Assembly (NCBI GenBank): GCA_022828135.1 | Contig: JAJEJB010000049.1 | Coordinates: 6,504-70,503, forward strand | Direction of reading: 5' to 3' | Source of the DNA: Acidimicrobiia bacterium | Lineage (GTDB): Bacteria; Actinomycetota; Acidimicrobiia; Acidimicrobiales; Aldehydirespiratoraceae | DNA: 64,000 bases | Shown: piece after piece, positions 1-64,000 of the stretch | Layout of the letters: each line of letters opens with the position of its first letter | Position numbering within the stretch: the stretch's first letter is position 1 | Program-made: the position numbers and the translations under genes | Notes under the pieces: generated by a model | What the model was told of the DNA's origin: nothing | The model's input: the letters and a program-made list of their open reading frames with translations, nothing else | Database searches by the model: none

Positions 1-237
1 CGGCTCGAGGAGCCGGGGGTGGGCGGCGATGCGCCGGTACGCCTCGTTGTAGCGGTGGGCGGCGAAGGCGCTGCGGGGTGCGCCGTTGTCCTCGCGCCAC
101 ACCTCCTCTCGCTGCAAGGCGAAGCAGATGTCGGCCTCGCGGCGCAGCAGAGCGGTCTCCGCGGCCGAGAAGACGTCGGGCAGGAACAGGTAGCCCGTCT
201 CGTCGAACTCCTGGAGTTGGTCGTCGGTGAGCCTCAT
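1..237 (-). CDS. PhyH-like (phytanoyl-CoA dioxygenase family) Fe(II)/2-oxoglutarate oxygenase, N-terminal part only; gene runs off the left edge
   Basis: Reverse-strand ATG at 237. Translation MRLTDDQLQEFDETGYLFLPDVFSAAETALLRREAD... looks like a PhyH/ectoine-hydroxylase-type N-terminus. Absent from the ORF track because the window truncates it. Confidence 0.55.
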   Translation of the reverse strand, partial: MRLTDDQLQEFDETGYLFLPDVFSAAETALLRREADICFALQREEVWREDNGAPRSAFAAHRYNEAYRRIAAHPRLLEP

Positions 238-419
238 CGCTCGTCCCCCCTGGATGTTGGCAGTGACGCTAGCGCAACTCGTTCGAGCCCCGCCCGTGGT
301 CCACCTTCGCGGGTCCGCGCGCTCAGCGGACCGCGGGCGCTACCGTGGCGGCAGGCGGGCGCGGGTCGCCTGGCTTGCCGATCGGCGGTCGCCTCGGACC
401 ACCCCATCAGGAGCTTTCC

Positions 420-1469
<1,050 letters not shown>

Positions 1470-1504
1470 ATCCGGTAGCGCAGAACCTGCAAATGAACCG
1501 GCCG

Positions 1505-1606
1505 AGAGGCCGAGCGGACGGGGAGCGACTTGTGAACATCGTCGCGGCGCGCCGAGCGAGGCCGTGGCCCGAGCGGCCCGTGAGCGCAGCGAACAAAAGC
1601 GGGAAT
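1505..1606 (+). repeat. about 100-nt intergenic repeat element, copy 1 (REP-like; same orientation as the flanking genes)
   Basis: The 49-nt core at 1558-1606 matches the reverse complement of 10092-10140 with 2 mismatches. A 13-nt box AGAGGCCGAGCGG lies exactly 53 nt upstream of the core in both copies. Confidence 0.75.
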
Positions 1607-1722
1607 AAAGCCGTGGCCTCAAACGGTATACCGGCTAGGGTGACGCCTGCGGGCCGGAGATGGTGGGTCTCAACCGTGGGTCGCGCCGTCCGCCCCCGCA
1701 CAGCGGGTGCAAAGGAGCATCA

Positions 1723-3609
1723 GTGACCGAGACTTCGGCACGGACCCAGGAGGTCCGAACGACCGATGGCATCGTCCTTCGCTTCGCGGGCGACTCCGGC
1801 GACGGCATGCAACTCACCGGCGACCGGTTCACCTCGGCCAGCGCCCTGTTCGGCAACGACCTGGCCACCCTGCCCGAGTTCCCTGCCGAGATCAGGGCCC
1901 CGGCCGGCACGCTGGCCGGCGTCTCGTCGTTCCAGGTTCACATCTCCGACCACGACATCACCACTCCCGGTGACGCCCCCACGGTCCTGGTGGCCATGAA
2001 CCCGGCTGCGCTGCAGTCCGACCTGCACCTGCTGAAGCCGGGCGGGACCGTCATCGTCAACGCCGACGCCTTCAACGAGCGCAACCTGGCCAAGGCCGGG
2101 TACGAGTCCAACCCGCTGGAGGACGGCAGCCTCGACGGCTACACGGTGGTCACCGCCCCCATGACCGACCTCACCAAGCGGGCTTGCCAGGACCTGGGCG
2201 TCAAGCCCCGCGACGCAGAGCGGTCCAAGAACTTCTTCGCCCTCGGGCTGGTGTCGTGGCTGTACTCGCGCCCGGTCAAGCCCACCGTCGACTGGATCGA
2301 CGGCAAGTTCGCAGGGCGCGACACGGTGATCGCGGCCAACAAGGCCGCCTTCGCCGCGGGCCACGCCTTCGGGGAGACCGCGGAGTTGGGCGCCAGCCGG
2401 CTCATGGTCAACCCGGCCGAGCTGGAGCCGGGCACCTACACCAACATCAACGGCAACACCGCGCTGTCGTGGGGGCTCATCGCCGCCTCCCAGCAGGCCG
2501 GCATACCGCTGTTCCTCGGCTCCTACCCGATCACGCCGGCCAGCGACGTGCTGCATGAGCTGGCCAGGCACAAGAACTTCGGGGTCCGCACCCTTCAGGC
2601 CGAGGACGAGATCGGCGCGGTGGGCGCCGCCCTCGGCGCGGCCTACGGGGGCCACATCGGCGTCACCACCACCTCGGGTCCCGGCATGGCCCTCAAGGCC
2701 GAGACCGTGGGCCTGGCCGTGAGCCTGGAGGTTCCGCTGGTGGTCATCGACATCCAGCGGGGCGGCCCGTCGACCGGCCTGCCGACCAAGACCGAGGCGG
2801 CTGACCTGCTCATGGCCATGTACGGCCGCCACGGCGAGGCGCCCCTGCCCATAGTGGCAGCCCAGAGCCCCTCGGACTGCTTCTTCACGGCCATCGAGGC
2901 GGTGCGCCTGGCTGTCGAGCACCGCACGCCGGTGATCCTGCTCTCGGACGGCTACTTGGCCAACAGCAGCGAACCGTGGCGCATCCCCGACGTCGAGCAG
3001 CTCGACTCCATCGCCGTCAATTTCGCCTCCAAGCCCAACCACGTGAACGACGAGGGCGAGTCCGTCTTCTGGCCCTTCCGCCGCGACGAGCGGCTGGTGC
3101 GCCCCTGGGCCATCCCCGGCACTCCGGGACTCATGCACCGCATCGGCGGGATCGAGAAGGAGGACGGCAGTGGCAACATCAGCTACGAGCCCGACAACCA
3201 CCAGGCCATGGTGCGGCTGCGGGCCGAGCGGATCGCCCTGATCGCCCACCACATCCCGCCCGCGGAGATCGTCGGCGACCCGGACGCGTCCGTCGCGGTG
3301 GTCAGCTGGGGCTCGACGTGGGGCGCCATCACCTCGGCCCGCCGCCGGATCGAGTCGGCCGGCCGCCGCCTGGCCCACATTCACCTGCGCCATCTGAACC
3401 CGCTGCCAGCCAACCTCGGGGACCTGCTGCGGTCGTTCGAGCGGGTCGTGGTGCCGGAGATGAACACCGGGCAGCTCTGCCGGATGCTGCGGGCCGAGTA
3501 TCTCGTCGACGCCCGGTCGGTGACCAAGGTCTCGGGCCAGCCCTTCACCGCGGCGGAGCTGGTGGAGGCGATCGGGGAGGCGATCGGGGCGACGGGAGAG
3601 CAACGATGA
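1723..3609 (+). CDS. korA: 2-oxoglutarate/2-oxoacid:ferredoxin oxidoreductase, alpha subunit
   Basis: FAGDSGDGMQLTG..., GSYPITPASD and TTSGPGMALK motifs. GTG at 1723 follows AAGGAG. Confidence 0.9.
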   Translation: MTETSARTQEVRTTDGIVLRFAGDSGDGMQLTGDRFTSASALFGNDLATLPEFPAEIRAPAGTLAGVSSFQVHISDHDITTPGDAPTVLVAMNPAALQSDLHLLKPGGTVIVNADAFNERNLAKAGYESNPLEDGSLDGYTVVTAPMTDLTKRACQDLGVKPRDAERSKNFFALGLVSWLYSRPVKPTVDWIDGKFAGRDTVIAANKAAFAAGHAFGETAELGASRLMVNPAELEPGTYTNINGNTALSWGLIAASQQAGIPLFLGSYPITPASDVLHELARHKNFGVRTLQAEDEIGAVGAALGAAYGGHIGVTTTSGPGMALKAETVGLAVSLEVPLVVIDIQRGGPSTGLPTKTEAADLLMAMYGRHGEAPLPIVAAQSPSDCFFTAIEAVRLAVEHRTPVILLSDGYLANSSEPWRIPDVEQLDSIAVNFASKPNHVNDEGESVFWPFRRDERLVRPWAIPGTPGLMHRIGGIEKEDGSGNISYEPDNHQAMVRLRAERIALIAHHIPPAEIVGDPDASVAVVSWGSTWGAITSARRRIESAGRRLAHIHLRHLNPLPANLGDLLRSFERVVVPEMNTGQLCRMLRAEYLVDARSVTKVSGQPFTAAELVEAIGEAIGATGEQR

Positions 3610-4619
3610 CCGACGTGCCCGTGACAACCCGCAAGGACTGGACCACCGACCAGGAGGTCCGCTGGTGCCCCGGCTGCGGCGACTACTCGATCCTCACCGC
3701 CGTGCAGCTGCTGATGCCCGAGCTGGGCGTGCGGCGCGAGGACACGGTCTTCGTGTCGGGGATCGGCTGCGCGGCCCGGTTCCCGTACTACATGAACACC
3801 TACGGCCTGCACGCCATCCACGGACGCTCGCCGGCGGTGGCCACCGGCCTGGCCATGGCCCGGGGCGACCTGCACGTCTGGGTGGTGGGCGGCGACGGCG
3901 ACATGATGTCGATCGGGGGCAACCACCTGATCCACGCGCTGCGCCGCAACGTGAACCTGAACATCCTGCTGTTCAACAACCAGATCTACGGGCTGACCAA
4001 GGGCCAGTACTCGCCCACCAGCGAGCGGGGCAAGGTCACCAAGTCCACCCCCCACGGATCCGTCGAGCAGCCGTTCAACGCGATCTCTCTGGCGCTGGGG
4101 GCCGAGGCGTCGTTCGTGGCCCGCACCCATGACATGGACCGGGGCCACATGCAGGAGATGTTCCGGCGGGCCCACAGCCATCCGGGGGCGGCGTTCGTCG
4201 AGGTCTTCCAGAACTGCAACGTGTTCAACGACGGCGCCTTCGCGGCCATCACCAAGCGCGACGCCCGCGACTCGATGCTCATCGACCTACGCCACGGCGA
4301 GCCGGTGCGCTTCGGAGCCGACGGCGAGTTCGGCGTGGTGATGGACGGCGGTCGGGCCAGGGTGGCGAAGGTCGCTGAGGTGGGCGTGGATGCGCTCGTG
4401 GTGCACGACGAGGCTGATCCCGATCCGTCGATGGCGTTCGCGCTGAGCCGTCTGGCCAACACCAACGACGTGCCCACCCCGATCGGGGTCTTCCGTGCCG
4501 TCGAGCGCTCGGAGTACGGCTCGGCCGTCACCTCCCAGATAGCCGCCTCCCAGTCGAAGGCCGGACCGGGCGACCTCCGCAAGCTGCTGCACTCCCGCCC
4601 CACCTGGCAAGTCGCCTGA
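3606..4619 (+). CDS. korB: 2-oxoglutarate/2-oxoacid:ferredoxin oxidoreductase, beta subunit (TPP-binding)
   Basis: WCPGCGDY and GGDGD...GGNH motifs. ATGA overlap with the korA stop. Confidence 0.9.
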   Translation: MTDVPVTTRKDWTTDQEVRWCPGCGDYSILTAVQLLMPELGVRREDTVFVSGIGCAARFPYYMNTYGLHAIHGRSPAVATGLAMARGDLHVWVVGGDGDMMSIGGNHLIHALRRNVNLNILLFNNQIYGLTKGQYSPTSERGKVTKSTPHGSVEQPFNAISLALGAEASFVARTHDMDRGHMQEMFRRAHSHPGAAFVEVFQNCNVFNDGAFAAITKRDARDSMLIDLRHGEPVRFGADGEFGVVMDGGRARVAKVAEVGVDALVVHDEADPDPSMAFALSRLANTNDVPTPIGVFRAVERSEYGSAVTSQIAASQSKAGPGDLRKLLHSRPTWQVA

Positions 4620-4633
4620 GCGGAGCCGGCCGA

Positions 4634-5425
4634 CTAGCTCTCGGGCACGTCGTAGGTCTGGGCCGTCAGGGCGCCGTCCACGATGAGGTTGATGCCCGAC
4701 ACGTACTGGGCCTCATCGGAGGCGAGGTACAGGAACGCGTGGGCGATGTCGTCCACGGACGCCAAGCGGTTGGCCGGCACCACCGGGAAGCCCTCGGTGC
4801 GCCACTTGTTCATCAGTTCCTCGCCGGCGAGGTCGACCGACTGCTGGGTGTCGGCCGGGCCCGGACCCACGCTGTTGCAGCGGATGTTGTAGGGCGCGCA
4901 CTCCACTGCGATGGCCTTGGTCAGCGCGGCCACCCCGGCCTTGGCCACGCAGTAGTGGGTGAAGCCTCGACCGTGCCCCAGCGCGGCGATCGACGAGGTG
5001 AACAGGATCACCCCGCCCCCGGTGTCCTTCATTGCCCGGGCCGCCCGGTTGCCCATCACGAAGTAGGCGTCGAGGTTCACCGACAGGACCCGGCGCCATT
5101 CGGTGTCGGTCATGTCGACGAACTCGGCAATGGTCCAGGCGGCCGCATTGGACACCATCACGTCGAGCTTCGGGTCGATGGCCAGAGCTTGATCGACCGC
5201 TTCGGCGCAGTTCTCCATGACGCCCAGATCGGTGTTGATGAGGTGCGGCGTGGCTCCCAACTCCTCGATCACCGGCGCGACCGCGTCCAGCCGTTCCTGC
5301 TTGTAGTCGAGCAGGTACAGGTTCCTGGCCCCCTCGGCAGCGAACAGCTCGGCCGTGCGGCGCCCGAATCCGCTGCCGGCCCCGGTCACGAAGACGTTGC
5401 GTCCCTCGAATCGTCGGCTCATCAT
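4634..5425 (-). CDS. SDR-family oxidoreductase (paralog of 15170-15958)
   Basis: TGAGSGFG Rossmann motif and YxxxK (YCVAKAG). Confidence 0.85.
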   Translation of the reverse strand: MMSRRFEGRNVFVTGAGSGFGRRTAELFAAEGARNLYLLDYKQERLDAVAPVIEELGATPHLINTDLGVMENCAEAVDQALAIDPKLDVMVSNAAAWTIAEFVDMTDTEWRRVLSVNLDAYFVMGNRAARAMKDTGGGVILFTSSIAALGHGRGFTHYCVAKAGVAALTKAIAVECAPYNIRCNSVGPGPADTQQSVDLAGEELMNKWRTEGFPVVPANRLASVDDIAHAFLYLASDEAQYVSGINLIVDGALTAQTYDVPES

Positions 5426-5583
5426 TGTCGTTCCTCCGGTCCTCGATGTTGGAGTTCGTCCGGCGTTGATTGCAAATCGGCCGGAGGCCGTCGCACGATG
5501 TCGTCTCCCCGCTCATCTGGAATGGCGGTTCCTTCGTCGATTGGGTCAATATGGCTGCCCGACCTACAAGCCCGGAGGCAACC

Positions 5584-5949
5584 GTGATCAAAGTAATCGG
5601 CACCGCATACAAGCGCGACGACTTCTCGACCCAGGAGTTCTTCGACTACTGGCGGGACATCCACGCGCCCATCTCGGCGAAGATCGGCCCGATGCGCGGC
5701 TACGTGGTCTCCGAAGTGATCAGGAAGGTCCAGGGAGAGCTGCACGCCGAGGCGTTCATCGAGCAGTGGTGGGACGACCTGGACGCGTTCGAGAAGGCGG
5801 GCGAGACGCCCGAGATGGAGGTCGCCTGGGCGGACGTCTCGAACTACGCCAAGACCACCGGGACGTTCTGGGTGACGAAGGAGCACGTCTACATCCCGCC
5901 TCCCATCCCGCGGGGCGGCACCTTGAGCAGGCAGGCCTGGCTGGCCTAG
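5584..5949 (+). CDS. EthD-domain protein
   Basis: IKVIGTAYKRDDFSTQEFFDYWRDIHAP is typical of EthD. GTG at 5584 lies 5 nt after GGAGG; an alternative ATG is at 5551. Confidence 0.65.
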   Translation: MIKVIGTAYKRDDFSTQEFFDYWRDIHAPISAKIGPMRGYVVSEVIRKVQGELHAEAFIEQWWDDLDAFEKAGETPEMEVAWADVSNYAKTTGTFWVTKEHVYIPPPIPRGGTLSRQAWLA

Positions 5950-5961
5950 CGGCAGAATCCC

Positions 5962-7188
5962 CTACGTCGAATCCGTCGGCGGGTCCAGGACCCTCCTCAG
6001 TTCGGGAACCCAATCCAGGCGGGTCTCGCTGAGCATCCCGTAGTTGGTGATGCTCAAGTCGTTGAATCCCATCTGGCTGATGGTGCCGAAGCGGCGCCTG
6101 GCGTCGTCGAGCGTCGCCAGGTATTGCGGTGCGAGGTTCAGAACGACGTTGACCCTCGATGGGTCGAAGTAGCGGCCTGCATAATCCAGCTCGGCGCGAG
6201 TCCAGCCCTCATCGACTTTGGCCGCGCCCGGACCGCCGGCCGTGTAGCCGAAGACGATCAGCCGGTCGAGGACTCGTGACCAGGCTGCGAAGTCGGTGCC
6301 CTCGATCCAGGTGCTGTGTTCGAGGGTCGGCGGGAAGATGGCCGAGAAGCAGTGGAGCTCCGTGCTCTCGCTGCGGCATTGCTCCGCCAGCGAAGCAACA
6401 AGGGAGGCCACGGTCTCTTGCCGGTACGAGATGAGCGCCTGGAGGTCATCGTTCGCCGCAAGTGCTTCTCTCACGTCCTCCACGCCGACGCTCCAGACGT
6501 CGTCGCGCCACCGTCTCTCCAAATCCCGGCTGATCGCCGCCCGCAGCTCGAAGATCGAGATCCCCTCCCGGCGGGCTCCGGCCATGCATGCATCGCAGAA
6601 GCACAGCGACAGGAGCAGTTCCTCGAGCGGTCCGTGGCCGACGTACTCGGCCTCATGGTGGTGGAAATGGCGATAGCCGAGATAGCCGATCGACTCGAGC
6701 CTGATGGCGCCGAAGATGCCCGACCGCGCCAGTTCGCCGACCAGGGACTCGGCGAACCGGCGAGCCTGCGGATGGGAGGGGCACAGCGCATAGCTGTAGG
6801 GGTTCCTGAAGCAGTTCCGCACAACGCCGAGGGGGAGCCTCCGGCCGAGCTCGGAGCCGTGCATCGGCATCGCCCATGCGTCGAGCCGGATTCCCCGGTC
6901 TGAGAGGGCCTCCGCCAGTCCCTGCCAGAACCGCTTGCCCGATCTGGGTGCGGACTCCGACTCCATCCCGGCAAAGGGTGCCTCGAGGCTCTCGAACGGG
7001 TAGTTCGCCCCGGGCCCACCCAGGAGACGGACCTTGTGTTCCCGTGCCCGCGGCAGGATGGCACGGCCGGAGTGATAGAGAACACTGGGGCTCGCCGATG
7101 TGACGCCTAGTTCTTCCAGGCGCGCCGCGAATCGGTCGATCCCCTCATCCTCGATGTCCCAAGGAAAGACCCAGAACCCGACCGGCAT
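5962..7188 (-). CDS. hypothetical protein, last gene of the sugar ABC operon
   Basis: 408-aa ORF with protein-like composition, co-directional and tightly spaced with 7209-8243. No motif recognised. Confidence 0.55.
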   Translation of the reverse strand: MPVGFWVFPWDIEDEGIDRFAARLEELGVTSASPSVLYHSGRAILPRAREHKVRLLGGPGANYPFESLEAPFAGMESESAPRSGKRFWQGLAEALSDRGIRLDAWAMPMHGSELGRRLPLGVVRNCFRNPYSYALCPSHPQARRFAESLVGELARSGIFGAIRLESIGYLGYRHFHHHEAEYVGHGPLEELLLSLCFCDACMAGARREGISIFELRAAISRDLERRWRDDVWSVGVEDVREALAANDDLQALISYRQETVASLVASLAEQCRSESTELHCFSAIFPPTLEHSTWIEGTDFAAWSRVLDRLIVFGYTAGGPGAAKVDEGWTRAELDYAGRYFDPSRVNVVLNLAPQYLATLDDARRRFGTISQMGFNDLSITNYGMLSETRLDWVPELRRVLDPPTDST

Positions 7189-7208
7189 CCGTCCTCCTGT
7201 CCTTGGCT

Positions 7209-8243
7209 TCAGTCCTCGACGGCCGCCGGTGTTCCCGACTCCGCGGCACGACCGATCGCTTCCACGACGGCTTGGACATGCACCGCGTCCTCAATCGAAG
7301 CGACACCCGTGTGGAGGTCGCCCCGGACATGGGCCAGGAAGTCGAAGAGCTCGTCGCGCAGCGCTCCGCCCACCCCCAGTGCCGAGGCGGGAAACAGTGT
7401 GGACTCGGGCACGTAGGTCCGCTCGTCGGTCATCAGCATGAGCGACGGGTCGTACAGGGAGAGCGTCTCGACAGCCAACGTGCCGTGCACCTCGAAGTGC
7501 GCGTCGAGAACGCCGGCGCCCTCATCCTCGCGGCCCAGCGGGCCGATGATGTTGGCCGGCGCGCCGTCGGGAATGAGCCAGGACGTCTCCAGCACAGCCA
7601 CAGCTCCGCCGTCGAACTCCAGGACGGCCACAACAGCCTCAGGCGGGGGTCCTCCCAGGAACTTCTGGCCCCACGCCGACACGCGAACGCAACGCTGCTT
7701 GGTGAGCCAGGTCGCCAGATCGATGTCGTGAACCATGCTCTCCAGTACGGGATGGCTGTGCTTGCCCCACGTCTCGAACCAGGTGCGGGAGCAATTCCGC
7801 TTGGAACGGATCAGCACCACGCGGCCGAGGCGCCCGCTGTTCACATGGTCGTGCAGCAGCTGGTGGCGGGCCTCGTACCGCAGGATGTAGCCCGCTTGGA
7901 ATATGAGGCCGTGCTGATGGGCGAGGTTCTTCAGCTCCCGGGCCTCGGCCCAGGACAGCGCCAGCGGCTTCTCGGAGAACACGTGGATGCCGGCCTCGAG
8001 AGCGGCACGGCTGATTGCCGCATGACTGTCCGACGACGAGGCGACGATCACGCAGTCCGGCTCCATGCCCTGGAGCATCTCGACCGCGTCGTCGAAGATC
8101 GCTGCTTGCGGGTGCTCCTGTGCCGCCTGGTGCCGGCGGTCCGCACTCAGCTCGGCAATGGCGAATTCGGTGACGAACGGATTGGCCGCTATGACCTGGG
8201 CGTGCCGGATGGCGAAACCGAAGCCGGCGAGTCCTACCTTCAT
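7209..8243 (-). CDS. Gfo/Idh/MocA-family oxidoreductase
   Basis: N-terminal MKVGLAGFGF Rossmann and EKP motif (FSEKPLA). Confidence 0.85.
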   Translation of the reverse strand: MKVGLAGFGFAIRHAQVIAANPFVTEFAIAELSADRRHQAAQEHPQAAIFDDAVEMLQGMEPDCVIVASSSDSHAAISRAALEAGIHVFSEKPLALSWAEARELKNLAHQHGLIFQAGYILRYEARHQLLHDHVNSGRLGRVVLIRSKRNCSRTWFETWGKHSHPVLESMVHDIDLATWLTKQRCVRVSAWGQKFLGGPPPEAVVAVLEFDGGAVAVLETSWLIPDGAPANIIGPLGREDEGAGVLDAHFEVHGTLAVETLSLYDPSLMLMTDERTYVPESTLFPASALGVGGALRDELFDFLAHVRGDLHTGVASIEDAVHVQAVVEAIGRAAESGTPAAVED

Positions 8244-8265
8244 TACTTGGCGACGCCCTGGGTCA

Positions 8266-9141
8266 TCACTTGGCGACGCCTTGGGCCAGCCCCCGCACGA
8301 CGTAGCGCTGGAATACGAGCGCGAGCAGCACCGGCGGCACGACCGCGAGTACAGTCGCAGCTGCCAGCGTTGTCCAGTTGAACTGGAAGAAGCCCCGGAA
8401 GCCTGCGAGGACCGGTGGGATCGTCAACTGGTTGGTCAACGTCAGCGCGTAGAAGAACTCTCCCCAGCTCTCGAGGAACACCAGACAGGCGGCCGCGATG
8501 AAGCCGGGCCTGGCGATGGGGCGTATCACATACCAGAGCGCCTGAAGCCGCGAGGCCCCGTCCACCAGGGCTGCCTCGTCCAGTTCGCGGGGCAGCCCGT
8601 CGAAGTAGTTCTTGAGGACCAGGATGGTGATCGGCAGCGTGAACGAGGTGTAGACGATCACGAGTCCGTAGCGGCTGTTGATGAGGCCCAGGTCGCGGAG
8701 GGCGACGAAGAAGGCGGCCACGATCGCGATCGGGGGCACGAGACGAGCGAAGAGAACGGAGAAGTAGCTCAGCCGGGAGCCTCGGAACCGGAACCGTGAC
8801 ATCGAATAGGCGGCGGTACCGCCTAGGGCGAGGTTCGCCACCACAGTGAGGATGCCTACGGCGAGACTCTCTCCCAGCGCCGTCAGCACCCTGAGGCCTA
8901 CCTGGGCGCCGCCGGGAGCGACTTGGCCGGCGAGGATCGCGCTGTAGTTCCCCAGGGTCGGCTCCTCCGGGATCCAGTGCGGCGGTACCGCCACCGCCTC
9001 GGCGGGAGTCATGAAGCTGCTGTTGACGAGGAACCAGAACGGGAACAGCACCCAGACGGCGAACAGCACGAGAGCCGCGTACAGCAGTGCGGTGACCGCT
9101 CGTCTCCTGAGAACTGGTCGACTCAGCGTCCTGCTCGCCAT
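8266..9141 (-). CDS. carbohydrate ABC transporter permease (MalG-like)
   Basis: Multi-TM protein with an EAA-loop-like DGASRLQALWYVIRPIARPG. Confidence 0.85.
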   Translation of the reverse strand: MASRTLSRPVLRRRAVTALLYAALVLFAVWVLFPFWFLVNSSFMTPAEAVAVPPHWIPEEPTLGNYSAILAGQVAPGGAQVGLRVLTALGESLAVGILTVVANLALGGTAAYSMSRFRFRGSRLSYFSVLFARLVPPIAIVAAFFVALRDLGLINSRYGLVIVYTSFTLPITILVLKNYFDGLPRELDEAALVDGASRLQALWYVIRPIARPGFIAAACLVFLESWGEFFYALTLTNQLTIPPVLAGFRGFFQFNWTTLAAATVLAVVPPVLLALVFQRYVVRGLAQGVAK

Positions 9142-9151
9142 CGCTTCTCGC

Positions 9152-10093
9152 TCACGCGGCCAACGGGTCGTCTCGTCCGAGCAGTATCAGTGCGATCGAG
9201 CTCACAAGCACTGCGACGACTCCCAGCATCACCGCCAGCGCCGATCCTGCTCCTATGTCCGAGAAAATGAAGAGCTGCCGGTACAGCAGGATCGGTAGCA
9301 GGGTCGTGGCATCACCGGGTCCGCCCTGGGTCATCACCCAGACCGTGTCGAATTGGAGAACCCCGTAGATCACGTTGATGATGACAACCACCAGCAGCAT
9401 CGGGCGGATCCAGGGGAAGACAACCCCACGGAACCGTTGCCACGCCGTGGCCCCGTCGACCTTCGCCGCTTCGACTATCTCGTTGGGGAGCGTCTGGAGA
9501 GAAGCCAGGAACAGGAGGGCCGAGAACGACGCCTGGTGCCAGGCGGCCGCCAGGATCGTGAAGACGAGCGCCCATTCCCGGTCGGCCAGGAACGGCTTGT
9601 AGTCCTCGATCACACCGATTTCGAACAGGACCGCGTTGAGTCCGCCCACCTGCGGGTCGATGAGCCACTTCCACATCACCCCCGCGATGATGACGGGCGT
9701 GGCCCATGGGATGATCAGGAGTGCCCGGGCGATGCCCCGCCCTCGCAGCGGCTGGTCGAGCAGCAGCGCGAAGAGCAGTCCGAGGACCGTGGCCAGGAGG
9801 ACGTATCCGGCCGTGTATTGCAGGGTGACCACGAGCGATTCGACGAAGGACTCGTCTCCGAGAACCTTCCCGTAGTTGTCGGTGCCGACGAACGTGGCGG
9901 GATCGTCCGAGAGCGGGACCCGCTGGAAGCTGTAGATCAACGTCTGTATGCCTGGAATGCCGACGACCAGGACCAGCGAGATGATGGCGGGGAGCGCGAG
10001 GACCAGGCCGAACTGCCGGTCGCTCAACCGGGACCCGGCTTGGGGTGGCGCCTTGGTGCGGGCCGCCGTCGTCTCGCGGCGCGGCGTTGTCAT
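9152..10093 (-). CDS. carbohydrate ABC transporter permease (MalF-like)
   Basis: EAAKVDGATAWQRFRGVVFPWIRP EAA loop; multi-TM. Confidence 0.85.
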   Translation of the reverse strand: MTTPRRETTAARTKAPPQAGSRLSDRQFGLVLALPAIISLVLVVGIPGIQTLIYSFQRVPLSDDPATFVGTDNYGKVLGDESFVESLVVTLQYTAGYVLLATVLGLLFALLLDQPLRGRGIARALLIIPWATPVIIAGVMWKWLIDPQVGGLNAVLFEIGVIEDYKPFLADREWALVFTILAAAWHQASFSALLFLASLQTLPNEIVEAAKVDGATAWQRFRGVVFPWIRPMLLVVVIINVIYGVLQFDTVWVMTQGGPGDATTLLPILLYRQLFIFSDIGAGSALAVMLGVVAVLVSSIALILLGRDDPLAA

Positions 10094-10193
10094 TCCCGCT
10101 CTTGTTCGCTTCGCTCACGGGCCGCTCGGGCCACGGCCTCGCTATGCACCCCTACGGCAACTGCCAGCGGGATGGGTCAACCGCTCGGCCTCT
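10092..10193 (-). repeat. about 100-nt intergenic repeat element, copy 2
   Basis: Reverse complement matches 1505-1606 (core 47/49 identical; 13-nt box at the same 53-nt offset). It fills the whole binding-protein/permease intercistronic gap. Confidence 0.75.
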
Positions 10194-11577
10194 AGCCCGC
10201 CGCCAGCTCTACCGCGTCGTCGGCCATGTTGGCCACGGTCTCCGCCGGTGTCGCGTCGCCGGCCAGCATGTCGTTGACGCGCTCGCCCACCTTGACCTGG
10301 AAGCCCTGATACCAGCTCAGCGCCCTTGCCGCCGGTGTCCCCGCCCTGTCGTACTCCGACGTGATCACGCCGAGGTCGTAGTAGTCGGGATAGGCGGCCT
10401 GGATGGCGGGATCCTCAAAGAAGGACGGGTACGGGACGGCCAGCGCGGCAGCCTCGACCCAGGTCAGCGGAACGGTGAAGTTCCCGTCGTTGTCGGCCCC
10501 CGTGTAGAACTTCAGCAGGTCCCAGGCGTCCTTCAGGGCGGTTCCTTCGAGGTCCGGGCCCATCTGAACGACCTCGCCGGCAAGGAGCGTCTGGCCCGCT
10601 CCGGGCATCGGGGCCATCCGCAGGTCCGCGGCTGCAGGCCCCCCGACGTCGTTGAAGATCTTCAACCAGTAGTCGTGGCCCGCATAGAACGCGAATGTTC
10701 CCTGCGTCATTCCGCCGATGAGTTCCGGATTGTCATCGGTGAGAATCGTCGGCGACGTCAACCCGTCCTGGTACATCGCCCGCCACCACTCCAAAACGTC
10801 GACACTCCTGGGATCGTCAGCGAAGACTGGCTGGGCAGCATCATCGAACGCGGTGATCCCCTCTCCTAGGAGAGTGGCCATGAGGTACTCCTCGATCCGC
10901 TCGTTGAGCCACGACGACTCGTACGGCGCATCCGAGATTCCGTCAGCCTTGATCTTGGCGCACTGGTCGTAGTACTCCTGAAGCGTCTGGGGCGGACCGG
11001 AGAATCCTGCCTGCTCGACCATCGCCGCGTTGTAGTGGTTCATGAACACGGCCGAGAAGTAGGGCAGGCTGGTGATCTGCCCGTCGGCGGTGACGAACCG
11101 CGACCGCGCCCCCGGGTAGAGCGCATCGATGCGCTCCTCCACGCCCGGCAAGTCGTTCAGCGTCCGGTTCCACCCGTTCTCGAGGAACTGGCCCAGCAGG
11201 TACGTGAAGTTGTAGAAGAGGTCGGGCCGGTCTCCGCCCCGGAACCTCGTCTGGATCGCGGCCGGGTAGCCCGTTACGGGCAGCACCTCGAGTTCAACCG
11301 TGCCGCCCGACACAGCCGACCAAGTGTCCAAGTGCGTTTGAATTGTGTCCGGCAGGAAATCCCAACCAACAAACCTCAGAGTTCGCCGGGTCGCCTCGGG
11401 ATCCTCCCCACTACACGCGGCTAGAAGCGCCGCGGCGGCGGGCAGCGACAGGCCTAGACCCATCGCCCCCTGAAGAAAGCCGCGTCGCCCGAAGCGCGCC
11501 CGATCTGACATCGATGTGAGATCCGCCCCTCTCACATCACCACTGCCAGAGTGTTGGGACTTCAATCTTTCGCGCAT
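10192..11577 (-). CDS. sugar ABC transporter substrate-binding lipoprotein with Tat-type signal
   Basis: RRGFLQGAMGLGLSLPAAAALLAACSG (twin-arginine plus lipobox). ATG at 11577 lies 7 nt after GGGGG; the track start at 11646 is probably too far upstream. Confidence 0.85.
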   Translation of the reverse strand: MRERLKSQHSGSGDVRGADLTSMSDRARFGRRGFLQGAMGLGLSLPAAAALLAACSGEDPEATRRTLRFVGWDFLPDTIQTHLDTWSAVSGGTVELEVLPVTGYPAAIQTRFRGGDRPDLFYNFTYLLGQFLENGWNRTLNDLPGVEERIDALYPGARSRFVTADGQITSLPYFSAVFMNHYNAAMVEQAGFSGPPQTLQEYYDQCAKIKADGISDAPYESSWLNERIEEYLMATLLGEGITAFDDAAQPVFADDPRSVDVLEWWRAMYQDGLTSPTILTDDNPELIGGMTQGTFAFYAGHDYWLKIFNDVGGPAAADLRMAPMPGAGQTLLAGEVVQMGPDLEGTALKDAWDLLKFYTGADNDGNFTVPLTWVEAAALAVPYPSFFEDPAIQAAYPDYYDLGVITSEYDRAGTPAARALSWYQGFQVKVGERVNDMLAGDATPAETVANMADDAVELAAG

Positions 11578-11712
11578 TTTCATACCCCCTAACGCGAAAT
11601 AGATAATCCGATTTGCATGGTATACAGCTGCTGAATGGAGTGCCAAAGCGAGAAGGCGCTCAAGGGGTTGCTCGCAGCGGTCCGGCTACAGGAGCGAGCG
11701 TAAGCTCGTCTG

Positions 11713-13251
11713 GTGCACTCTTTGAGTGTCGAGCTCGGCATCGACGTCCCGATGAGCGACGGGACGAGACTCGCCACCGACGTGATCCGGCCGGCCGGCG
11801 GCGGTCCGGTTCCCGCCGTCGTGGTGCGAACCCCCTACAACCGCAGCACTCCGGCGTCGCGCGGCTTGCAGATCGACGCGTTGGGGCTGGCCGAGGCGGG
11901 GTACGCCGTGGTGATCCAGGACGTGCGGGGCCGCTTCGCCTCCGGGGGCGACTTCGAGCCGTTCGTCAACGAGCAGGACGACGGAGTCGACACCGTCGAG
12001 TGGGTGGCCGAGCAGCCCTGGTGCAACGGGAGGGTGGGCATGGCCGGAATCAGCTACCTCGGCTTCTGCCAACTGGCGGCGGCTGTACGCCGCCCGGAGC
12101 CGTTGCAGGCGATTATGCCCGGACTCACGCCCTGCGATGTGCGCGACGGCTGGATCAGGGAGAACGGGGAGGCGAATCACGGGTTCAACCTCGCATGGAT
12201 CCTCGGCGTCCTGCTGCCGGTCGACCCCCGCATGGCCGACCCGGCTGGGGCGCTCGACGCCTGGGCGCGGCCCGGCGCCACCGCGGCTGGTGGCTCGGCG
12301 GTCAACCAACTCATCGCGGCCAGTCCCCTGGCCGGAGCCTGGCTGGAGTGGAACCGCCCGGATCCGTACGCCGAAGTTCCGTCCATCCCGATCCGTGACT
12401 CCATCGCGGGCGTGCCGATCCCGGCCCTGGTGGTGGCCGGCTGGTTCGACGTATTCCAGCCCTCGACGTTCGAACTCTCCGGAGCGCTCGCCAACTCTGT
12501 GCTGGTCGCCGGTCCATGGGGTCACAGCGGGCTGCCCCTGGCCCGGGACGCCGGAGCACGCGATCACGGCGGGACTGCTGCGTTCGACCTCAATGGCGCC
12601 CAGCGGGCGTTCCTTGACCGGCACCTGCGCGACGCCGACACCGCGGCAGCCAAGGCGGCGGTGTTCGTAACCGGCGCCAACCGTTGGGAGTCGCTCCCGG
12701 CGTGGCCTCCCCGGACTACCCGGTTGGCTCTCTTCCCCGGCGCGGGCGGACAGCTCCTCGAAGCCGCCGGGGAGGCAACCGTCGACGTGGGCCTGGACGC
12801 GGAGGATCCGACACCCTCGGTCGGGGGGCGGGTCTTTCCCTGGGCACCCGACCTTGTGCCCGGCCCCTTCGACCAGTCGGTACGGGATGCACGCGGCGAC
12901 GTGCTCACCTTCACGTCCGAGCCGTTGCCCACCGTCGTGACCGTGGCCGGACCGGTGACGCTCACGGTGGCGACGGACGCGGAGCGCCCTGAGGGCATGG
13001 TGTTCACGACGCTGAGCGACATGGGGCCCGACGCAGCGGTGTGGAACGTCGCCGACGGCGGCGCGGCCGTCACCGGGCTGAGCACTCGCGTCGACTTGGG
13101 CCACGCCGCCCACCAGTTCAGCGTCGGCCACCGTGTGCGCCTGACATTGTCGTTCGGGGCCTTCCCCCGGTACCGGTGGCAACCCGTCCGTGACCACCGC
13201 CAGATCAACCTCGGTTCAGGCACCCGGCTCGAAGTTGGGATCTGGCAATGA
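11713..13251 (+). CDS. CocE/NonD-family (S15 X-Pro dipeptidyl-peptidase-like) hydrolase
   Basis: VRTPYNR, DVRGRFASGGDF and the nucleophile motif GISYLG. Confidence 0.85.
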   Translation: MHSLSVELGIDVPMSDGTRLATDVIRPAGGGPVPAVVVRTPYNRSTPASRGLQIDALGLAEAGYAVVIQDVRGRFASGGDFEPFVNEQDDGVDTVEWVAEQPWCNGRVGMAGISYLGFCQLAAAVRRPEPLQAIMPGLTPCDVRDGWIRENGEANHGFNLAWILGVLLPVDPRMADPAGALDAWARPGATAAGGSAVNQLIAASPLAGAWLEWNRPDPYAEVPSIPIRDSIAGVPIPALVVAGWFDVFQPSTFELSGALANSVLVAGPWGHSGLPLARDAGARDHGGTAAFDLNGAQRAFLDRHLRDADTAAAKAAVFVTGANRWESLPAWPPRTTRLALFPGAGGQLLEAAGEATVDVGLDAEDPTPSVGGRVFPWAPDLVPGPFDQSVRDARGDVLTFTSEPLPTVVTVAGPVTLTVATDAERPEGMVFTTLSDMGPDAAVWNVADGGAAVTGLSTRVDLGHAAHQFSVGHRVRLTLSFGAFPRYRWQPVRDHRQINLGSGTRLEVGIWQ

Positions 13252-14372
13252 GGATCGACCGCATCGAGGTCCGGCACGTCACGATGCCGCTGCTGTACCC
13301 GTGGCGAACGGCGTCACACGAGATCTCAGCAATCGACAGCCTGCTGGTGAGGGTCACCAGTGGAGACCTCGAAGCGTGGGCCGAATCGTGTCCCTTCGGG
13401 ACGCCCGACTACAGCCCCGAGTACGCCGCGGGCGCCCTCGCGGTGCTTCGCGACTGGCTCGCGCCTGCCGTCGTCGGCGCCGGGATCGATTCCGGCGAAC
13501 TGCTCCAGCAGCGGCTCTCCCACTTCAAGGGCAACTACTTCGCCAAGGCAGCACTCGATGCGGCTTGGTGGGTGCTCGAAGCACGCCGTGTCGGCAAGCC
13601 CCTGCACACTCTCCTCGGCGGCCGGCGCAATCGGGTGGAGGTCGGAGCCGACTTCGGTGTCATGGACTCGCTCGACGATCTCGTGGCCGCGGTGGATGAT
13701 GCCGTCCGCGCCGGCTACCGGCGCGTGAAGCTCAAGTTCCGGCCGGGCTGGGACATCAACATGCTGGAGGCGGTGCGCTCCACCTTTCCCGACCTCACCG
13801 CCCACATCGACTGCAACGCGGCCTTTCGGCTGTCCGATCTGGATCTCTTCCGTGCGGTCGATCGATTCGGACTCGCCATGATCGAGCAGCCGTTGCAGCA
13901 CGACGACCTTCTGGATCATGCGAAGCTGCAGGAGCAGATCGACACTCCGATCTGCCTCGACGAGAGCATCGTCTCGGTCAAGAGCGCCGAGCATGCCGTC
14001 GAACTGGGAAGCTGCCGGTTTGTCAACGTGAAGCCGGGCCGCGTCGGCGGGCTGACGGTGGCGAAGTCGATCCACGACCTGTGCCGAGACTCCGGCATCG
14101 GATGCTGGGTTGGCGGCATGCTGGAGAGCGGCGTCGGCGCGGCCGTCTGCCTCGCACTCGCGACGCTCGAGAACTTCACCTATCCGGCCGACATCTTTCC
14201 TTCGTCGCGCTTCTATGCCGAGGACCTCGCCGACCCAGCCGTGTCCTTCGAGACATCCAGCGACGGCGGGTGTTACGCCGTCGCCGGGAACGAGGCCGGC
14301 ATCGCGCCGACGCCCAGACCCGACCTCCTGGAGCGCCTCACAGCAGACCGGTTCGTGATCGAGGCGCCGTGA
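13248..14372 (+). CDS. enolase-superfamily o-succinylbenzoate synthase / N-acylamino-acid racemase family protein
   Basis: KLKF (KxK), IDCNAA, IEQPL, LDES and NVKPGRVGG motifs. ATGA overlap with the upstream hydrolase. Confidence 0.85.
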   Translation: MRIDRIEVRHVTMPLLYPWRTASHEISAIDSLLVRVTSGDLEAWAESCPFGTPDYSPEYAAGALAVLRDWLAPAVVGAGIDSGELLQQRLSHFKGNYFAKAALDAAWWVLEARRVGKPLHTLLGGRRNRVEVGADFGVMDSLDDLVAAVDDAVRAGYRRVKLKFRPGWDINMLEAVRSTFPDLTAHIDCNAAFRLSDLDLFRAVDRFGLAMIEQPLQHDDLLDHAKLQEQIDTPICLDESIVSVKSAEHAVELGSCRFVNVKPGRVGGLTVAKSIHDLCRDSGIGCWVGGMLESGVGAAVCLALATLENFTYPADIFPSSRFYAEDLADPAVSFETSSDGGCYAVAGNEAGIAPTPRPDLLERLTADRFVIEAP

Positions 14373-14403
14373 TGCGGCCGGACGTCCCCGCGCCCGCCGG
14401 ACC

Positions 14404-15153
14404 TCAGACCAGCCTCGGCGGGACGGCGAGCTGATCGATCGCTTCCTTCGCCATGCCGATGTGAGCCTTGCCGTCATGGAGGGCGATCGCCCCGTGGCCC
14501 GGGAGGAGCGAATCGAACTCGAGTTCCGCCAGTGCCAGCACGGTCGCGAGCGAGGCCTGAAGGTCGCAGTCCGGAATCGCCTGCAAGTGCAGCTTCCCCC
14601 ACGCGAAGATGGCATCGCCGGCAAAGAGGTACGTCTGCTCGCCGCCTTCGACGAGGTACGAGCCGTGCCCGCCGCAGTGGCCCGGCGTGTCGAGGTAGGT
14701 GAGGGTCAGCCGGCCCACCGACCGCTGGGTGCCGTCGGGCAGCAGATCATCGACGGGGCAGGCCTCGTACGAGTAGTCCTCGGGGAAGACCCCGGCGGCC
14801 TGAGCCCGGCAGAAGGACGTGGCCTCGTGGTCACCCGCCTCGAGCGCTCGACCGGTGGCCGTGCCGGTCGCCACGGACAGTCCGAGGTGCTCGCGGTAGA
14901 CCGATGCGCCCCCTGCGTGGTCGGTGTGGTAATGGGTCAGGAACAGCGTCGTGATCGCGGCCGGGTCGTAGCCGGCGCGCCGGATGTTGCCGGTGACTCG
15001 CCGGAACCCGGTCTCGGTACCCATCCCGCATTCGACGAGAATCTGCTCGTCACCGCCGTCGACCAGATAGCAGTGCGCGTCGAAGTCCGACGAGACGCCG
15101 AAGCCGCTGAGAGTGCCGCCCCCCACCAGATGAACGTCGGATGTAAGTCTCAC
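14404..15153 (-). CDS. MBL-fold metallo-hydrolase
   Basis: HYHTDHAGG (HxHxDH) motif. Confidence 0.8.
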   Translation of the reverse strand: MRLTSDVHLVGGGTLSGFGVSSDFDAHCYLVDGGDEQILVECGMGTETGFRRVTGNIRRAGYDPAAITTLFLTHYHTDHAGGASVYREHLGLSVATGTATGRALEAGDHEATSFCRAQAAGVFPEDYSYEACPVDDLLPDGTQRSVGRLTLTYLDTPGHCGGHGSYLVEGGEQTYLFAGDAIFAWGKLHLQAIPDCDLQASLATVLALAELEFDSLLPGHGAIALHDGKAHIGMAKEAIDQLAVPPRLV

Positions 15154-15169
15154 GGCCCTCTCCTTACGG

Positions 15170-15958
15170 CTAGCTCTCGGGTACGTCGTAGGTCTGGGCG
15201 CTCAGGGCGCCGTCCACCATGAGGTTGATGCCGGACACGTAGCCGGCTTCGTCGGAGGCGAGGTACAGGAAGGCGTTTGCGATGTCATCGACCGACGTCA
15301 GCCGGTTGGCGGGCACCGCCGGGAAACCCTCAGCGCGCCACCTGTCCATCAACTCCTCGCCCACAATGTCAACCGACTGCTGGGTGTCGCCGGGGCCCGG
15401 CGAGACGCAGTTGCACCGGATGTTGTACGGGGCGCACTCCACCGCGATGGCCTTCGTGAGCGCCACCACGCCGGCCTTGGCCACACAGTAGGGCGTGCAT
15501 CCCCGTCCGTGCCCGACGGCGGCGATCGATGCCGTGAACAGGATCACGCCACCACCGGTCTCCTTCATCGCGCGGGCCGCCCGGTTGCCCAGCACGAAGT
15601 AGGCGTCGAGGTTGACCGCCAGGATCCGACGCCAGGTCGTGTCGCTCACATCAACGAACTCGGTGAGATCCCAGGCGGCCGCGTTGGACACCATGACGTC
15701 GAGCTTGGGATTGATGGCTAGAGCGTGCGCCACCGCCTCGGCGCAATTCTCCATGACGCTGAGATCGAAGTTGAGCAGGTGCGGTGTGGCCCCCAACTCC
15801 TCGATCACCGGCGCGACCGCGTCCAACCGCTCCTGCCTGTAGTCGAGCAGGTACAGGTTCTCCGCGCCCTCGGCTGCGAACAGCTCGGCGGTGCGGCGCC
15901 CGAAGCCGCTGCCGGCCCCGGTCACGAAGACGTTGCGTCCCTCGAATCTCCTGCTCAT
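15170..15958 (-). CDS. SDR-family oxidoreductase (close paralog of 4634-5425)
   Basis: Same motifs and almost colinear sequence with the 4634-5425 product. Confidence 0.85.
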   Translation of the reverse strand: MSRRFEGRNVFVTGAGSGFGRRTAELFAAEGAENLYLLDYRQERLDAVAPVIEELGATPHLLNFDLSVMENCAEAVAHALAINPKLDVMVSNAAAWDLTEFVDVSDTTWRRILAVNLDAYFVLGNRAARAMKETGGGVILFTASIAAVGHGRGCTPYCVAKAGVVALTKAIAVECAPYNIRCNCVSPGPGDTQQSVDIVGEELMDRWRAEGFPAVPANRLTSVDDIANAFLYLASDEAGYVSGINLMVDGALSAQTYDVPES

Positions 15959-15974
15959 TGTCGTTCCTCTGTCC

Positions 15975-16730
15975 CTAGTGGGCGGTCCAGCCTCCGTCCA
16001 CCGTCAGCACCGAGCCGGTCACGTACGACGACGCGTCGGAGGCCAGGTAGATGACCGCTCCCGCGATCTCGGGCAGCTCGCCCCAGCGTTGCAGGGCCAC
16101 CTCCTGGCCGATCACCCGGATGCTGTGCTCGCTGTGCTGATGGGCCCGGTTCATGTCGGTCAGGAACGGGCCCGGAGCGATGGCGTTCACGTTCACGCCC
16201 CGCGGTGCCCACTCCATGGCCAGGGCTCTTGTCAGCTGGACGACGGCGCCCTTGGAAGACGTGTAGGCCGTGCGGTCGGGTGCGGCCACCAGCCCGAACG
16301 TGGACGCCACGTTGACGACCCGGCCGCAGCCGGATTCCCAGAGATGCGGGGCGGCCGCCCGGCAGACCAGCCACGGACCGGTGACGTTGACCGCCAGCGA
16401 CTCCTCGAACTGGGCCGGCGCGACGTCGCCGATGGCTCCCCGCACGAGAATGCCGGCGTTGTTGACCAGGATGTCGAGGCCGCCGAAGCGCTCGACGACT
16501 CCGGCCACCGCGGCCTCGACGGAGTCTGCGTCGGTGGCCTCCATTTCGACACCCAGCGCTGCGCCACCGGTGACTGCGGCGATCTCGGCCGCCTCGGTCT
16601 CCGCGTCACCGAGGCTGCGGCTGGTCACGGCCACCCGCGCCCCGGCGAAGCTCAACGCCTCGGCCATCACCGCGCCGAGCCCCCTCGAGCCGCCTGTGAC
16701 CAGGGCGGCACGTCCGTCGAGGCGGAACAG
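15975..16730 (-). CDS. SDR-family oxidoreductase; true start uncertain
   Basis: NNAG and YxxxK (YTSSKGA) motifs. The Rossmann motif LVTGGSRGLG is encoded in frame upstream of the first canonical start (GTG 16670). The only start-like codon before it is CTG at 16730. Confidence 0.65.
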   Translation of the reverse strand: MFRLDGRAALVTGGSRGLGAVMAEALSFAGARVAVTSRSLGDAETEAAEIAAVTGGAALGVEMEATDADSVEAAVAGVVERFGGLDILVNNAGILVRGAIGDVAPAQFEESLAVNVTGPWLVCRAAAPHLWESGCGRVVNVASTFGLVAAPDRTAYTSSKGAVVQLTRALAMEWAPRGVNVNAIAPGPFLTDMNRAHQHSEHSIRVIGQEVALQRWGELPEIAGAVIYLASDASSYVTGSVLTVDGGWTAH

Positions 16731-16814
16731 GTCGAGCGGGTTGGGCGCTTGGGGCCTCCTAGCGGCTGGCGGCGGGAAGCGGTCGGGCCGCCGCGGCGCG
16801 GCTGCCGGGCGGGG

Positions 16815-17351
16815 TCAGGTGGCGTGGGCCTCCTCGTACGAGGGTCCGCCGGATTCCTCGACCCAGTAGCGCCGGGCCCAGCCGACACCCTTCCAGGTCT
16901 TGACCTTGGTGGGTACCAGCTTCACCAGCCAGCGCGGCTGCTGGAGAGTGGAGACCAGGTAGGTGGGCCCGTTAGGACCGAGGTACCGGTACGACATCTG
17001 CTCGGCGACCTGCACCCAGCGGCCCCCGATGTTGGGCTCCTCCTCGATGGTGGCTGTGCCCTCCATGTAGACCTTGGGGATCTCCATAGCCTGTCCGGAC
17101 TCGTCGGGGTCGCTGTGGGGGGCGTCGATGACCACGCTGACCCGGCCGTCGGCCTTGATGTACTCGCACCACAGGGCCCGCTGGCGGCCGACGAAGTACA
17201 GCGCCTCTCCGTCCCACTGGTACCACACCGGCATCACGTAGGGCGACCCGTCGGGCTTGAGGGTGGCCAGGCGGGCGACGGGGTTGCCCGCCAGGAACTG
17301 CTCCATCTCCTCGGCCGTCAAGCCGCCCAGATCGCCTCGGAAACTGCTCAT
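16815..17351 (-). CDS. pyridoxamine 5'-phosphate oxidase (PPOX)-like split-barrel flavoprotein
   Basis: ARLATLKPDGSPYVMPVWYQWDG is typical of PPOX/F420-dependent family members. Confidence 0.7.
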   Translation of the reverse strand: MSSFRGDLGGLTAEEMEQFLAGNPVARLATLKPDGSPYVMPVWYQWDGEALYFVGRQRALWCEYIKADGRVSVVIDAPHSDPDESGQAMEIPKVYMEGTATIEEEPNIGGRWVQVAEQMSYRYLGPNGPTYLVSTLQQPRWLVKLVPTKVKTWKGVGWARRYWVEESGGPSYEEAHAT

Positions 17352-17403
17352 AGTCGACCGCTCCTTTTCTCACTGGTCGAGGCGAGACAGTACCATCGCC
17401 CCG

Positions 17404-18483
17404 ATGGGACCCACCAAGCCGGTCGACGATGTAGCGCAGGCCAACGACACCAACGGCGCGGGCCCCGATGCGGCTCTCTCGGTGCGCGATCTGGTCAAGA
17501 CCTTCGAGGTGGGCGGCGGCTGGCTGGGCGGCGAGAAGGGCGAGGTGTCGGCGGTGGCCGGCGTGTCCTTCGACATCGGGTTCGGGCGCACGCTGGGACT
17601 GGTGGGGGAGTCGGGCTGCGGTAAGTCCACCACCGCCCGGTGCATCCTTCGCCTGATCGAGCCGACGTCGGGTGACGTGGTCCTGCAGCGCCCGATCGAC
17701 GACGGCACGACCGAGAGGATCGACATCATCGCCAGCAGCCGGGCCGACCTGCGCCGGCTGCGCCGCGACATGCAGATCGTGTTCCAGGATCCCTTCGCCT
17801 CGCTGAACCCCCGCATGACGGTGGGCCAGGCCCTGCGGGAGCCGCTCAAGGTGCACACCTCGATGCCCCGGACGGAGCAGGACACCAGGGTGGGCGAGCT
17901 GCTGCGGCTGGTCGGCCTCAATCCCCGCATCATCGACCGCTACCCCCACGAGTTCTCCGGCGGGCAGCGCCAGCGCATCGGCGTGGCCCGGGCCCTGGCC
18001 TTCGATCCCGGCTTCCTGGTGCTCGACGAGCCGGTGTCCGCGCTCGACGTGTCGATCCAGGCCCAGGTCCTGAACCTCCTCGACGAGCTCCAGGAGGAAC
18101 TGGGCCTCACTTACCTGTTCATCGCCCACGATCTGGCGGTGGTGCGCCATGTGTGCGACGACATCGCAGTGATGTACCTGGGCAAGATCGTGGAGCGCAC
18201 CTCGGCGGAGCGGCTGTTCGCGGAGTCGATGCACCCTTACACCCATGCCCTGCTGTCGGCCGTTCCGGTGCCTGATCCGGACCTGGAGCGGGGAAGGCTG
18301 CGCATCCTGCTCGAGGGGGATGTTCCCAGCCCGCTGAACCCCCCGCCCGGATGCCGCTTCCACACCCGTTGCCATGTGGGGCGCGACCAGGAGGTGTGCC
18401 GGGTCCAGGAGCCGCCTCTCGAAGAGGTGACCGGCGGCCACTGGGTGGCCTGCCACTTCCCCGAGGCCCGCCAGGTCGTGTAG
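17404..18483 (+). CDS. peptide ABC transporter ATP-binding protein (DppF/OppF-like), orphan
   Basis: Walker A GESGCGKST, signature FSGGQRQR, Walker B LVLDEP, and a C-terminal oligopeptide-type extension. ATG at 17404. Confidence 0.85.
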   Translation: MGPTKPVDDVAQANDTNGAGPDAALSVRDLVKTFEVGGGWLGGEKGEVSAVAGVSFDIGFGRTLGLVGESGCGKSTTARCILRLIEPTSGDVVLQRPIDDGTTERIDIIASSRADLRRLRRDMQIVFQDPFASLNPRMTVGQALREPLKVHTSMPRTEQDTRVGELLRLVGLNPRIIDRYPHEFSGGQRQRIGVARALAFDPGFLVLDEPVSALDVSIQAQVLNLLDELQEELGLTYLFIAHDLAVVRHVCDDIAVMYLGKIVERTSAERLFAESMHPYTHALLSAVPVPDPDLERGRLRILLEGDVPSPLNPPPGCRFHTRCHVGRDQEVCRVQEPPLEEVTGGHWVACHFPEARQVV

Positions 18484-18497
18484 AGGTCGTATAGAGA

Positions 18498-19649
18498 ATG
18501 AGACCGTCGCAGCCCATCGCGGGGATGCCGCGCTCGGGCATACGCGAGGTCATGGAACTGGCCAACTCGATCGACGGCGCCATCCGTCTGGAGACGGGCG
18601 AGCCCAACTTCAACACCCCTCGCCATGTCTGCGAGGCCGCGTCCGAGGCCGCGTTCGACGGTTTCACCAAGTACACCTCCAACGCCGGGATCCCCCCGCT
18701 GCGCGAGGCGCTGGCGGCCAAGGTCACCGAGCGCAACGGCATCGATGCCACCGCCGATCAGGTGGTGGTCACCTCCGGTGCTGTGGCCGGGATCTACAGC
18801 GCCATGGTCTCGCTGGTGGACCCTGGCGCGGAGATGCTGCTGGGCGATCCGAGCTGGCCCAACTACGCCCAGATGATGACGCTTCTGAAGATAACGCCGG
18901 TCCATTTCCCGCTGCGGCCCGAGGCCGGTCTGGTCCCCCAGGCCGCCGACGTCGAGCCGCTGATCACGGAGCGCACGCAGGCCATCCTGCTCAACTCTCC
19001 GGGGAACCCGACCGGCGCGGTCACCGATGCCGCCGCCCTGGCCGAGCTGATGGAACTGGCCCGCCGGCATGATCTGCTGGTCTTCTCCGACGAGGTCTAC
19101 GACGAGATCTCCTTCGACGGGCCGTACACACCGGCCGCGCCGCTCGACACCGACGGCCGGGTGATCACCTTCTTCAGCTTCTCCAAGACCTACGCCATGA
19201 CCGGGTGGCGGGTGGGCTACCTGGTGGTGCCGCCCGGCGTGTCGCCGCTGATCGTGCGGGCCCAGGAGCCGATCACGTCGTGCGTCAACGCCCCCGCGCA
19301 GATGGGCGCCCTGGCCGCGGTGACCGGTCCGCAGGATTGCGTGGCCGAGATGCGAGACGCCTACCGGCACCGTCGCGACCTGGTCACGGAGTTCCTGACC
19401 GGCCGGGGCATTCCGCATGTGAGGCCGCGGGGCGCCTTCTACCTGATGATCGACGTGAGCGGCAGTGGCTGCTCGGGCAAGGACTTTGTGCTCCGACTGC
19501 TGAAGGAGAAGCGGGTGGCGGTGGTTCCCGGCGACACCTTCGGCCCCGGCTCCGGCCGGTTCGTGCGCATCTCGCTGGCGACGGCCACCGACCTCCTGAT
19601 GGAGGGAGTCGAGCGCCTGGCCGATGCCGTCGAGGAGTGGGGCGACTAG
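18498..19649 (+). CDS. class I/II PLP-dependent aminotransferase
   Basis: NSPGNPTG and SFSKTYAMTGWRVGY (PLP lysine) motifs. Confidence 0.85.
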   Translation: MRPSQPIAGMPRSGIREVMELANSIDGAIRLETGEPNFNTPRHVCEAASEAAFDGFTKYTSNAGIPPLREALAAKVTERNGIDATADQVVVTSGAVAGIYSAMVSLVDPGAEMLLGDPSWPNYAQMMTLLKITPVHFPLRPEAGLVPQAADVEPLITERTQAILLNSPGNPTGAVTDAAALAELMELARRHDLLVFSDEVYDEISFDGPYTPAAPLDTDGRVITFFSFSKTYAMTGWRVGYLVVPPGVSPLIVRAQEPITSCVNAPAQMGALAAVTGPQDCVAEMRDAYRHRRDLVTEFLTGRGIPHVRPRGAFYLMIDVSGSGCSGKDFVLRLLKEKRVAVVPGDTFGPGSGRFVRISLATATDLLMEGVERLADAVEEWGD

Positions 19650-22600
19650 CTCGGGTGAAGGGTCGCTGGGTGAACCCCTACGTCGACCCGGGTAATGGCA
19701 CGGGTACGGGCGAAGAGGGCTCGGCTGGTGTCACGGTCCAGCCCGTCGACGCCGGCGACCTCCTCACCGTCGGTCCGCACGGCGCGCGTCCACGGCCCGG
19801 AGTCATCCAGGTGATACACCACCGGCGACCCGCAATATGTGAAGCCGAGCATCCCCTCTTCGAGGCGTCCGCCCTGGCCCAGCGGCGGCCACGGGCGCGC
19901 CGCGGCTAGGAACTCCGCCGGGTCGAGCAGCACCGGGGCGAAGCGCAGGCATCCGTCCTCGACCTGCAGGCCGAGTTCGCCCCAGCGCAGCAGGATGCCC
20001 TCCTTGACGGCACCGGTCATGCCCGGCTGTTGAGCCCCGGTGTGCGCCGGCGTGTGCGAATGGGGATCGAGGGGGAAGGCGCCGTGGTCCGCGACCGTCT
20101 TGGACGGACCGAGCCCCGACCTGACTCGCCGGTAGCGCTGGACCATCTCCGCCACGAGGCTGCGATCCGCGCCGGCATCGGCCGCCGCCATGATGCGCTG
20201 CTGGAGGCGGAACATCATCTTCATCACCATGTGCCAGTAGACGCAGCCGAGTCCCTCGTAGCGGTACATCGTCTGTGACCGGCCGGCGGACTCGCGGTGC
20301 TTGAACACCGCCTCGTACGCTTCGAGCACCTCGGCGCGGCCGGTGCGGTCGGGCCGATGGCCCGGGTCCAACGAGTCGAGGGCGTTCTCGATGTCCTGTA
20401 CCTGGCGCAGGTGGGCCGCGAAGCGCACCCTCCCCTCGACGTCACGGTGCACGATGTCGTGGCCGTCGCCGATCAAGCTGCTCAGAGCCGGCCCTACCAG
20501 TCCCTCGGGCACCTGGTTCTTATCCATGAACGGGTGCCGGGGAGTGTTCGGGTACAGCAGGAAGGAACGCTGGTCGGGTCGGTACAGCCTGCTGCCGAAG
20601 AGGGCGTCGACCAGATCGATCACCTCCCGCGGGTCTTCGAGAGCTGAGCTCATGGCGGCCACCTGGCCCTCGAGCATGGTGTAGAGGGGCTCCAGTTCAG
20701 CCGTTCCCGCCCCCAGTCGCAGCAGCTGGTAGGCGTGGGCCAGGCCGTCGGGCCGCCGGGCCTCGGCCACGATCCTGTCGAGGTGGGGGAGGGCGGCCCG
20801 AAGGCATCGCCGTAGCCCGTCGACGCTCGCCTCCGCCGCCGGCTCGGGCGCCCGGCCGTAGACGCGGGACCGGTATGACGAGCCGCTCCGGCCTAGCTGG
20901 TCGAGCAGATCCCGGCGAGCCTCGGCACTGATCGTGCCCTCCAGGGCCAGGCCACGGTGGGTTTCGAAGGCCGATTCGAGGCCGCGCAGCCACTCCAGCA
21001 CCGCCGGTGAGACCGGCACGTCCGCGACCGGCGACCGCCCCAGCAGACCATCGAGGAACTCCAGGTACTCGCGCAGATGGAACACGGTCACCACCGACAC
21101 GCCGATGCCCACCAGCGCGTTGTTGGCGTCGTTCCACTCGGGCCGCTGCGTGTTGAGCCAGATCCCCCCGCCCGGAACCAGGCTCGAGAGCTTCGCCAGG
21201 GCCGGCACCAGCAGCTTCTCTGCCAAAGAGGCGTGATGAACCCCTCCTTCAGCGTCCGGGACCAGCCGTCCGTCGGCGCCGATCTCCGCCACCCGCTCGT
21301 CGATGCTCGCCTGGGCGGTGTGATCGAACTCCAGGGTGTCCTTCGGATCGCTCACGATGCTGTCGTAGGGCAGCATCCGGTAGGGCACGTCGGCGTACGA
21401 GAACTTGAGCCGGTCGAGCATCGCCTCCAGCGAGCCCGGATGGAACCGGTGCACCGCGTCGAGGATGCTGTGCAGGTAGACGATCTGGTGGTCGCCCCAA
21501 TAGCCGAAGTTCGACCAGTTGCCCTCCCCGGGCTTCTCCCAGTCGATTCCCTCGCTGCTGATCCGGTAGGGGTTGTGGCCGTCCATAGTCGAGGCGTTGA
21601 GGAACTTGGCGAGGGTGGACTCGGCGAATCCGGGGAAGCTGTGCACGAGTGCCTGCCAGTTCTGGAAGATGTCGCGCCAGTTGCCCTCGTATGCGAAGAG
21701 CCGGTCGCCGATCGAGGCGCCATCGCCGATCCGGAAGGTGTTCCAGGGGCGGCTCGGGTCGCCGTGGCGGCGGCTGAACGTCAGCGGGAGGTACTCGTTG
21801 ACGAGCCGGACCAGCGTCGCGTCCTGCGACACGGCATCCCGGAGGCCGTCGAGCTCGACGACCTCCTCCATCCTGCCGGCGAGCTGCTCGAACCGACCCG
21901 CGGCGGAGCGGTTGCGGGAGGCCACGAAGCGGCCCACCTCAGCCACAGACACCCGGTGGTCTTCCACCGGCACACCCCCGCGCATGCAGTTGTAGGTGAC
22001 GTTGGCCAGGTGGCTCGCGACCGCGGCCCGGTCGGCGGTCTCCTGGCGGGCGTCGGCGTAGGAGATCAGGCTCATCACTTCGTGGTGGGCCCGGTCGAGC
22101 GCCGCCCTGGTGGCCTGCCCGGACGTTTCGGCGTCGGCGGTGCTCAGCCACCGGCGCAGTCGGGCCGCTTCGGCGTGGTCGCGGTCGATGTCGGCCACGA
22201 TCGTCCATCTCAGAGGCGAATCCGGGCCGACGCGCGCCGCCGCGGAGGTGAGGAAGGCGCCCTTGACGCCGGTGGCCAGATGCTCGGACTCGAGGGCCTT
22301 GCCCGAGCGGAAGCTGCGGATCTGGCGGTCGGACATGGCCGTGACCGCGCCGTCGAGCCCGCGCGACCACACCACCGAGGCCAGTAGCGACTCGGCCGGC
22401 TCGGATAGGTCGCCGACCAGGGCCTCGAGGGTGAACAGGGCCAGCCCCGACTCGGGATCGAACTCCGAGCGCCGGTAGGCGTCGATGAGCGTGCTCGATG
22501 TCTGCTGGGTCTCGAGGTCCACGCCGGCCGGCAGCACGTCGATCAGCCCGTCCAGCACCTCGACATCGCATCCGGATGCGTCCGGTGACGCTGAGAGCTC

Positions 22601-23053
22601 GCAGGTGCGCACCAGCCCGAAGTCGGCCGCGGCGGCCCAGGTGTAGCGGAAGGTGAGTCCCAGTTCGGGGTTGTGCTCCTCGAAGGTGAGCCGGTCTCCG
22701 CAGAGCGTCTTGGCCAGCGACCTGCGCACCCGGCCGTAGGGCGCATGGGGCGCGAAGGGCTCCCACGCATCGTCAGCGCCGCCGACCCTGATGAGGGTGA
22801 AGGGGCCGGTCCGGCCGCCGCTGCGGTGCAGGCGATCGTCAGTCTCGTAGGCGAACAGGGCGTGCTGGGGGCTGCGCCGCCCGCCGGTCAGCGCGCCCGT
22901 GCTGGACACGAACAGCCAGAGGTCGCTCGGGCTGGTCACGTTGACCAGGAACGGGTCGAGCAGGTCGTAGTTCTCGATCCGGTACCACTCGATGCCCTCG
23001 GAGGTGCAGACCTCTCCCCGGGGCTGCGGGCCGGCCGTCGCGGCGCGGCTCAA
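19646..23053 (-). CDS. large (about 1135 aa) uncharacterised protein, possibly an (alpha/alpha)6 glycoside phosphorylase/hydrolase-like enzyme
   Basis: Long protein-like ORF. TTG at 23053 overlaps the GH16 stop (TTGA); the track start at 23344 would overlap GH16 by 295 nt. NWRDIFQNW resembles the RDxxQD-type motif of GH94-like enzymes (weak). Confidence 0.65.
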   Translation of the reverse strand: MSRAATAGPQPRGEVCTSEGIEWYRIENYDLLDPFLVNVTSPSDLWLFVSSTGALTGGRRSPQHALFAYETDDRLHRSGGRTGPFTLIRVGGADDAWEPFAPHAPYGRVRRSLAKTLCGDRLTFEEHNPELGLTFRYTWAAAADFGLVRTCELSASPDASGCDVEVLDGLIDVLPAGVDLETQQTSSTLIDAYRRSEFDPESGLALFTLEALVGDLSEPAESLLASVVWSRGLDGAVTAMSDRQIRSFRSGKALESEHLATGVKGAFLTSAAARVGPDSPLRWTIVADIDRDHAEAARLRRWLSTADAETSGQATRAALDRAHHEVMSLISYADARQETADRAAVASHLANVTYNCMRGGVPVEDHRVSVAEVGRFVASRNRSAAGRFEQLAGRMEEVVELDGLRDAVSQDATLVRLVNEYLPLTFSRRHGDPSRPWNTFRIGDGASIGDRLFAYEGNWRDIFQNWQALVHSFPGFAESTLAKFLNASTMDGHNPYRISSEGIDWEKPGEGNWSNFGYWGDHQIVYLHSILDAVHRFHPGSLEAMLDRLKFSYADVPYRMLPYDSIVSDPKDTLEFDHTAQASIDERVAEIGADGRLVPDAEGGVHHASLAEKLLVPALAKLSSLVPGGGIWLNTQRPEWNDANNALVGIGVSVVTVFHLREYLEFLDGLLGRSPVADVPVSPAVLEWLRGLESAFETHRGLALEGTISAEARRDLLDQLGRSGSSYRSRVYGRAPEPAAEASVDGLRRCLRAALPHLDRIVAEARRPDGLAHAYQLLRLGAGTAELEPLYTMLEGQVAAMSSALEDPREVIDLVDALFGSRLYRPDQRSFLLYPNTPRHPFMDKNQVPEGLVGPALSSLIGDGHDIVHRDVEGRVRFAAHLRQVQDIENALDSLDPGHRPDRTGRAEVLEAYEAVFKHRESAGRSQTMYRYEGLGCVYWHMVMKMMFRLQQRIMAAADAGADRSLVAEMVQRYRRVRSGLGPSKTVADHGAFPLDPHSHTPAHTGAQQPGMTGAVKEGILLRWGELGLQVEDGCLRFAPVLLDPAEFLAAARPWPPLGQGGRLEEGMLGFTYCGSPVVYHLDDSGPWTRAVRTDGEEVAGVDGLDRDTSRALFARTRAITRVDVGVHPATLHPS

Positions 23054-24150
23054 CTGTCTGCCTCTGCGGTCTCGGCGACGGGCTGCCACACCCGGACGTG
23101 ATCGACGTATAGGGCGACGGGGAACTCCAGGTCCAGCGCGATCGGACCGGGGAACTGGCCGCCCACGGCCAGGTTCAGGATCATGAAGAACTCGTGGTCG
23201 AAGACCCATTCCCGGTTGCCGGTCACGTCCCGGGTGAGTGCGTAGTACAGCTCGCCGTCGTAGAACCAGCGGATGCCGTCGTAGTCCCATTCGACGGCGT
23301 AGGTGTGGTAGTCGTCGGCGATGGGGTAGTCCCGCCGGTTCCATCTGGACAGGCCGACCGCCCCCGCGTAGCCGGGTCCGTGGATGGTGCCCAGGATCAG
23401 GTCAGGCTCGCGCCCGATGTGTTCCATGATGTCGATCTCGCCTACGAACGGCCAGTGGTTCCGCTCGTCGTCGGAATGGCGGTCGAAGTGGGCGCCCAGC
23501 ATCCAGAACGCGGGCCACAGCCCCGCGCCGGCGGGCACCTTCAGGCGGGCCTCGAAACGCCCGTACTTGAACTCCCTCAGGCCCTTCGTCAGCATGCGGG
23601 CCGATGTGTAGTAGGAGTTCTCGTACTTCTCCTGGTGGGCCTCGATGATCAGCAGCCCGTTCTCGACCCGGGCGTTCTTGGGCCGGGACGTGTAGTACTG
23701 GGCCTCGCCGTTGCCCCAGCCCCAGCCGCCGATGTCGTAGGTCCAGTTGGTGAGGTCGATGGCGTCGCCGTCGAACTCGTCGTGCCAGACGAGCTCCCAT
23801 CCCTCGATCTCGGTGATGGGCACCGGCTCGGGTGCGGTGACCGTCGGCGTCGGCGGAGGAGGCGGCTCGGTGGTCGTGGTGGTTGTGGTGGTTGTGGTTG
23901 TGGTGGTCGACGTGGTGGTGGTCGTGGTGGTGGTCGTGGTGGCTGGCGCGGCAGTGGTTGTGGTTGCTGTGGTGATGGTCGACGTGGTGGCCGGCGCAGC
24001 GGTAGTTGTGGTGGTCGTCGTGGTGGTCGGCGCGGCGGCCGACGGCTCCTGAGGTGTCGGGGTCGGATCCGAGCCGCAGCCGGCGGCCAGGATTGCAGTC
24101 AGGGCGGCCGCGGCGAAGATGCCTCTGCGGAGTTGAGCGAGTCGGCTCAT
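23050..24150 (-). CDS. GH16 beta-1,3-glucanase (laminarinase) lipoprotein with a poly-Thr linker
   Basis: Lipobox LAAGCG, about 55-aa Thr-rich linker, GH16 catalytic motif GEIDIME and WPAFWMLG. Confidence 0.9.
   Translation of the reverse strand: MSRLAQLRRGIFAAAALTAILAAGCGSDPTPTPQEPSAAAPTTTTTTTTTAAPATTSTITTATTTTAAPATTTTTTTTTTSTTTTTTTTTTTTTEPPPPPTPTVTAPEPVPITEIEGWELVWHDEFDGDAIDLTNWTYDIGGWGWGNGEAQYYTSRPKNARVENGLLIIEAHQEKYENSYYTSARMLTKGLREFKYGRFEARLKVPAGAGLWPAFWMLGAHFDRHSDDERNHWPFVGEIDIMEHIGREPDLILGTIHGPGYAGAVGLSRWNRRDYPIADDYHTYAVEWDYDGIRWFYDGELYYALTRDVTGNREWVFDHEFFMILNLAVGGQFPGPIALDLEFPVALYVDHVRVWQPVAETAEADS
23869..24030 (-). repeat. coding low-complexity tract (poly-Thr linker; GGT/CGT-rich on the plus strand)
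   Basis: Translation PTTTTTTTTTAAPATTSTITTATTTTAAPATTTTTTTTTTSTTTTTTTTTTTTT. Confidence 0.9.
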
Positions 24151-24152
24151 GG

Positions 24153-24968
24153 CTACAGGGCGAGCGGTCCGGGCGGGCTGAGCTGCGCGGTGATGCCCCC
24201 GTCCACGTAGAGCACCTGGCCGGTGATGTAGCTCGCTTCACAGGAAGCCAGGAAGGCCACCGCCGAGGCGATGTCGTCGACTGTGCCCGGACGCCTCAGC
24301 GGGATCTGCGACACGATCTCGGGCGGCCCGGCGGCGCTGTCCTCCGGCGGCCACCGGTAAGTGCGGGTCACGCCCGGCCCGACCGCGTTCACCCGGATCC
24401 CGAGCGGTCCGAGCTCCACGGCCATCGCCCGGGCCAGCGCGTTGATGGCTCCCTTGGTCATGTCGTAGGGGAGTCCGTGCTGATGGGCCCGGTCGGCTCC
24501 CACCGACGACACCAGCACGATGCTCCCGCCGGCGCCGTCGGTCATGGCGGATGCCGCCCTCTGCGAGCACAGGTACGGGCTGCGCACATTGGTGGCGAGC
24601 TGCAGGTCGAGAAGGGCCCGGTGCTCGTCGAGGATCGGTCGCCGCTGGAGGTCGGCAGCGTTGTTCACTAGGACGTCGACGGCGCCGAAGCGCTCCAGGG
24701 TGACGTCGAACACAGCGTCCACCGCGTCGGGCTGCGTCAGGTCAGCGCGGACGGCCTCAACAGCTGCTCCGAGCTCTTCGAGGGTCCGCATCGTGTCGTC
24801 GAGGGATTCGCCGTCCTTGTCCGCCGCCACCAGGTTCATGCCTTCGCGGGCCAGGCGGCAAGCGATGCTCTTGCCGATGCCCTTGGCCGCGCCGGTGACG
24901 ACTGCGGTCCGGCCGGCGAGGTCGGGGTACCGGCCGGCGTGGCCCTCAGTGTTCGGCGCGGCGGTCAT
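24153..24968 (-). CDS. SDR-family oxidoreductase
   Basis: VTGAAKGIG, NNAA and YDMTKGA motifs. ATGA overlap with the upstream dehydratase; stop lies 2 nt from the GH16 start. Confidence 0.85.
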   Translation of the reverse strand: MTAAPNTEGHAGRYPDLAGRTAVVTGAAKGIGKSIACRLAREGMNLVAADKDGESLDDTMRTLEELGAAVEAVRADLTQPDAVDAVFDVTLERFGAVDVLVNNAADLQRRPILDEHRALLDLQLATNVRSPYLCSQRAASAMTDGAGGSIVLVSSVGADRAHQHGLPYDMTKGAINALARAMAVELGPLGIRVNAVGPGVTRTYRWPPEDSAAGPPEIVSQIPLRRPGTVDDIASAVAFLASCEASYITGQVLYVDGGITAQLSPPGPLAL

Positions 24969-26161
24969 GGTCGGGCCGGGGTGCCGTCGGGCAGGCGGGT
25001 CTGGGTCCATTGCTCCACCGTCTCGTCGCAGGGATGCTCAGCGGCGAGCTTCTCGTCGATGTCGATGCCGAGCCCGGGGCCGCCGCTTGGGTACAGGTAG
25101 CCGTCGACCGGGCGGGGCAGTCCCGGGAACATCTCGTAGGTGAGTTCGGAGGGCTGGGGCCATTCCTGGATCCCGAAGTTCGGGGCCCACATGTTCAGGT
25201 GCAGGTTGGCCGCGTGGCCAACCGGCGACGTGTCGTCGGGTCCGTGCCAAGCCGTGCGGATCCCGAACATGCCGGCGAAGGAGGCCACGCCCCGCGCCGG
25301 GGTGATGCCCCCGATCTGGCTCACGTGCATGCGCACGAAGTCGATGAGCCGGCCGGTGATGAGCGGGCGCCACTCGTGCGGGTTGTTGAACAGCTCGCCC
25401 ATGGCCAGCGGCGTGGCGCACTGCTGGCGCAGCGTGGAGAACCACCCGATGTCCTCGGGCGCGAACGGGTCCTCGAGGAAGAAGAGCCGGTACTGCTCCA
25501 GGTCCTTGGCGAACTGCACCGCGTCGATGGGGTGGAGCCGTTCGTGGACGTCGTGCAGCAGCTCGATCCCGTCGCCCACCGTGCTGCGGAGATGGTCGAT
25601 CATCTCGAGCATGGCCCGGCCGTAGCCGCGGGGGTCGAAGTAGTTGCCCGGGGGCGCGGTCGGGGGCAGGCGCAGCCCGTCGGCGGGACCGCCGTACCCG
25701 CCCATCTGGACCCGCACGTGCCTGAACCCCTGCTCGATGAGGGCCATGGCATTGCCGGCCACTTCGTGAGCGTCGCGTCCGTCGGCGTGCACGTAGGTGG
25801 CGGCGGCCTCGCGGGTTCGCCCGCCGAGCAACTGGTACATCGGCATGCCCGCCTGCTTGCCCTTGATGTCCCACAGCGCCTGGTCCACGCCCGACACGGC
25901 ATTGTTGAGCACCGGGCCGTTGCGCCAGTAGCCGTGGTTCATCGACATCTGCCAGATCTCCTCGATGCGGTCGACGTCGCGTCCCACCAGGAAGGGGGCC
26001 AGGTGACGCTCGATGGCCGCCTGCACCGCGAAGGCGCGCTGGGTGAATGTGGCACAGCCGAGCCCGAACAGTCCCGGCTCGGAGGTGTCGACCTTGACGA
26101 CCACCAGCCGAGCCCGGCCGGGCTGGGTGAGGATCGCCTTGACGTCCGCGATCTTGACCAT
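24965..26161 (-). CDS. enolase-superfamily D-mannonate dehydratase (ManD/RspA) family protein
   Basis: MVKIADVKAILTQPG..., ALWDIKGK, LLHDVHERL, FFLEDP and AMGELF are typical of the ManD subgroup. Confidence 0.85.
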   Translation of the reverse strand: MVKIADVKAILTQPGRARLVVVKVDTSEPGLFGLGCATFTQRAFAVQAAIERHLAPFLVGRDVDRIEEIWQMSMNHGYWRNGPVLNNAVSGVDQALWDIKGKQAGMPMYQLLGGRTREAAATYVHADGRDAHEVAGNAMALIEQGFRHVRVQMGGYGGPADGLRLPPTAPPGNYFDPRGYGRAMLEMIDHLRSTVGDGIELLHDVHERLHPIDAVQFAKDLEQYRLFFLEDPFAPEDIGWFSTLRQQCATPLAMGELFNNPHEWRPLITGRLIDFVRMHVSQIGGITPARGVASFAGMFGIRTAWHGPDDTSPVGHAANLHLNMWAPNFGIQEWPQPSELTYEMFPGLPRPVDGYLYPSGGPGLGIDIDEKLAAEHPCDETVEQWTQTRLPDGTPARP

Positions 26162-26176
26162 CAGCGGCCGGTCACC

Positions 26177-27079
26177 TCAGCCCTTCACCGCCCCGGCGGT
26201 CAGGCCCGAGACGATGTAGCGCTGCAGGAACAGGAACAGCACCACCATCGGCGTCATCAGGATCAGGACCGCGGCGGCCATCGGCGGCCAGTTGGCGCCG
26301 TAGAGGCCCTCGAAGGCGATCAGGCCCCGCGTCACCGGGTAGAGGTCGTCGTTGGTCAGGTAGATGATCGCCAGCACCAGTTCGTTCCAGAGCCCGATGG
26401 CGTGCAGGACCGTAACTGTCGCGATAGCCGGGCGGATCAGCGGCACGATGATCTTGAACACGAAGCGGTAGTACCCGCACCCGTCGATGGCCGCCGACTC
26501 GTCCAGCTCGCGGGGGATCGCCTTGATGTAGTTGACGAGGATGATGATGCCGATCGGGTTGACCAGGAACAGCAGGATGTAGCCGAGGCGGGTGTTGAAC
26601 AGTCCCAGGTTGAGGATCAGCTGGAACTGCGGGATGAGCGCCGGGGGCAGGAACAGCGCGATCACGTAGAGCAGCAGCACGTACCGTCCGCCCCTGAGGT
26701 AGCCGCGGGCGATCGGGAACGCCACCAGCACCGATGTGACCACACAGACCGCGGTGGCGACTGTGGTGTAGACGACGGAGTTGACCAGGTAGCGGGGGAA
26801 CTGGGCTTCGTTCCAGGCCTCGGTGAAGTTCTCGAAGCGGAACGACTCCGGCATGCCGGTCGGGTTCTGGAAGAACTCGGGCAGCGTCTTGAAGGCCGTG
26901 GTGACCAGCATCAGCAGCGGTCCGATGTACAGCACCGTAAACACCAGCAGGACCACGTACGACGCCAGCTTCTGCCTCTTGAGCCAGGCGAGCCATCCGG
27001 GCGGTTCCGGCCGGCTGCCGCGCCCGGCGGTGGGTGCCTGAGTGGCCCGGGGCTCCTGAGGCGCGTCGATGACGGTCAC
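26177..27079 (-). CDS. carbohydrate ABC transporter permease
   Basis: EAA loop ESAAIDGCGYYRFVFKIIVPLIRP. GTG at 27079 overlaps the upstream stop (GTGA). Confidence 0.85.
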   Translation of the reverse strand: MTVIDAPQEPRATQAPTAGRGSRPEPPGWLAWLKRQKLASYVVLLVFTVLYIGPLLMLVTTAFKTLPEFFQNPTGMPESFRFENFTEAWNEAQFPRYLVNSVVYTTVATAVCVVTSVLVAFPIARGYLRGGRYVLLLYVIALFLPPALIPQFQLILNLGLFNTRLGYILLFLVNPIGIIILVNYIKAIPRELDESAAIDGCGYYRFVFKIIVPLIRPAIATVTVLHAIGLWNELVLAIIYLTNDDLYPVTRGLIAFEGLYGANWPPMAAAVLILMTPMVVLFLFLQRYIVSGLTAGAVKG

Positions 27080-28011
27080 CCGATGTACCTCTTCTCGCGG
27101 CGCGACAGCCAGGCGTGGGTCACCAGCGCGAACACCAGAACGAGGACGAACAGCGCAATCGAGGCGGCCGCGGCGTAGCCCTGCCGGAAGGCGGACGCCA
27201 CCGACCCCGAGGTCTGCCCGAAGCCCTCGGCGAACACCAGGTATCCGAGCACCTGGGTGCCCGGGCGGTACCCGATGAGCACCAGGAACAGCTGCCAGGC
27301 CTGGAGCGACCCGATGATGTTGAGCAGCAGGTTGGTGTTGACGGCCGGCGTGAGCAGTGGCCAGGTGACGTTGCGGAACAGTTGCCACTTGCCGGCGCCG
27401 TCGATACGGGCGGCCTCGTAGAGCTCTTCCGGGATGGTCTGCATCCCGGCGAGGAAGATCACCATCGTGATGCCGGCGTTCGCCCAGATCTGCACCACGA
27501 TCACCCAGGCGAACGCCTGCCGGGGCTGGCCGCCCAGAAGCTCCGACGTCCAGCCGAAGAGTTGGAAGAACTCGGAGGCCGGGCCGCCCCGCGGCAGCAG
27601 GAACAGCTTCCAGATGAGTCCCTGGATGGCGACGCCGAGGATGACCGGCATGAAGAACAGCGTCCTGAAGAACTTCTTGCCGCGGATCTTCTGGTTCAGC
27701 AGCACTGCGAACAGCAGTCCGATGCCGAACTGGATCACGGTGACGAAGAAGCAGAAGTAGACGGTCCTGCGCAGCGCAGCGATGTTGTCGCGCGATGCCG
27801 CCCCCCGGAACAGGAACTCTTCGTAGTTCTCGAAGCCGATCCAGTTGACGGCTATGCCGCGGATGCCGGTGGCGTCGGTGAAGGAGTACACGGCGGTGGC
27901 CAGCGAGGGCCCGACCGCCATCACCAGGTACAGCAGGAAGCCGGGCAGCAGCAGCAGGACCGGAGTCGCGCTCCGCCAGCCCCTGGCGAACAGGTAGCTT
28001 CGGTGGATCAC
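27076..28011 (-). CDS. carbohydrate ABC transporter permease
   Basis: EAARIDGAGKWQLFRNVTWPLLTP EAA loop; multi-TM. Confidence 0.85.
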   Translation of the reverse strand: MIHRSYLFARGWRSATPVLLLLPGFLLYLVMAVGPSLATAVYSFTDATGIRGIAVNWIGFENYEEFLFRGAASRDNIAALRRTVYFCFFVTVIQFGIGLLFAVLLNQKIRGKKFFRTLFFMPVILGVAIQGLIWKLFLLPRGGPASEFFQLFGWTSELLGGQPRQAFAWVIVVQIWANAGITMVIFLAGMQTIPEELYEAARIDGAGKWQLFRNVTWPLLTPAVNTNLLLNIIGSLQAWQLFLVLIGYRPGTQVLGYLVFAEGFGQTSGSVASAFRQGYAAAASIALFVLVLVFALVTHAWLSRREKRYIG

Positions 28012-28043
28012 AGCCGTGGTGCGCAGCGCTCCCCGGGTCCCGT

Positions 28044-28086
28044 GCGGGGGCTCCTGGCCGGGATCTTGCCGGCCCGGAGCCCCCGC
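28044..28086 (-). promoter_or_regulatory. intercistronic GC-rich stem-loop between the binding-protein and permease genes
   Basis: GCGGGGGCTCCTGGCCGG / loop / CCGGCCCGGAGCCCCCGC, an imperfect inverted repeat of about 18 bp. Confidence 0.4.
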
Positions 28087-28123
28087 AGGGTAGGGGGAAC
28101 CCGAGACGTTCGCCTAGCGGGCG

Positions 28124-29764
28124 CTAGCCGGCGTCGAGCCCGGCCTGGAGGTCGGCCTGGGCCTGGGCCGCCAGAGCGGCCGCGTCCGTCCATTCGTTGA
28201 ACGGAGCGAACCAGGCCGGCGCCTGTGAGGCGTTGGCCCACTGGCCGGCGCCTGCGGGCGCCGCCCAGTACTGCTCGAAGCCGACGCGGTAGTTCGCCAG
28301 GAACGGCGCGACCTCTGCGCCGAGCTTGGTGTTGAGGCCGGCTGTGGGCTGTGTCGGGATGAAGCCGACCGCGTTCGCGAACGCCTGGTAGTTGTCCGGC
28401 TCCGAGAAGGCGGCCAGGTAGGCGAGCGACTCCTCGGGGTGCGGGGTCTCGGCCGCGATGGCCCAGCCCTGGTCGTACTTCCCGAACAGGTACTTGTTGT
28501 CCTCGGGGTTGTCGCTGCCCGGGAACGGTATGTAGGTCCAGTCGAACCCGACGCCGTCGAGGGCGGGCGCCTGCCACACGCCGGTGGGCATCATGGCGAC
28601 GTCGCCGGCCGCGAACCGGGCCGGGGCGGCGTCGTGGGAGAGGCCGGAGACGCCGTCTTCGAGCATCTCGGTGGTGAACACCTGCATCCGGCGCAGCATC
28701 TCGGTGGAGCGCTCGTCGTCCCAGGTGATGTCGCCGGTCCACAGTCCCTCCACCAGGGCCTCCTGGTCGGGGTACATCGCGCCGAGCAGGCCGTAGGCGC
28801 CGACGAAGATCGGCCAGCCGTCGCCGCCGCCGAGCGTCATGCACTCGTTGCCGGAGGCCTTGAACGTGTCGCATGCGGCTACCAGTTCGCCCCACGTGGT
28901 CGGGACTTCGACGCCGACCGAATCGAACAGGTCGAGGTTCAGGAACATGCCGCTGTAGGACACCCGTCCAAGGTTGATCGCGTACAGCCTGCCCTGGAAC
29001 GAGCCCGCGTCGTCGAGGGTCGCCCTGTCGTAGTGGTCAACGAATGGCTGGCGGGTGAGGTCCATCAGCAGGCCCGCTTCGATGAGGGTCTGCCAGTTCG
29101 GGGGCTGGATGCCCGACATGTACGGCTGGGCCGCGTTGGAGAAGCCGAAGATGTCGATGACGTCGATGTCGCCCGCGGTCAGGCGGGTCTGCGTCGAGAT
29201 GCTGAGGTCGCCCGGCGCGACCACCGACATGTCGACGGTCACGTGCGGGTTGGCCGCCTCGAAGGAATCGTTGAACGACTCCATGAACTCCACCATCGGC
29301 GGGTTCTGGTGCACGAGCACCCGCAGCGTCACGTCCTCCTGGGGGGGTTCCGCAGCGGCTGCCGCCGCGGCCTCCGCGGCTGCGGCCTGCTCAGCGGCTT
29401 CGGCCTCTGCGGCTGCGGCCTGCTCGGCCGCGGCGGCCGCATCGGCGCTGGCCGCGTCCGCCGCCGCCTGGGCCTCGGCCAGCTGGGCCTCGAGATCCGC
29501 CAGCGCGTCCGCGTCGGCGTCGTCGGCGGCCTGCGCAGCCGCCAGGGCCGCTTCGGCCTCCTCTGCTGCGGCAGTGGCTGCGGCGGCCTCTGCGGCGGCG
29601 TCGTCCGCCATCGCCTGGGCCGCGTCGGCGTCGGCTCGGGCCTGGTCGACGGCCGCCGTGTCAACTACGGGGGCGGGGGCCGGCTCGTCGTCGCCGCACG
29701 CCGAGGCCAGCAGGCTCACGGCGAACAGCACGGCGAGCAGCCGGCCGATGGTTGATTTGCTCAT
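28124..29764 (-). CDS. sugar ABC transporter substrate-binding lipoprotein with a long Ala/Asp/Glu-rich spacer
   Basis: MSKSTIGRLLAVLFAVSLLASACG lipobox. GGAGGG RBS before the ATG at 29764. About 130-aa low-complexity spacer, then a family-1 binding-protein-like body. Confidence 0.85.
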   Translation of the reverse strand: MSKSTIGRLLAVLFAVSLLASACGDDEPAPAPVVDTAAVDQARADADAAQAMADDAAAEAAAATAAAEEAEAALAAAQAADDADADALADLEAQLAEAQAAADAASADAAAAAEQAAAAEAEAAEQAAAAEAAAAAAAEPPQEDVTLRVLVHQNPPMVEFMESFNDSFEAANPHVTVDMSVVAPGDLSISTQTRLTAGDIDVIDIFGFSNAAQPYMSGIQPPNWQTLIEAGLLMDLTRQPFVDHYDRATLDDAGSFQGRLYAINLGRVSYSGMFLNLDLFDSVGVEVPTTWGELVAACDTFKASGNECMTLGGGDGWPIFVGAYGLLGAMYPDQEALVEGLWTGDITWDDERSTEMLRRMQVFTTEMLEDGVSGLSHDAAPARFAAGDVAMMPTGVWQAPALDGVGFDWTYIPFPGSDNPEDNKYLFGKYDQGWAIAAETPHPEESLAYLAAFSEPDNYQAFANAVGFIPTQPTAGLNTKLGAEVAPFLANYRVGFEQYWAAPAGAGQWANASQAPAWFAPFNEWTDAAALAAQAQADLQAGLDAG

Positions 29765-29835
29765 GGTTGTTTCCCTCCTGGTTTGTTGGATCACGCCTTG
29801 CGACGCATTGGGACTGGTTGTGGGGGAGCCGGGCA

Positions 29836-30867
29836 TCACGCGGCTGGCCCAGCCGGGGCGTTGGAGCCGCACGATTCGCGTACGGCTAGTTCTGTCGGGA
29901 ACACCACGTGCTCGGGCGTCGTCGAGGCGCCGGAGATCACCGATGTGAGCAGCCGCACGGCCCGCTCGCCGACCTCCGTCACGGGCTGCACCACCGAGGT
30001 CAGCCGGGGGGTGGTGAGGTCCGGCGGCACGATGCCGTCGAAGGACACCACCGAGATGTCGCGCGGGCAGTTGATTCCGGACTCGCCGATGGCCCGGAGC
30101 GCGCCGACGGCCATCCGGTCCGAGGAGACGAACACCGAGTCCGGTTGCTCGGCCAGCAGCCGGGCCATGGCGCGGCGGCCGGACTCCTGCGACCAGTCGC
30201 CCTCCTGGATGCGATCCTCGACGCTCAGGCCTGCTTCGGCCAGCCCTTCGAGGAAGCCGTTGCGGCGGTCGATTCCCGCCGAGGTGTTCGAGGGTGCCGT
30301 GATGAGCGCCGGGCGGGTGCGGCCGAGCCCGGCGAGGTGCAGGGCCGCGGCGCGGGCACCGGCCCGGTTGTCGACGTCGACGCAGAAGGTGGAGCCGGCG
30401 CTGTCGGGCCGCCCGACCACCACGAAGGGCATGCTGGTGCCTCCCATGTGGTCGATCAGGGGGTCGCCCCGGGTGGTGGCGGTGACTATCACACCGTCGA
30501 CGAGCCCGGGCGTGACGACCCGGGAGATGATCGAGCTCTCGTCGGGCCCGTCGCCGAACAGGAACAGGGCCAGCGTCATGTCGACTTCGTTGGTTGCGCT
30601 GCTGATCCCCAGGATGAGCCGGCCGAAGTAGGGATCGTCGAACAGGGTCCCGGCCGCGCTGGGGATCACGAGCCCGATGACGCCGGTGCTGTTCGAGGCG
30701 AGGGAGCGGGCCGCCGCGTGGGGGCGGTAGCCGGTCTCCGCGATCACGGCCTCCACCCGCCTCTTGGTCTCCGAACTCACGTGACCGCCGTTGACGACCC
30801 GCGAGACAGTGGAGCGCGATACGCCGGCGCGGCGTCCGACATCCTCCAGGTTCAGCCGTCGAGCCAT
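29836..30867 (-). CDS. LacI-family transcriptional regulator
   Basis: N-terminal HTH LEDVGRRAGVSRSTVSRVVNG plus a periplasmic-binding-fold body. Confidence 0.9.
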   Translation of the reverse strand: MARRLNLEDVGRRAGVSRSTVSRVVNGGHVSSETKRRVEAVIAETGYRPHAAARSLASNSTGVIGLVIPSAAGTLFDDPYFGRLILGISSATNEVDMTLALFLFGDGPDESSIISRVVTPGLVDGVIVTATTRGDPLIDHMGGTSMPFVVVGRPDSAGSTFCVDVDNRAGARAAALHLAGLGRTRPALITAPSNTSAGIDRRNGFLEGLAEAGLSVEDRIQEGDWSQESGRRAMARLLAEQPDSVFVSSDRMAVGALRAIGESGINCPRDISVVSFDGIVPPDLTTPRLTSVVQPVTEVGERAVRLLTSVISGASTTPEHVVFPTELAVRESCGSNAPAGPAA

Positions 30868-30877
30868 GAGCCTCCTA

Positions 30878-30891
30878 TGGGAGCGCTCCCA
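30878..30891. promoter_or_regulatory. LacI-type operator, perfect palindrome TGGGAGCGCTCCCA
   Basis: Perfect 14-bp palindrome 11 nt upstream of the lacI-family ATG, abutting its AGGAGG RBS. Identical to the CebR/CelR box as I recall it. Confidence 0.65.
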
Positions 30892-30945
30892 ACAATATGA
30901 TCACTGCAAAAGCTTGTCAAGTCGAAGAACTCTAGGCATCTAATT

Positions 30946-30959
30946 TGAGAGCGCTCTCA
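30946..30959. promoter_or_regulatory. second LacI-type operator, perfect palindrome TGAGAGCGCTCTCA
   Basis: Perfect 14-bp palindrome 68 bp upstream of the first box. Same core, AGCGCT. Confidence 0.6.
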
Positions 30960-31029
30960 GACATTGAGAGCCTGCGAAAGCTCGTTCAGTGCCGCCAGCG
31001 TGAGGACTCCTGCGTTAGATGGTCGAACG

Positions 31030-31896
31030 TCAGAAGTTGAACAGCGACATGGCGGTGCCGCCGCGGATCATGTCCCGCTCGGCAGAGCTGATGCCGCCGA
31101 GAAGTTGGTCGATCACGCCCAAGGTCTCGGGGTAGCCGGGCTCCTCGCGTATCCAGGGCCAGTCCGAGGCCATCACCATGCGCTCCGCGCCGAAGGCGGC
31201 GTAGATGCGGTCAGTGGTCTCCTGGAGGTCCCGGTAGGGATAGGGAGCGCCGCTGAAGGCGTAGTGCCCCGACAGGTGGACGTGAACGCTGGGGTGCTTG
31301 GCGGCCAGCGCCTCCACCACCTCCAGGCCGGGCGGGGGGAGCGGCATGTCGAACCGGGGTCGCCGGTAGTCGTCCACCCGCAGCTCCAGGTGCATGTTGG
31401 GCAGGAACCCCAGATGGTTGAGCACCACCCTCAGACCGGGGAGCAGGTCCAGGCAGCCGTCGAGCAGCGCCACCTGGTCGGCGGGCCCGTAGAACCAGGC
31501 CTTCATCCCGGCGTCGCGCATGGCGGCCAGAGCAGGGAACACGGCCAGCGACTCGGGATCGGAACCGGGCTCACCCTCCAGGCCGTAGAACCGGACGCCT
31601 TCGATTCCGGCGTCGATCCTGCGTTGCAGCGTGGCCAGCGGATCGGGGTCCTCGAAGTCATGCACCGCGACGCCCGCGAACCTGCCCGGGTGGTCGGCCA
31701 GCACCTCCGCCAGGAAGCGGTCGTGCGGAGACAGGGCGCAGAAGATGGCCCGGTCCACCCCTGCGGCGTCCATCGCCTCCAGCAGGCGGGCCGCAAGCTC
31801 CTCGCGCTCGGGCGGCGCCATGATGTCGAAGATGGCCCGCGGATAGTCGTCGCTGAGGGCCTTGAAGAGATGCAGGTGGCCATCCACTACGTCCAT
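31030..31896 (-). CDS. amidohydrolase-2 family (metal-dependent TIM-barrel hydrolase)
   Basis: N-terminal DGHLHLF, internal NHLG and C-terminal ASDWPW motifs. Confidence 0.75.
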   Translation of the reverse strand: MDVVDGHLHLFKALSDDYPRAIFDIMAPPEREELAARLLEAMDAAGVDRAIFCALSPHDRFLAEVLADHPGRFAGVAVHDFEDPDPLATLQRRIDAGIEGVRFYGLEGEPGSDPESLAVFPALAAMRDAGMKAWFYGPADQVALLDGCLDLLPGLRVVLNHLGFLPNMHLELRVDDYRRPRFDMPLPPPGLEVVEALAAKHPSVHVHLSGHYAFSGAPYPYRDLQETTDRIYAAFGAERMVMASDWPWIREEPGYPETLGVIDQLLGGISSAERDMIRGGTAMSLFNF

Positions 31897-31920
31897 GGCT
31901 TCTTGCCTTTCTGTCGGTCG

Positions 31921-32598
31921 CTACTCGTCGGAGTCTTGCCGGTTCTCGGTCTGCTCGGCGATCCAGGCGAGGTGGTAGGCGGTGAGGTGCCGGCGCATGA
32001 ACATCACCAGCTGCTCCACGAGGTGGGGGTGCTCCTGTAGCAGGGCCGGGCCTCGCAGCGCGGTGCCCGTCGAGATCCACATGTTCTGACCCCGCATCTT
32101 CGGATGGCTCGTCCGCACATGCTCGTGTACGGGCTCGTCGTGCGCGCCGGTGAACAGCACCCGCATGGAGGGGACCGACCCGACGCCGTCGTAGTCGTCG
32201 TCAGAGCGGCCCGATCCGGGCGCCGGGCTGACCACCGCATGGACCGGGGCGCCGTGCTCGCCGCCCAGCTCGAAGGCAGCCCGGGCCGCGGTTCCGTGGA
32301 CCACCAGCCCGCAGGGGCCGAAGGCGCCCTGCACCTCGGCCAGCGCGCCGGTCACGTCATCGACAGTGGCCGACGGATCGGGCTCGCCGTCGGAGAGGCC
32401 GTGGCCGCGCAGTTCCAGGCAGATCACCCGGAAGCCCTCGGCCCTCACCGCGGGCGCCACCGAGCCCCAGGCGTCGAGGTCCTCGCCGAGGTCGTGCACG
32501 AACAGCAGCGGCGGCCCGTCGGCGGGATGCTCGATCCCCCGCAGCACAGTCCCGTCGGCCAGCGCGACCTCTATCGGATACGGCTTCGACAATGCCAT
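31921..32598 (-). CDS. alpha/beta-hydrolase-fold-like protein with a degenerate nucleophile elbow
   Basis: PLLFVHDLG and LRGHGLSDG are typical of the fold, but the GxSxG position reads VVHGTAA. Confidence 0.55.
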   Translation of the reverse strand: MALSKPYPIEVALADGTVLRGIEHPADGPPLLFVHDLGEDLDAWGSVAPAVRAEGFRVICLELRGHGLSDGEPDPSATVDDVTGALAEVQGAFGPCGLVVHGTAARAAFELGGEHGAPVHAVVSPAPGSGRSDDDYDGVGSVPSMRVLFTGAHDEPVHEHVRTSHPKMRGQNMWISTGTALRGPALLQEHPHLVEQLVMFMRRHLTAYHLAWIAEQTENRQDSDE

Positions 32599-32610
32599 GG
32601 CGAGTGCCGG

Positions 32611-33621
32611 TCAGAAGGGCTGGGGGTTGAAGCAGCGGAACCCCACCCCGGCCTCCACCGCGTGGGGGGGATGGTCGGTCCAGCACTGCTCCAGCGCGTG
32701 GGGGCAGCGGGGAGCGAAGCGGCAGCCTGGGGGCATCATCTGCATGGGCGGGACGAGCCCCGGGATCGGGACCAGCTCCCGGCGCTTGCGACTGGCATGG
32801 GGCAGGGCCCGGAGCAGGCCCTGGGTGTAGGGATGGCGCGGGTTGGAGAACAGTTCGTCGACCGGGGCCTCCTCGACGATCTCGCCCGCGTACATCACGG
32901 CCACCCGGTCGGCGATCGAGGCCACCACGGCCAGGTCGTGGGTGATGAGCAGCATCGACATGTGGCGGTCCTGCTGCTCCTGCCGGAGCCGCTCCAGGAT
33001 CTGGGCCTGCACGGTCACATCGAGCGCGGTGGTGGGCTCGTCGGCGATGAGAATCTCGGGGTCGAGCACCAGGGCGGTGGCGATCATCACCCGCTGGCGC
33101 ATCCCGCCCGACAGTTCGTGCGGGTACGAGTCGAACCGCTCCTCGGGGGCGGGCAGGCCAACGGCTCTCAGGATGTCGACGCTCATGTCGCGGGCTTCGG
33201 CCTTGGTGGCGTCGCGGTGGGTGCGGATTACCTCGGTCATCACCTGGCCCACCGTGAACACCGGATCGAGCGATGTCAGCGGATCCTGGAAGATCATCGA
33301 GATGCGTTCGGAGCGGACGTCTCGGACCCGGCGCGCGGGCATCTGCGTGAGGTCGCTACCGTCGAAGACGATCTCACCGGAGGTGATGCGCACCGGGGGA
33401 GTGGGCAACAGCCGCATGATCGACAGTGCGGTGATGGTCTTGCCGCATCCGCTCTCGCCCACCAGGCACAGCACCTCATTCGGTTGGATGTCGAAGGACA
33501 CGTCGCGGACCACGTCGAAGGCGCCTTCCGGGGTGGCCACCGCGGTGTGGAGGTTCCGGACCGACAGGACCGGTGCCCCCGTCGAGCCGTTGGTGGCGGC
33601 CGGAGCCGCGGACGTGCTCAC
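32611..33621 (-). CDS. peptide ABC transporter ATP-binding protein (DppD/OppD-like)
   Basis: Walker A GESGCGKT, signature LSGGMRQR, Walker B LIADEPTT. GTG start. Confidence 0.85.
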   Translation of the reverse strand: MSTSAAPAATNGSTGAPVLSVRNLHTAVATPEGAFDVVRDVSFDIQPNEVLCLVGESGCGKTITALSIMRLLPTPPVRITSGEIVFDGSDLTQMPARRVRDVRSERISMIFQDPLTSLDPVFTVGQVMTEVIRTHRDATKAEARDMSVDILRAVGLPAPEERFDSYPHELSGGMRQRVMIATALVLDPEILIADEPTTALDVTVQAQILERLRQEQQDRHMSMLLITHDLAVVASIADRVAVMYAGEIVEEAPVDELFSNPRHPYTQGLLRALPHASRKRRELVPIPGLVPPMQMMPPGCRFAPRCPHALEQCWTDHPPHAVEAGVGFRCFNPQPF

Positions 33622-33664
33622 CGCGGGCTCATGCCTTGCGCAGCCTGTTCGGCGCGGTCGGATC

Positions 33665-34582
33665 TCATGCCTTGCGCAGCCGGGGGTTGGCCACGGTGTA
33701 GCCGACGTCGGCCGCCCAGTTGCTCAGCACGACGATGGCGATCAGCACCAACGAGAAGAACTGGGCCACCGGGTAGTCGCGTCTCAGCACCGCGTTGACC
33801 AGCACCTGGCCCAGGCCGGGCCAGCCGAAGATCGTCTCCACCACCAGGGCGTAGCCGACGATCTGGCCGATCCGAAGGCCGGCCAGCGAGATGATGGGCA
33901 CCATGGCGTTGCGCAGCACGTGCTTGCCGATGATGCTCGCCTCCGACAGGCCGCCCGCCCGCAGCGTCCTCACGAAGTCCTGGCCGAGGTTCTCCAGCAT
34001 GGCTGAGCGGGTCATCCGCACGGTCAGGGCGATCCCCTCCATGGCCAGCACCACCGCGGGGAGGATCAGCTGCTTCGTGCTGCAGCAGCCGGCCGACGGC
34101 AGCCATCCCAGCGTGGACGCGAATAACCACACCGTCAGCAGGGCCAGCCAGAAGTTGGGCACGGCCATGCCGGCCACCGAGAACGTCATCACCGAGCCGT
34201 CTGCCCAGCTGTTTCGTCTGACCGCGGCGAGGATCCCCAACGGGACCCCGATGACGAACACCAGCCCGAAGGCCGCGGCCCCCAGCACCAGGCTGTTCTT
34301 GCCGTGCTCGGTGAGCATGTCGAATATGTCGGCGTTGTTGGTGAGCGACTTGCCCAGGTCGAAGGTCAGCAGGCGCCCCATGTAGCGGAAGTACTGCTCG
34401 TGGACCGGGTCGTTGAGGCCCAGCAGCTCTCGGAACTCCTCGCGCTCCTCGTAGGAGGCCGAGGCGGGCAGCCGGGCCGACACCGCGTCGCCGCCGGAGA
34501 GCCGGATGGCGTAGAACACCGCGATCGACGACAGCAGCAGCACGATGAGCGTGTAGAGGGTGCGGGCCGCGATGCGCTTCAT
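33665..34582 (-). CDS. peptide ABC transporter permease (DppB/OppB-like)
   Basis: MKRIAARTLYTLIVLLL N-terminus and multi-TM body typical of DppB-type permeases. Confidence 0.85.
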   Translation of the reverse strand: MKRIAARTLYTLIVLLLSSIAVFYAIRLSGGDAVSARLPASASYEEREEFRELLGLNDPVHEQYFRYMGRLLTFDLGKSLTNNADIFDMLTEHGKNSLVLGAAAFGLVFVIGVPLGILAAVRRNSWADGSVMTFSVAGMAVPNFWLALLTVWLFASTLGWLPSAGCCSTKQLILPAVVLAMEGIALTVRMTRSAMLENLGQDFVRTLRAGGLSEASIIGKHVLRNAMVPIISLAGLRIGQIVGYALVVETIFGWPGLGQVLVNAVLRRDYPVAQFFSLVLIAIVVLSNWAADVGYTVANPRLRKA

Positions 34583-34646
34583 GGCGCCTCACCGCCTGCG
34601 ACCGTCGCCGCGTAGCCCTCAAGCGTGTAGAGGGTGCCTCGGGCGT

Positions 34647-35606
34647 TCATTGCTCGTCCACCGACTTGGCCTCGTGGCGCAGGCGGGGGTCGAACACGTC
34701 GCGCAGCCCGTCGCCGATGAGGCTCACCGACAGCACCACCAGCACGATGGCGATGCCCGGGATGGTCGACTCCCAGTGGTTGAGCCGCAGGTAGTTGCGG
34801 CCGTCGGCCACCATCTGTCCCAGGCTCGGGGTCGGGGGCTGGGCGCCCAGGCCGATGAACGACAGCGCGGCCTCGGCGATCACCGCCACCGCCACATAGT
34901 ACGACGCCAGCACGAAGGCGGGGGCCAGGATGTTGGGGAAGATGTGGCGCCACATGATGCGCATCGACGAGTAGCCCCCGGCCCGGGCCGCCTCCACGAA
35001 CTCCCGCTGCGACAGGGTCAGCACCTCGCCCCGGACCACGCGGGCGATGGCCGCGGTGTTGACCAGGCCGACGGCCAGGATCACCGGGAACAGGCCGCCG
35101 CCCATCCCTCCCACGAACAGCACGGCCAGCAGGATCAGCGGGAAGCCCCAGATGAAGTCGACCGCCCCTCCGATGGCCCGGTCGGTCCAGCCCCGCAGGT
35201 AGCCGGCCACCATGCCCAGCACGATTCCGGCCGCCAGCGCGAGCAGGGTCACGCCGGCGGCCACGGTGAGGCTCACCCTGATGCCCACGAAGACCCTGAC
35301 CGCCATGTCGCGGCCCAGCACGTCGGTGCCGAAGATGTGGCCGTCGCTCAGCGGCGGGAGGTGGATGTCCTGGAAGTCCTGGGTGACGTAGTCGCCGCCG
35401 GTGACCCACGGTCCCAAGATTCCCGCGGCCAGCACCACCACGCCCAGCGCCGAGCCCAGCAGCAGCAGCCGGTTGTGGCGCATGCGGCGCAGGCTGCGCT
35501 GCAGCCGGGTGACGTGCTGGGCCTCCTCCAGCTCGAGGAGCCGGTCCTCCCAGTCGAGCCGCCGCGCCTCGACCGCCGGTGTCGCGCCTTCTGTGGCGGC
35601 GGTCAC
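34647..35606 (-). CDS. peptide ABC transporter permease (DppC/OppC-like)
   Basis: HIFGTDVLGRD motif and EAARAGGYS EAA loop. Confidence 0.85.
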   Translation of the reverse strand: MTAATEGATPAVEARRLDWEDRLLELEEAQHVTRLQRSLRRMRHNRLLLLGSALGVVVLAAGILGPWVTGGDYVTQDFQDIHLPPLSDGHIFGTDVLGRDMAVRVFVGIRVSLTVAAGVTLLALAAGIVLGMVAGYLRGWTDRAIGGAVDFIWGFPLILLAVLFVGGMGGGLFPVILAVGLVNTAAIARVVRGEVLTLSQREFVEAARAGGYSSMRIMWRHIFPNILAPAFVLASYYVAVAVIAEAALSFIGLGAQPPTPSLGQMVADGRNYLRLNHWESTIPGIAIVLVVLSVSLIGDGLRDVFDPRLRHEAKSVDEQ

Positions 35607-35649
35607 GGCGCCGCCGCGCTTGGATGCAGGCTCTGCGCCCTTGAGCCCT

Positions 35650-37452
35650 CTAGCCCTCGATCCACGTGTCGTTGTAGTACGGGTAGAGGTTCCACACGAA
35701 CGGCTGCCAGCCGTGCACCTTGTTGTGGTGCACGAAGGTGGCGTTCTGGTTCATGATCGGCAGGTACGGCAGCTGCTCGGCCCAGGCCAGCTGGAACTCC
35801 GACGAAGCGGCCTGCGCCTCGGCCTCGGTGGCCGACTGCTGCCACGCCGCGATGGCGTCGTCGATGCGGGGCTCGACCGCGTGCGAGAAGTTCGGCACCG
35901 GGATGGTGGCCGACCAGCCGAACAGGATGAGCACGTCGAGGGGGATGGGCCACAGCCAGAAGAACAGCGACATCTCGACGGAGTCGCGTCCCGGCTGGCT
36001 CTGCTCGGTGAAGGCCAGGCCTCGGTCGACGACGTTGAGGTTGGCCCTCACGCCGACCTTGGCGAACTGGGCCGACACTGCGGCGGCCACGTTCTTCTGG
36101 ACGGACTCGTCCTCGACCAGGTAGCGGAACTCGAAGCGGTGGCCGTCGCGCACCCGCACGCCGTCGTCGCCCATCACCCAGCCGGCCTCGTCGAGCTTCT
36201 GGTTGGCCAGATCCACGTCGAACTGGTTGAACTGCTCCACCGCGGGGTCGTACTGGCGGTCGGTGGTGGGGAACGGCCCGTAGGTGGCCGCGCCGTTGCC
36301 GGCCAGGATGGCGTTGACCATGCCCTCGCGGTCCAGCGAGTGCGACAGGCCCTGGCGGGTGAGCACGTCGCCGAACAGCTCGTCGTAGTCCCGGTTCATG
36401 GCCAGGTGGAAGCCCGACCACTCGGGATGGCGGATCACCGTCAGGTCCGAGTTGTTCTCCAGCCGGGAGATGTCGATGTGGGCCGGGTTGATCAGCGTGT
36501 CGATGTCGCCGTTCTCGAGCTGGGTGGCCCGCTGGCCCTCCTCGGTGATGACCGTCCAGCGGATGCCGTCCAGGTAGGCCGGACCCTTGTTCTCGAAGAA
36601 CGGGGTGTTGGAGCCGGGATAGTCGGCCCAGCGGCTCACTGATACGTGACTGCCCGGCACCCACTCCTCGTGGGTGAACGGCCCGGTGCCGTCGGCGAAC
36701 TCGGTCCCGTAGCTGGACTCCGGGTTGAGGGTGCCGTCGGCGTTGAGGGTGCTTTCCTTCCAGGTGTTGATGTTGAGGATGCGCCAGTAGCCGGTCTTGT
36801 GCGGCCCGAGCGCGCCGATCCAGGGGTTCTTCATCTTCATGATGACGGTGTTGCCGTCGGCCTCGTAGGTGTCGACCGGCGCGGCCAGCCCGGCGATGAA
36901 GCTGAAGGCCTGCACCGACCGGTAGAACTCGGCCACCGCCTCGGCGTCGATGGTGCCGCCGGAGTGCGAGAGCTTGCCCTCGGGGATGTCGAAGGTGTAG
37001 GTGAGGCCGTCGTCTGAGACGGAGAAGCCCGAGGCGAACTGGGGCACGTCGGCGCCCGACGGGTCGTTGGACAGGATGGCCTCGTAGATGGCGAAGAAGG
37101 CCGGGTCGTACCAGTTGGTGGTGAGCGGGTCGTGCTTCGACACGTCCCGGTTGTAGCCCTCCCGCAGCGTGCCGCCCTGGGTGGGACCGGTGGCGGCCGG
37201 CTCCTCAGGGGCCGCGGTGGTGGCCGGAGCCTCGTCGCTGTCGACCGGCTCGGCCGGGGCCGCGGTGGTGGTGGGCGCGGCCTCCTCGTCGTCGCCGCAG
37301 GCGGCCAGGATGCTGGCTGCGGCTGCGACTCCTACGCCTGTCATACCCAGGCGCTTCATGAACGCCCGGCGGTCGAGTTGATTGGCCTGGTACTGGTCGG
37401 CGAGCTCGGCGACCTCCGGCCCGTACTCGTCTCGTATCCACGAATTGCCCAT
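35650..37452 (-). CDS. family-5 (peptide/nickel) ABC substrate-binding lipoprotein with Tat signal
   Basis: RRAFMKRLGMTGVGVAAAASILAACG. ATG at 37452 follows AAGGGGGG. Confidence 0.85.
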   Translation of the reverse strand: MGNSWIRDEYGPEVAELADQYQANQLDRRAFMKRLGMTGVGVAAAASILAACGDDEEAAPTTTAAPAEPVDSDEAPATTAAPEEPAATGPTQGGTLREGYNRDVSKHDPLTTNWYDPAFFAIYEAILSNDPSGADVPQFASGFSVSDDGLTYTFDIPEGKLSHSGGTIDAEAVAEFYRSVQAFSFIAGLAAPVDTYEADGNTVIMKMKNPWIGALGPHKTGYWRILNINTWKESTLNADGTLNPESSYGTEFADGTGPFTHEEWVPGSHVSVSRWADYPGSNTPFFENKGPAYLDGIRWTVITEEGQRATQLENGDIDTLINPAHIDISRLENNSDLTVIRHPEWSGFHLAMNRDYDELFGDVLTRQGLSHSLDREGMVNAILAGNGAATYGPFPTTDRQYDPAVEQFNQFDVDLANQKLDEAGWVMGDDGVRVRDGHRFEFRYLVEDESVQKNVAAAVSAQFAKVGVRANLNVVDRGLAFTEQSQPGRDSVEMSLFFWLWPIPLDVLILFGWSATIPVPNFSHAVEPRIDDAIAAWQQSATEAEAQAASSEFQLAWAEQLPYLPIMNQNATFVHHNKVHGWQPFVWNLYPYYNDTWIEG

Positions 37453-37579
37453 GTCAGGACCCCCCTTGGTCTTGTCGGACGTGCGACCGCCGTCCACCGG
37501 ACGACGGCTGGCGGCACGACTGTATACCAAGACTGCGGATCCGTCCAAGTTGCAGGCGCAGACGCCCAGGCCGGCGCGG

Positions 37580-38389
37580 TCAGCCGTCGCGCATCGCCTG
37601 AGCAGACGGATACGCGACCCGGAATTGCGCCGTCGCGACCGGTGACCACGCTCCGCCGAGCGGCACCGCCAGCTCGACCCGCTGCGGATCGGTGCAGGGA
37701 CGGCCCTGGGCCACGTGCAGAGAAGTAGATCCCGCCCGGTGCCGCAGGACGTAGGAGTACACGGTCTCGTAGCCCTGGTGGTTGCAGATGCCGGTGTCGC
37801 CGTCGTCGTGGGAGCGCTGCAGGGCGAAGACGTCGTTGATCCCGGTGGCCTGCTTCAGTCGGCGCTGCGCCGAGGCCAGGCGCCTCTGGGTGGTGACGGT
37901 GTCGTCGTTGTCGGGGTGAGGCTTGAGGGCGATGTGGTGGTTGGAGCGGGCCGCCGGACCGGTGAGCGCTGTCACCTTGGTCCGGTCGCCCCTCACCTCC
38001 ACCGCCGCAGCCCCTTCGGCGTCGATCATGATCAGGTTGGCCCACAGGTAGGGCTTCGACTCGACTGCCTCCTGTACGGCTGCGACGGCCGAATCGACGT
38101 CGCGGCCCTGGCGCAGGGCGATCTCGGTCAGCTCGTCGTAGTTGGCGTGGCCTTCGAGGGCGCGCACGTTGGAGTCGCAGCACAGCAGTCCGTGCTCGTT
38201 GGCGCCGATGGAGAATCCCGAGAACTGGTCGAGGTCGGGGTCGGTACCGGCCCAGGTGGTCACGCCCCTGACACCGAAGACCTCGGGCTCGGTGACCAGT
38301 CGGTCGTCGAAGTGGGTCCGGCCGAAGTCCTTGTTCTTGAACAGCAGGTAGTCGTCGGCGCCGAGTCTCAGCACTCCAGTCGTGCACAT
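37580..38389 (-). CDS. Ntn-hydrolase-like protein (C45/choloylglycine-hydrolase-like) with Cys2
   Basis: Begins MCTTGVLRLG...LLFKNKD. A Cys directly after the initiator Met is the hallmark of N-terminal-nucleophile hydrolases. Family assignment is tentative. Confidence 0.55.
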   Translation of the reverse strand: MCTTGVLRLGADDYLLFKNKDFGRTHFDDRLVTEPEVFGVRGVTTWAGTDPDLDQFSGFSIGANEHGLLCCDSNVRALEGHANYDELTEIALRQGRDVDSAVAAVQEAVESKPYLWANLIMIDAEGAAAVEVRGDRTKVTALTGPAARSNHHIALKPHPDNDDTVTTQRRLASAQRRLKQATGINDVFALQRSHDDGDTGICNHQGYETVYSYVLRHRAGSTSLHVAQGRPCTDPQRVELAVPLGGAWSPVATAQFRVAYPSAQAMRDG

Positions 38390-38432
38390 GGCGTTCCCTC
38401 ACCCGTCGGCGCGGCCCTCTAGCCTCGGTCCG

Positions 38433-39443
38433 ATGCGGGCCATGGTAATGACCGACCAACCGGACGGCCGCACGCTTCAGCCGCTCAACTCGCAGGAGCT
38501 GCCCCAACCGGAGCCCGCAGGACCCTTCGATGTCGTCGTGCGGATCGCGGCCGCCGGGGTGTGCCGGAGCGACCTGCACATTCTGATGGGGGAGCTGCCG
38601 GTGAGCGTGCCCCATGTGCTCGGCCACGAGAACAGCGGCTGGGTGCACGCGGTGGGGCCGATGGTGTCCACGGTGGAGGTGGGGCAGGCCGTGCTCTGTT
38701 ACCCGTTCGTCTCCGACGGCCTCAGCGCGCCCGAGCGCCGCGGCGTCGATTCGGCTGCGCCCGGCAGGCGCACTCCGGGTATCGACTGCGATGGCGGCTA
38801 TGCCGAGTACTTGCTGGTGACGGAACGGTCGCTGATCCGGCTACCCGCCGACGCCGATCTGGCCGCCATGGCCACCCTCAGCGACGCCGGTCTGGCGGCC
38901 TACCGTGCCTGCCGCAAGGCGGCTGCCGCTCTCGAGCCGGGAAGTCTCGCCGTGGTGGTGGGCGTGGGCGGGCTCGGACACCTCGCCGTGCAGATCCTGC
39001 GCTCGACTACGGCGGCCCGGATCCTGGCCGTCGACACCCGCGCCGAAGCCCGCGATCTGGCGGTGTCATGCGGAGCGCACCACGCCTGCTCACCCACCGA
39101 GCTCGCGGCGGCGGCAGGATCGGAGGCCGCCGCCGTGATCGACTTCGTCGGAAGCGACGAGTCGGCTTCCTCCGCCCTGTCCTGCCTCGGCTTCGGCGGC
39201 TCGTACTTCGCGGCGGGGGTCGGCGGCTCGCTGTCGGTGCCGATCCTGCAACTCGTCACCAAAGAGACTCGCATCGAGGGGGTGTACGTGGGCACCTACC
39301 CGGAGCTCGTAGAACTGACGCGCTTGGCCTTGCGGGGGGACGTTCGCCCCGTTGTGGTCACATACTCCCTGAGCGACGCCGACAGAGCCTTGAAGGATCT
39401 TGCAGCCGGCTCTTTCGTAGGCCGGGCAGTGCTCACCCCGTGA
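38433..39443 (+). CDS. zinc-dependent medium-chain alcohol dehydrogenase family protein
   Basis: GVCRSDLH, GHENSG and GVGGLGH motifs. Confidence 0.85.
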   Translation: MRAMVMTDQPDGRTLQPLNSQELPQPEPAGPFDVVVRIAAAGVCRSDLHILMGELPVSVPHVLGHENSGWVHAVGPMVSTVEVGQAVLCYPFVSDGLSAPERRGVDSAAPGRRTPGIDCDGGYAEYLLVTERSLIRLPADADLAAMATLSDAGLAAYRACRKAAAALEPGSLAVVVGVGGLGHLAVQILRSTTAARILAVDTRAEARDLAVSCGAHHACSPTELAAAAGSEAAAVIDFVGSDESASSALSCLGFGGSYFAAGVGGSLSVPILQLVTKETRIEGVYVGTYPELVELTRLALRGDVRPVVVTYSLSDADRALKDLAAGSFVGRAVLTP

Positions 39444-39464
39444 ATGCGACGCTTCGCGGCCGCC

Positions 39465-41198
39465 CTACGGTCGGCGGACGGGCAGCGTGATCCTGGTCGG
39501 GTGGTCGGCGTTGTGGAGCACGGTCTGGGTGGCCGGGGCTGCCGCCAGAGCGCTGTCCTGCAGCGGTGTGCGGCCCGTGTTGAGGTTGCGGTCCCACTGC
39601 GGGAAGTCCGAGCTGGAGATGTCGAGCCGCAGCCGCGACCCGGCCGGCACATGGGCGCCGACCGGGCCTAGCTCGATGCGCAGCTCGTAGACCTCGCCGG
39701 GCACGAGCGGCTCGGGCTCGCTGAGCGAGCGGCGGTAGCGGGCCCTCAGGATGCCCTCCTGGAGGTTGACGCTGCGGCCTTCGGGATCGACCACGCACAG
39801 CCGGGCCGTGAAGTCGGTGTCGGTGGCGGTGCTGGCCGCGTACAGCGTCACCGACACGTCGCCGAGCAGCTCGATGTCGTCCGCCAGGGGCTCGGAGGTG
39901 TACACGAGGATCATGCGCGACACCTCGGCCTGGTGCTGGTCGGCGGGGCCCATCGGGGTGATGGTGTCGAAGCAGCACGAATGGCCGCCCATGCTGGGAA
40001 TGGGCACGCCGGGGTCGTAGACGAAGATGTCGGGAGGCTCGGCCGCGGGCGGATCCCGGTCGAGGGTGCCGTCGCCGAACTTGGAGTTGGCCCGCCCCCC
40101 GGAGTGGATGTACCAGTCCTCGGCGGCCGTGTCGGAGGGCGGCCACCCGTCGAGATCCCGCCATCCGCCGTCGAGGGTGAACACGGTCACCGGATGGTCG
40201 AGCACTCCGGTGTCGATCCCCTTGAGCGTCTGGTCGAACCAGCGCAGCTGCCAGTCGTCGATCTCGTTGGTGCTCGGGCCGTCACCGCCGCAGCGGCTCA
40301 CCGGCGTCCACGGCATGTGAGTCCACGGGCCCACCAGCAGCTTCTGGGCCCCGCGGGCCGCTTCCGTTCCGGCTGAGGCCCGCAGCCCGGTGAAGTTCTT
40401 CACCGTCCCGCCCAGGAACACGTCCCACCAGCCCCCGAAGTGCAGGGCCGGTACCTCGATGCGGCTGTAGTCGGAGTCGATGCTCCACTGCTTCCAGTAG
40501 TCGTCGTAGGTGCAGTGCTCCACCCAGTCGTAGAAGTAGGGCGCGTAGCCGCCTTGCAGCGGCGGGAACTCCGACAGCGGCAGCGACCAGAACCAGCCCT
40601 CGGCCGCGCCGAGCGACGCGCCGAGGGCGTCGACTGCGGCCCGGTCCTCGGCCCGCACCGCCGACCCCATGGCCAGCAGGTTGGCCCAGTAGCACACGAA
40701 GGCCGCGGCCAGCGCGCCGCCGTTGTAGGTCCAGCCGTCGTAGTACTGCGAGGCGGTGAAGCCGGGCGCGATGCTGCGCAGCGACGGAGGCCTCGTCACC
40801 GCGGCCAGCAGCTGGGTGGCGCCGACATAGGAGAACCCGAACATGCCCACGTCGCCGTTCGATCCCGGCAGGCCCGCGGCCCATTCGACGGTGTCGTATC
40901 CGTCGTCCATCTCGTGCGCGAATGGGTAGAAGTCTCCCTCCGAGGTGTAGCGGCCCCTGGTGTCCTGGATAACCACCATGTAGCCGTGGGACGCGTACCA
41001 GGCCGGGTGGGCGTTGCCGAAGGTGGACACGTTGACCCGCTTGTCGTAGGGGCTCCGGGCCAGCAGGACCGGGACGCCGCCCGCGGGCTGGTCCGCCGGG
41101 CGGTACACGTCGGCCCGCAGCACGGTGCTGTCGCGCATCGCCGCGGGCACATCCCGCTCGACGGTGACCGGCAGTCCGGGAAGGTTCTCGATTGTCAT
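39465..41198 (-). CDS. CocE/NonD-family hydrolase (diverged paralog of 11713-13251)
   Basis: SPYDKR, DTRGRYTSEGDF and the nucleophile motif GFSYVG. Confidence 0.85.
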   Translation of the reverse strand: MTIENLPGLPVTVERDVPAAMRDSTVLRADVYRPADQPAGGVPVLLARSPYDKRVNVSTFGNAHPAWYASHGYMVVIQDTRGRYTSEGDFYPFAHEMDDGYDTVEWAAGLPGSNGDVGMFGFSYVGATQLLAAVTRPPSLRSIAPGFTASQYYDGWTYNGGALAAAFVCYWANLLAMGSAVRAEDRAAVDALGASLGAAEGWFWSLPLSEFPPLQGGYAPYFYDWVEHCTYDDYWKQWSIDSDYSRIEVPALHFGGWWDVFLGGTVKNFTGLRASAGTEAARGAQKLLVGPWTHMPWTPVSRCGGDGPSTNEIDDWQLRWFDQTLKGIDTGVLDHPVTVFTLDGGWRDLDGWPPSDTAAEDWYIHSGGRANSKFGDGTLDRDPPAAEPPDIFVYDPGVPIPSMGGHSCCFDTITPMGPADQHQAEVSRMILVYTSEPLADDIELLGDVSVTLYAASTATDTDFTARLCVVDPEGRSVNLQEGILRARYRRSLSEPEPLVPGEVYELRIELGPVGAHVPAGSRLRLDISSSDFPQWDRNLNTGRTPLQDSALAAAPATQTVLHNADHPTRITLPVRRP

Positions 41199-41249
41199 GG
41201 CGCCTCAGAGGTGTGTCAGTATCGGCTCGACCGACTGGGGAGTGTGTCG

Positions 41250-41813
41250 ATGAGCGAATTCAAGCAGGAGCGGTACTACGAGGAGGACTCCGGCGCCGGC
41301 GGTATCCCCGCAGCGCAGGTCGAGGACTTCCTGGCCAGCGCCGACAGCACCTGGCTGCTCAAGCTGTGCCACCTCAAGTCGGACGGCTGGCCCATGGTGG
41401 TGCCGCTCTGGTACCAGTGGGACGGCGAGGCCTTCCTGGTGGTGGGGCGCAAGCGCTCGGAGTGGGTCGAGGATCTGCGCCGCGATCCGCGCTGCGCGGT
41501 CTGCATAGAGGAGTTGGCCCACCCCCGGATCCGCAAGGTGCTGGCCCAGTGCACGGCCGAGATCGTCGAGGGCCCGGCCGTGGGCGAGGGCTCGCAGTGG
41601 GTGCCTGTGGCCGAGGAGATGGCCGTCCGCTACACCGGGCCCGACGGGCCGGAGCAGCTCAAGATGTCGTGGGGCTGGGAGCGATACCTGGTGCGGCTCG
41701 TGCCCCGCGACGGCCGCCTGGTGACCTGGCAGGGCGCGGACTGGGCGCTGCGCTACTTCGATCCCGGCCAGCGCCCCGACCTCGAGGCTCAAGCCGCGGC
41801 CCGTTCCCGGTGA
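41250..41813 (+). CDS. PPOX-like split-barrel flavoprotein (paralog of 16815-17351)
   Basis: KLCHLKSDGWPMVVPLWYQWDGEAF parallels ATLKPDGSPYVMPVWYQWDGEAL in the paralog. Confidence 0.7.
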   Translation: MSEFKQERYYEEDSGAGGIPAAQVEDFLASADSTWLLKLCHLKSDGWPMVVPLWYQWDGEAFLVVGRKRSEWVEDLRRDPRCAVCIEELAHPRIRKVLAQCTAEIVEGPAVGEGSQWVPVAEEMAVRYTGPDGPEQLKMSWGWERYLVRLVPRDGRLVTWQGADWALRYFDPGQRPDLEAQAAARSR

Positions 41814-42967
41814 CGAGGACTCCCGCCGGCCGGGCCGATTCGCTGCGCCGGTCGGAGATCAGGTTCCTCTTCGACGCCGCCGCTCGGCTCGGCGGCGACG
41901 TGATCCGGTTGGAGGTGGGCGAGCCCAGCTTCACCACCCCCGCCCATGTCATCGAGGCGGCGGCCAAGGCTGCTCGCGACGGCCACACCGGCTACGGCCC
42001 CAACGGGGGCCTGCTGAGCCTGCGGGAGCTGCTGGCCGACAAGCTCCGCAACATCAACGGCATCGAAGCCTCCACCGACGAGATCGTGGTCACCCCTGGA
42101 GCCATGAACGCGCTGTACTCGGTGTACCTGGCCCTGCTTGAGACCGGCGACGAGGTGCTGCTGCCGACTCCGGGCTTCCCCAACATGGACGAGACCATCC
42201 GGTTGCTGGGGAGCCGGCCGGTGTTCTACCCGCTGTCGGCCGACAACGGCTTCCTGCCCGACGTGGGGCAGCTCGAGGCGCTGGTAACGGAACGAACGAG
42301 GATCCTGTTCGTCAACACACCGGCCAACCCGACCGGCGCGGTGTATCCGGCCCCGCTGATGGGAGACCTCGTGGAGTTCGCCGCACGCCACGACATCTGG
42401 CTCCTGTGCGACGAGGTGTACGACGAGATGGTGCTCTCGCCCGGCTGCGTGCACACCGCGGCCGCACCCCTGGACGCCGACGGGCGGGTGATCACCGTTT
42501 GCAGCTTCTCCAAGGTGTACGCCATGACCGGATGGCGCGTGGGATATGCGGCCGCGCCGCGGCCGGTGGCCGATCTGCTGCGCAAGCTGCAGGAGCCCCT
42601 GGTGTCGTGCCCCAGCACCATCTCCCAGAAGGCGGCCGAGGCTGCCCTCAAGGGGCCGCGTGCCCCCTATGACGAGATGCTGGCCGCCTACCGGCGCCGG
42701 CGGGGAGCGGCCTTGGATGCCGCGGCCGCGGCCGGCGTGCGGGCGGTGCCCTCCGACGGCACCCTCTACATGCTGCTGGACGTCTCCGCGGCGGGCGTCG
42801 ACGACCTCGACTTCGCTCTGGCGCTGCTGGAATCAGAATCGGTGAGCGTGGCGCCCGGCTCGGTGTTCGGTCCCGCCGGCCGTGGCTGGGCCCGCATCTC
42901 CCTGGCCGCGGAGGAGCAGGCGATAACGGAGGGTGTCCGTCGCCTGGCCAAGGCGCTGCACCGGTAG
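41810..42967 (+). CDS. class I/II PLP-dependent aminotransferase (paralog of 18498-19649)
   Basis: NTPANPTG and SFSKVYAMTGWRVGY motifs. GTGA overlap with the PPOX stop. Confidence 0.8.
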   Translation: MTRTPAGRADSLRRSEIRFLFDAAARLGGDVIRLEVGEPSFTTPAHVIEAAAKAARDGHTGYGPNGGLLSLRELLADKLRNINGIEASTDEIVVTPGAMNALYSVYLALLETGDEVLLPTPGFPNMDETIRLLGSRPVFYPLSADNGFLPDVGQLEALVTERTRILFVNTPANPTGAVYPAPLMGDLVEFAARHDIWLLCDEVYDEMVLSPGCVHTAAAPLDADGRVITVCSFSKVYAMTGWRVGYAAAPRPVADLLRKLQEPLVSCPSTISQKAAEAALKGPRAPYDEMLAAYRRRRGAALDAAAAAGVRAVPSDGTLYMLLDVSAAGVDDLDFALALLESESVSVAPGSVFGPAGRGWARISLAAEEQAITEGVRRLAKALHR

Positions 42968-43002
42968 GGAGAATTACGGACAACAGGAAGGAACACGGCG
43001 CC

Positions 43003-44268
43003 ATGAACTCGACTCAAGCGAACGGGATGGCCGAGCGCGTCCGCAGCTATCTCGACGGGCGGGACGCCGAGGTGCTGGAACTGGCCCGCGACTTGATCCG
43101 GACCCCGTCCCCGAACCCGCCCGGCGACGAGCGGGCCGTGGCCGACCTCATCACCGAGAGGCTGAGGGAGCTCGGTGTCGACGACATCACCCGGGTGGGT
43201 TTCGATGAGACTCGCCCCAACGTGCTGGCTCGGGTCCGGGGCACGGCGCCGGGGCCGACGCTGATCCTGTCGGGACACATCGACACCAAGCCGGCCGGTG
43301 ACATGGACGCCTGGGAGACCGACCCCTGGGATCCGGTGCTGCGCGACGGCGATCTCATCGGCCTGGGCTCCGGAGACATGAAGGCTGCGGTGGCCGGGAT
43401 GATGTACGCCGCGGCCGCCCTGAAGCACGCCCAACAGGCCGGCGACGGCTTCGCGGGCGAGCTGGTGCTGGTGTTCACCGCCGACGAGGAGGCCGGCGCA
43501 CAGTTCGGGTCCAAGTGGCTGGCCGACAACGGCCATTTGAGCGCCGACGCCGCCGTCATCGGGGAGCCGAGCGGCATCACCGAGGAGTGGCAGTCCGTCC
43601 ACCTCGTCTCGCGGGGCGCGGCCCTGTTCAAGATCGCCGTATTCGGAACCCAGATGCACTCGTCGATCTCGGACCGCCTGCCCGGCGTCAACGCCACCGT
43701 CAAGATGGCCCGCCTCATCGACCGCATGGACCGCGAGTTCAAGGCGTACCTCACCTACGAGGAGCACCCGCTGTGCCCCGTGGGTCCCACCGTCAACGTC
43801 GGGGTGATGGCCGAGGGGGGAGTGTTCTACGGCGTCTACCCGGGAAACGCCGAGTTCGCCTGCGATGTGCGGACCCTGCCGGGGATGACCGAGGAGTCGG
43901 TCAAGGCCGACCTCGAACGGTTCCTGGCCGACGCCATGGCCGACGATCCGGAGCTGCGGGCCGAGCTGCGGTGGCATCTGATGGTCCCCGCGGTCGAGAT
44001 CGACGCCGACCATCCGGTGGTGGCGGCCTTTGTCGCCGCGGCTGGGGAGGTGCTCGGGACTGCGCCCGAGCTCGACGCCTTTCCCGGAGCCACCGACGCG
44101 CCCTACTTCCAGCTCGGTGCCGGGATCCCCACCGTGGCCGCGTTCGGGCCCGGGATGCTGCCTAGGGCCCACAGCCCCAACGAGTACATGGACGCCGACG
44201 GCGCGGCCCTGTCGGCCAGCATCTACGCCCTGGCTGCGCTGCACTACCTGGACGAGGCCACGAGTTAG
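43003..44268 (+). CDS. M20-family metallopeptidase (ArgE/DapE/acyl-amino-acid deacylase type)
   Basis: LILSGHIDTKP, GSGDMK and ADEEAG motifs. Confidence 0.85.
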   Translation: MNSTQANGMAERVRSYLDGRDAEVLELARDLIRTPSPNPPGDERAVADLITERLRELGVDDITRVGFDETRPNVLARVRGTAPGPTLILSGHIDTKPAGDMDAWETDPWDPVLRDGDLIGLGSGDMKAAVAGMMYAAAALKHAQQAGDGFAGELVLVFTADEEAGAQFGSKWLADNGHLSADAAVIGEPSGITEEWQSVHLVSRGAALFKIAVFGTQMHSSISDRLPGVNATVKMARLIDRMDREFKAYLTYEEHPLCPVGPTVNVGVMAEGGVFYGVYPGNAEFACDVRTLPGMTEESVKADLERFLADAMADDPELRAELRWHLMVPAVEIDADHPVVAAFVAAAGEVLGTAPELDAFPGATDAPYFQLGAGIPTVAAFGPGMLPRAHSPNEYMDADGAALSASIYALAALHYLDEATS

Positions 44269-44278
44269 AGGAGGGTTC

Positions 44279-44950
44279 ATGACCATCGCGACCTCAGAGT
44301 TGTGCGCCCGCTACCGCCGCATCGGCGTGTCGGTGGTGTGTGACGCCCTGTACGAGCTGGACCTGCCCGAGCGGGTGCTGCCCAGCGGGCTGAAGCCCCT
44401 GCTGCCCGACGTGCGCATGGCCGGCATCGCCTACACGCTGGAGGGTCGGGCCATCCGCCCGGGCGTGGGATGGGACCCGGGCCTGGAGCGCATCAGGTCG
44501 TACTTGGAGATGTTCAAGGAGCTGACGCCCGACTCGATTCTGGTGTCGTGCAACCCCGACAGCGAGGTGGGACACTTCGGGGAGCTGACCGGCAACTCGG
44601 CCCAGCAGTACGGCTGTGCGGGCGTGGTGCTCGAAGGCAACCTGCGCGACCTCGACGGCCTGCTCGACATCGGCCTGCAGGTCTTCTACCGGGACCTGTC
44701 GCCGCTCAATGCCATCGGGCGCTGGGAGATGGTCGCCTCCCAGGTGCCGGTCACCATCGGCGACGTGACCGTGGAGCCCGGTGATCTGATAGTCGGCGAC
44801 CGCGACGGCGTCCTGGTGGTGGCCGGACCCGAGGCGGAGAGGGTGCTGCTGCAGTCCGAATCGATTGTGGGGTCCGAGGAGCTGGTGCGGGCCGACATGC
44901 GAGCCGGCGCCACTCCGTGGGAGGGACTCGAGCGCCATGGCCACATCTGA
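44279..44950 (+). CDS. RraA-family protein (RraA/HMG-CHA aldolase/oxaloacetate decarboxylase fold)
   Basis: GELTGNSAQQYGCAGVVLEGNLRD...GDLIVGDRDGVLVV is typical of the family. GAGGAGGG RBS. Confidence 0.75.
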   Translation: MTIATSELCARYRRIGVSVVCDALYELDLPERVLPSGLKPLLPDVRMAGIAYTLEGRAIRPGVGWDPGLERIRSYLEMFKELTPDSILVSCNPDSEVGHFGELTGNSAQQYGCAGVVLEGNLRDLDGLLDIGLQVFYRDLSPLNAIGRWEMVASQVPVTIGDVTVEPGDLIVGDRDGVLVVAGPEAERVLLQSESIVGSEELVRADMRAGATPWEGLERHGHI

Positions 44951-45203
44951 GGAGAGCGCCGCGCCCGCCGGCGCCGAGCTGACGATCCCCCAGATGGGGG
45001 TGGTGGAGCAGGTGCTGGTGGTGGAATGGCTGGTCGAAGACGGCTCGCTGGTCGCCGCAGGCGAATCCGTGGTCGTGATCGACACCGACAAGGCTGAGAC
45101 CGAACTGGAGGCCCCGGCTTCGGGCCGGCTCAGAATCCTGGTGCCGGCCGGCGACGAAGAGGTGACGGTGGGCACAGTCCTGGCGATCGTCTCTGGGGCA
45201 TGA
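44937..45203 (+). CDS. stand-alone biotinyl/lipoyl-attachment domain protein (88 aa)
   Basis: VVIDTDKAETELEAPASG, the classic lipoyl-lysine hairpin (DKA). Confidence 0.75.
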   Translation: MATSEESAAPAGAELTIPQMGVVEQVLVVEWLVEDGSLVAAGESVVVIDTDKAETELEAPASGRLRILVPAGDEEVTVGTVLAIVSGA

Positions 45204-45961
45204 GCGAGACCTTCTCGCTGGAGGGCCGGGTCGCGGTGGTGACCGGCGCGGCCGGCGGTCTGGGCGCGCCCATCGCCGAAGGGCTGGCCGACGCCGGCGC
45301 CTTCGTTGTGTGCGCCGATTCGGCTGGTGAACCGAACCGGGCGCTGGTCGAGCACCTGGGACCGGGCCGGTCTGAGGCCTTCACCGTCGATGTGCGCGAC
45401 GAGGTGTCGGTGCAGGACCTCGCGGCCCGGGCCGCGTCTGTGACCGGCAGCATCGACGTGCTGGTGACCTGCGCCGGGATCGGAGGCCGCGGGCCGGCCG
45501 CCGACTACGACGACAGCACCTGGGCCGACGTGATCGATGTGAACCTCACCGGAGCGTTCCGCACCTGTCGAGCCGTGGGCCGCCGCATGATCGCTCAGCC
45601 GCACGGCGGCGCCATCGTCAACATCGCCTCGGTGGTCGGCGAGGTCGGGCTCGCGGGCAGTGTCGGCTACCAGGCCTCGAAGGGCGGGGTGATCCAGATG
45701 ACCCGCACGCTGGCAGTGGAGTGGGCCCCGCACAACGTGAGGGTCAACGCCATCTCGCCCGGCCACGTGGCCACACCGCTCGTGCGCCGCCAGTGGGAAC
45801 TCGAGCCGGAGCTGAAGGACTACTTCGAGAGCCGCACCCCACTGGGCCGGCTGGCCGAGCCGTCCGACATGGTCGGTGCCGCGGTGTTCCTCGCCGGGCC
45901 TGCGTCGGCCATGGTCACCGGCCAGATTCTCGCCGTCGACGGCGGCTACACGGCGCAGTGA
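45200..45961 (+). CDS. SDR-family oxidoreductase
   Basis: VTGAAGGLG and YQASKGG motifs. ATGA overlap upstream and GTGA overlap downstream. Confidence 0.85.
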   Translation: MSETFSLEGRVAVVTGAAGGLGAPIAEGLADAGAFVVCADSAGEPNRALVEHLGPGRSEAFTVDVRDEVSVQDLAARAASVTGSIDVLVTCAGIGGRGPAADYDDSTWADVIDVNLTGAFRTCRAVGRRMIAQPHGGAIVNIASVVGEVGLAGSVGYQASKGGVIQMTRTLAVEWAPHNVRVNAISPGHVATPLVRRQWELEPELKDYFESRTPLGRLAEPSDMVGAAVFLAGPASAMVTGQILAVDGGYTAQ

Positions 45962-47985
45962 CCGGCGCGGTGCCCGCCCTGGAGCGGTCCGAGGCCTTGG
46001 CTCTGCACCGGACCATGGTGCTGATCAGGGTGTTCGAGAGCCGGGTCGAGGAGCTGTTCAAGGCGGGCAAGCTTCCCGGATTCGTCCACACCTACCTGGG
46101 CGAGGAGGCGATCGCGGCCGGCGTCTGTTCCCGCCTCGGGCCCGACGACTACATCACCTCCACCCACCGGGGTCACGGGCACGCCCTGGCCAAGGGCATG
46201 TCGCCCGCCGCGCTGACGGCCGAGCTCTACGGGCGGGCTGAGGGCGCCTGCCGGGGCCGGGGAGGCTCGATGCACGTGGCCGACTTCTCGCTGGGGATGC
46301 TGGGCGCCAACGGCATCGTCGGTGGCGGGTTCGGGATTGCCGCGGGTGCCGCGCTGGCGGCCCGTCACCGCGGCACCGATCACGTGGCGGTGTGCTTCTT
46401 CGGCGACGGCGGGATCAACAAGGGGACCTTCCACGAGGCCCTCAACTTCGCTTCGGTGCACCGGCTGGGCGTGGTGTACGTGTGTGAGAACAACCAGTAC
46501 GCCCAGTTCACCGCCCGCAGCCGGACCACATCGGTCGAGGACTTGGCCGTGAGGGCCACCGCCTACGGCATGGCGGGGGCGACTGTCGACGGCAACGACG
46601 TGGCCGCGGTGTCGGCCGCCGCGGCCGAGGCGGTCGAGCGGGCCCGCGGCGGGGAGGGTCCGACGCTGCTGAACATGGTCACCTACCGTCTCGGAGGCCA
46701 CTACGTGGGCGACGCCGAGGTGTACCGCGACGCCGGCGAGGTGGAGGAGCAACGCCGCCGCGACCCGATCCGGCGCTGGGAGGAGACGCTGGCCTCCATG
46801 GGCTGGCTCGACCCCGAGGACCGGGCCGCGGTGTGGGACGACGCCGCCGCGGTGGTGCGCGGCGCCGAGGAACGGGCCGAGACGGGACCCTTCCCCGACC
46901 CGGAGAGCGCCCTGGACGACGTGTTCACTCCGGCGCCGGCCGCCGCCGCGGGCTTTCGGAGGGGAGCCGTTGAGGCTCTACCAGCCGGCGATCCGGACGA
47001 TGCGGCGGCCGAGACCCGACGCATGACCTTCGGTCAGGCCACGGTCGATGCCATGGGCAGAGCCATGCGGGCCGACGACAGCGTGGTCGTGCTGGGAGAG
47101 GACATCTCCTGGGGCGGCAACTTCGGGCAGTTCCGCGGCCTGGTCGAAGAGTTCGCATCCCGCCGGGTGATCGACATGCCCATCTCGGAGGCGATCATCG
47201 TGGCCGTGGCGGTGGGCGCGGCCACCGCGGGGTTGCGTCCGGTGGCGTCGATTAGCTTCGTGGAGTTCACGCTGGGGGCCATGGACGAGATCGTCAACCA
47301 GGCCTCGAAGTTCCGGTACATGTTCGGCGGCCAGGTGTCGGTCCCGCTGGTGCTGCGGGCCTCCGACGGCGTGCTGCGCTCGTCCGCGTCCCAGCACTCC
47401 TCCAGCCTGGAGGGGCTGTTCACCCACCTGCCCGGCCTGAAGGTGGTGGCGCCGTCGAACCCGGCCGACGCCAAGGGCCTGCTTCGCACCGCCATCGACG
47501 ACCCCGACCCGGTCATCTACCTGGAGCACAAGAAGATCACCGCCCAGCGGGGCCCGGTCCCCACCGGCGACTATCGAGTGCCGCTGGGATCCGCGGCGGT
47601 GGCCCGCGCCGGCGCCGACGTGACCGTGGTGGCCTACTCGGCCATGGCCCTCAACGCCGTGGCCGCGGCGGAGCAGCTGGCCTCCGACGGCATCGACGTC
47701 GAGGTGATCGACCTGCGGTCGCTGGTGCCGCTCGACTTCGACACCGTGCTGCAGTCGGTGGCCCGCACCCGCCGGGCGGTGGTGGCCCACGAGGCGTGGC
47801 GCTTCGGCGGCTTCGGCGCCGAGTTGGCCGCCCAGTTGCATTCCGAGCTGTTCGGAGAGTTGGAGGCCCCGGTGGCCCGGGTCGGCGCAGCCTCGGCGCC
47901 GATCCCGTTCAGCCCACCCCTGGAGGCCGCCGTGGTCCCCGGCTCGGCTGAGGTGGCCGCTGCGGTACGATCCGTTCTGGCCTAA
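45958..47985 (+). CDS. fused 2-oxoacid (pyruvate/acetoin/branched-chain type) dehydrogenase E1 alpha-beta, TPP-dependent
   Basis: The alpha part has HRGHGHALAKG and GDGGINKG..ENNQY. The beta part starts at MTFGQATVDAMG (internal ATG 47023). The frame is open throughout, with an Ala/Pro-rich linker of about 30 aa. Confidence 0.85.
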   Translation: MTGAVPALERSEALALHRTMVLIRVFESRVEELFKAGKLPGFVHTYLGEEAIAAGVCSRLGPDDYITSTHRGHGHALAKGMSPAALTAELYGRAEGACRGRGGSMHVADFSLGMLGANGIVGGGFGIAAGAALAARHRGTDHVAVCFFGDGGINKGTFHEALNFASVHRLGVVYVCENNQYAQFTARSRTTSVEDLAVRATAYGMAGATVDGNDVAAVSAAAAEAVERARGGEGPTLLNMVTYRLGGHYVGDAEVYRDAGEVEEQRRRDPIRRWEETLASMGWLDPEDRAAVWDDAAAVVRGAEERAETGPFPDPESALDDVFTPAPAAAAGFRRGAVEALPAGDPDDAAAETRRMTFGQATVDAMGRAMRADDSVVVLGEDISWGGNFGQFRGLVEEFASRRVIDMPISEAIIVAVAVGAATAGLRPVASISFVEFTLGAMDEIVNQASKFRYMFGGQVSVPLVLRASDGVLRSSASQHSSSLEGLFTHLPGLKVVAPSNPADAKGLLRTAIDDPDPVIYLEHKKITAQRGPVPTGDYRVPLGSAAVARAGADVTVVAYSAMALNAVAAAEQLASDGIDVEVIDLRSLVPLDFDTVLQSVARTRRAVVAHEAWRFGGFGAELAAQLHSELFGELEAPVARVGAASAPIPFSPPLEAAVVPGSAEVAAAVRSVLA

Positions 47986-47994
47986 CTCTCGACT

Positions 47995-48528
47995 TCATCG
48001 CTCCCAGGCCCGTGTCCATTTGTCGCGGACCTCGGCCGGCAACCGGCTCGCCGCGTCGAGTGCCTTCTCGACAACCTCCTCGAGTGTCGGAGTTGGAGTT
48101 GATGACCCGAGTTGAGGAGCGATCCACCCCGACGATTCGATGAGTGGCGCTATCTCGTCGACCCGCGCTTCTAGCTGGTCGTCAACCAAGAGTAGGTCGA
48201 CCACAAGAGATACAGCAGTCGATTGTGTGCACCGGGCACCTTGCTCATTGAAGAGCAGTCCGTACATCCCAGCTACCTGCTCTCGGACGTCCGCGAGCTG
48301 ATCAAGCATCTTGATGGACGCTCGTTTTGTAAGGACCTCTTGACAGCTCGACTGAATGCGGCGAATCAGCCGAGTCTCGCATCCGAGGATGCCCAAGCCC
48401 TCGGCGTCGCTGTCGGACGCCGAACCGTCCGACAGACCTTCCTCGTCAGGGTCGAGGGTGTCGAGCCCGCGATCGAGTACCCCGAGCGCTATCGCGCTGC
48501 CTACCGCGCCGGGTTGGTAGGCGTCCAA
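47995..48528 (-). CDS. hypothetical acidic protein; start uncertain
   Basis: 177-aa ORF with a TTG start and protein-like composition, immediately downstream of the Abi_C-like gene. No motif recognised. Confidence 0.4.
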   Translation of the reverse strand: MDAYQPGAVGSAIALGVLDRGLDTLDPDEEGLSDGSASDSDAEGLGILGCETRLIRRIQSSCQEVLTKRASIKMLDQLADVREQVAGMYGLLFNEQGARCTQSTAVSLVVDLLLVDDQLEARVDEIAPLIESSGWIAPQLGSSTPTPTLEEVVEKALDAASRLPAEVRDKWTRAWER

Positions 48529-49042
48529 GCATCCATCGCGACCAGACGATTGGGGGCGTCGGTGGCGATCCGTGCTTGCTCTTCGACCACCGGGGTAGCT
48601 TGGCCCGTCCGTGCCCGGTACCGACCGCGTTTCGTAGCTGACCCAGTTCCGTCATGAGGCCCTTCGCGGACTGAGCCATCTTCCTCACCGCGTCATCCGA
48701 GCCGGCAAGGCCCTCACCGGGTTGTCGCTCGACCGCCTTGTGCGCCGCGGTGATTATCGAGGTGAAATCAGAACTGTCGCTCCGTATCCGACCGCGTACG
48801 TCGAGCACGACACGAGCCACGGATTCGGCAAGTTCCTTGGCGCAACCGATGACAGCGGAGAGGTCTCCGCGGCTCCGCGCATCATCCAGCCGCTCGGCAT
48901 GCGCCGAGATGGCAGCGCGGTGCTCGTCGTCCAGTTCCGAAGGGAGATCGATCTCGCTAAAGGTCACCGAGCCATTCTGGCGCGCGTGCCCCGCCTTCCC
49001 GAACCAGCCACTCGATCCTGGAAGGACGCAGGGATGGCCCAT
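48501..49042 (-). pseudogene. Abi_C-like HEPN-motif protein, interrupted by a 1-nt frameshift in a C4 run (48592-48595)
   Basis: The frame from ATG 49042 reads ...AKELAESVARVVLD...LGQLRNAVGTGHGRAKLP (Rx6H). After the C-run only the -1 frame stays protein-like (PVVEEQARIATDAPNRLVAMDAW..., stop at 48501). Confidence 0.55.
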
Positions 49043-49082
49043 AGTCGCAGCCTGCAGATGTTTGGCGACGTACGATCCGAGT

Positions 49083-49907
49083 GTGACCACGAAGCTGGTG
49101 CCGCAGTTCGATGAGCCGGTTTTTCGAGGCATCGCGGATGTCTTGGGCGCGACCGAGGACGGGCTCACCGGGGCCGAGATCGCACGAACACTGGTCCAGG
49201 TCCGCGCCCCCGATGTGAGTCCGACCATTACGAAGCGCCATCGGCTCTTCGACGCCCTCGCCGACCGGCAGAACAGGGACGGCGCTGGCAACTGCGTTGT
49301 AGCGTTCATGACGGCGGCTATGGCACCAGTCCGTTACCGCGACAACCCCGCCGCCTTCTCCCGTCGGCAGGACGAACTCAATCGAGTGCTGATCCACGCC
49401 GGCTACTGCATCACCGACGAGGGCAAGGTGGGGCGCGTCAGAGGCGGCAAGGCCACGACGCTGGATCAGGCGGCAGAGCGCGCGGGCACTATTCGCACTG
49501 AGTTGCGTCGTAGAGGCACCCACCCGGACCTGCTCCGCTACTGCACCATCGAGTTGCTGCAGAAGAACAACTTCCATGCTCTGCTGGAGGCGGCCAAGAG
49601 CATCCCTGATCGGATCCGGTCCCTGACCGGGCGGACCGGCGACGGAGGCGCATTGGTGCAGGCCACCCTTACGAACCGCAGCGGGCCGATGCTTGCAATA
49701 AACGCCGGAGCTACAGAGACCGACCGCAACGAACAGTCGGGATTCGCCAACCTCGTCACGGGACTCCTCGGGCTCTACCGCGGCCCCACAGCCCACGACC
49801 CCAGGCTGCACCGGGCCGTCAGCGACGAGGAACTACTCGAAGCGTTGACAGCCATGTCGATGGTACATCGTCGCCTCGACGGCGCGAGCGTCAAGAAATC
49901 CCCATGA
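49083..49907 (+). CDS. TIGR02391 (Hypoth_Ymh)-like HEPN-motif protein
   Basis: C-terminal LLQKNNFHALLEAAKSIPDRIRSLTG..DGGALV...NEQSGFANLVTGLLGLYRGPTAHDP (Rx4H) matches the family pattern as I recall it. The GTG start at 49083 is tentative. Confidence 0.65.
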   Translation: MTTKLVPQFDEPVFRGIADVLGATEDGLTGAEIARTLVQVRAPDVSPTITKRHRLFDALADRQNRDGAGNCVVAFMTAAMAPVRYRDNPAAFSRRQDELNRVLIHAGYCITDEGKVGRVRGGKATTLDQAAERAGTIRTELRRRGTHPDLLRYCTIELLQKNNFHALLEAAKSIPDRIRSLTGRTGDGGALVQATLTNRSGPMLAINAGATETDRNEQSGFANLVTGLLGLYRGPTAHDPRLHRAVSDEELLEALTAMSMVHRRLDGASVKKSP

Positions 49908-50284
49908 TCCGAAGCCCCGCCGTAGACAGGCCCGCCAATCGACGAGGCGCACGCCAGAAGCCTGAGCCTGAGCTGCTGTGCTCGCGCCGACCAACTCTCG
50001 AGTCTTGGCCGTGCACCGGTACCTGGGTCGGAGGCTCGACGCTAGATCGAATCGCACCTCTGGCCAGGACTTCCACAATCACTCGCCGCTGGACTTCGAG
50101 GCTAAGGGTGATCCCGACCACATGGCCGAACTCTCGTCAGCCATCTAAACAGGTTTCTCGAAGAGCGTGCGCCGCATCTTCTAGCAGGCTGCTGAAATAC
50201 GCGGGTTTGGCGACATCTGCACCCCTCTGACCTAGGGTTTTGTGTTGGCGAAACATGAGATTCGGTACTTTTTCAGCACCCCTG

Positions 50285-51400
50285 CTAGTGGTGTGTCGCG
50301 GGTTTGGTTGCGCGGTCTAGGGCGGCTGGGGCTCGTTTGACTTTGTCGATGACGGGTTGGGCTTGTTTGGTCCAGCGCAGGGGCTGGGGGTCGTGGTTCC
50401 AGTGCGCGGTCCAGTGTTCGATGGCGTGTTGGACCTCGGCGACGGAGCTGAAGGCTCGGCCTTTGAGGGCTTTGCGGGCGAGGATCGAGAACCAGCACTC
50501 GACGAGGTTGGCCCAGCTGGCGCTGGTGGGGGTGAAGTGCAGGTGCCAGCGCTCGCGGCGGGGGTCCGACAGCCATTCGCGCACCGGCTCGGACTTGTGG
50601 GCTGAGACGTTGTCCAATATGACGTGGACATGGAGGTGGCGCGGGGTGTGGCGGTCGATCTGCTTGAAGAACGCGAGCACGTCGTTTCCGGTGTGGCGGC
50701 GGCGGGTCTGGTGCAGCACCTCTCCGGTGGCGACGTTGAGGGCGGCGAACAGGTCGGTGGTGCCGTTGCGGCGGTAGTCGTGGGTGAGGGTGCGGTTGCG
50801 GCCCGGGCGCATCGGCAGCGACGGCTGGGTGCGGTCGATGGCCTGTATCTGGGTCTTCTCGTCGAAGCTGAACACCGCGGCCCCCTCGGGGGGCTTGAGG
50901 TACAGGCCGACCACGTCGTTGAGCTTGGCCTCGAAGTCGGGGTCAGCAGACAGCTTGAACACGTCGGCGCGCCACGGGCGCAGCCCCCGCTCGCGCCACA
51001 CCCGCGCCACGATGTCCTTGCCGACGCCGTGGCGGGCCGCCATCGAGCGCGTCGACCAGCACACAGCCCCCGCGGGCGGCTCGCCGAACAGCGTGTCGGA
51101 CACGATCTCCGCCTCCTCGGCCGCGTTCAGCGACCGCCGCGGGCCCCGGCCCGGCGCGACCGTGCCCAGCCACCCCAGCCCGCCCGCGGCGAACCCCCGC
51201 CGCCACGCCCGCACCGTGTTCGGCGCCACCCCCACCCGCCGGGCCGTCTCCTCGTTGGCCGCGCCGTCCGCGGCCAACAACAGCGCACGCGCCTGGCGCA
51301 CCACCCGAACCGGCTCCGACACCGAACGCGACAGCCGCTCCAACTCGGCGCGGTCCTCGCCTGAAACCGCCAACGGCGGCGCAATCATGCTCATACCCAC
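50285..51400 (-). CDS. IS630-family DDE transposase
   Basis: N-terminal HTH region, then FSFDEKTQ, ILDNVSAHK and ANLVECWF (DDE triad context). Confidence 0.9.
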   Translation of the reverse strand: MGMSMIAPPLAVSGEDRAELERLSRSVSEPVRVVRQARALLLAADGAANEETARRVGVAPNTVRAWRRGFAAGGLGWLGTVAPGRGPRRSLNAAEEAEIVSDTLFGEPPAGAVCWSTRSMAARHGVGKDIVARVWRERGLRPWRADVFKLSADPDFEAKLNDVVGLYLKPPEGAAVFSFDEKTQIQAIDRTQPSLPMRPGRNRTLTHDYRRNGTTDLFAALNVATGEVLHQTRRRHTGNDVLAFFKQIDRHTPRHLHVHVILDNVSAHKSEPVREWLSDPRRERWHLHFTPTSASWANLVECWFSILARKALKGRAFSSVAEVQHAIEHWTAHWNHDPQPLRWTKQAQPVIDKVKRAPAALDRATKPATHH

Positions 51401-51442
51401 ACACTAACCAACCCCGCAACCAAACACAAGACACACCACTGG
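50285..51442 (-). mobile_element. IS630-family insertion sequence (about 1.16 kb)
   Basis: The single transposase ORF spans almost the whole element. Imperfect terminal inverted repeats at 50285-50315 and 51412-51442 match at about 25 of 31 positions, including AGTGGTGTGTC and TTTGGTTGCG blocks. Confidence 0.8.
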
Positions 51443-51490
51443 CAAGTGCCAACGCATTGGTTGGAGGGGGGAAGGCCTCCCAGACTCGGG

Positions 51491-53794
51491 TCAGGTGGGG
51501 TTGTCTTGGTCGCTGAGGTAGAGGATGTCGCCCCTGACTTCCAGTCGTTTGCGCTCGCCTGCTTCGGGCAAGAATGCTTCGGCGATCTCGAGAGGGATCG
51601 GAATGAAGGTTCGATCCTTCGTGAGGATGGTTGACGTGATTCCGGGGCCGCCGCCGGCGGATTCGGATACAAGCCCGGGACAGAGGATGTCGTAGTAGAG
51701 GCCGAAGCGTCCGGAGTGGTGCTGGAACACGAACACAACTTTCCTGCCTCCCCAGACGACCTCCGTTGTATGTGGCTGCAGAAAGAAGTCGCCTCTTTGC
51801 CGCTGCACCCGGTCGCTCAGCGCCAGGAAGCAGGCGTATCCGTTCAACGCTGCTGGAGTGTCGCTCGTGAGGATGAGTGCATTGGTCTCTTCGTTCCTCC
51901 GGTCGATCGCGGGCCTTGGGGCGAAGGGCTCGGGAGCCGCGTCCTCGGGTTCGCCCTCGATCGCTCCAACGACTGATGAGAGGGGCTCGGTGCCGGCGGG
52001 ACTCACCTCGACGACCGATCTCGCGGTGTCGGCGACCTGTTTCGTTGCCTCTGCTAGCGTCAGTCGTCCCGCGCGAAGTTCCTCGAGGATTTCCTCAAGG
52101 TCCGCCTTGTCCTCCAGTTCGTATTCGAACCACTCTCGGTTGGAACGGAGGTGCCGCAAGAACGCTTCCGCTCCTTGCCTAGTGCTGCTGGGCACGAGTT
52201 CGGATATTCGCTGGAAGATGGATGAGCGCACGAAATCCTTCACAAAAGGCCCGAACGCTCCGAAATCGTCGCGATAGAGAGCTAGTAGGGGTGCAACGCT
52301 CGTGGAATTGGGGTCCAAGTGGATGAGAGGTGGCGCCTGCGTATCGTCGACCAGCAAGGGCAGGCCTCCTGAGATCACGCCGAATCGAATCTCGACTCCG
52401 AGAAAGTAGTCCTCCTCAAGTATTCGGGTAATACGAGTCGCGAGTGCCGAGTGGGCGTAGCTCTGGCTCGCAAGTGGTAGCTCCTCAGTGACCCGGGGCC
52501 TGTCGTCGACTTCCTGAACCCCTTTCGCGGCTAGGTAGCCTTGCTCGCAATCGCGCCGCGGTGCTCTCCGAGAAAGTACGACCAGCGGTTCGTCTTCGCT
52601 CGCGTATGCCTGGATCACCGAGGCATCGCGGCCGTCGTAGTAGCGGAGCCCGGCATGGTTGACCACCGACTCGATGGGCTGGGGCTGTCCAGCGGGGCGA
52701 GGGGTCACTTCTAACGGCCCGCAGAGTTCGAACTGCCTCGTGGCAGCGATCCACCGGAGGAAGCAGTCGTTCGCGAAGGACTCGGGATGCTGCGCTGCGA
52801 TCGGCGAGACGAGGTTGTCGAGGGCCGAGAGGACTTGCTGGAGCAACTGGCTTGAGGAAGCGTCAAGTGCCTCGCGGCCTGCCGTGGGGCTGAAGAACGG
52901 AAGGTCGACGACTCCGCCCCAGCGGTATGTGGATGGCGCACCAATGGTGGCGAGGCCGAAGCCTGACCGGAGGGTGCGGATTGCGTTGCGGTCTTGCAAC
53001 AGGACAATCGAGCCGGGACGGCCGATGCCGACTGCCGCCTTGATGTTGTCGAGAACGATGCGGAGCTCCCCCGAGCCCATGCCGATGACTTCCAAGTCGC
53101 CCTGAAGGATCCCGGGAATCGAGATGGCCGGACGGTGTTCTACCCAGGCATGCCTCTCGGATGGGAGGGCCTCCCGATGTCCAGAACCACTGATGTTCTC
53201 ACCGTTGAAGAGAACTGGGACGCCTACAAATTCGACAAAGTCTCCGAGGTACTGGCGAGCTTCTGGGACGGTTACGCGGCTGTCATCGGCGAGGTGGGCG
53301 CGCACGATGGTTCCTGGATGGCCGATCGGATTGATCGGTGTAACTGAGATACTCTCGGTATCGGTCGACAAGTCCGCTCTGCGTGCCGAGGACAGGGTGC
53401 GCTCGCCTGTTGCAGCTGACTCGCTCTCGACCGAGAGCTCGTCTGCGACGCCGAAATTCGCCAGCGCTCCGATACCGAAGGTCCCTACGACACCGGCAGC
53501 GCGAGCAGCGTCGGTGTTCTTGCTGCTTCTTCCCGCATGCCAGAAGTGCGTCTCTATCTCCTCGGCGGTCATTCCGATGCCGTTGTCGGTCACTGTGATC
53601 AGGTCGTCGCTCACCGTTACCTCGATCGAAGGAGCGAACTCGTCCGGTCGCGCTTCGCGCATTCGGATCGCATCAAATGCATTCTGTGTATTTTCCCGGA
53701 GAAGCGCGAGCGGTGACTGATAGATCTGGTCAGCTAGGAGTTTGAGGATCCGCGAGACCTCGACCTTGAGAGCGATCTTCCTAACTGGTTGCAT
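51491..53794 (-). CDS. Hsp90/GHKL-type ATPase (HATPase_c_3-like N-domain) with a roughly 570-aa uncharacterised extension
   Basis: N-box LRENTQNAFDA, G1 box DNGIGM, G2 box VGTFGIGALANFG. ATG at 53794 lies 9 nt after GAGGAGGA and overlaps the upstream stop by 14 nt. Confidence 0.8.
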   Translation of the reverse strand: MQPVRKIALKVEVSRILKLLADQIYQSPLALLRENTQNAFDAIRMREARPDEFAPSIEVTVSDDLITVTDNGIGMTAEEIETHFWHAGRSSKNTDAARAAGVVGTFGIGALANFGVADELSVESESAATGERTLSSARRADLSTDTESISVTPINPIGHPGTIVRAHLADDSRVTVPEARQYLGDFVEFVGVPVLFNGENISGSGHREALPSERHAWVEHRPAISIPGILQGDLEVIGMGSGELRIVLDNIKAAVGIGRPGSIVLLQDRNAIRTLRSGFGLATIGAPSTYRWGGVVDLPFFSPTAGREALDASSSQLLQQVLSALDNLVSPIAAQHPESFANDCFLRWIAATRQFELCGPLEVTPRPAGQPQPIESVVNHAGLRYYDGRDASVIQAYASEDEPLVVLSRRAPRRDCEQGYLAAKGVQEVDDRPRVTEELPLASQSYAHSALATRITRILEEDYFLGVEIRFGVISGGLPLLVDDTQAPPLIHLDPNSTSVAPLLALYRDDFGAFGPFVKDFVRSSIFQRISELVPSSTRQGAEAFLRHLRSNREWFEYELEDKADLEEILEELRAGRLTLAEATKQVADTARSVVEVSPAGTEPLSSVVGAIEGEPEDAAPEPFAPRPAIDRRNEETNALILTSDTPAALNGYACFLALSDRVQRQRGDFFLQPHTTEVVWGGRKVVFVFQHHSGRFGLYYDILCPGLVSESAGGGPGITSTILTKDRTFIPIPLEIAEAFLPEAGERKRLEVRGDILYLSDQDNPT

Positions 53795-55220
53795 CGTTGA
53801 GCATCCTCCTCGCGGCAATGGCGGCGACCAGATCGTTGAGCGTCGCCGGGTCTAGGAGCGGCGCTCCGGCTTCTAGTTGTGCTGCGGCGTCATCGAACCG
53901 ATCGGCTTCAAGAAGCATGGAGACAGCCATAATGGCTTCGTCCGGGGTTTCCGGATTGCTGAGAACCTCTAGGAGTTCATCATGGCGTCCAAGACCGCGG
54001 AGCGCCTCGATCTCGACTTGGCGCTTGATTTGCGATGGGATAGAGCCGGGGAGTCGGCCGAGGAGTTCCAGTGCCTTCTCGAACTGACCACTCCACGCTG
54101 CCGTCATTGCGTCGTCAAGTAGTTGCGCGGCCGTGGGTGCTCGAGGACGTTCGGGCGAGGGCGGGAGGCTCAGCGTCATGAACGTATTGCCGCCAAAGTC
54201 GGCCCGAGGCATGCCGGAGAACACGCCGCCAGGCGACATTGCGCGTACGTGAACGGTGAATGTCGCTTCATCGGGATCAATAACGACAATGTTGAACTGG
54301 CGGCGTTCGCCTGCTGGTAGCTGGTCGTCGCCCACCGCCAGGGATCCCGCGCTTGCGACGACCATTGAGGTCAGGTGAGGGAGACGCAGCTCGTACGGTG
54401 CCGCATCCGGGTAGTGCTGATGCCCGTGCAGCCCGACTGTAAACCCGAAGTCGATGAGTCTGTGAGTGACGCGCTGGTCCATGTAGTCGTGGGCGCGCGG
54501 CCCGCCCAGAAGGCTGTGGTGCCAGACTGCGACTGCCACGGGCGCGCTCGACCCAGCAAGCAGCTTCTGCGACGAGGCCAGCGCTGAGGGGTCGATGTCG
54601 CCGGCATGGCAGAAGCAGTCGTTTCCGTACCAGGATGCGAAACCGGCGACCGCCAAGCCTAAGGACGGATACTCGGCAAAGAGAAGGTCTCCGTCGCCGT
54701 GCCCGAGCGGGCTCGGGTCGAGACCCGCGTAGAAGTCGGCCCGGAACTTCCGAAAGTGGTCGCAGCGCGATTCGTAGAGAGCACTATCCGCTACCTCATA
54801 CGGCCGCTGGTCTTCCCAGTTCCACCGGAGTCCAGAGTCAGGGCGCAGGGCCTCATCTGCAATCCCACTCGGGCAGTCAGACAGCGGCTTCATCGCGTCG
54901 CGAGCGCGGCTCCAGTCAACATCGTGATTGCCGGGAACGATGACCACACGTGACCGGTCCGAGTCGACGAACTCGGCCGCGAGACGGACCAAGAAGTCCC
55001 CAGCTTCGGCATACTGGTCCTCGATCTCATCGCCGGGGCTCGGGCCTCCAGCAGAAACACCTTGGATCAAGTCACCGCTCACGATGATCAGGTCCGGCCT
55101 CCGTATGCCGTCAAGCTCCCAACGAGCGGCGTCGCTCGACATGGCTGTCAGCAGCTCGTCGTTGCCCACACGGGGGCCCGCGGTCCTATGCAGGTCCGAA
55201 ATATGAAGCAGTGCCGGCAC
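53781..55220 (-). CDS. calcineurin-like metallophosphoesterase with a C-terminal helical (TPR-like) region
   Basis: Motifs in order: ISDLH, VSGDL, VPGNHD, VWHH, GLHGHQH. The C-terminal 100 aa or so is Ala/Leu/Glu-rich and helical-looking. GTG start. Confidence 0.8.
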   Translation of the reverse strand: MPALLHISDLHRTAGPRVGNDELLTAMSSDAARWELDGIRRPDLIIVSGDLIQGVSAGGPSPGDEIEDQYAEAGDFLVRLAAEFVDSDRSRVVIVPGNHDVDWSRARDAMKPLSDCPSGIADEALRPDSGLRWNWEDQRPYEVADSALYESRCDHFRKFRADFYAGLDPSPLGHGDGDLLFAEYPSLGLAVAGFASWYGNDCFCHAGDIDPSALASSQKLLAGSSAPVAVAVWHHSLLGGPRAHDYMDQRVTHRLIDFGFTVGLHGHQHYPDAAPYELRLPHLTSMVVASAGSLAVGDDQLPAGERRQFNIVVIDPDEATFTVHVRAMSPGGVFSGMPRADFGGNTFMTLSLPPSPERPRAPTAAQLLDDAMTAAWSGQFEKALELLGRLPGSIPSQIKRQVEIEALRGLGRHDELLEVLSNPETPDEAIMAVSMLLEADRFDDAAAQLEAGAPLLDPATLNDLVAAIAARRMLNDATS

Positions 55221-55414
55221 ACCTCGACTCTAGATGTGAGCGCCACCGCGAAGGTGAGCGATCACGCGAAATCGCGTTCTGCGACCATCCGAATCTCTGA
55301 GTTCGGGTAGCGAGCTGCTTGATGTGGGACGGTGGTGGTGGCGTCGCGGATCTCGTATTCGACGGGTGCGAGCATGCCGAAGGACATCTCTTGGCTCGGC
55401 AGGGATCGGGACGC

Positions 55415-56584
55415 CTACCTGAGTATGTCGAGCACGGATTCGGCTATGGCTTGGCCCAGTAGTGGCGGTACGGCGTTGCCGATCTGTTTCGCAATCTGAG
55501 TTCGTGAGCCGGCGAATGAGAAGTCGTCGTCGAACGATTGCAGCCTTGCTCCCTCACGCAGGGTGAGCGCCCGGTCCTGGAACGGGTGGATGCACTTGTT
55601 GGAGGCGGGGTGCACGAAGTTGACCGTGAGGGTGACAGCAGGCTCGTCCGGGTCGAGGCGCGAGTAGCATGACGAGAATCCCGAGGTGATCAGGTGTTGT
55701 GGCACAGAGCTGATGTTCGTGCCCGAATGGCGGATGATCTCCAGCATGCGCTCGGAGTGGCCTGTCGCCACATGCAGACTGAGGCGTTGGGAGCGTCGGC
55801 GCCGGGCTGCCTGATAGTCGTTCTGTGGCGGGAGGTCGTACTGGTCTGCGGTCTTGCCCGCGGCGACTGGGGGGAGGTCTCCGATCGCCTCCATCGCAGT
55901 TAGCGCGTCGGGCAGTTTGGGCTCGTCGAACATGAATAGTCCCGGCTCGTCGGGTGGCGGCGGAGGCGCGAGTCGCCGTGCCCGGTCGCGTACCCCGATC
56001 GTCTTGAACTCGCCTGCGTGAGTCGGTGAGGGGAACTTCGCTCGGGTGCCGTGCTGGGCGCCGATCATCACGAGACGCTCCCGCTTTTGGGGAACGCCGA
56101 AATGGGCGGCGTTGATGATCCTCCAGTCCGACGTGTACCCGAGCCCGTCGAAGCACTCCTGGATTTGCTCTATCGTGGTCCCTTGATTGTGGGTGGCCAA
56201 GCCCACGACGTTTTCCATGACGAACACCTGTGGCCTGAAGTAGTTGACGTAGGCAGCGAACTCTTCAAAGAGGGAGTTCCGCGGGTCGTCCTCCATTGCG
56301 GACCGGAATGGCCGAATCGACGAGAAGCCCTGGCACGGCGGTCCGCCCACGATGACGTCCACCTCACCGCGGGCTAGCCCTGTCCGGTGTGCCACCGATC
56401 GAAGCCGCACTTCTCGTATGTCCGCTTCCAGGGCCACCGACCGCGCGTGATTGAGCCGGAAGGTCTCCACAGCGACCGGCAGCACGTCGATGCCGTATAC
56501 GACGCTGAAGGCGCCCGTGTTCTCGAACCCCTTCGAGAATCCACCTGTCCCGCAGAACAGGTCCATCACCTTCATGCTCGCCAT
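55415..56584 (-). CDS. DNA (cytosine-5)-methyltransferase
   Basis: Motif I DLFCGTGGFSKGF, IV GGPPCQGFS, VI VMENV, VIII GVPQKRERL, X GNAVPP. ATG at 56584 lies 7 nt after GGAGGTG; the track start at 56692 overlaps the divergent gene. Confidence 0.9.
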   Translation of the reverse strand: MASMKVMDLFCGTGGFSKGFENTGAFSVVYGIDVLPVAVETFRLNHARSVALEADIREVRLRSVAHRTGLARGEVDVIVGGPPCQGFSSIRPFRSAMEDDPRNSLFEEFAAYVNYFRPQVFVMENVVGLATHNQGTTIEQIQECFDGLGYTSDWRIINAAHFGVPQKRERLVMIGAQHGTRAKFPSPTHAGEFKTIGVRDRARRLAPPPPPDEPGLFMFDEPKLPDALTAMEAIGDLPPVAAGKTADQYDLPPQNDYQAARRRRSQRLSLHVATGHSERMLEIIRHSGTNISSVPQHLITSGFSSCYSRLDPDEPAVTLTVNFVHPASNKCIHPFQDRALTLREGARLQSFDDDFSFAGSRTQIAKQIGNAVPPLLGQAIAESVLDILR

Positions 56585-56619
56585 CCGGAGCCACCTCCAT
56601 TCCTGAGAAATCAGCAGTT

Positions 56620-56643
56620 CTGGAGAGACTATAGTCTCTCCAG
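56620..56643. promoter_or_regulatory. perfect 24-bp palindrome CTGGAGAGACTATAGTCTCTCCAG, a C-box-like operator in the methyltransferase/nuclease divergent intergenic region
   Basis: Perfect self-complementarity. It contains GACT..AGTC half-sites around a TATA centre, and lies 34 nt upstream of the HTH-nuclease start. Confidence 0.6.
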
Positions 56644-56676
56644 TGGCTCCCGCAGTGACACCTACGATCATAAGTC

Positions 56677-57582
56677 GTGGATGCGACATCACCGGGGGAC
56701 CCGGCAGAGGAGGCAGCGAGAGCCTTCGCTCGCGCTGTGGGCACAGTCGTCGCCCGGCTCCGCGGAGAACGCGGTTGGTCGCTAGAGGACCTGGCCGATG
56801 AAGCGGGCCGTCACCGGACCTACGTCGGGCTGATCGAGCGAGGCGAGCGACACCTCAGCGTCGCGTCGGCCTTTCGGCTTGCTCAAGCGCTCGGCCTGTC
56901 TCTCTCGGACCTCATCAACCTTGCGGAGGCGCATGTTTCGGGAGCGCGGGTCCCGGTCCGATTTCGGCTACGGTCCTCGCCGCCGAACGCGACCCGCGGA
57001 GTCGAGGCCGTACAGCAAGTCGCCGGATTGGAGGAGACCTGGATCCCCTCCGCCATCGAGGCGACCTACGCGACGCTGGACCGTATCGACGAGCAACTCG
57101 TCAACACAGGGTCACTGCCTCTCGCTGAGGTCGTAGAACTCGCCAACCTGTCTGCGATCGTCGGCAACCTGCTGAGGTCGGCCCTGGAGGTGAACTCCCG
57201 CGGGGTCTACAAGAGCAACGCCCCTCACACGTTTCCAGATCTCGTGTCGCAGTCCGGCACGTCCCAAGGCTTGGAGATCAAGATCGCCCTCGAAGGCAAC
57301 ATGCCTAAGGGCCACTTGCCCAAGCCGGGGGCACACCTCATTTGTCGCTATGTGCTCGCTGAACGGGATGGGACCTACTCTCGCGGAAATCGGGGCAACG
57401 TCGTATGGATTTGGGAGGCCCGACTCGGAGAACTAACCGAAGACGACTTCAACACCTCCAACACGCCCGGCGACTCAGGCAAGACAGCAGTGATAAGCGC
57501 CGAAGCCCTATACCGACTCACCTGCATCTACTACGACGGGCGGTTCCGTCCCATCGCCAGACCCCGTGCCGGCCACCACTAG
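56677..57582 (+). CDS. XRE-type HTH fused to a PD-(D/E)xK restriction-endonuclease-like domain
   Basis: HTH WSLEDLADEAGRHRTYVGLIERGERHLSVASAFRLAQALG, then FPD-x11-EIK (PDLVSQSGTSQGLEIK). Divergent from the m5C methyltransferase. Confidence 0.6.
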   Translation: MDATSPGDPAEEAARAFARAVGTVVARLRGERGWSLEDLADEAGRHRTYVGLIERGERHLSVASAFRLAQALGLSLSDLINLAEAHVSGARVPVRFRLRSSPPNATRGVEAVQQVAGLEETWIPSAIEATYATLDRIDEQLVNTGSLPLAEVVELANLSAIVGNLLRSALEVNSRGVYKSNAPHTFPDLVSQSGTSQGLEIKIALEGNMPKGHLPKPGAHLICRYVLAERDGTYSRGNRGNVVWIWEARLGELTEDDFNTSNTPGDSGKTAVISAEALYRLTCIYYDGRFRPIARPRAGHH

Positions 57583-57799
57583 GACTCAGGAGGGTCGATC
57601 TGAGACTCTGGTCATGCATCCCGGAGGACGGGTGCGGTTATCCCTCGTCACCCGCTGCCTCAACGACCCCGAACTCCTAAGTTGATCGACATATCCGGTC
57701 TACCGGGCTACACGAGAGTTGACCGGACCACTCGTTGTCAGATGGGACTGGTGATCTGACCGGGAGGGGACTCAGATCGTCGCCATGCTCCTTCGGGCC

Positions 57800-58588
57800 T
57801 CAGACCGTCGCGACCGTGCCACCCTGGTCCCACTCGGTGCTCAGGTTTCCGAAGGCTCGGTGGAAGGCGAGCATCGTGTCGCCGCAGTGCGATCCGGGGC
57901 CACAGTGCGGGACGCCGGCGGGGCGGAAGAAGTAGGTGCCCGCCCCGGCGGTGATCATCTCGTCGGTCTCGGTGGACCGCTCCCGCAGGACAGCCTCGCC
58001 GTCGATCACGAAGCACTCCTCATGGTGGGGATGGTGGTGCCAGCCGCCGTCGTCGTGGTCCCATTGGTGGGCGCCGCCGAGCCAGACGTCGCCGACCGGG
58101 CCCCGGCCCAGAGGCTTGACGTGCCGACCGGGCATCTCTGGAACCGGGATCCAGTCCTGCTCGGAAGCCCGGCCGGGCACCAGCTCGGCCGGCTGACCCA
58201 TGAAGGTCGGGTCGTACCGCACCGGAGCGGACGTCATAAGCAGGGCGGCGCCGTCGGCTGTGATCCGCAGCCGGGGGATGGTCCGCCCCTTCGGGAGGTG
58301 GACGTAGTCCCCGGCCTCCAGGGGGTGCGGTCCGGCCTCGATCGAGCCCTGGATCACGAAGAGCTCCACGTCGGCGGTGAACGCGCCCCGTGCCTCCGTT
58401 CCCCAGCCCGCCCGCAGGCGCACCAGACGGGTGCTCGAGCCCCTCAGGTCGGTCGACAGGATCCGGGCCCCGAGGGAGCCGTCGATCCCGGGGATGGTCA
58501 TCGGTCTGGTCGGCAGCGAGGCGTCTTGGATCCCGGCCAGGTGCGTGGCCGTTCTGTCGACCAGAGCCGGGTCTATGCGGTCTGCCAT
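57800..58588 (-). CDS. cupin-domain protein (probably bicupin)
   Basis: Two cupin-like segments (GDYVHLPKG; HHHPHHEECFVIDGEA...GTYFFRPAGVPH). Confidence 0.65.
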   Translation of the reverse strand: MADRIDPALVDRTATHLAGIQDASLPTRPMTIPGIDGSLGARILSTDLRGSSTRLVRLRAGWGTEARGAFTADVELFVIQGSIEAGPHPLEAGDYVHLPKGRTIPRLRITADGAALLMTSAPVRYDPTFMGQPAELVPGRASEQDWIPVPEMPGRHVKPLGRGPVGDVWLGGAHQWDHDDGGWHHHPHHEECFVIDGEAVLRERSTETDEMITAGAGTYFFRPAGVPHCGPGSHCGDTMLAFHRAFGNLSTEWDQGGTVATV

Positions 58589-58625
58589 GGCCCTCAGCCC
58601 GGGCCCCGGGTTGCCGCTCGGCCTC

Positions 58626-59156
58626 TCAGGCGTCGAGCACTTGGTAGCCGGCCTCGGCCAGGTCGACCACCGGCGGCAGCGTGGACCACGGGAAGTTGAT
58701 CCACAGGTCGGTGCGTCGCCACACGTAGTCGCACTTCACCAGCGAATGCGACTTCTCATAGAGCACGGCCGAGCGGACCTCGGCCACCTCATCGAGGCAG
58801 TAGTCGCGCACCAGCTTGAGCGTGTGGCCGGTGTCGGCCACATCGTCGGCGATCAGGATCTTGGACCGGCGGTGGTCGACCAGGTCGAGTTGGGGAGGCA
58901 GCACTACCGGGACCTCCAGGCGCTCGCCGACCCCGGTGTAGTACTCGCAGTTCATCACGTAGACGTTCTTCACGGAGAGCGCGTAGCCCAGCGACCCGGC
59001 GCAGAACAGCCCGCCCCGGGCGATGGCCAGGATCATGTCTGGCCGGTACCCGTCGTCGGCGACCATGTGCGCCAACTCGCGGACGCCGCGCCCGTAGAGC
59101 GCCCAGTCCATCTCCTCCCTTGCCGTACCGTCGTTCACCGGTCGCATCCTCCTCAT
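58626..59156 (-). CDS. phosphoribosyltransferase (purine PRT-like)
   Basis: PRPP-binding motif KILIADDVADTGHTL. Start is ambiguous (59156, 59147 or 59111). Confidence 0.75.
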   Translation of the reverse strand: MRRMRPVNDGTAREEMDWALYGRGVRELAHMVADDGYRPDMILAIARGGLFCAGSLGYALSVKNVYVMNCEYYTGVGERLEVPVVLPPQLDLVDHRRSKILIADDVADTGHTLKLVRDYCLDEVAEVRSAVLYEKSHSLVKCDYVWRRTDLWINFPWSTLPPVVDLAEAGYQVLDA

Positions 59157-59297
59157 CGTCGGTCGCTCCACAGTTCCTACTAGGTTCCGATCCCCTCCCG
59201 GCGGACCCCAAGGCTTGGAGTCCCGAGTCTGTCCCAGCCGCGCCACGATCGCGGCGCGATGATTGCCGTATGGCGTGCCTGAGGAACCCTGCTGGAC

Positions 59298-61040
59298 TCA
59301 GCGTCGCACATGCCTGCGGTCAAGGTAGGCGAGGTCCAGGGCGTGGGTATTGTGCTCCGGTCGCCTAGTGGCCAGCTGTGCGTCCCGGCGCGCGTCGGTG
59401 ACGATGTAAGGGACCGACACCCGGCCTTCGATGGCAGCTTCGATGGCCTCGATCGCGATGCGCACTTCCTCGTCGGTGGCGCCGGGACGATCAGGGTCCA
59501 CGGGGATCCGCAGGCTCCGGGTCTCGTGGCCGGGATCCACACCGATCTCAACGCGGTTGGCCCGCATGTCGACGTCGACGAAGTGCACCAGCCAGTCAAG
59601 GCCGCCAGGCTCTTGGGCCGTGGGGCCGATGCCGAGGATGTCGGAAACCTCGTCGCTTGCGTCTCGCAGCTCGAAGTAGCTGTGGGCAGCGCCTGTGCGC
59701 AACTCCAAGTCGGCGTTGGCCGCGACGAGTTCGACGGTGGGTGCGCTGGGAGCGTCGTCGCCCTTGAGCCACACCCACGCGCCGAACGTGTCGTAGTGGT
59801 CGACGGCTAGGCCGGCGATGCGGCTCATCTCGATCTCGAGTACCTCGTCAAGCAGCGCTTGCAGCACCGGGATGCGGGCCAGGCGGTGCCGGGCCTGCGG
59901 CCGCGTCACCCCATACTGCTCCATGTAGAAGTCCTCGGTGACCGCCGACGAGCCGGCCATGTCCGGTTCGAGCTGATAGGAACTCAACGCGTCGAGGGCT
60001 GTCTGGACTCCCGATGGCTCGCAGAAGCCCGGCCAGGATTCCGGCTCCGGCGTGCAGAGATGCATGAATGACGGCGCGATGACGCTGGGCGCGTGGCACT
60101 CCTCGATGTAGTGGTCGAGGCCGACGTAGTAGCCGTCGGACTGGACTCCGCCCACTTCCACGAGATCGCCCGTCGTCATCGGTTCACCGTCTCGCACCCG
60201 AAGCTGTTGCGTCTCCACCGTGAAGGCGACTTCGGGCTGTCCCAGCCTGACGAAGGTACGTCGGAGCGCCGTCGGAGTATGTCTGCGAGTATCGATGCCG
60301 TCGCGGACAAAGAAGAACTCGGGAGTCTCGCGGCGGTGTAGAGGAGTCCTGTCATCCGGTAGCCACAGATAGGTGCAGCGTCCCTCGATCTCTAGCACGC
60401 CCCAGTCGGAGATGGCATTGCTACCCAAGGAGTCGTCGGTCGGAATCATCCCTGCAACGGGCGGTGGACTGCTCGGCAAGTCGGGAGGATGACTGGTCGA
60501 AGGCCCCATCCACGCCACCCAGAACGAGACGTGAGCGAGGCACACATCGGGAGCGTCGGTGTCAGATCCGCGCCAAGTCCGGTGAAACTCATTGAATTCT
60601 TCGCCCTTCTGATTGAACTCCTGTCGCCAGCCTTGAACACCCAGGACGGCCACATGATCACCGGGTGATACTTCTATCGCATTGCCCACACGCAGAGTTT
60701 CATCGCGCTGATCATAGGTGGTCGTCGTGAGGGGCAGCCTCAAGAAACTACGGATGGGCCGGTCTTCTTCGCTCAATTCGACACCATCGCGATGAGTTAC
60801 ATCAAGGTACGCGCACCCGATGTGATCAAGCGCGAGATAGCCATGCCATATCTGGTCGGCATGCCATCCGCCTGGATCCCATTCATACAGTTCGACGATG
60901 GATCCAGCTATCTCACGGTCATCCTTGGGGCCATTGGGTGAACAGCCAGCGGCTACGGGAATTGCGAGTACTAATCCCAACACGAGAGCGCGGTGCCACC
61001 GAACGGTGGCACTCATTTGCTCCCAAAGAGTATGTTTCAC
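59298..61040 (-). CDS. lipoprotein of unknown function
   Basis: LVLGLVLAIPVAAGCS lipobox. 580-aa ORF with no recognised motif. Confidence 0.55.
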   Translation of the reverse strand: MKHTLWEQMSATVRWHRALVLGLVLAIPVAAGCSPNGPKDDREIAGSIVELYEWDPGGWHADQIWHGYLALDHIGCAYLDVTHRDGVELSEEDRPIRSFLRLPLTTTTYDQRDETLRVGNAIEVSPGDHVAVLGVQGWRQEFNQKGEEFNEFHRTWRGSDTDAPDVCLAHVSFWVAWMGPSTSHPPDLPSSPPPVAGMIPTDDSLGSNAISDWGVLEIEGRCTYLWLPDDRTPLHRRETPEFFFVRDGIDTRRHTPTALRRTFVRLGQPEVAFTVETQQLRVRDGEPMTTGDLVEVGGVQSDGYYVGLDHYIEECHAPSVIAPSFMHLCTPEPESWPGFCEPSGVQTALDALSSYQLEPDMAGSSAVTEDFYMEQYGVTRPQARHRLARIPVLQALLDEVLEIEMSRIAGLAVDHYDTFGAWVWLKGDDAPSAPTVELVAANADLELRTGAAHSYFELRDASDEVSDILGIGPTAQEPGGLDWLVHFVDVDMRANRVEIGVDPGHETRSLRIPVDPDRPGATDEEVRIAIEAIEAAIEGRVSVPYIVTDARRDAQLATRRPEHNTHALDLAYLDRRHVRR

Positions 61041-61061
61041 TGTGCCGTCCGACTAATCGAG

Positions 61062-61451
61062 TTATCGCACAGTCCGGTCTCCGGAGGTAAGCACCGAAAC
61101 TCCGAGAAAGTTCTCGACCTCCAGAATTGCAGAAAAGTGCGCGCTGACTCCGTGTGCCGTACACGAAGTGCTTGTCCCGCCCATGTGCAGGCCGTAAGCG
61201 ATACCATGACGGAACCAGGGTCCGCCACTGTCGCCTGGACATTGGCGCAAATAGTCTCCGGTTACCCGCACGAATACGGCTGCACAGTCAGTGGGTTGCT
61301 TCCTGCTGTTCAGGCAAGCATCTTTCCCTACGCTCCGGTAATCGGGCGAATAGTCGATTCTGTCCACAGTGCCACAGGTTGTTCCGGTTCGCTTCCCGGT
61401 GTGGCACACGAAGTCTCCTACCATGGCCAAGCGTGAGCGGCGACCGCTCAC
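61062..61451 (-). pseudogene. 5'-truncated S1 (streptogrisin/alpha-lytic type) serine protease fragment
   Basis: Only the C-terminal barrel is present (VCHTGKRTGTTCGTV...CPGDSGGPWF...GG...C...). The His/Asp half and the pre-pro region are absent, and another gene's stop lies 44 nt upstream. Confidence 0.55.
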
Positions 61452-61494
61452 ATCGCACTCGATATTCGATTGGGCACCACATAGATAGGCCCCC

Positions 61495-61788
61495 TTACAG
61501 CGATTCGAGGTGCTGGATGAGGTGGTCGTCTAACTCGATTCGACGCGGCAGCAGCAGAGCGGCGTTCACGGACTCGGGTTCCACCCTTATGGCATGCTTC
61601 CGCCACAAACGGTCAACGATGGAAGCGAGCGAGATCGGACAGCACTGATCGTCTTCGAACTCGAGATAGATGCGCGCGTCGCGTACGAGGCTCTCGCAAG
61701 TGGTGACTCCGAGAATGATCGGACTCCAACCCCGGTCTGTTCGAAGTATAGCCCTTTGTCCGTCGCTCAAATCCGCAAATTCGTTCAT
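61495..61788 (-). CDS. small hypothetical protein
   Basis: ATG at 61788. The 97-aa product looks globular (MNEFADLSDGQRAILRTDRGW...). The longer track ORF adds a basic low-complexity N-terminus. Confidence 0.35.
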   Translation of the reverse strand: MNEFADLSDGQRAILRTDRGWSPIILGVTTCESLVRDARIYLEFEDDQCCPISLASIVDRLWRKHAIRVEPESVNAALLLPRRIELDDHLIQHLESL

Positions 61789-62061
61789 GCTGATGCCCGG
61801 ACATGCGGGAGGCTGTCGGGCGCCTCTCCTGAGGGCGGGCTGAGCCTGACGGGTATCTCGATGCCAGAGGCGCCGCTTCTCTCGATCCCCCAAACGAGTA
61901 GCGTCGGCACCCGGCCTAGCTGTCTCGCTCGCCATGGGAAGATCAAGAACAAGCACGGCACCGAACGCGACAACGCTTAGCATAGAGCCACCACAGCTAG
62001 CTCTCGGAGATCGGATGGATGTGCGGTGTGCTCTGTGTGCTGAACACCCACGCAGGCTCTG

Positions 62062-62667
62062 CTACGCCCTGCAATTAATGTCCTTCTGGTTCTCACGAGT
62101 GGCCCTCTTGTCGAACCACCAACGGATGTTGACCACAGCGGTGACTCTTGTTCGCCAAGTGGTCGCTTCATACGAATTGCAGCGAACGTGTACAGGCACC
62201 TGCACCCCTGAGTATCCCGTGTGTGAAGAGTATACGGACTTTGACTTTGTAGCCATCGTACGCCAGAAGCACTGCCGGGGAGAGGGCCCGGGATAGCAGT
62301 AGTACTGCTGTAGTTCCACGGTTACGTTGGCCTTATCGGGGCAACTGCTCTTGTCGGTTGATGTGTTCCTCCAAGATCCATGTCCTGAGGCATCACCACC
62401 TGATGGATGTGGGTTATGGGCTTCCGCGACGAACCTGCATGAACGCCCGGGCCACTGCGCCCCCTGCTTCACGCCTTCCACGGCGTCGTATGCGGGATCG
62501 GGTTCGGACGGCTGTATGTCACTGGGCTCAGACTGGCTGGCCTGGGCTGGTGTGGCGGTGGCAGCGGCCGGCGTGGCGTTGGAGGCACATAGCAGCGCCG
62601 CGATTGCAAGCACCAAGACGGCCTTCTTGTGCCAAGGGCGGTCATGTCTGGACAGGCTCATCTTCAT
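62062..62667 (-). CDS. secreted Cys-containing hypothetical protein
   Basis: ATG at 62667 follows GAAGGAG. Signal-peptide-like KKAVLVLAIAALLCASNA. The track extension to 62829 runs through the tandem repeats. Confidence 0.5.
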   Translation of the reverse strand: MKMSLSRHDRPWHKKAVLVLAIAALLCASNATPAAATATPAQASQSEPSDIQPSEPDPAYDAVEGVKQGAQWPGRSCRFVAEAHNPHPSGGDASGHGSWRNTSTDKSSCPDKANVTVELQQYYCYPGPSPRQCFWRTMATKSKSVYSSHTGYSGVQVPVHVRCNSYEATTWRTRVTAVVNIRWWFDKRATRENQKDINCRA

Positions 62668-62770
62668 CTGGACTCCTTCATTCGTGTTGACGGCATGACT
62701 ACGCGTATCAGCCTGATGGGGCACACGGAGCCGGATCTGGTGCCAACCTTGTGGCGCCCGATGCCGATTC

Positions 62771-62820
62771 CAGGCACTGGTTGGCACATGTTGGCACACG
62801 TTGGCACTGGTTGGCACCCT
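62771..62820. repeat. tandem 10-bp repeat: TTGGCAC at exact 10-bp spacing x4, plus one degenerate copy
   Basis: TTGGCAC at 62781, 62791, 62801 and 62811; cAGGCAC at 62771; an inverted copy GTGCCAAC at 62740-62747. Confidence 0.85.
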
Positions 62821-62848
62821 CTCGGACACCCGCGTGCATGTACCTACC

Positions 62849-62938
62849 GGGCGCCTCGCGCGTGTATGGAAGATCGCAGACGCGTATGAACGCCGGGCCG
62901 ACCGCGACTTGGGCGCCTCGCGCCTGTATGGAGGATCG
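62849..62938. repeat. 28-bp direct repeat pair (2 mismatches), 62-bp period
   Basis: GGGCGCCTCGCGCGTGTATGGAAGATCG at 62849-62876 and GGGCGCCTCGCGCCTGTATGGAGGATCG at 62911-62938. Weaker CGCGTGxATG-like copies at about 62830 and 62881. Confidence 0.8.
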
Positions 62939-62952
62939 GTAGAGTCCCCAGG

Positions 62953-63669
62953 GTGCAGTCTGCGGAATGGCCGTTATCGGATCGGCGGCTTCTGGAGCTG
63001 GCGTGCGGCCGGATCCTCAGCGCGTCCCGGGCCATGGCGAGGGCCTACGATTTCGACGTCTCGCCCGGGCTCCACGACGAGCCTTGGACCGCGGCCTATC
63101 ACCGCGATGCTGTGGGCCTGTACGCCGAGGCGTTGCCGCCGTCCTATCAGGGTGACATCGAATCGCTGTTCCGGCACTGCGCCGAGTCGATGGACCAGGG
63201 CTCGATTCCCGCGTCGCTCGCCGGGGAGTGGGTGATCGTCAGGAGCTACCTCGCCAACGCCGCCGACTCGATTGCCGAGATGCTGGAGGGCGGCAACCTC
63301 CGCCGCCCCGAGCCGGCCAGCGGCGGCGGGATCGACACAAGCGAGGAGCCTCCGCCGGTGGTGCGATACGACCGGCTTGCGGCACTGACGACGCAAGCGG
63401 GCGCGCTCCGCTTGCAGTCGGCCGCCTCAGCGGTACAGACCCATGCGGCCGGCGGGCCGGGACCCGAACTCGATGACGACCAACTGCGTCTGCTCGAGGG
63501 TGTCTCGGCGGGTCTCTCCGTGTCGGACCTCGCCGCGCAGTTCGGGTACTCGCGGCGAAGCATCTTCCGAGAACTGTCCAGGCTCTGGGACGCGCTGGGC
63601 GTGCCCGACCGCGCCCACGGCCTGCACAAGGCCGAGGAGCAGGGCCTGCTTGAACAACGGCAAAACTGA
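62953..63669 (+). CDS. LuxR/GerE-type HTH transcriptional regulator with an uncharacterised N-domain
   Basis: C-terminal LSVSDLAAQFGYSRRSIFRELSRLWDALGV is GerE-like. GTG start. Confidence 0.65.
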   Translation: MQSAEWPLSDRRLLELACGRILSASRAMARAYDFDVSPGLHDEPWTAAYHRDAVGLYAEALPPSYQGDIESLFRHCAESMDQGSIPASLAGEWVIVRSYLANAADSIAEMLEGGNLRRPEPASGGGIDTSEEPPPVVRYDRLAALTTQAGALRLQSAASAVQTHAAGGPGPELDDDQLRLLEGVSAGLSVSDLAAQFGYSRRSIFRELSRLWDALGVPDRAHGLHKAEEQGLLEQRQN

Positions 63670-63750
63670 TTATGAACTCCAGTTATCTGTAGTGAAGCAA
63701 TATGTCTTCATATAGAATCATGCATTCAGTCAAGTATGCTTCAACCGGCA

Positions 63751-63808
63751 GTGGGGCGGTACCGGCGTTGGCAGACGCATCCCGCGAGGGGTGCCGGTGC
63801 CGCCCCAC
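63751..63808. terminator. GC-rich hairpin (16-bp stem, 1 mismatch, 26-nt loop) in an AT-rich convergent spacer; possible bidirectional terminator
   Basis: GTGGGGCGGTACCGGC ... GCCGGTGCCGCCCCAC. No clean U-tract follows, so the terminator call is tentative. Confidence 0.35.
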
Positions 63809-63864
63809 CCCCACCCCCACTCCCTGGTTCTGCATTTTCACTCTGTTTAGTGATTTTCTATATC

Positions 63865-64000
63865 TTATGCTGACTGTATGGATACGGCGATGCGGCGGTG
63901 GTCGCGCAGCATCTGCTCGGTGCCCGAGGCCCGCAGCTCGCCGTCTTCCACCACGAGCCGGCCGGCGACGATGGTGTGGTGCGCGGCGACCGGTCCGCAG
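63865..64000 (-). CDS. C-terminal end of an amidohydrolase-like protein (gene runs off the right edge)
   Basis: Reverse translation ...HHTIVAGRLVVEDGELRASGTEQMLRDHRRIAVSIQSA, with stop TAA at 63865-63867, resembles the C-terminus of deaminase/amidohydrolase-family enzymes. Only 45 codons are visible. Confidence 0.35.
   Translation of the reverse strand, partial: CGPVAAHHTIVAGRLVVEDGELRASGTEQMLRDHRRIAVSIQSA

Follow-up and report, generated by a model that had tools for sequence, protein, structure and literature searches.

The nearest defence models to the gene pair considered here are those of DS-8 and DS-9, two validated metallophosphatase systems, with weak domain-level similarity only. 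DS-8 couples a metallophosphoesterase (MPE) to a NACHT NTPase, and defence needs both (PMC13092281). The pair, genes A and B, lies in a window of 64,000 nucleotides from an Acidimicrobiia bacterium (Table 1). Its MPE, the product of gene A, is distantly homologous to DS-9A of the DefensePredictor system DS-9: the window protein matches NF053862 with E 6e-10, its Pseudomonas aeruginosa homologue does so over the whole domain with E 4e-12, and gene A also matches NF053861 (E 6e-4). However, it scores 38-46 bits where the cut-offs are 420 and 790, the MPE of the pair bears a TPR-like tail, and the partner, an Hsp90-type GHKL ATPase, is a polypeptide of its own, whereas DS-8 has a fused NACHT and DS-9 a HAD phosphatase.

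Eukaryotes possess a TPR-bearing phosphatase of the calcineurin superfamily, PP5, that docks on Hsp90. Here, likewise, an Hsp90-type ATPase accompanies a TPR-bearing phosphoesterase of that superfamily, and PDB 8gae is among the fold matches of gene B. PP5, however, belongs to the PPP family, with GDxHG/GDxVDRG/GNHE motifs and an N-terminal TPR, whereas gene A has SDLH/SGD/GNHD and a C-terminal TPR, and gene B lacks a MEEVD-like tail. We regard the likeness of the two pairs as analogy and not as homology. SbcCD/Mre11-Rad50 also unites an MPE enzyme with an ATPase, but that partner is an ABC/SMC rather than a GHKL ATPase, and the nearest PDB folds of gene A are not Mre11 or SbcD. MORC/paraMORC, MzaB and BbrUII/HgiDII are GHKL ATPases encoded in defence islands and give weak N-domain matches to gene B, which nevertheless scores far below the cut-offs of MzaB (11 vs 850 bits) and BbrUII (40 vs 550 bits). 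Gene B has no fused nuclease, and indeed no nuclease domain was found in it. The best structural match over the whole of gene A is B. subtilis YydB (9a6c_B, E 2e-13, 543 columns), with no sequence-level similarity detected between the two. YydB physically associates with YydD (a yyd-series name), with co-elution of 0.90/0.86 (supplement of PMC10090944). YydD is absent from the best 60 PDB matches listed for either Hsp90-like family profile.

A sequence-only reading of this DNA had proposed overlapping ORFs of 479 and 767 aa. Both are present on the minus strand, their 14-nt overlap (53781-53794) is real, and the window's metagenome contig has the same two genes called at the same lengths. The gene B ORF in the ORF listing extends to a TTG at 53818; the 767 aa are counted from the ATG. 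The ATPase has over 2,000 homologues and the MPE over 1,200; with numbers like these, and with motifs that stay invariant as far down as 25-29% identity, we take A and B to be real genes, chance ORFs being excluded. The overlap, together with a GAGGAGG (53811-53805) 10 nt 5' of the gene B ATG (53794), suggests translational coupling. At other loci the junction varies, the extremes being a 14-nt overlap and a 6-nt gap and the commonest form a 4-nt overlap. The presumed promoter region holds no sigma-70-type consensus, and the sole gene call of the contig in it is a 41-aa ORF.

Table 1. Features of the gene pair and its surroundings (window positions; residues for protein regions).
Feature	Position	Strand	Details
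Gene A, calcineurin-like MPE with TPR-like tail	53781-55220	-	479 aa, GTG start
Gene A, calcineurin-like MPE domain	aa 1-~350		
Gene A, C-terminal TPR-like helical domain	aa ~360-479		
Gene B, Hsp90-family GHKL ATPase	51491-53794	-	767 aa from ATG
Gene B, N-terminal GHKL domain	aa ~1-200		
Gene B, Hsp90-like middle region	aa ~205-500		holds the P303-T-A-G-R307-E308 loop
Gene B, helical linker and disordered stretch	aa ~500-640		
Gene B, family-specific beta-rich C-terminal domain	aa ~640-767		last ~130 residues
Gene A/B junction	53781-53811	-	gene A stop overlaps gene B start; sequence read
Presumed promoter region, intergenic	55221-55414	-	194 nt, upstream of gene A
Hypoth_Ymh (HEPN) gene	48738-49907	+	
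IS630-family element	49930-51459	-	transposase 50285-51400; DDE_3 and HTH domains; just downstream of gene B
m5C DNA methyltransferase	55415-56692	-	PF00145 E 1e-66; PADLOC MTase_II E 1.6e-101
Divergent protein with control-protein-like HTH	56677-57582	+	281-301 aa; Control_protein E 4.5e-13

Gene A carries D9-L-H11, G49-D50, G97-N-H-D100, H234/H235 and G266-H-Q-H269, and all five MPE motifs (I-V) are invariant in its family, down to 26% identity. Every MPE and Bergerat-fold motif quoted in the earlier reading was found in the translations, and the Pfam families it expected, PF00149 for gene A (E 5.5e-13) and PF13589 HATPase_c_3 for gene B (E 4.3e-8), are both matched above cut-off. For gene A, modelled by AF2 at pLDDT 83.8, Foldseek against the PDB returned Lmo2642 and purple acid phosphatases besides YydB; Mre11 and SbcD are absent from the top 50, and SbcD-like viral models turn up only among generic MPE matches. 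By predicted fold, gene A thus resembles phosphodiesterases/phosphatases more closely than Mre11. The helical tail noticed earlier does appear as a predicted TPR-like domain, with Foldseek matches to the TPR proteins PcrH, SycD, Sec72 and MamA; as these have E 5e-3 to 5e-2 and Pfam TPR_19 (E 0.0038) falls under its cut-off, the TPR assignment is weak.

Like the Hsp90 chaperones (HtpG, TRAP1, Grp94, Hsp82), gene B has all ATP-binding motifs in its GHKL/Bergerat N-domain (E34-NTQNAFDA42, D70-NGIGM75, G104-TFGIG109). This domain matches the NCBIfam HSP90 family with E 6.5e-26, and a PDB profile search retrieves TRAP1/Grp94/HtpG N-domains (E 1e-14 to 7e-23). The remaining 570 aa had been called unassignable. 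Foldseek aligns the predicted structure to full-length Hsp90/TRAP1 with E 2e-19, and its top 50 matches are all of the Hsp90/TRAP1/Grp94/HtpG family (full-length or N+M fragments, 490-820 aligned columns), with no MutL, MORC or GyrB among them; the AF2 model has a pLDDT of 68.6 and is poor beyond aa 530. By this predicted fold, the extension is largely explained as an Hsp90-type body, and the earlier description holds only for the beta-rich last ~130 residues, whose invariant positions are solely aromatic or structural (W681, F690, Y701, P732). A 'GVVD-x9-RE-xL' loop in the window protein (family-invariant core G294, P303-TAGRE308) has the spacing of the R380 catalytic loop of Hsp82, and the PTAGRE loop resembles the catalytic-arginine loop of Hsp90. 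The PTAGRE loop is invariant across the family, down to 24% identity, as are the GHKL motifs, in agreement with the earlier view that the ATPase looks catalytically competent. Middle-domain homology to Hsp90 is suggested by the predicted fold and this short motif; in hhalign and Smith-Waterman comparisons with yeast Hsp82, significance stops at the N-domain. Gene B departs from Hsp90 chaperones in scoring far below the HtpG/HSP90 equivalog cut-offs (64 vs 371 bits; 91 vs 455 bits), and in its ~770 aa, its family-specific C-terminal domain and the absence from its family of a conserved acidic C-terminal peptide of the MEEVD type for a TPR clamp.

Unlike housekeeping chaperones, it is also MPE-paired, patchy and mobile. 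In 20 of 21 close loci (59-90% identity; sponge-symbiont MAGs from six or more phyla), the ATPase gene is immediately preceded by the MPE gene, and the same holds for all seven distant loci (28-35% identity), which include Bacteroidota, megaplasmids of Pseudomonas aeruginosa and a plasmid of Rhizobium; the homologues are thus conserved neighbours, as the first reading had proposed to check. The identities of genes A and B co-vary (Pearson r 0.94, 18 loci), and the two form a strict, co-inherited gene pair. Relatives at 59-74% identity come from Acidimicrobiia, Dehalococcoidia, Caldilineaceae, Gemmatimonadota, Acidobacteriota, and Alpha- and Gammaproteobacteria, and this spread across bacterial phyla and plasmids rules out an actinobacterial family. 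The close clade comes mainly from MAGs of sponge-associated bacteria, the isolate names being sponge-derived. Copies are carried on conjugative plasmids, the P. aeruginosa plasmid pPUV-9 encodes the pair as WP_193826294.1/WP_193826295.1, IS-mediated loss or disruption is seen at L017, L021, L022 and L024, and the GC content of the cassette (0.62 vs 0.69 for bases 1-48000) agrees with the lower-GC segment described before. These comparisons point to a horizontally mobile accessory module of patchy distribution. In one subclade a DpnII/MboI-type nuclease gene joins the pair as a third member, upstream at one locus and downstream at another.

Among the 116 nearest ORFs of 21 loci, a qualitative tally found DNA methylases, Type ISP, ResIII, transposases and integrases to be the commonest neighbour families, and no conserved stress or chaperone genes. 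OLD/Septu-like ATPases and IS elements also occur; single loci carry CBASS and McrBC, BREX BrxC, DUF499/DUF1156/OLD or an ABC three-component system, and one has an XhoI R-M pair and an integrase near the cassette. The expected defence-gene neighbourhood is therefore present in qualitative terms, although some loci lie amid housekeeping or polysaccharide-synthesis genes and sponge-symbiont genomes are reportedly R-M-rich anyway. Both proteins fall short of every defence model in PADLOC 2.0 and NCBIfam 20.0, and no description of a pair of MPE and Hsp90-type ATPase was found in the literature searched, so the earlier failure to match a named system stands. Because known defence models are unreached, the defence assignment is one of guilt by association.

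Synteny, defence-gene neighbours, absence from defence models and motif conservation all support the original proposal, and the pair is probably an undescribed immune system. A defence or conflict function of some kind is likely. That it is a self-contained mobile two-gene module, serving most likely in anti-phage or anti-mobile-element defence of the 'NTPase sensor/switch plus enzymatic effector' type, we hold with slightly more confidence than doubt; the division of labour between an Hsp90-family sensor/switch (gene B) and an MPE effector (gene A) is tentative, and we lean somewhat against asserting it. The gene B product would be an ATP-driven dimeric clamp, and gene A an active MPE whose TPR-like domain docks onto it. 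Made together, as the junction suggests, the two proteins would form a complex, in which the clamp may recognise infection, the cue being most plausibly a 'client' protein of the phage. ATP binding and hydrolysis, via the Hsp90-type catalytic-arginine loop, would shift the clamp's conformation and release or position the phosphoesterase, which could then cleave a phosphoester. This substrate would most likely be a molecule of nucleotide type, nucleic acid being less likely, and its hydrolysis would stop phage replication or the infected cell.

Two other functions have to be weighed against this sensor-effector proposal. The pair might be an accessory chaperone-phosphatase module of mobile elements: either a specialised Hsp90 whose phosphoesterase resembles a TPR co-chaperone, serving proteostasis or stress tolerance, or a counter-defence of the element that destroys nucleotide immune signals. 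Gene B is after all an Hsp90 paralogue, several sources label its relatives 'molecular chaperone HtpG', and the pairing parallels Hsp90-PP5; copies sit on conjugative plasmids and beside integrases, and the sponge-associated concentration of the close clade could mirror a niche function. MPE relatives such as SMPDL3A, moreover, degrade cGAMP (PMC13092281). We consider this reading unlikely, since defence cargo more typically shows the patchy spread, the frequent IS disruption and the chromosomal position among bona fide defence genes seen here, and conserved stress or chaperone genes are missing from the neighbourhood; the absence of homologues from 50,697 phage records counts against phage-borne, but not plasmid-borne, counter-defence. 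Less probable still is a restriction-like system in which the GHKL protein serves as DNA clamp or sensor, as in MORC, MutL or BbrUII/HgiDII, and the MPE as a Mre11/SbcD-like nuclease on foreign DNA, possibly modification-dependent (type IV-like) given that the pair has no conserved methyltransferase partner. Its commonest neighbours are R-M genes, the DpnII/MboI-type nuclease gene adjoins the pair in its subclade, the N-domain weakly matches BbrUII/HgiDII restriction enzymes (E 2e-10), PADLOC REase_II (E 2.5e-7) and MutL, and the MPE N-terminus weakly matches PADLOC 'Effector: Endonuclease' (E 5e-7, Mucilaginibacter copy). Those matches, however, are far below curated cut-offs (BbrUII 39.7 vs 550 bits) and confined to the shared Bergerat fold, the Hsp90 matches in sequence and structure are much stronger, the PDB fold neighbours of the MPE are phosphodiesterases/phosphatases, and a recognisable DNA-binding domain was found in neither protein.

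The surroundings in the window raise one further possibility, namely that genes A and B, together with the m5C methyltransferase upstream, make up a three-gene R-M-like operon in which they are the restriction half. HgiDII-type GHKL restriction enzymes pair with m5C methylases, the three genes are co-directional, the methyltransferase lies 194 nt upstream of gene A, and L022 and L024 have the same methyltransferase close to what remains of the cassette. But few of the related loci have an m5C methyltransferase next to the pair, and the distant loci show none there; relatives of the window methyltransferase adjoin the cassette only in its nearest relatives, L022, L024 and L026; in L024 the methyltransferase/HTH pair is on the opposite side of the cassette, and methyltransferase and divergent HTH gene are conserved as a unit of their own. 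Synteny largely refutes this reading, which we consider very improbable, and marks the methyltransferase as context and not as a conserved partner. At L017, a distant (30% identical) m5C methyltransferase flanks the copy that an IS has disrupted. The type II R-M pair claimed to adjoin the cassette does not hold, as only the methyltransferase and the control-protein-like HTH protein are there and no restriction enzyme was recognised. The neighbouring IS630 element is confirmed by its transposase, and the collinear relative L022 lacks it, its sequence joining window position 51460 to 49929. One of two HEPN-motif genes reported nearby is the Hypoth_Ymh gene; the second is a weaker Abi_C ORF. A 304-aa ORF at 57785-58699 (+) is probably spurious, since the contig has an opposite-strand cupin/DUF4437 gene called there.

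The cassette consists of two genes: gene A, encoding a calcineurin-like metallophosphoesterase (MPE) with a TPR-like tail, and gene B, encoding an Hsp90-type GHKL ATPase. Both open reading frames lie where the sequence-only reading had placed them on the minus strand, and the same two genes are called in the public metagenome contig that contains the window. The motifs quoted in that reading were all recovered in the translations, namely DLH, GD, GNHD, HH and GHQH in gene A, and ENTQNAFDA, DNGIGM and GTFGIG in gene B, and a Pfam check returned PF00149 (E 5.5e-13) and PF13589 (E 4.3e-8), each over its cut-off. The 14-nt overlap of the two genes was also confirmed, and a GAGGAGG sequence is found 10 nt 5' of the gene B ATG; together, these two features suggest coupled translation of gene A and gene B. 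A promoter search identified no sigma-70-type promoter.

Coordinates of the cassette and of neighbouring features in the window
Feature	Position	Strand	Remarks
Gene A	53781-55220	-	479-aa ORF; PF00149
Gene B	51491-53794	-	767 aa counted from ATG; PF13589 HATPase_c_3
IS630-type transposase	50285-51400		
Hypoth_Ymh/HEPN gene	48738-49907	+	PADLOC PD-Lambda-3_B, E 1.6e-72
Abi_C (HEPN) ORF	48446-49309	-	marginal match, 25.6 bits
m5C methyltransferase	55415-56692		
Control-protein-like HTH protein gene	56677-57582		divergent
304-aa ORF	57785-58699	+	probably spurious
Cupin/DUF4437 gene	57800-58588	-	
580-aa ORF	59298-61040	-	

The prediction that homologues of the two genes would be conserved neighbours was borne out. 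When one genome of each species was scanned, 24 loci were obtained, nearly all from metagenome-assembled genomes (MAGs), with gene B identities of 59-90%. These close loci occur in Acidimicrobiia, Dehalococcoidia, Caldilineaceae, Gemmatimonadota, Acidobacteriota (Bryobacterales and a Marinacidobacterales candidate), and Alpha- and Gammaproteobacteria; judging by their isolate names, many of these MAGs are presumably sponge-derived. Of the 21 loci with a full-length ATPase gene, 20 have an MPE gene immediately upstream. The same arrangement was found in all seven distant loci that were inspected (MPE gene of ~480-500 aa, 28-35% identity to the window), where the junctions lie between an overlap of 13 nt and a gap of 6 nt. 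The identities of gene A and gene B co-vary (r = 0.94, 18 loci), and the two genes are co-inherited.

An exhaustive search with gene B returned 159 clusters (at 50% identity) at E <=1e-30, reaching down to ~25% identity; full-length members of these clusters are ~770 aa long, and many of the listed entries are fragments. The pair family as a whole comprises >2,800 90%-identity clusters, distributed across phyla. With a profile built from distant members, further relatives were recovered, among others in Mucilaginibacter, Arenibacter, Dyadobacter, Changchengzhania and Scalindua. If these relatives are named at all, it is in general terms, as 'ATP-binding protein', 'molecular chaperone HtpG' or 'hypothetical protein', and the RefSeq names for the pair of Pseudomonas aeruginosa plasmid pPUV-9, WP_193826294.1 and WP_193826295.1, are 'metallophosphoesterase' and 'ATP-binding protein'. 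Among the distant loci are those of three IncP-2 megaplasmids of P. aeruginosa and of one Rhizobium conjugative plasmid, and no gene B homologue was found in phage genomes. The P. aeruginosa megaplasmids, Arenibacter, Mucilaginibacter and Rhizobium provide copies in cultured hosts, which makes experiments on the pair feasible. Among the sponge-symbiont MAGs obtained in this analysis, the pair family is unusually frequent. Its close clade (L001-L021, 59-90% identity) is found almost only in MAGs and spans at least six phyla, which points to extensive horizontal exchange of the cassette in that sponge-associated community.

The GHKL/Bergerat motifs of gene B (motif I ExxxNxxD, motif II DxGxG, motif III GxxGxG) are represented by E34-N38-D41, D70-G72-G74 and G104-G107-G109, which are invariant in 18 sequences down to 24% identity, in keeping with the earlier remark that the ATPase motifs look competent. 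PF13589 scores 33.7 bits (cut-off 25). Family matches in the gene B sequence are limited to the first ~200 residues, and the best is always Hsp90: the NCBIfam 'HSP90 family' and HtpG models match the N-domain with E 6.5e-26 and 8e-18, respectively, and family profiles match the PDB N-domains of TRAP1, Grp94, HtpG and Hsp82 with E 1e-14 to 7e-23. Matches to MutL and Topo VI have E >1e-3. On sequence grounds, the N-domain is thus of the Hsp90 type, and not of the MutL, GyrB or histidine-kinase type. The equivalog models for HtpG/HSP90 (NF003555 and NF010683) match over the N-domain only, with 64.2 bits versus 371 and 90.9 bits versus 455. The gene B family is paralogous to HtpG/HSP90 and distinct from it.

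The sequence-only reading had described the remainder of gene B as an unknown extension behind a GHKL head. This description has to be replaced, as gene B is an Hsp90 paralogue, both by its sequence matches and by its predicted fold. An AlphaFold2 model based on 36 homologues (mean pLDDT 68.6) is good to about residue 530 and poor beyond. When this model was compared with the PDB using Foldseek, the top 50 matches were all Hsp90-family entries (TRAP1, Hsc82/Hsp82, Hsp90, Grp94, HtpG), either full-length or N+M (E to 2e-19, 490-820 columns, TM 0.35-0.50), and N-domain-only structures were absent among them. Outside the N-domain, the residues invariant in the same 18 sequences include G294 and P303-T-A-G-R307-E308. 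Reading gene B against yeast Hsp82 (query sequence checked against PDB 2cg9) reveals the pattern GVVD-x9-RE-xL common to 'GVVDLPFFSPTAGREAL' and 'GVVDSEDLPLNLSREML', which puts R307 of gene B at the position of the Hsp90 catalytic arginine (R380). An hhalign comparison of the gene B family profile with yeast Hsp82 aligned the N-domain and nothing significant past it, and the Smith-Waterman score for the two middle regions was 26, below the shuffled-control mean of 30. It is thus from the modelled fold together with a short motif that the middle region, with its catalytic-arginine loop, is predicted to be Hsp90-like.

The last ~130 residues of gene B form a conserved beta-rich domain, for which Pfam scans of sub-regions gave no match at E up to 10. 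Its family-wide invariants, W681, F690, Y701 and P732, are aromatic or structural, so that no second catalytic site is seen there in the family alignments; its histidines and cysteines are kept in the close clade and not more widely. By analogy to Hsp90, a role in dimerisation or partner binding would be the likeliest. Gene B is predicted to have an Hsp90-type architecture, without a nuclease domain.

For gene A, the motifs that define the MPE superfamily (DxH, GD, GNH(D/E), H and GHxH, in this order) are present as D9xH11, G49D50, G97NHD100, H234/H235 and G266HQH269, all invariant down to 26% identity, and PF00149 scores 50.2 bits (cut-off 21.5). The family-specific residues R132, W135, R152 and R307-Q-x-N310 are invariant over the same range. 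In the predicted model (pLDDT 83.8), an MPE core extending from residue 1 to ~350 is followed by seven helices, in agreement with the helical C-terminal tail noted from the sequence. The best PDB fold match, over the whole length, is Bacillus subtilis YydB (9a6c_B, E 2e-13), followed by Lmo2642 and purple acid phosphatases; Mre11 and SbcD are absent from the top 50, and the fold matches in BFVD are generic MPEs. The tail matches the TPR proteins PcrH, SycD, Sec72 and MamA with E 5e-3 to 5e-2, and Pfam TPR_19 falls below its cut-off, so the term 'TPR-like' is reasonable and not firm. The MPE encoded by gene A resembles phosphodiesterases and phosphatases and ends in a tail of helical-repeat type. 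The supplement of PMC10090944 records that YydB co-elutes and cross-links with YydD, the product of a gene named in the same yyd series; on this record, MPEs with such a fold can act as part of a complex. YydD was not among the best 60 matches listed for the Hsp90-like family profiles, and was missed by the AAA_15-protein search; it is not a detectable member of the gene B family.

Neighbourhoods were annotated using Pfam on called genes or the product names in the records. All 10 annotated neighbourhoods inspected contain defence or mobile-element genes within ~10 kb; one further distant locus has no such genes nearby. The cassette is accompanied by an integrase and an N4/N6 methylase with XhoI in Ca. 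Poriferisocius; by an N6_N4 methylase, a ResIII helicase, a PtuA-like AAA_15 ATPase and a transposase in Dehalococcoidia; by DUF499, DUF1156, an OLD-like ATPase and an SNF2 helicase in locus L029; and by BrxC/PglY in Mucilaginibacter. The Arenibacter copy is found near a CD-NTase with TIR-STING (CBASS), an integrase with IS91, McrBC, AAA_21 and a type I S subunit, that of the P. aeruginosa megaplasmid pPUV-9 near an ABC three-component system with DUF3732, YaaC and IS21, and that of the Rhizobium plasmid near IS21 and PIN. Among the 116 ORFs nearest to the cassette in 21 loci, the commonest Pfam family is N6_N4_Mtase (5), then Type_ISP_C, Eco57I, ResIII, DDE_Tnp_1 and Arm-DNA-bind_3 (3 each), and after those other transposases, resolvases and integrases; the PADLOC picture agrees. 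Restriction-modification and mobile-element families are at the top of the list, and the pair may, in qualitative terms, be enriched near defence genes.

Insertion elements often damage the cassette. Locus L022, from a closely related Acidimicrobiia MAG, is collinear with the window flanks (80-93% nucleotide identity) and lacks the IS630 of the window; it carries an ISL3 transposase fragment (L022:2683-3672 versus window 52019-55276) in place of gene A together with the initial ~590 codons of gene B. A Mutator-family IS separates gene A from gene B in L021, and only cassette fragments are left in L024. In L017, an IS has taken the place of gene A, and the match of the query to gene B is broken into three separate pieces; the ORF at the MPE position, considered as an alternative effector, is the IS transposase, indicating disruption and not effector swapping. 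In qualitative terms, high identity between phyla, low G+C, carriage on plasmids, location in islands and frequent decay together form the pattern usually left by defence cargo. Between the window and L022, a 250-bp segment (window 48268-48518) has the opposite orientation.

The cassette has 62% G+C, compared to 69% over the window's first 48 kb, so the lower-GC segment reported earlier is real, and the IS630-type transposase is indeed present beside it. The match to PD-Lambda-3_B identifies the Ymh gene as a defence gene of known type, 1.6 kb from the cassette, with the IS630 insertion between them; of the two HEPN-motif genes claimed nearby, it is the stronger match, the Abi_C ORF being a marginal match and not gene-called. 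The supposed type II restriction-modification pair retains its m5C methyltransferase with a divergent HTH gene, but no restriction endonuclease was found.

No PADLOC 2.0 or NCBIfam 20.0 defence model was reached by the pair, which gave only weak domain-level matches and to this extent corresponds to no named system, as first supposed; four distant homologue pairs likewise stayed below every such model. Gene B scores 11 bits versus 850 for MzaB, and the PADLOC scan of eight neighbouring window genes gave no match to an Mza partner model; MZA is a five-gene system. For BbrUII/HgiDII, it scores 39.7 bits versus 550, over the N-domain only, and no nuclease motif occurs among the family invariants. 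The GHKL proteins of restriction-modification and defence (MzaB, BbrUII/HgiDII, MutL/MORC-like) thus resemble gene B only through marginal N-domain matches. The first metallophosphatase systems, DS-8 and DS-9, were validated in the DefensePredictor study (PMC13092281); DS-8 is a fused MPE-NACHT protein that needs both activities, and DS-9 consists of an MPE and a HAD phosphatase (PMC13092281). The MPE domain of gene A is distantly related to DS-9A (E 6e-10 for the window protein, and E 4e-12 across the whole domain for the P. aeruginosa homologue). However, gene A scores 38.5 bits versus the DS9_1 cut-off of 420, and its partner is a GHKL ATPase and not a HAD phosphatase; for DS-8 the score is 17.7 bits versus 790, and there is no NACHT domain. 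What links the pair to these systems is limited to a distant relationship of the MPE domains and the combination of an NTPase with an MPE. Full-text literature searches gave no relevant report of an MPE with GHKL, Hsp90 or HATPase_c_3 in defence.

Both proteins carry intact catalytic motifs, and the defence interpretation survives the computational tests that were proposed beforehand. Synteny, neighbourhood and mobility are indirect evidence that the pair may protect its host against phage, and we consider a defence or conflict role of some kind probable. The pair is best classed as a candidate Hsp90-family ATPase and MPE-TPR effector form of the known two-gene NTPase-effector defence class. 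A division of labour between an Hsp90-clamp sensor/switch and an MPE effector can be put forward tentatively. The TPR-like tail would hold the two proteins together in a complex, the clamp would sense an infection cue and spend ATP to switch the MPE on, and the MPE would hydrolyse a nucleotide-type substrate, less likely nucleic acid, aborting the infection. A stronger version, in which the clamp is itself the infection sensor, takes phage proteins as 'clients' and switches on a TPR-docked phosphoesterase, seems somewhat unlikely; if true, it would make the pair the first prokaryotic defence system based on Hsp90, and a counterpart in prokaryotes, convergent or ancestral, of eukaryotic Hsp90 with TPR co-chaperones (PP5) and of the SGT1/NLR immune axis. 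The partnership of an MPE-TPR protein with an Hsp90 does recall eukaryotic Hsp90-PP5. PP5-type TPR phosphatases are marked by the PPP-family motifs GDxHG, GDxVDRG and GNHE and by binding of the Hsp90 MEEVD tail; gene A has SDLH, SGD and GNHD, no PPP enzyme appears in its Foldseek top 50, and gene B homologues show neither a conserved nor an MEEVD-like C-terminus. The likeness is therefore an analogy only, and one that makes chaperone-type client recognition testable in bacteria as a means of pathogen sensing.

Such a chaperone-phosphatase pairing could also serve as a non-immune accessory or counter-defence module, and the Hsp90 kinship of gene B would suit that role; with copies lying among defence genes and often disrupted by IS elements, we regard it as unlikely. 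Restriction-modification genes as the commonest neighbours would fit a restriction-like targeting of DNA by the pair, which we rate lower still, the N-domain of gene B matching Hsp90 far more strongly than GHKL restriction enzymes and gene A having no Mre11 or SbcD among its top 50 fold matches. The methyltransferase next to gene A in the window could make a third component of a restriction-modification-like operon. Synteny rules against it, as no methyltransferase is conserved beside the pair, and such a three-gene operon is largely excluded and hardly tenable. Known sensor/motor proteins of bacterial immunity include STAND, ABC/SMC, AAA+, MORC-like GHKL proteins and helicases. If the pair does protect against phage, an Hsp90-family ATPase would join them, and the MPE effector would have a third, mechanistically distinct setting after the recently validated DS-8 and DS-9.

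Several loci contain additional genes next to the pair. In two distant loci, a DpnII/MboI-type PD-(D/E)xK protein adjoins it (L032:5766-6515 and L035:4416-5135), upstream in one and downstream in the other. Between these loci, the Hsp90-like proteins are 36% identical and the DpnII/MboI-type proteins 54%, and no methyltransferase is adjacent to the DpnII/MboI-type gene in either; this gene is absent from the window and the sponge-symbiont clade, and it may represent a third component confined to the L032/L035 subclade. A small HAD-family hydrolase gene (6108-6473), seen once, immediately precedes the MPE gene of one distant locus and recalls the pairing in DS-9. In Mucilaginibacter gossypiicola, a 685-aa HATPase_c_3 protein (L030:4436-6493, plus strand) is encoded just upstream of the pair, beside the BrxC/PglY gene; it has no PADLOC match, and was rejected as a paralogous subunit, being unrelated to gene B by BLASTP. 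In Dehalococcoidia, the AAA_15/AAA_21 ATPase close to the cassette (L028:2221-3531, plus strand) finds its best sequence match in the PDB in PtuA of Septu (E 8e-4), so a Septu-like system may share the island with the cassette.

In the window itself, the Abi_C ORF overlaps the Ymh gene on the opposite strand and is omitted from the contig gene calls. A clear Abi_C protein (E 5.9e-13) is encoded immediately upstream of the cassette in the close-clade locus L001 (7458-8369, minus strand), and tblastn of the window ORF against that region gave 30% identity. The 304-aa ORF was considered as a restriction enzyme and matched no family; given the cupin/DUF4437 gene called on the opposite strand, it is probably an artefact of high G+C. 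The 580-aa ORF and smaller ORFs, none with a Pfam, PADLOC or NCBIfam match, belong to a second low-GC stretch (60000-63000, 58-60% G+C) that may be more island cargo.
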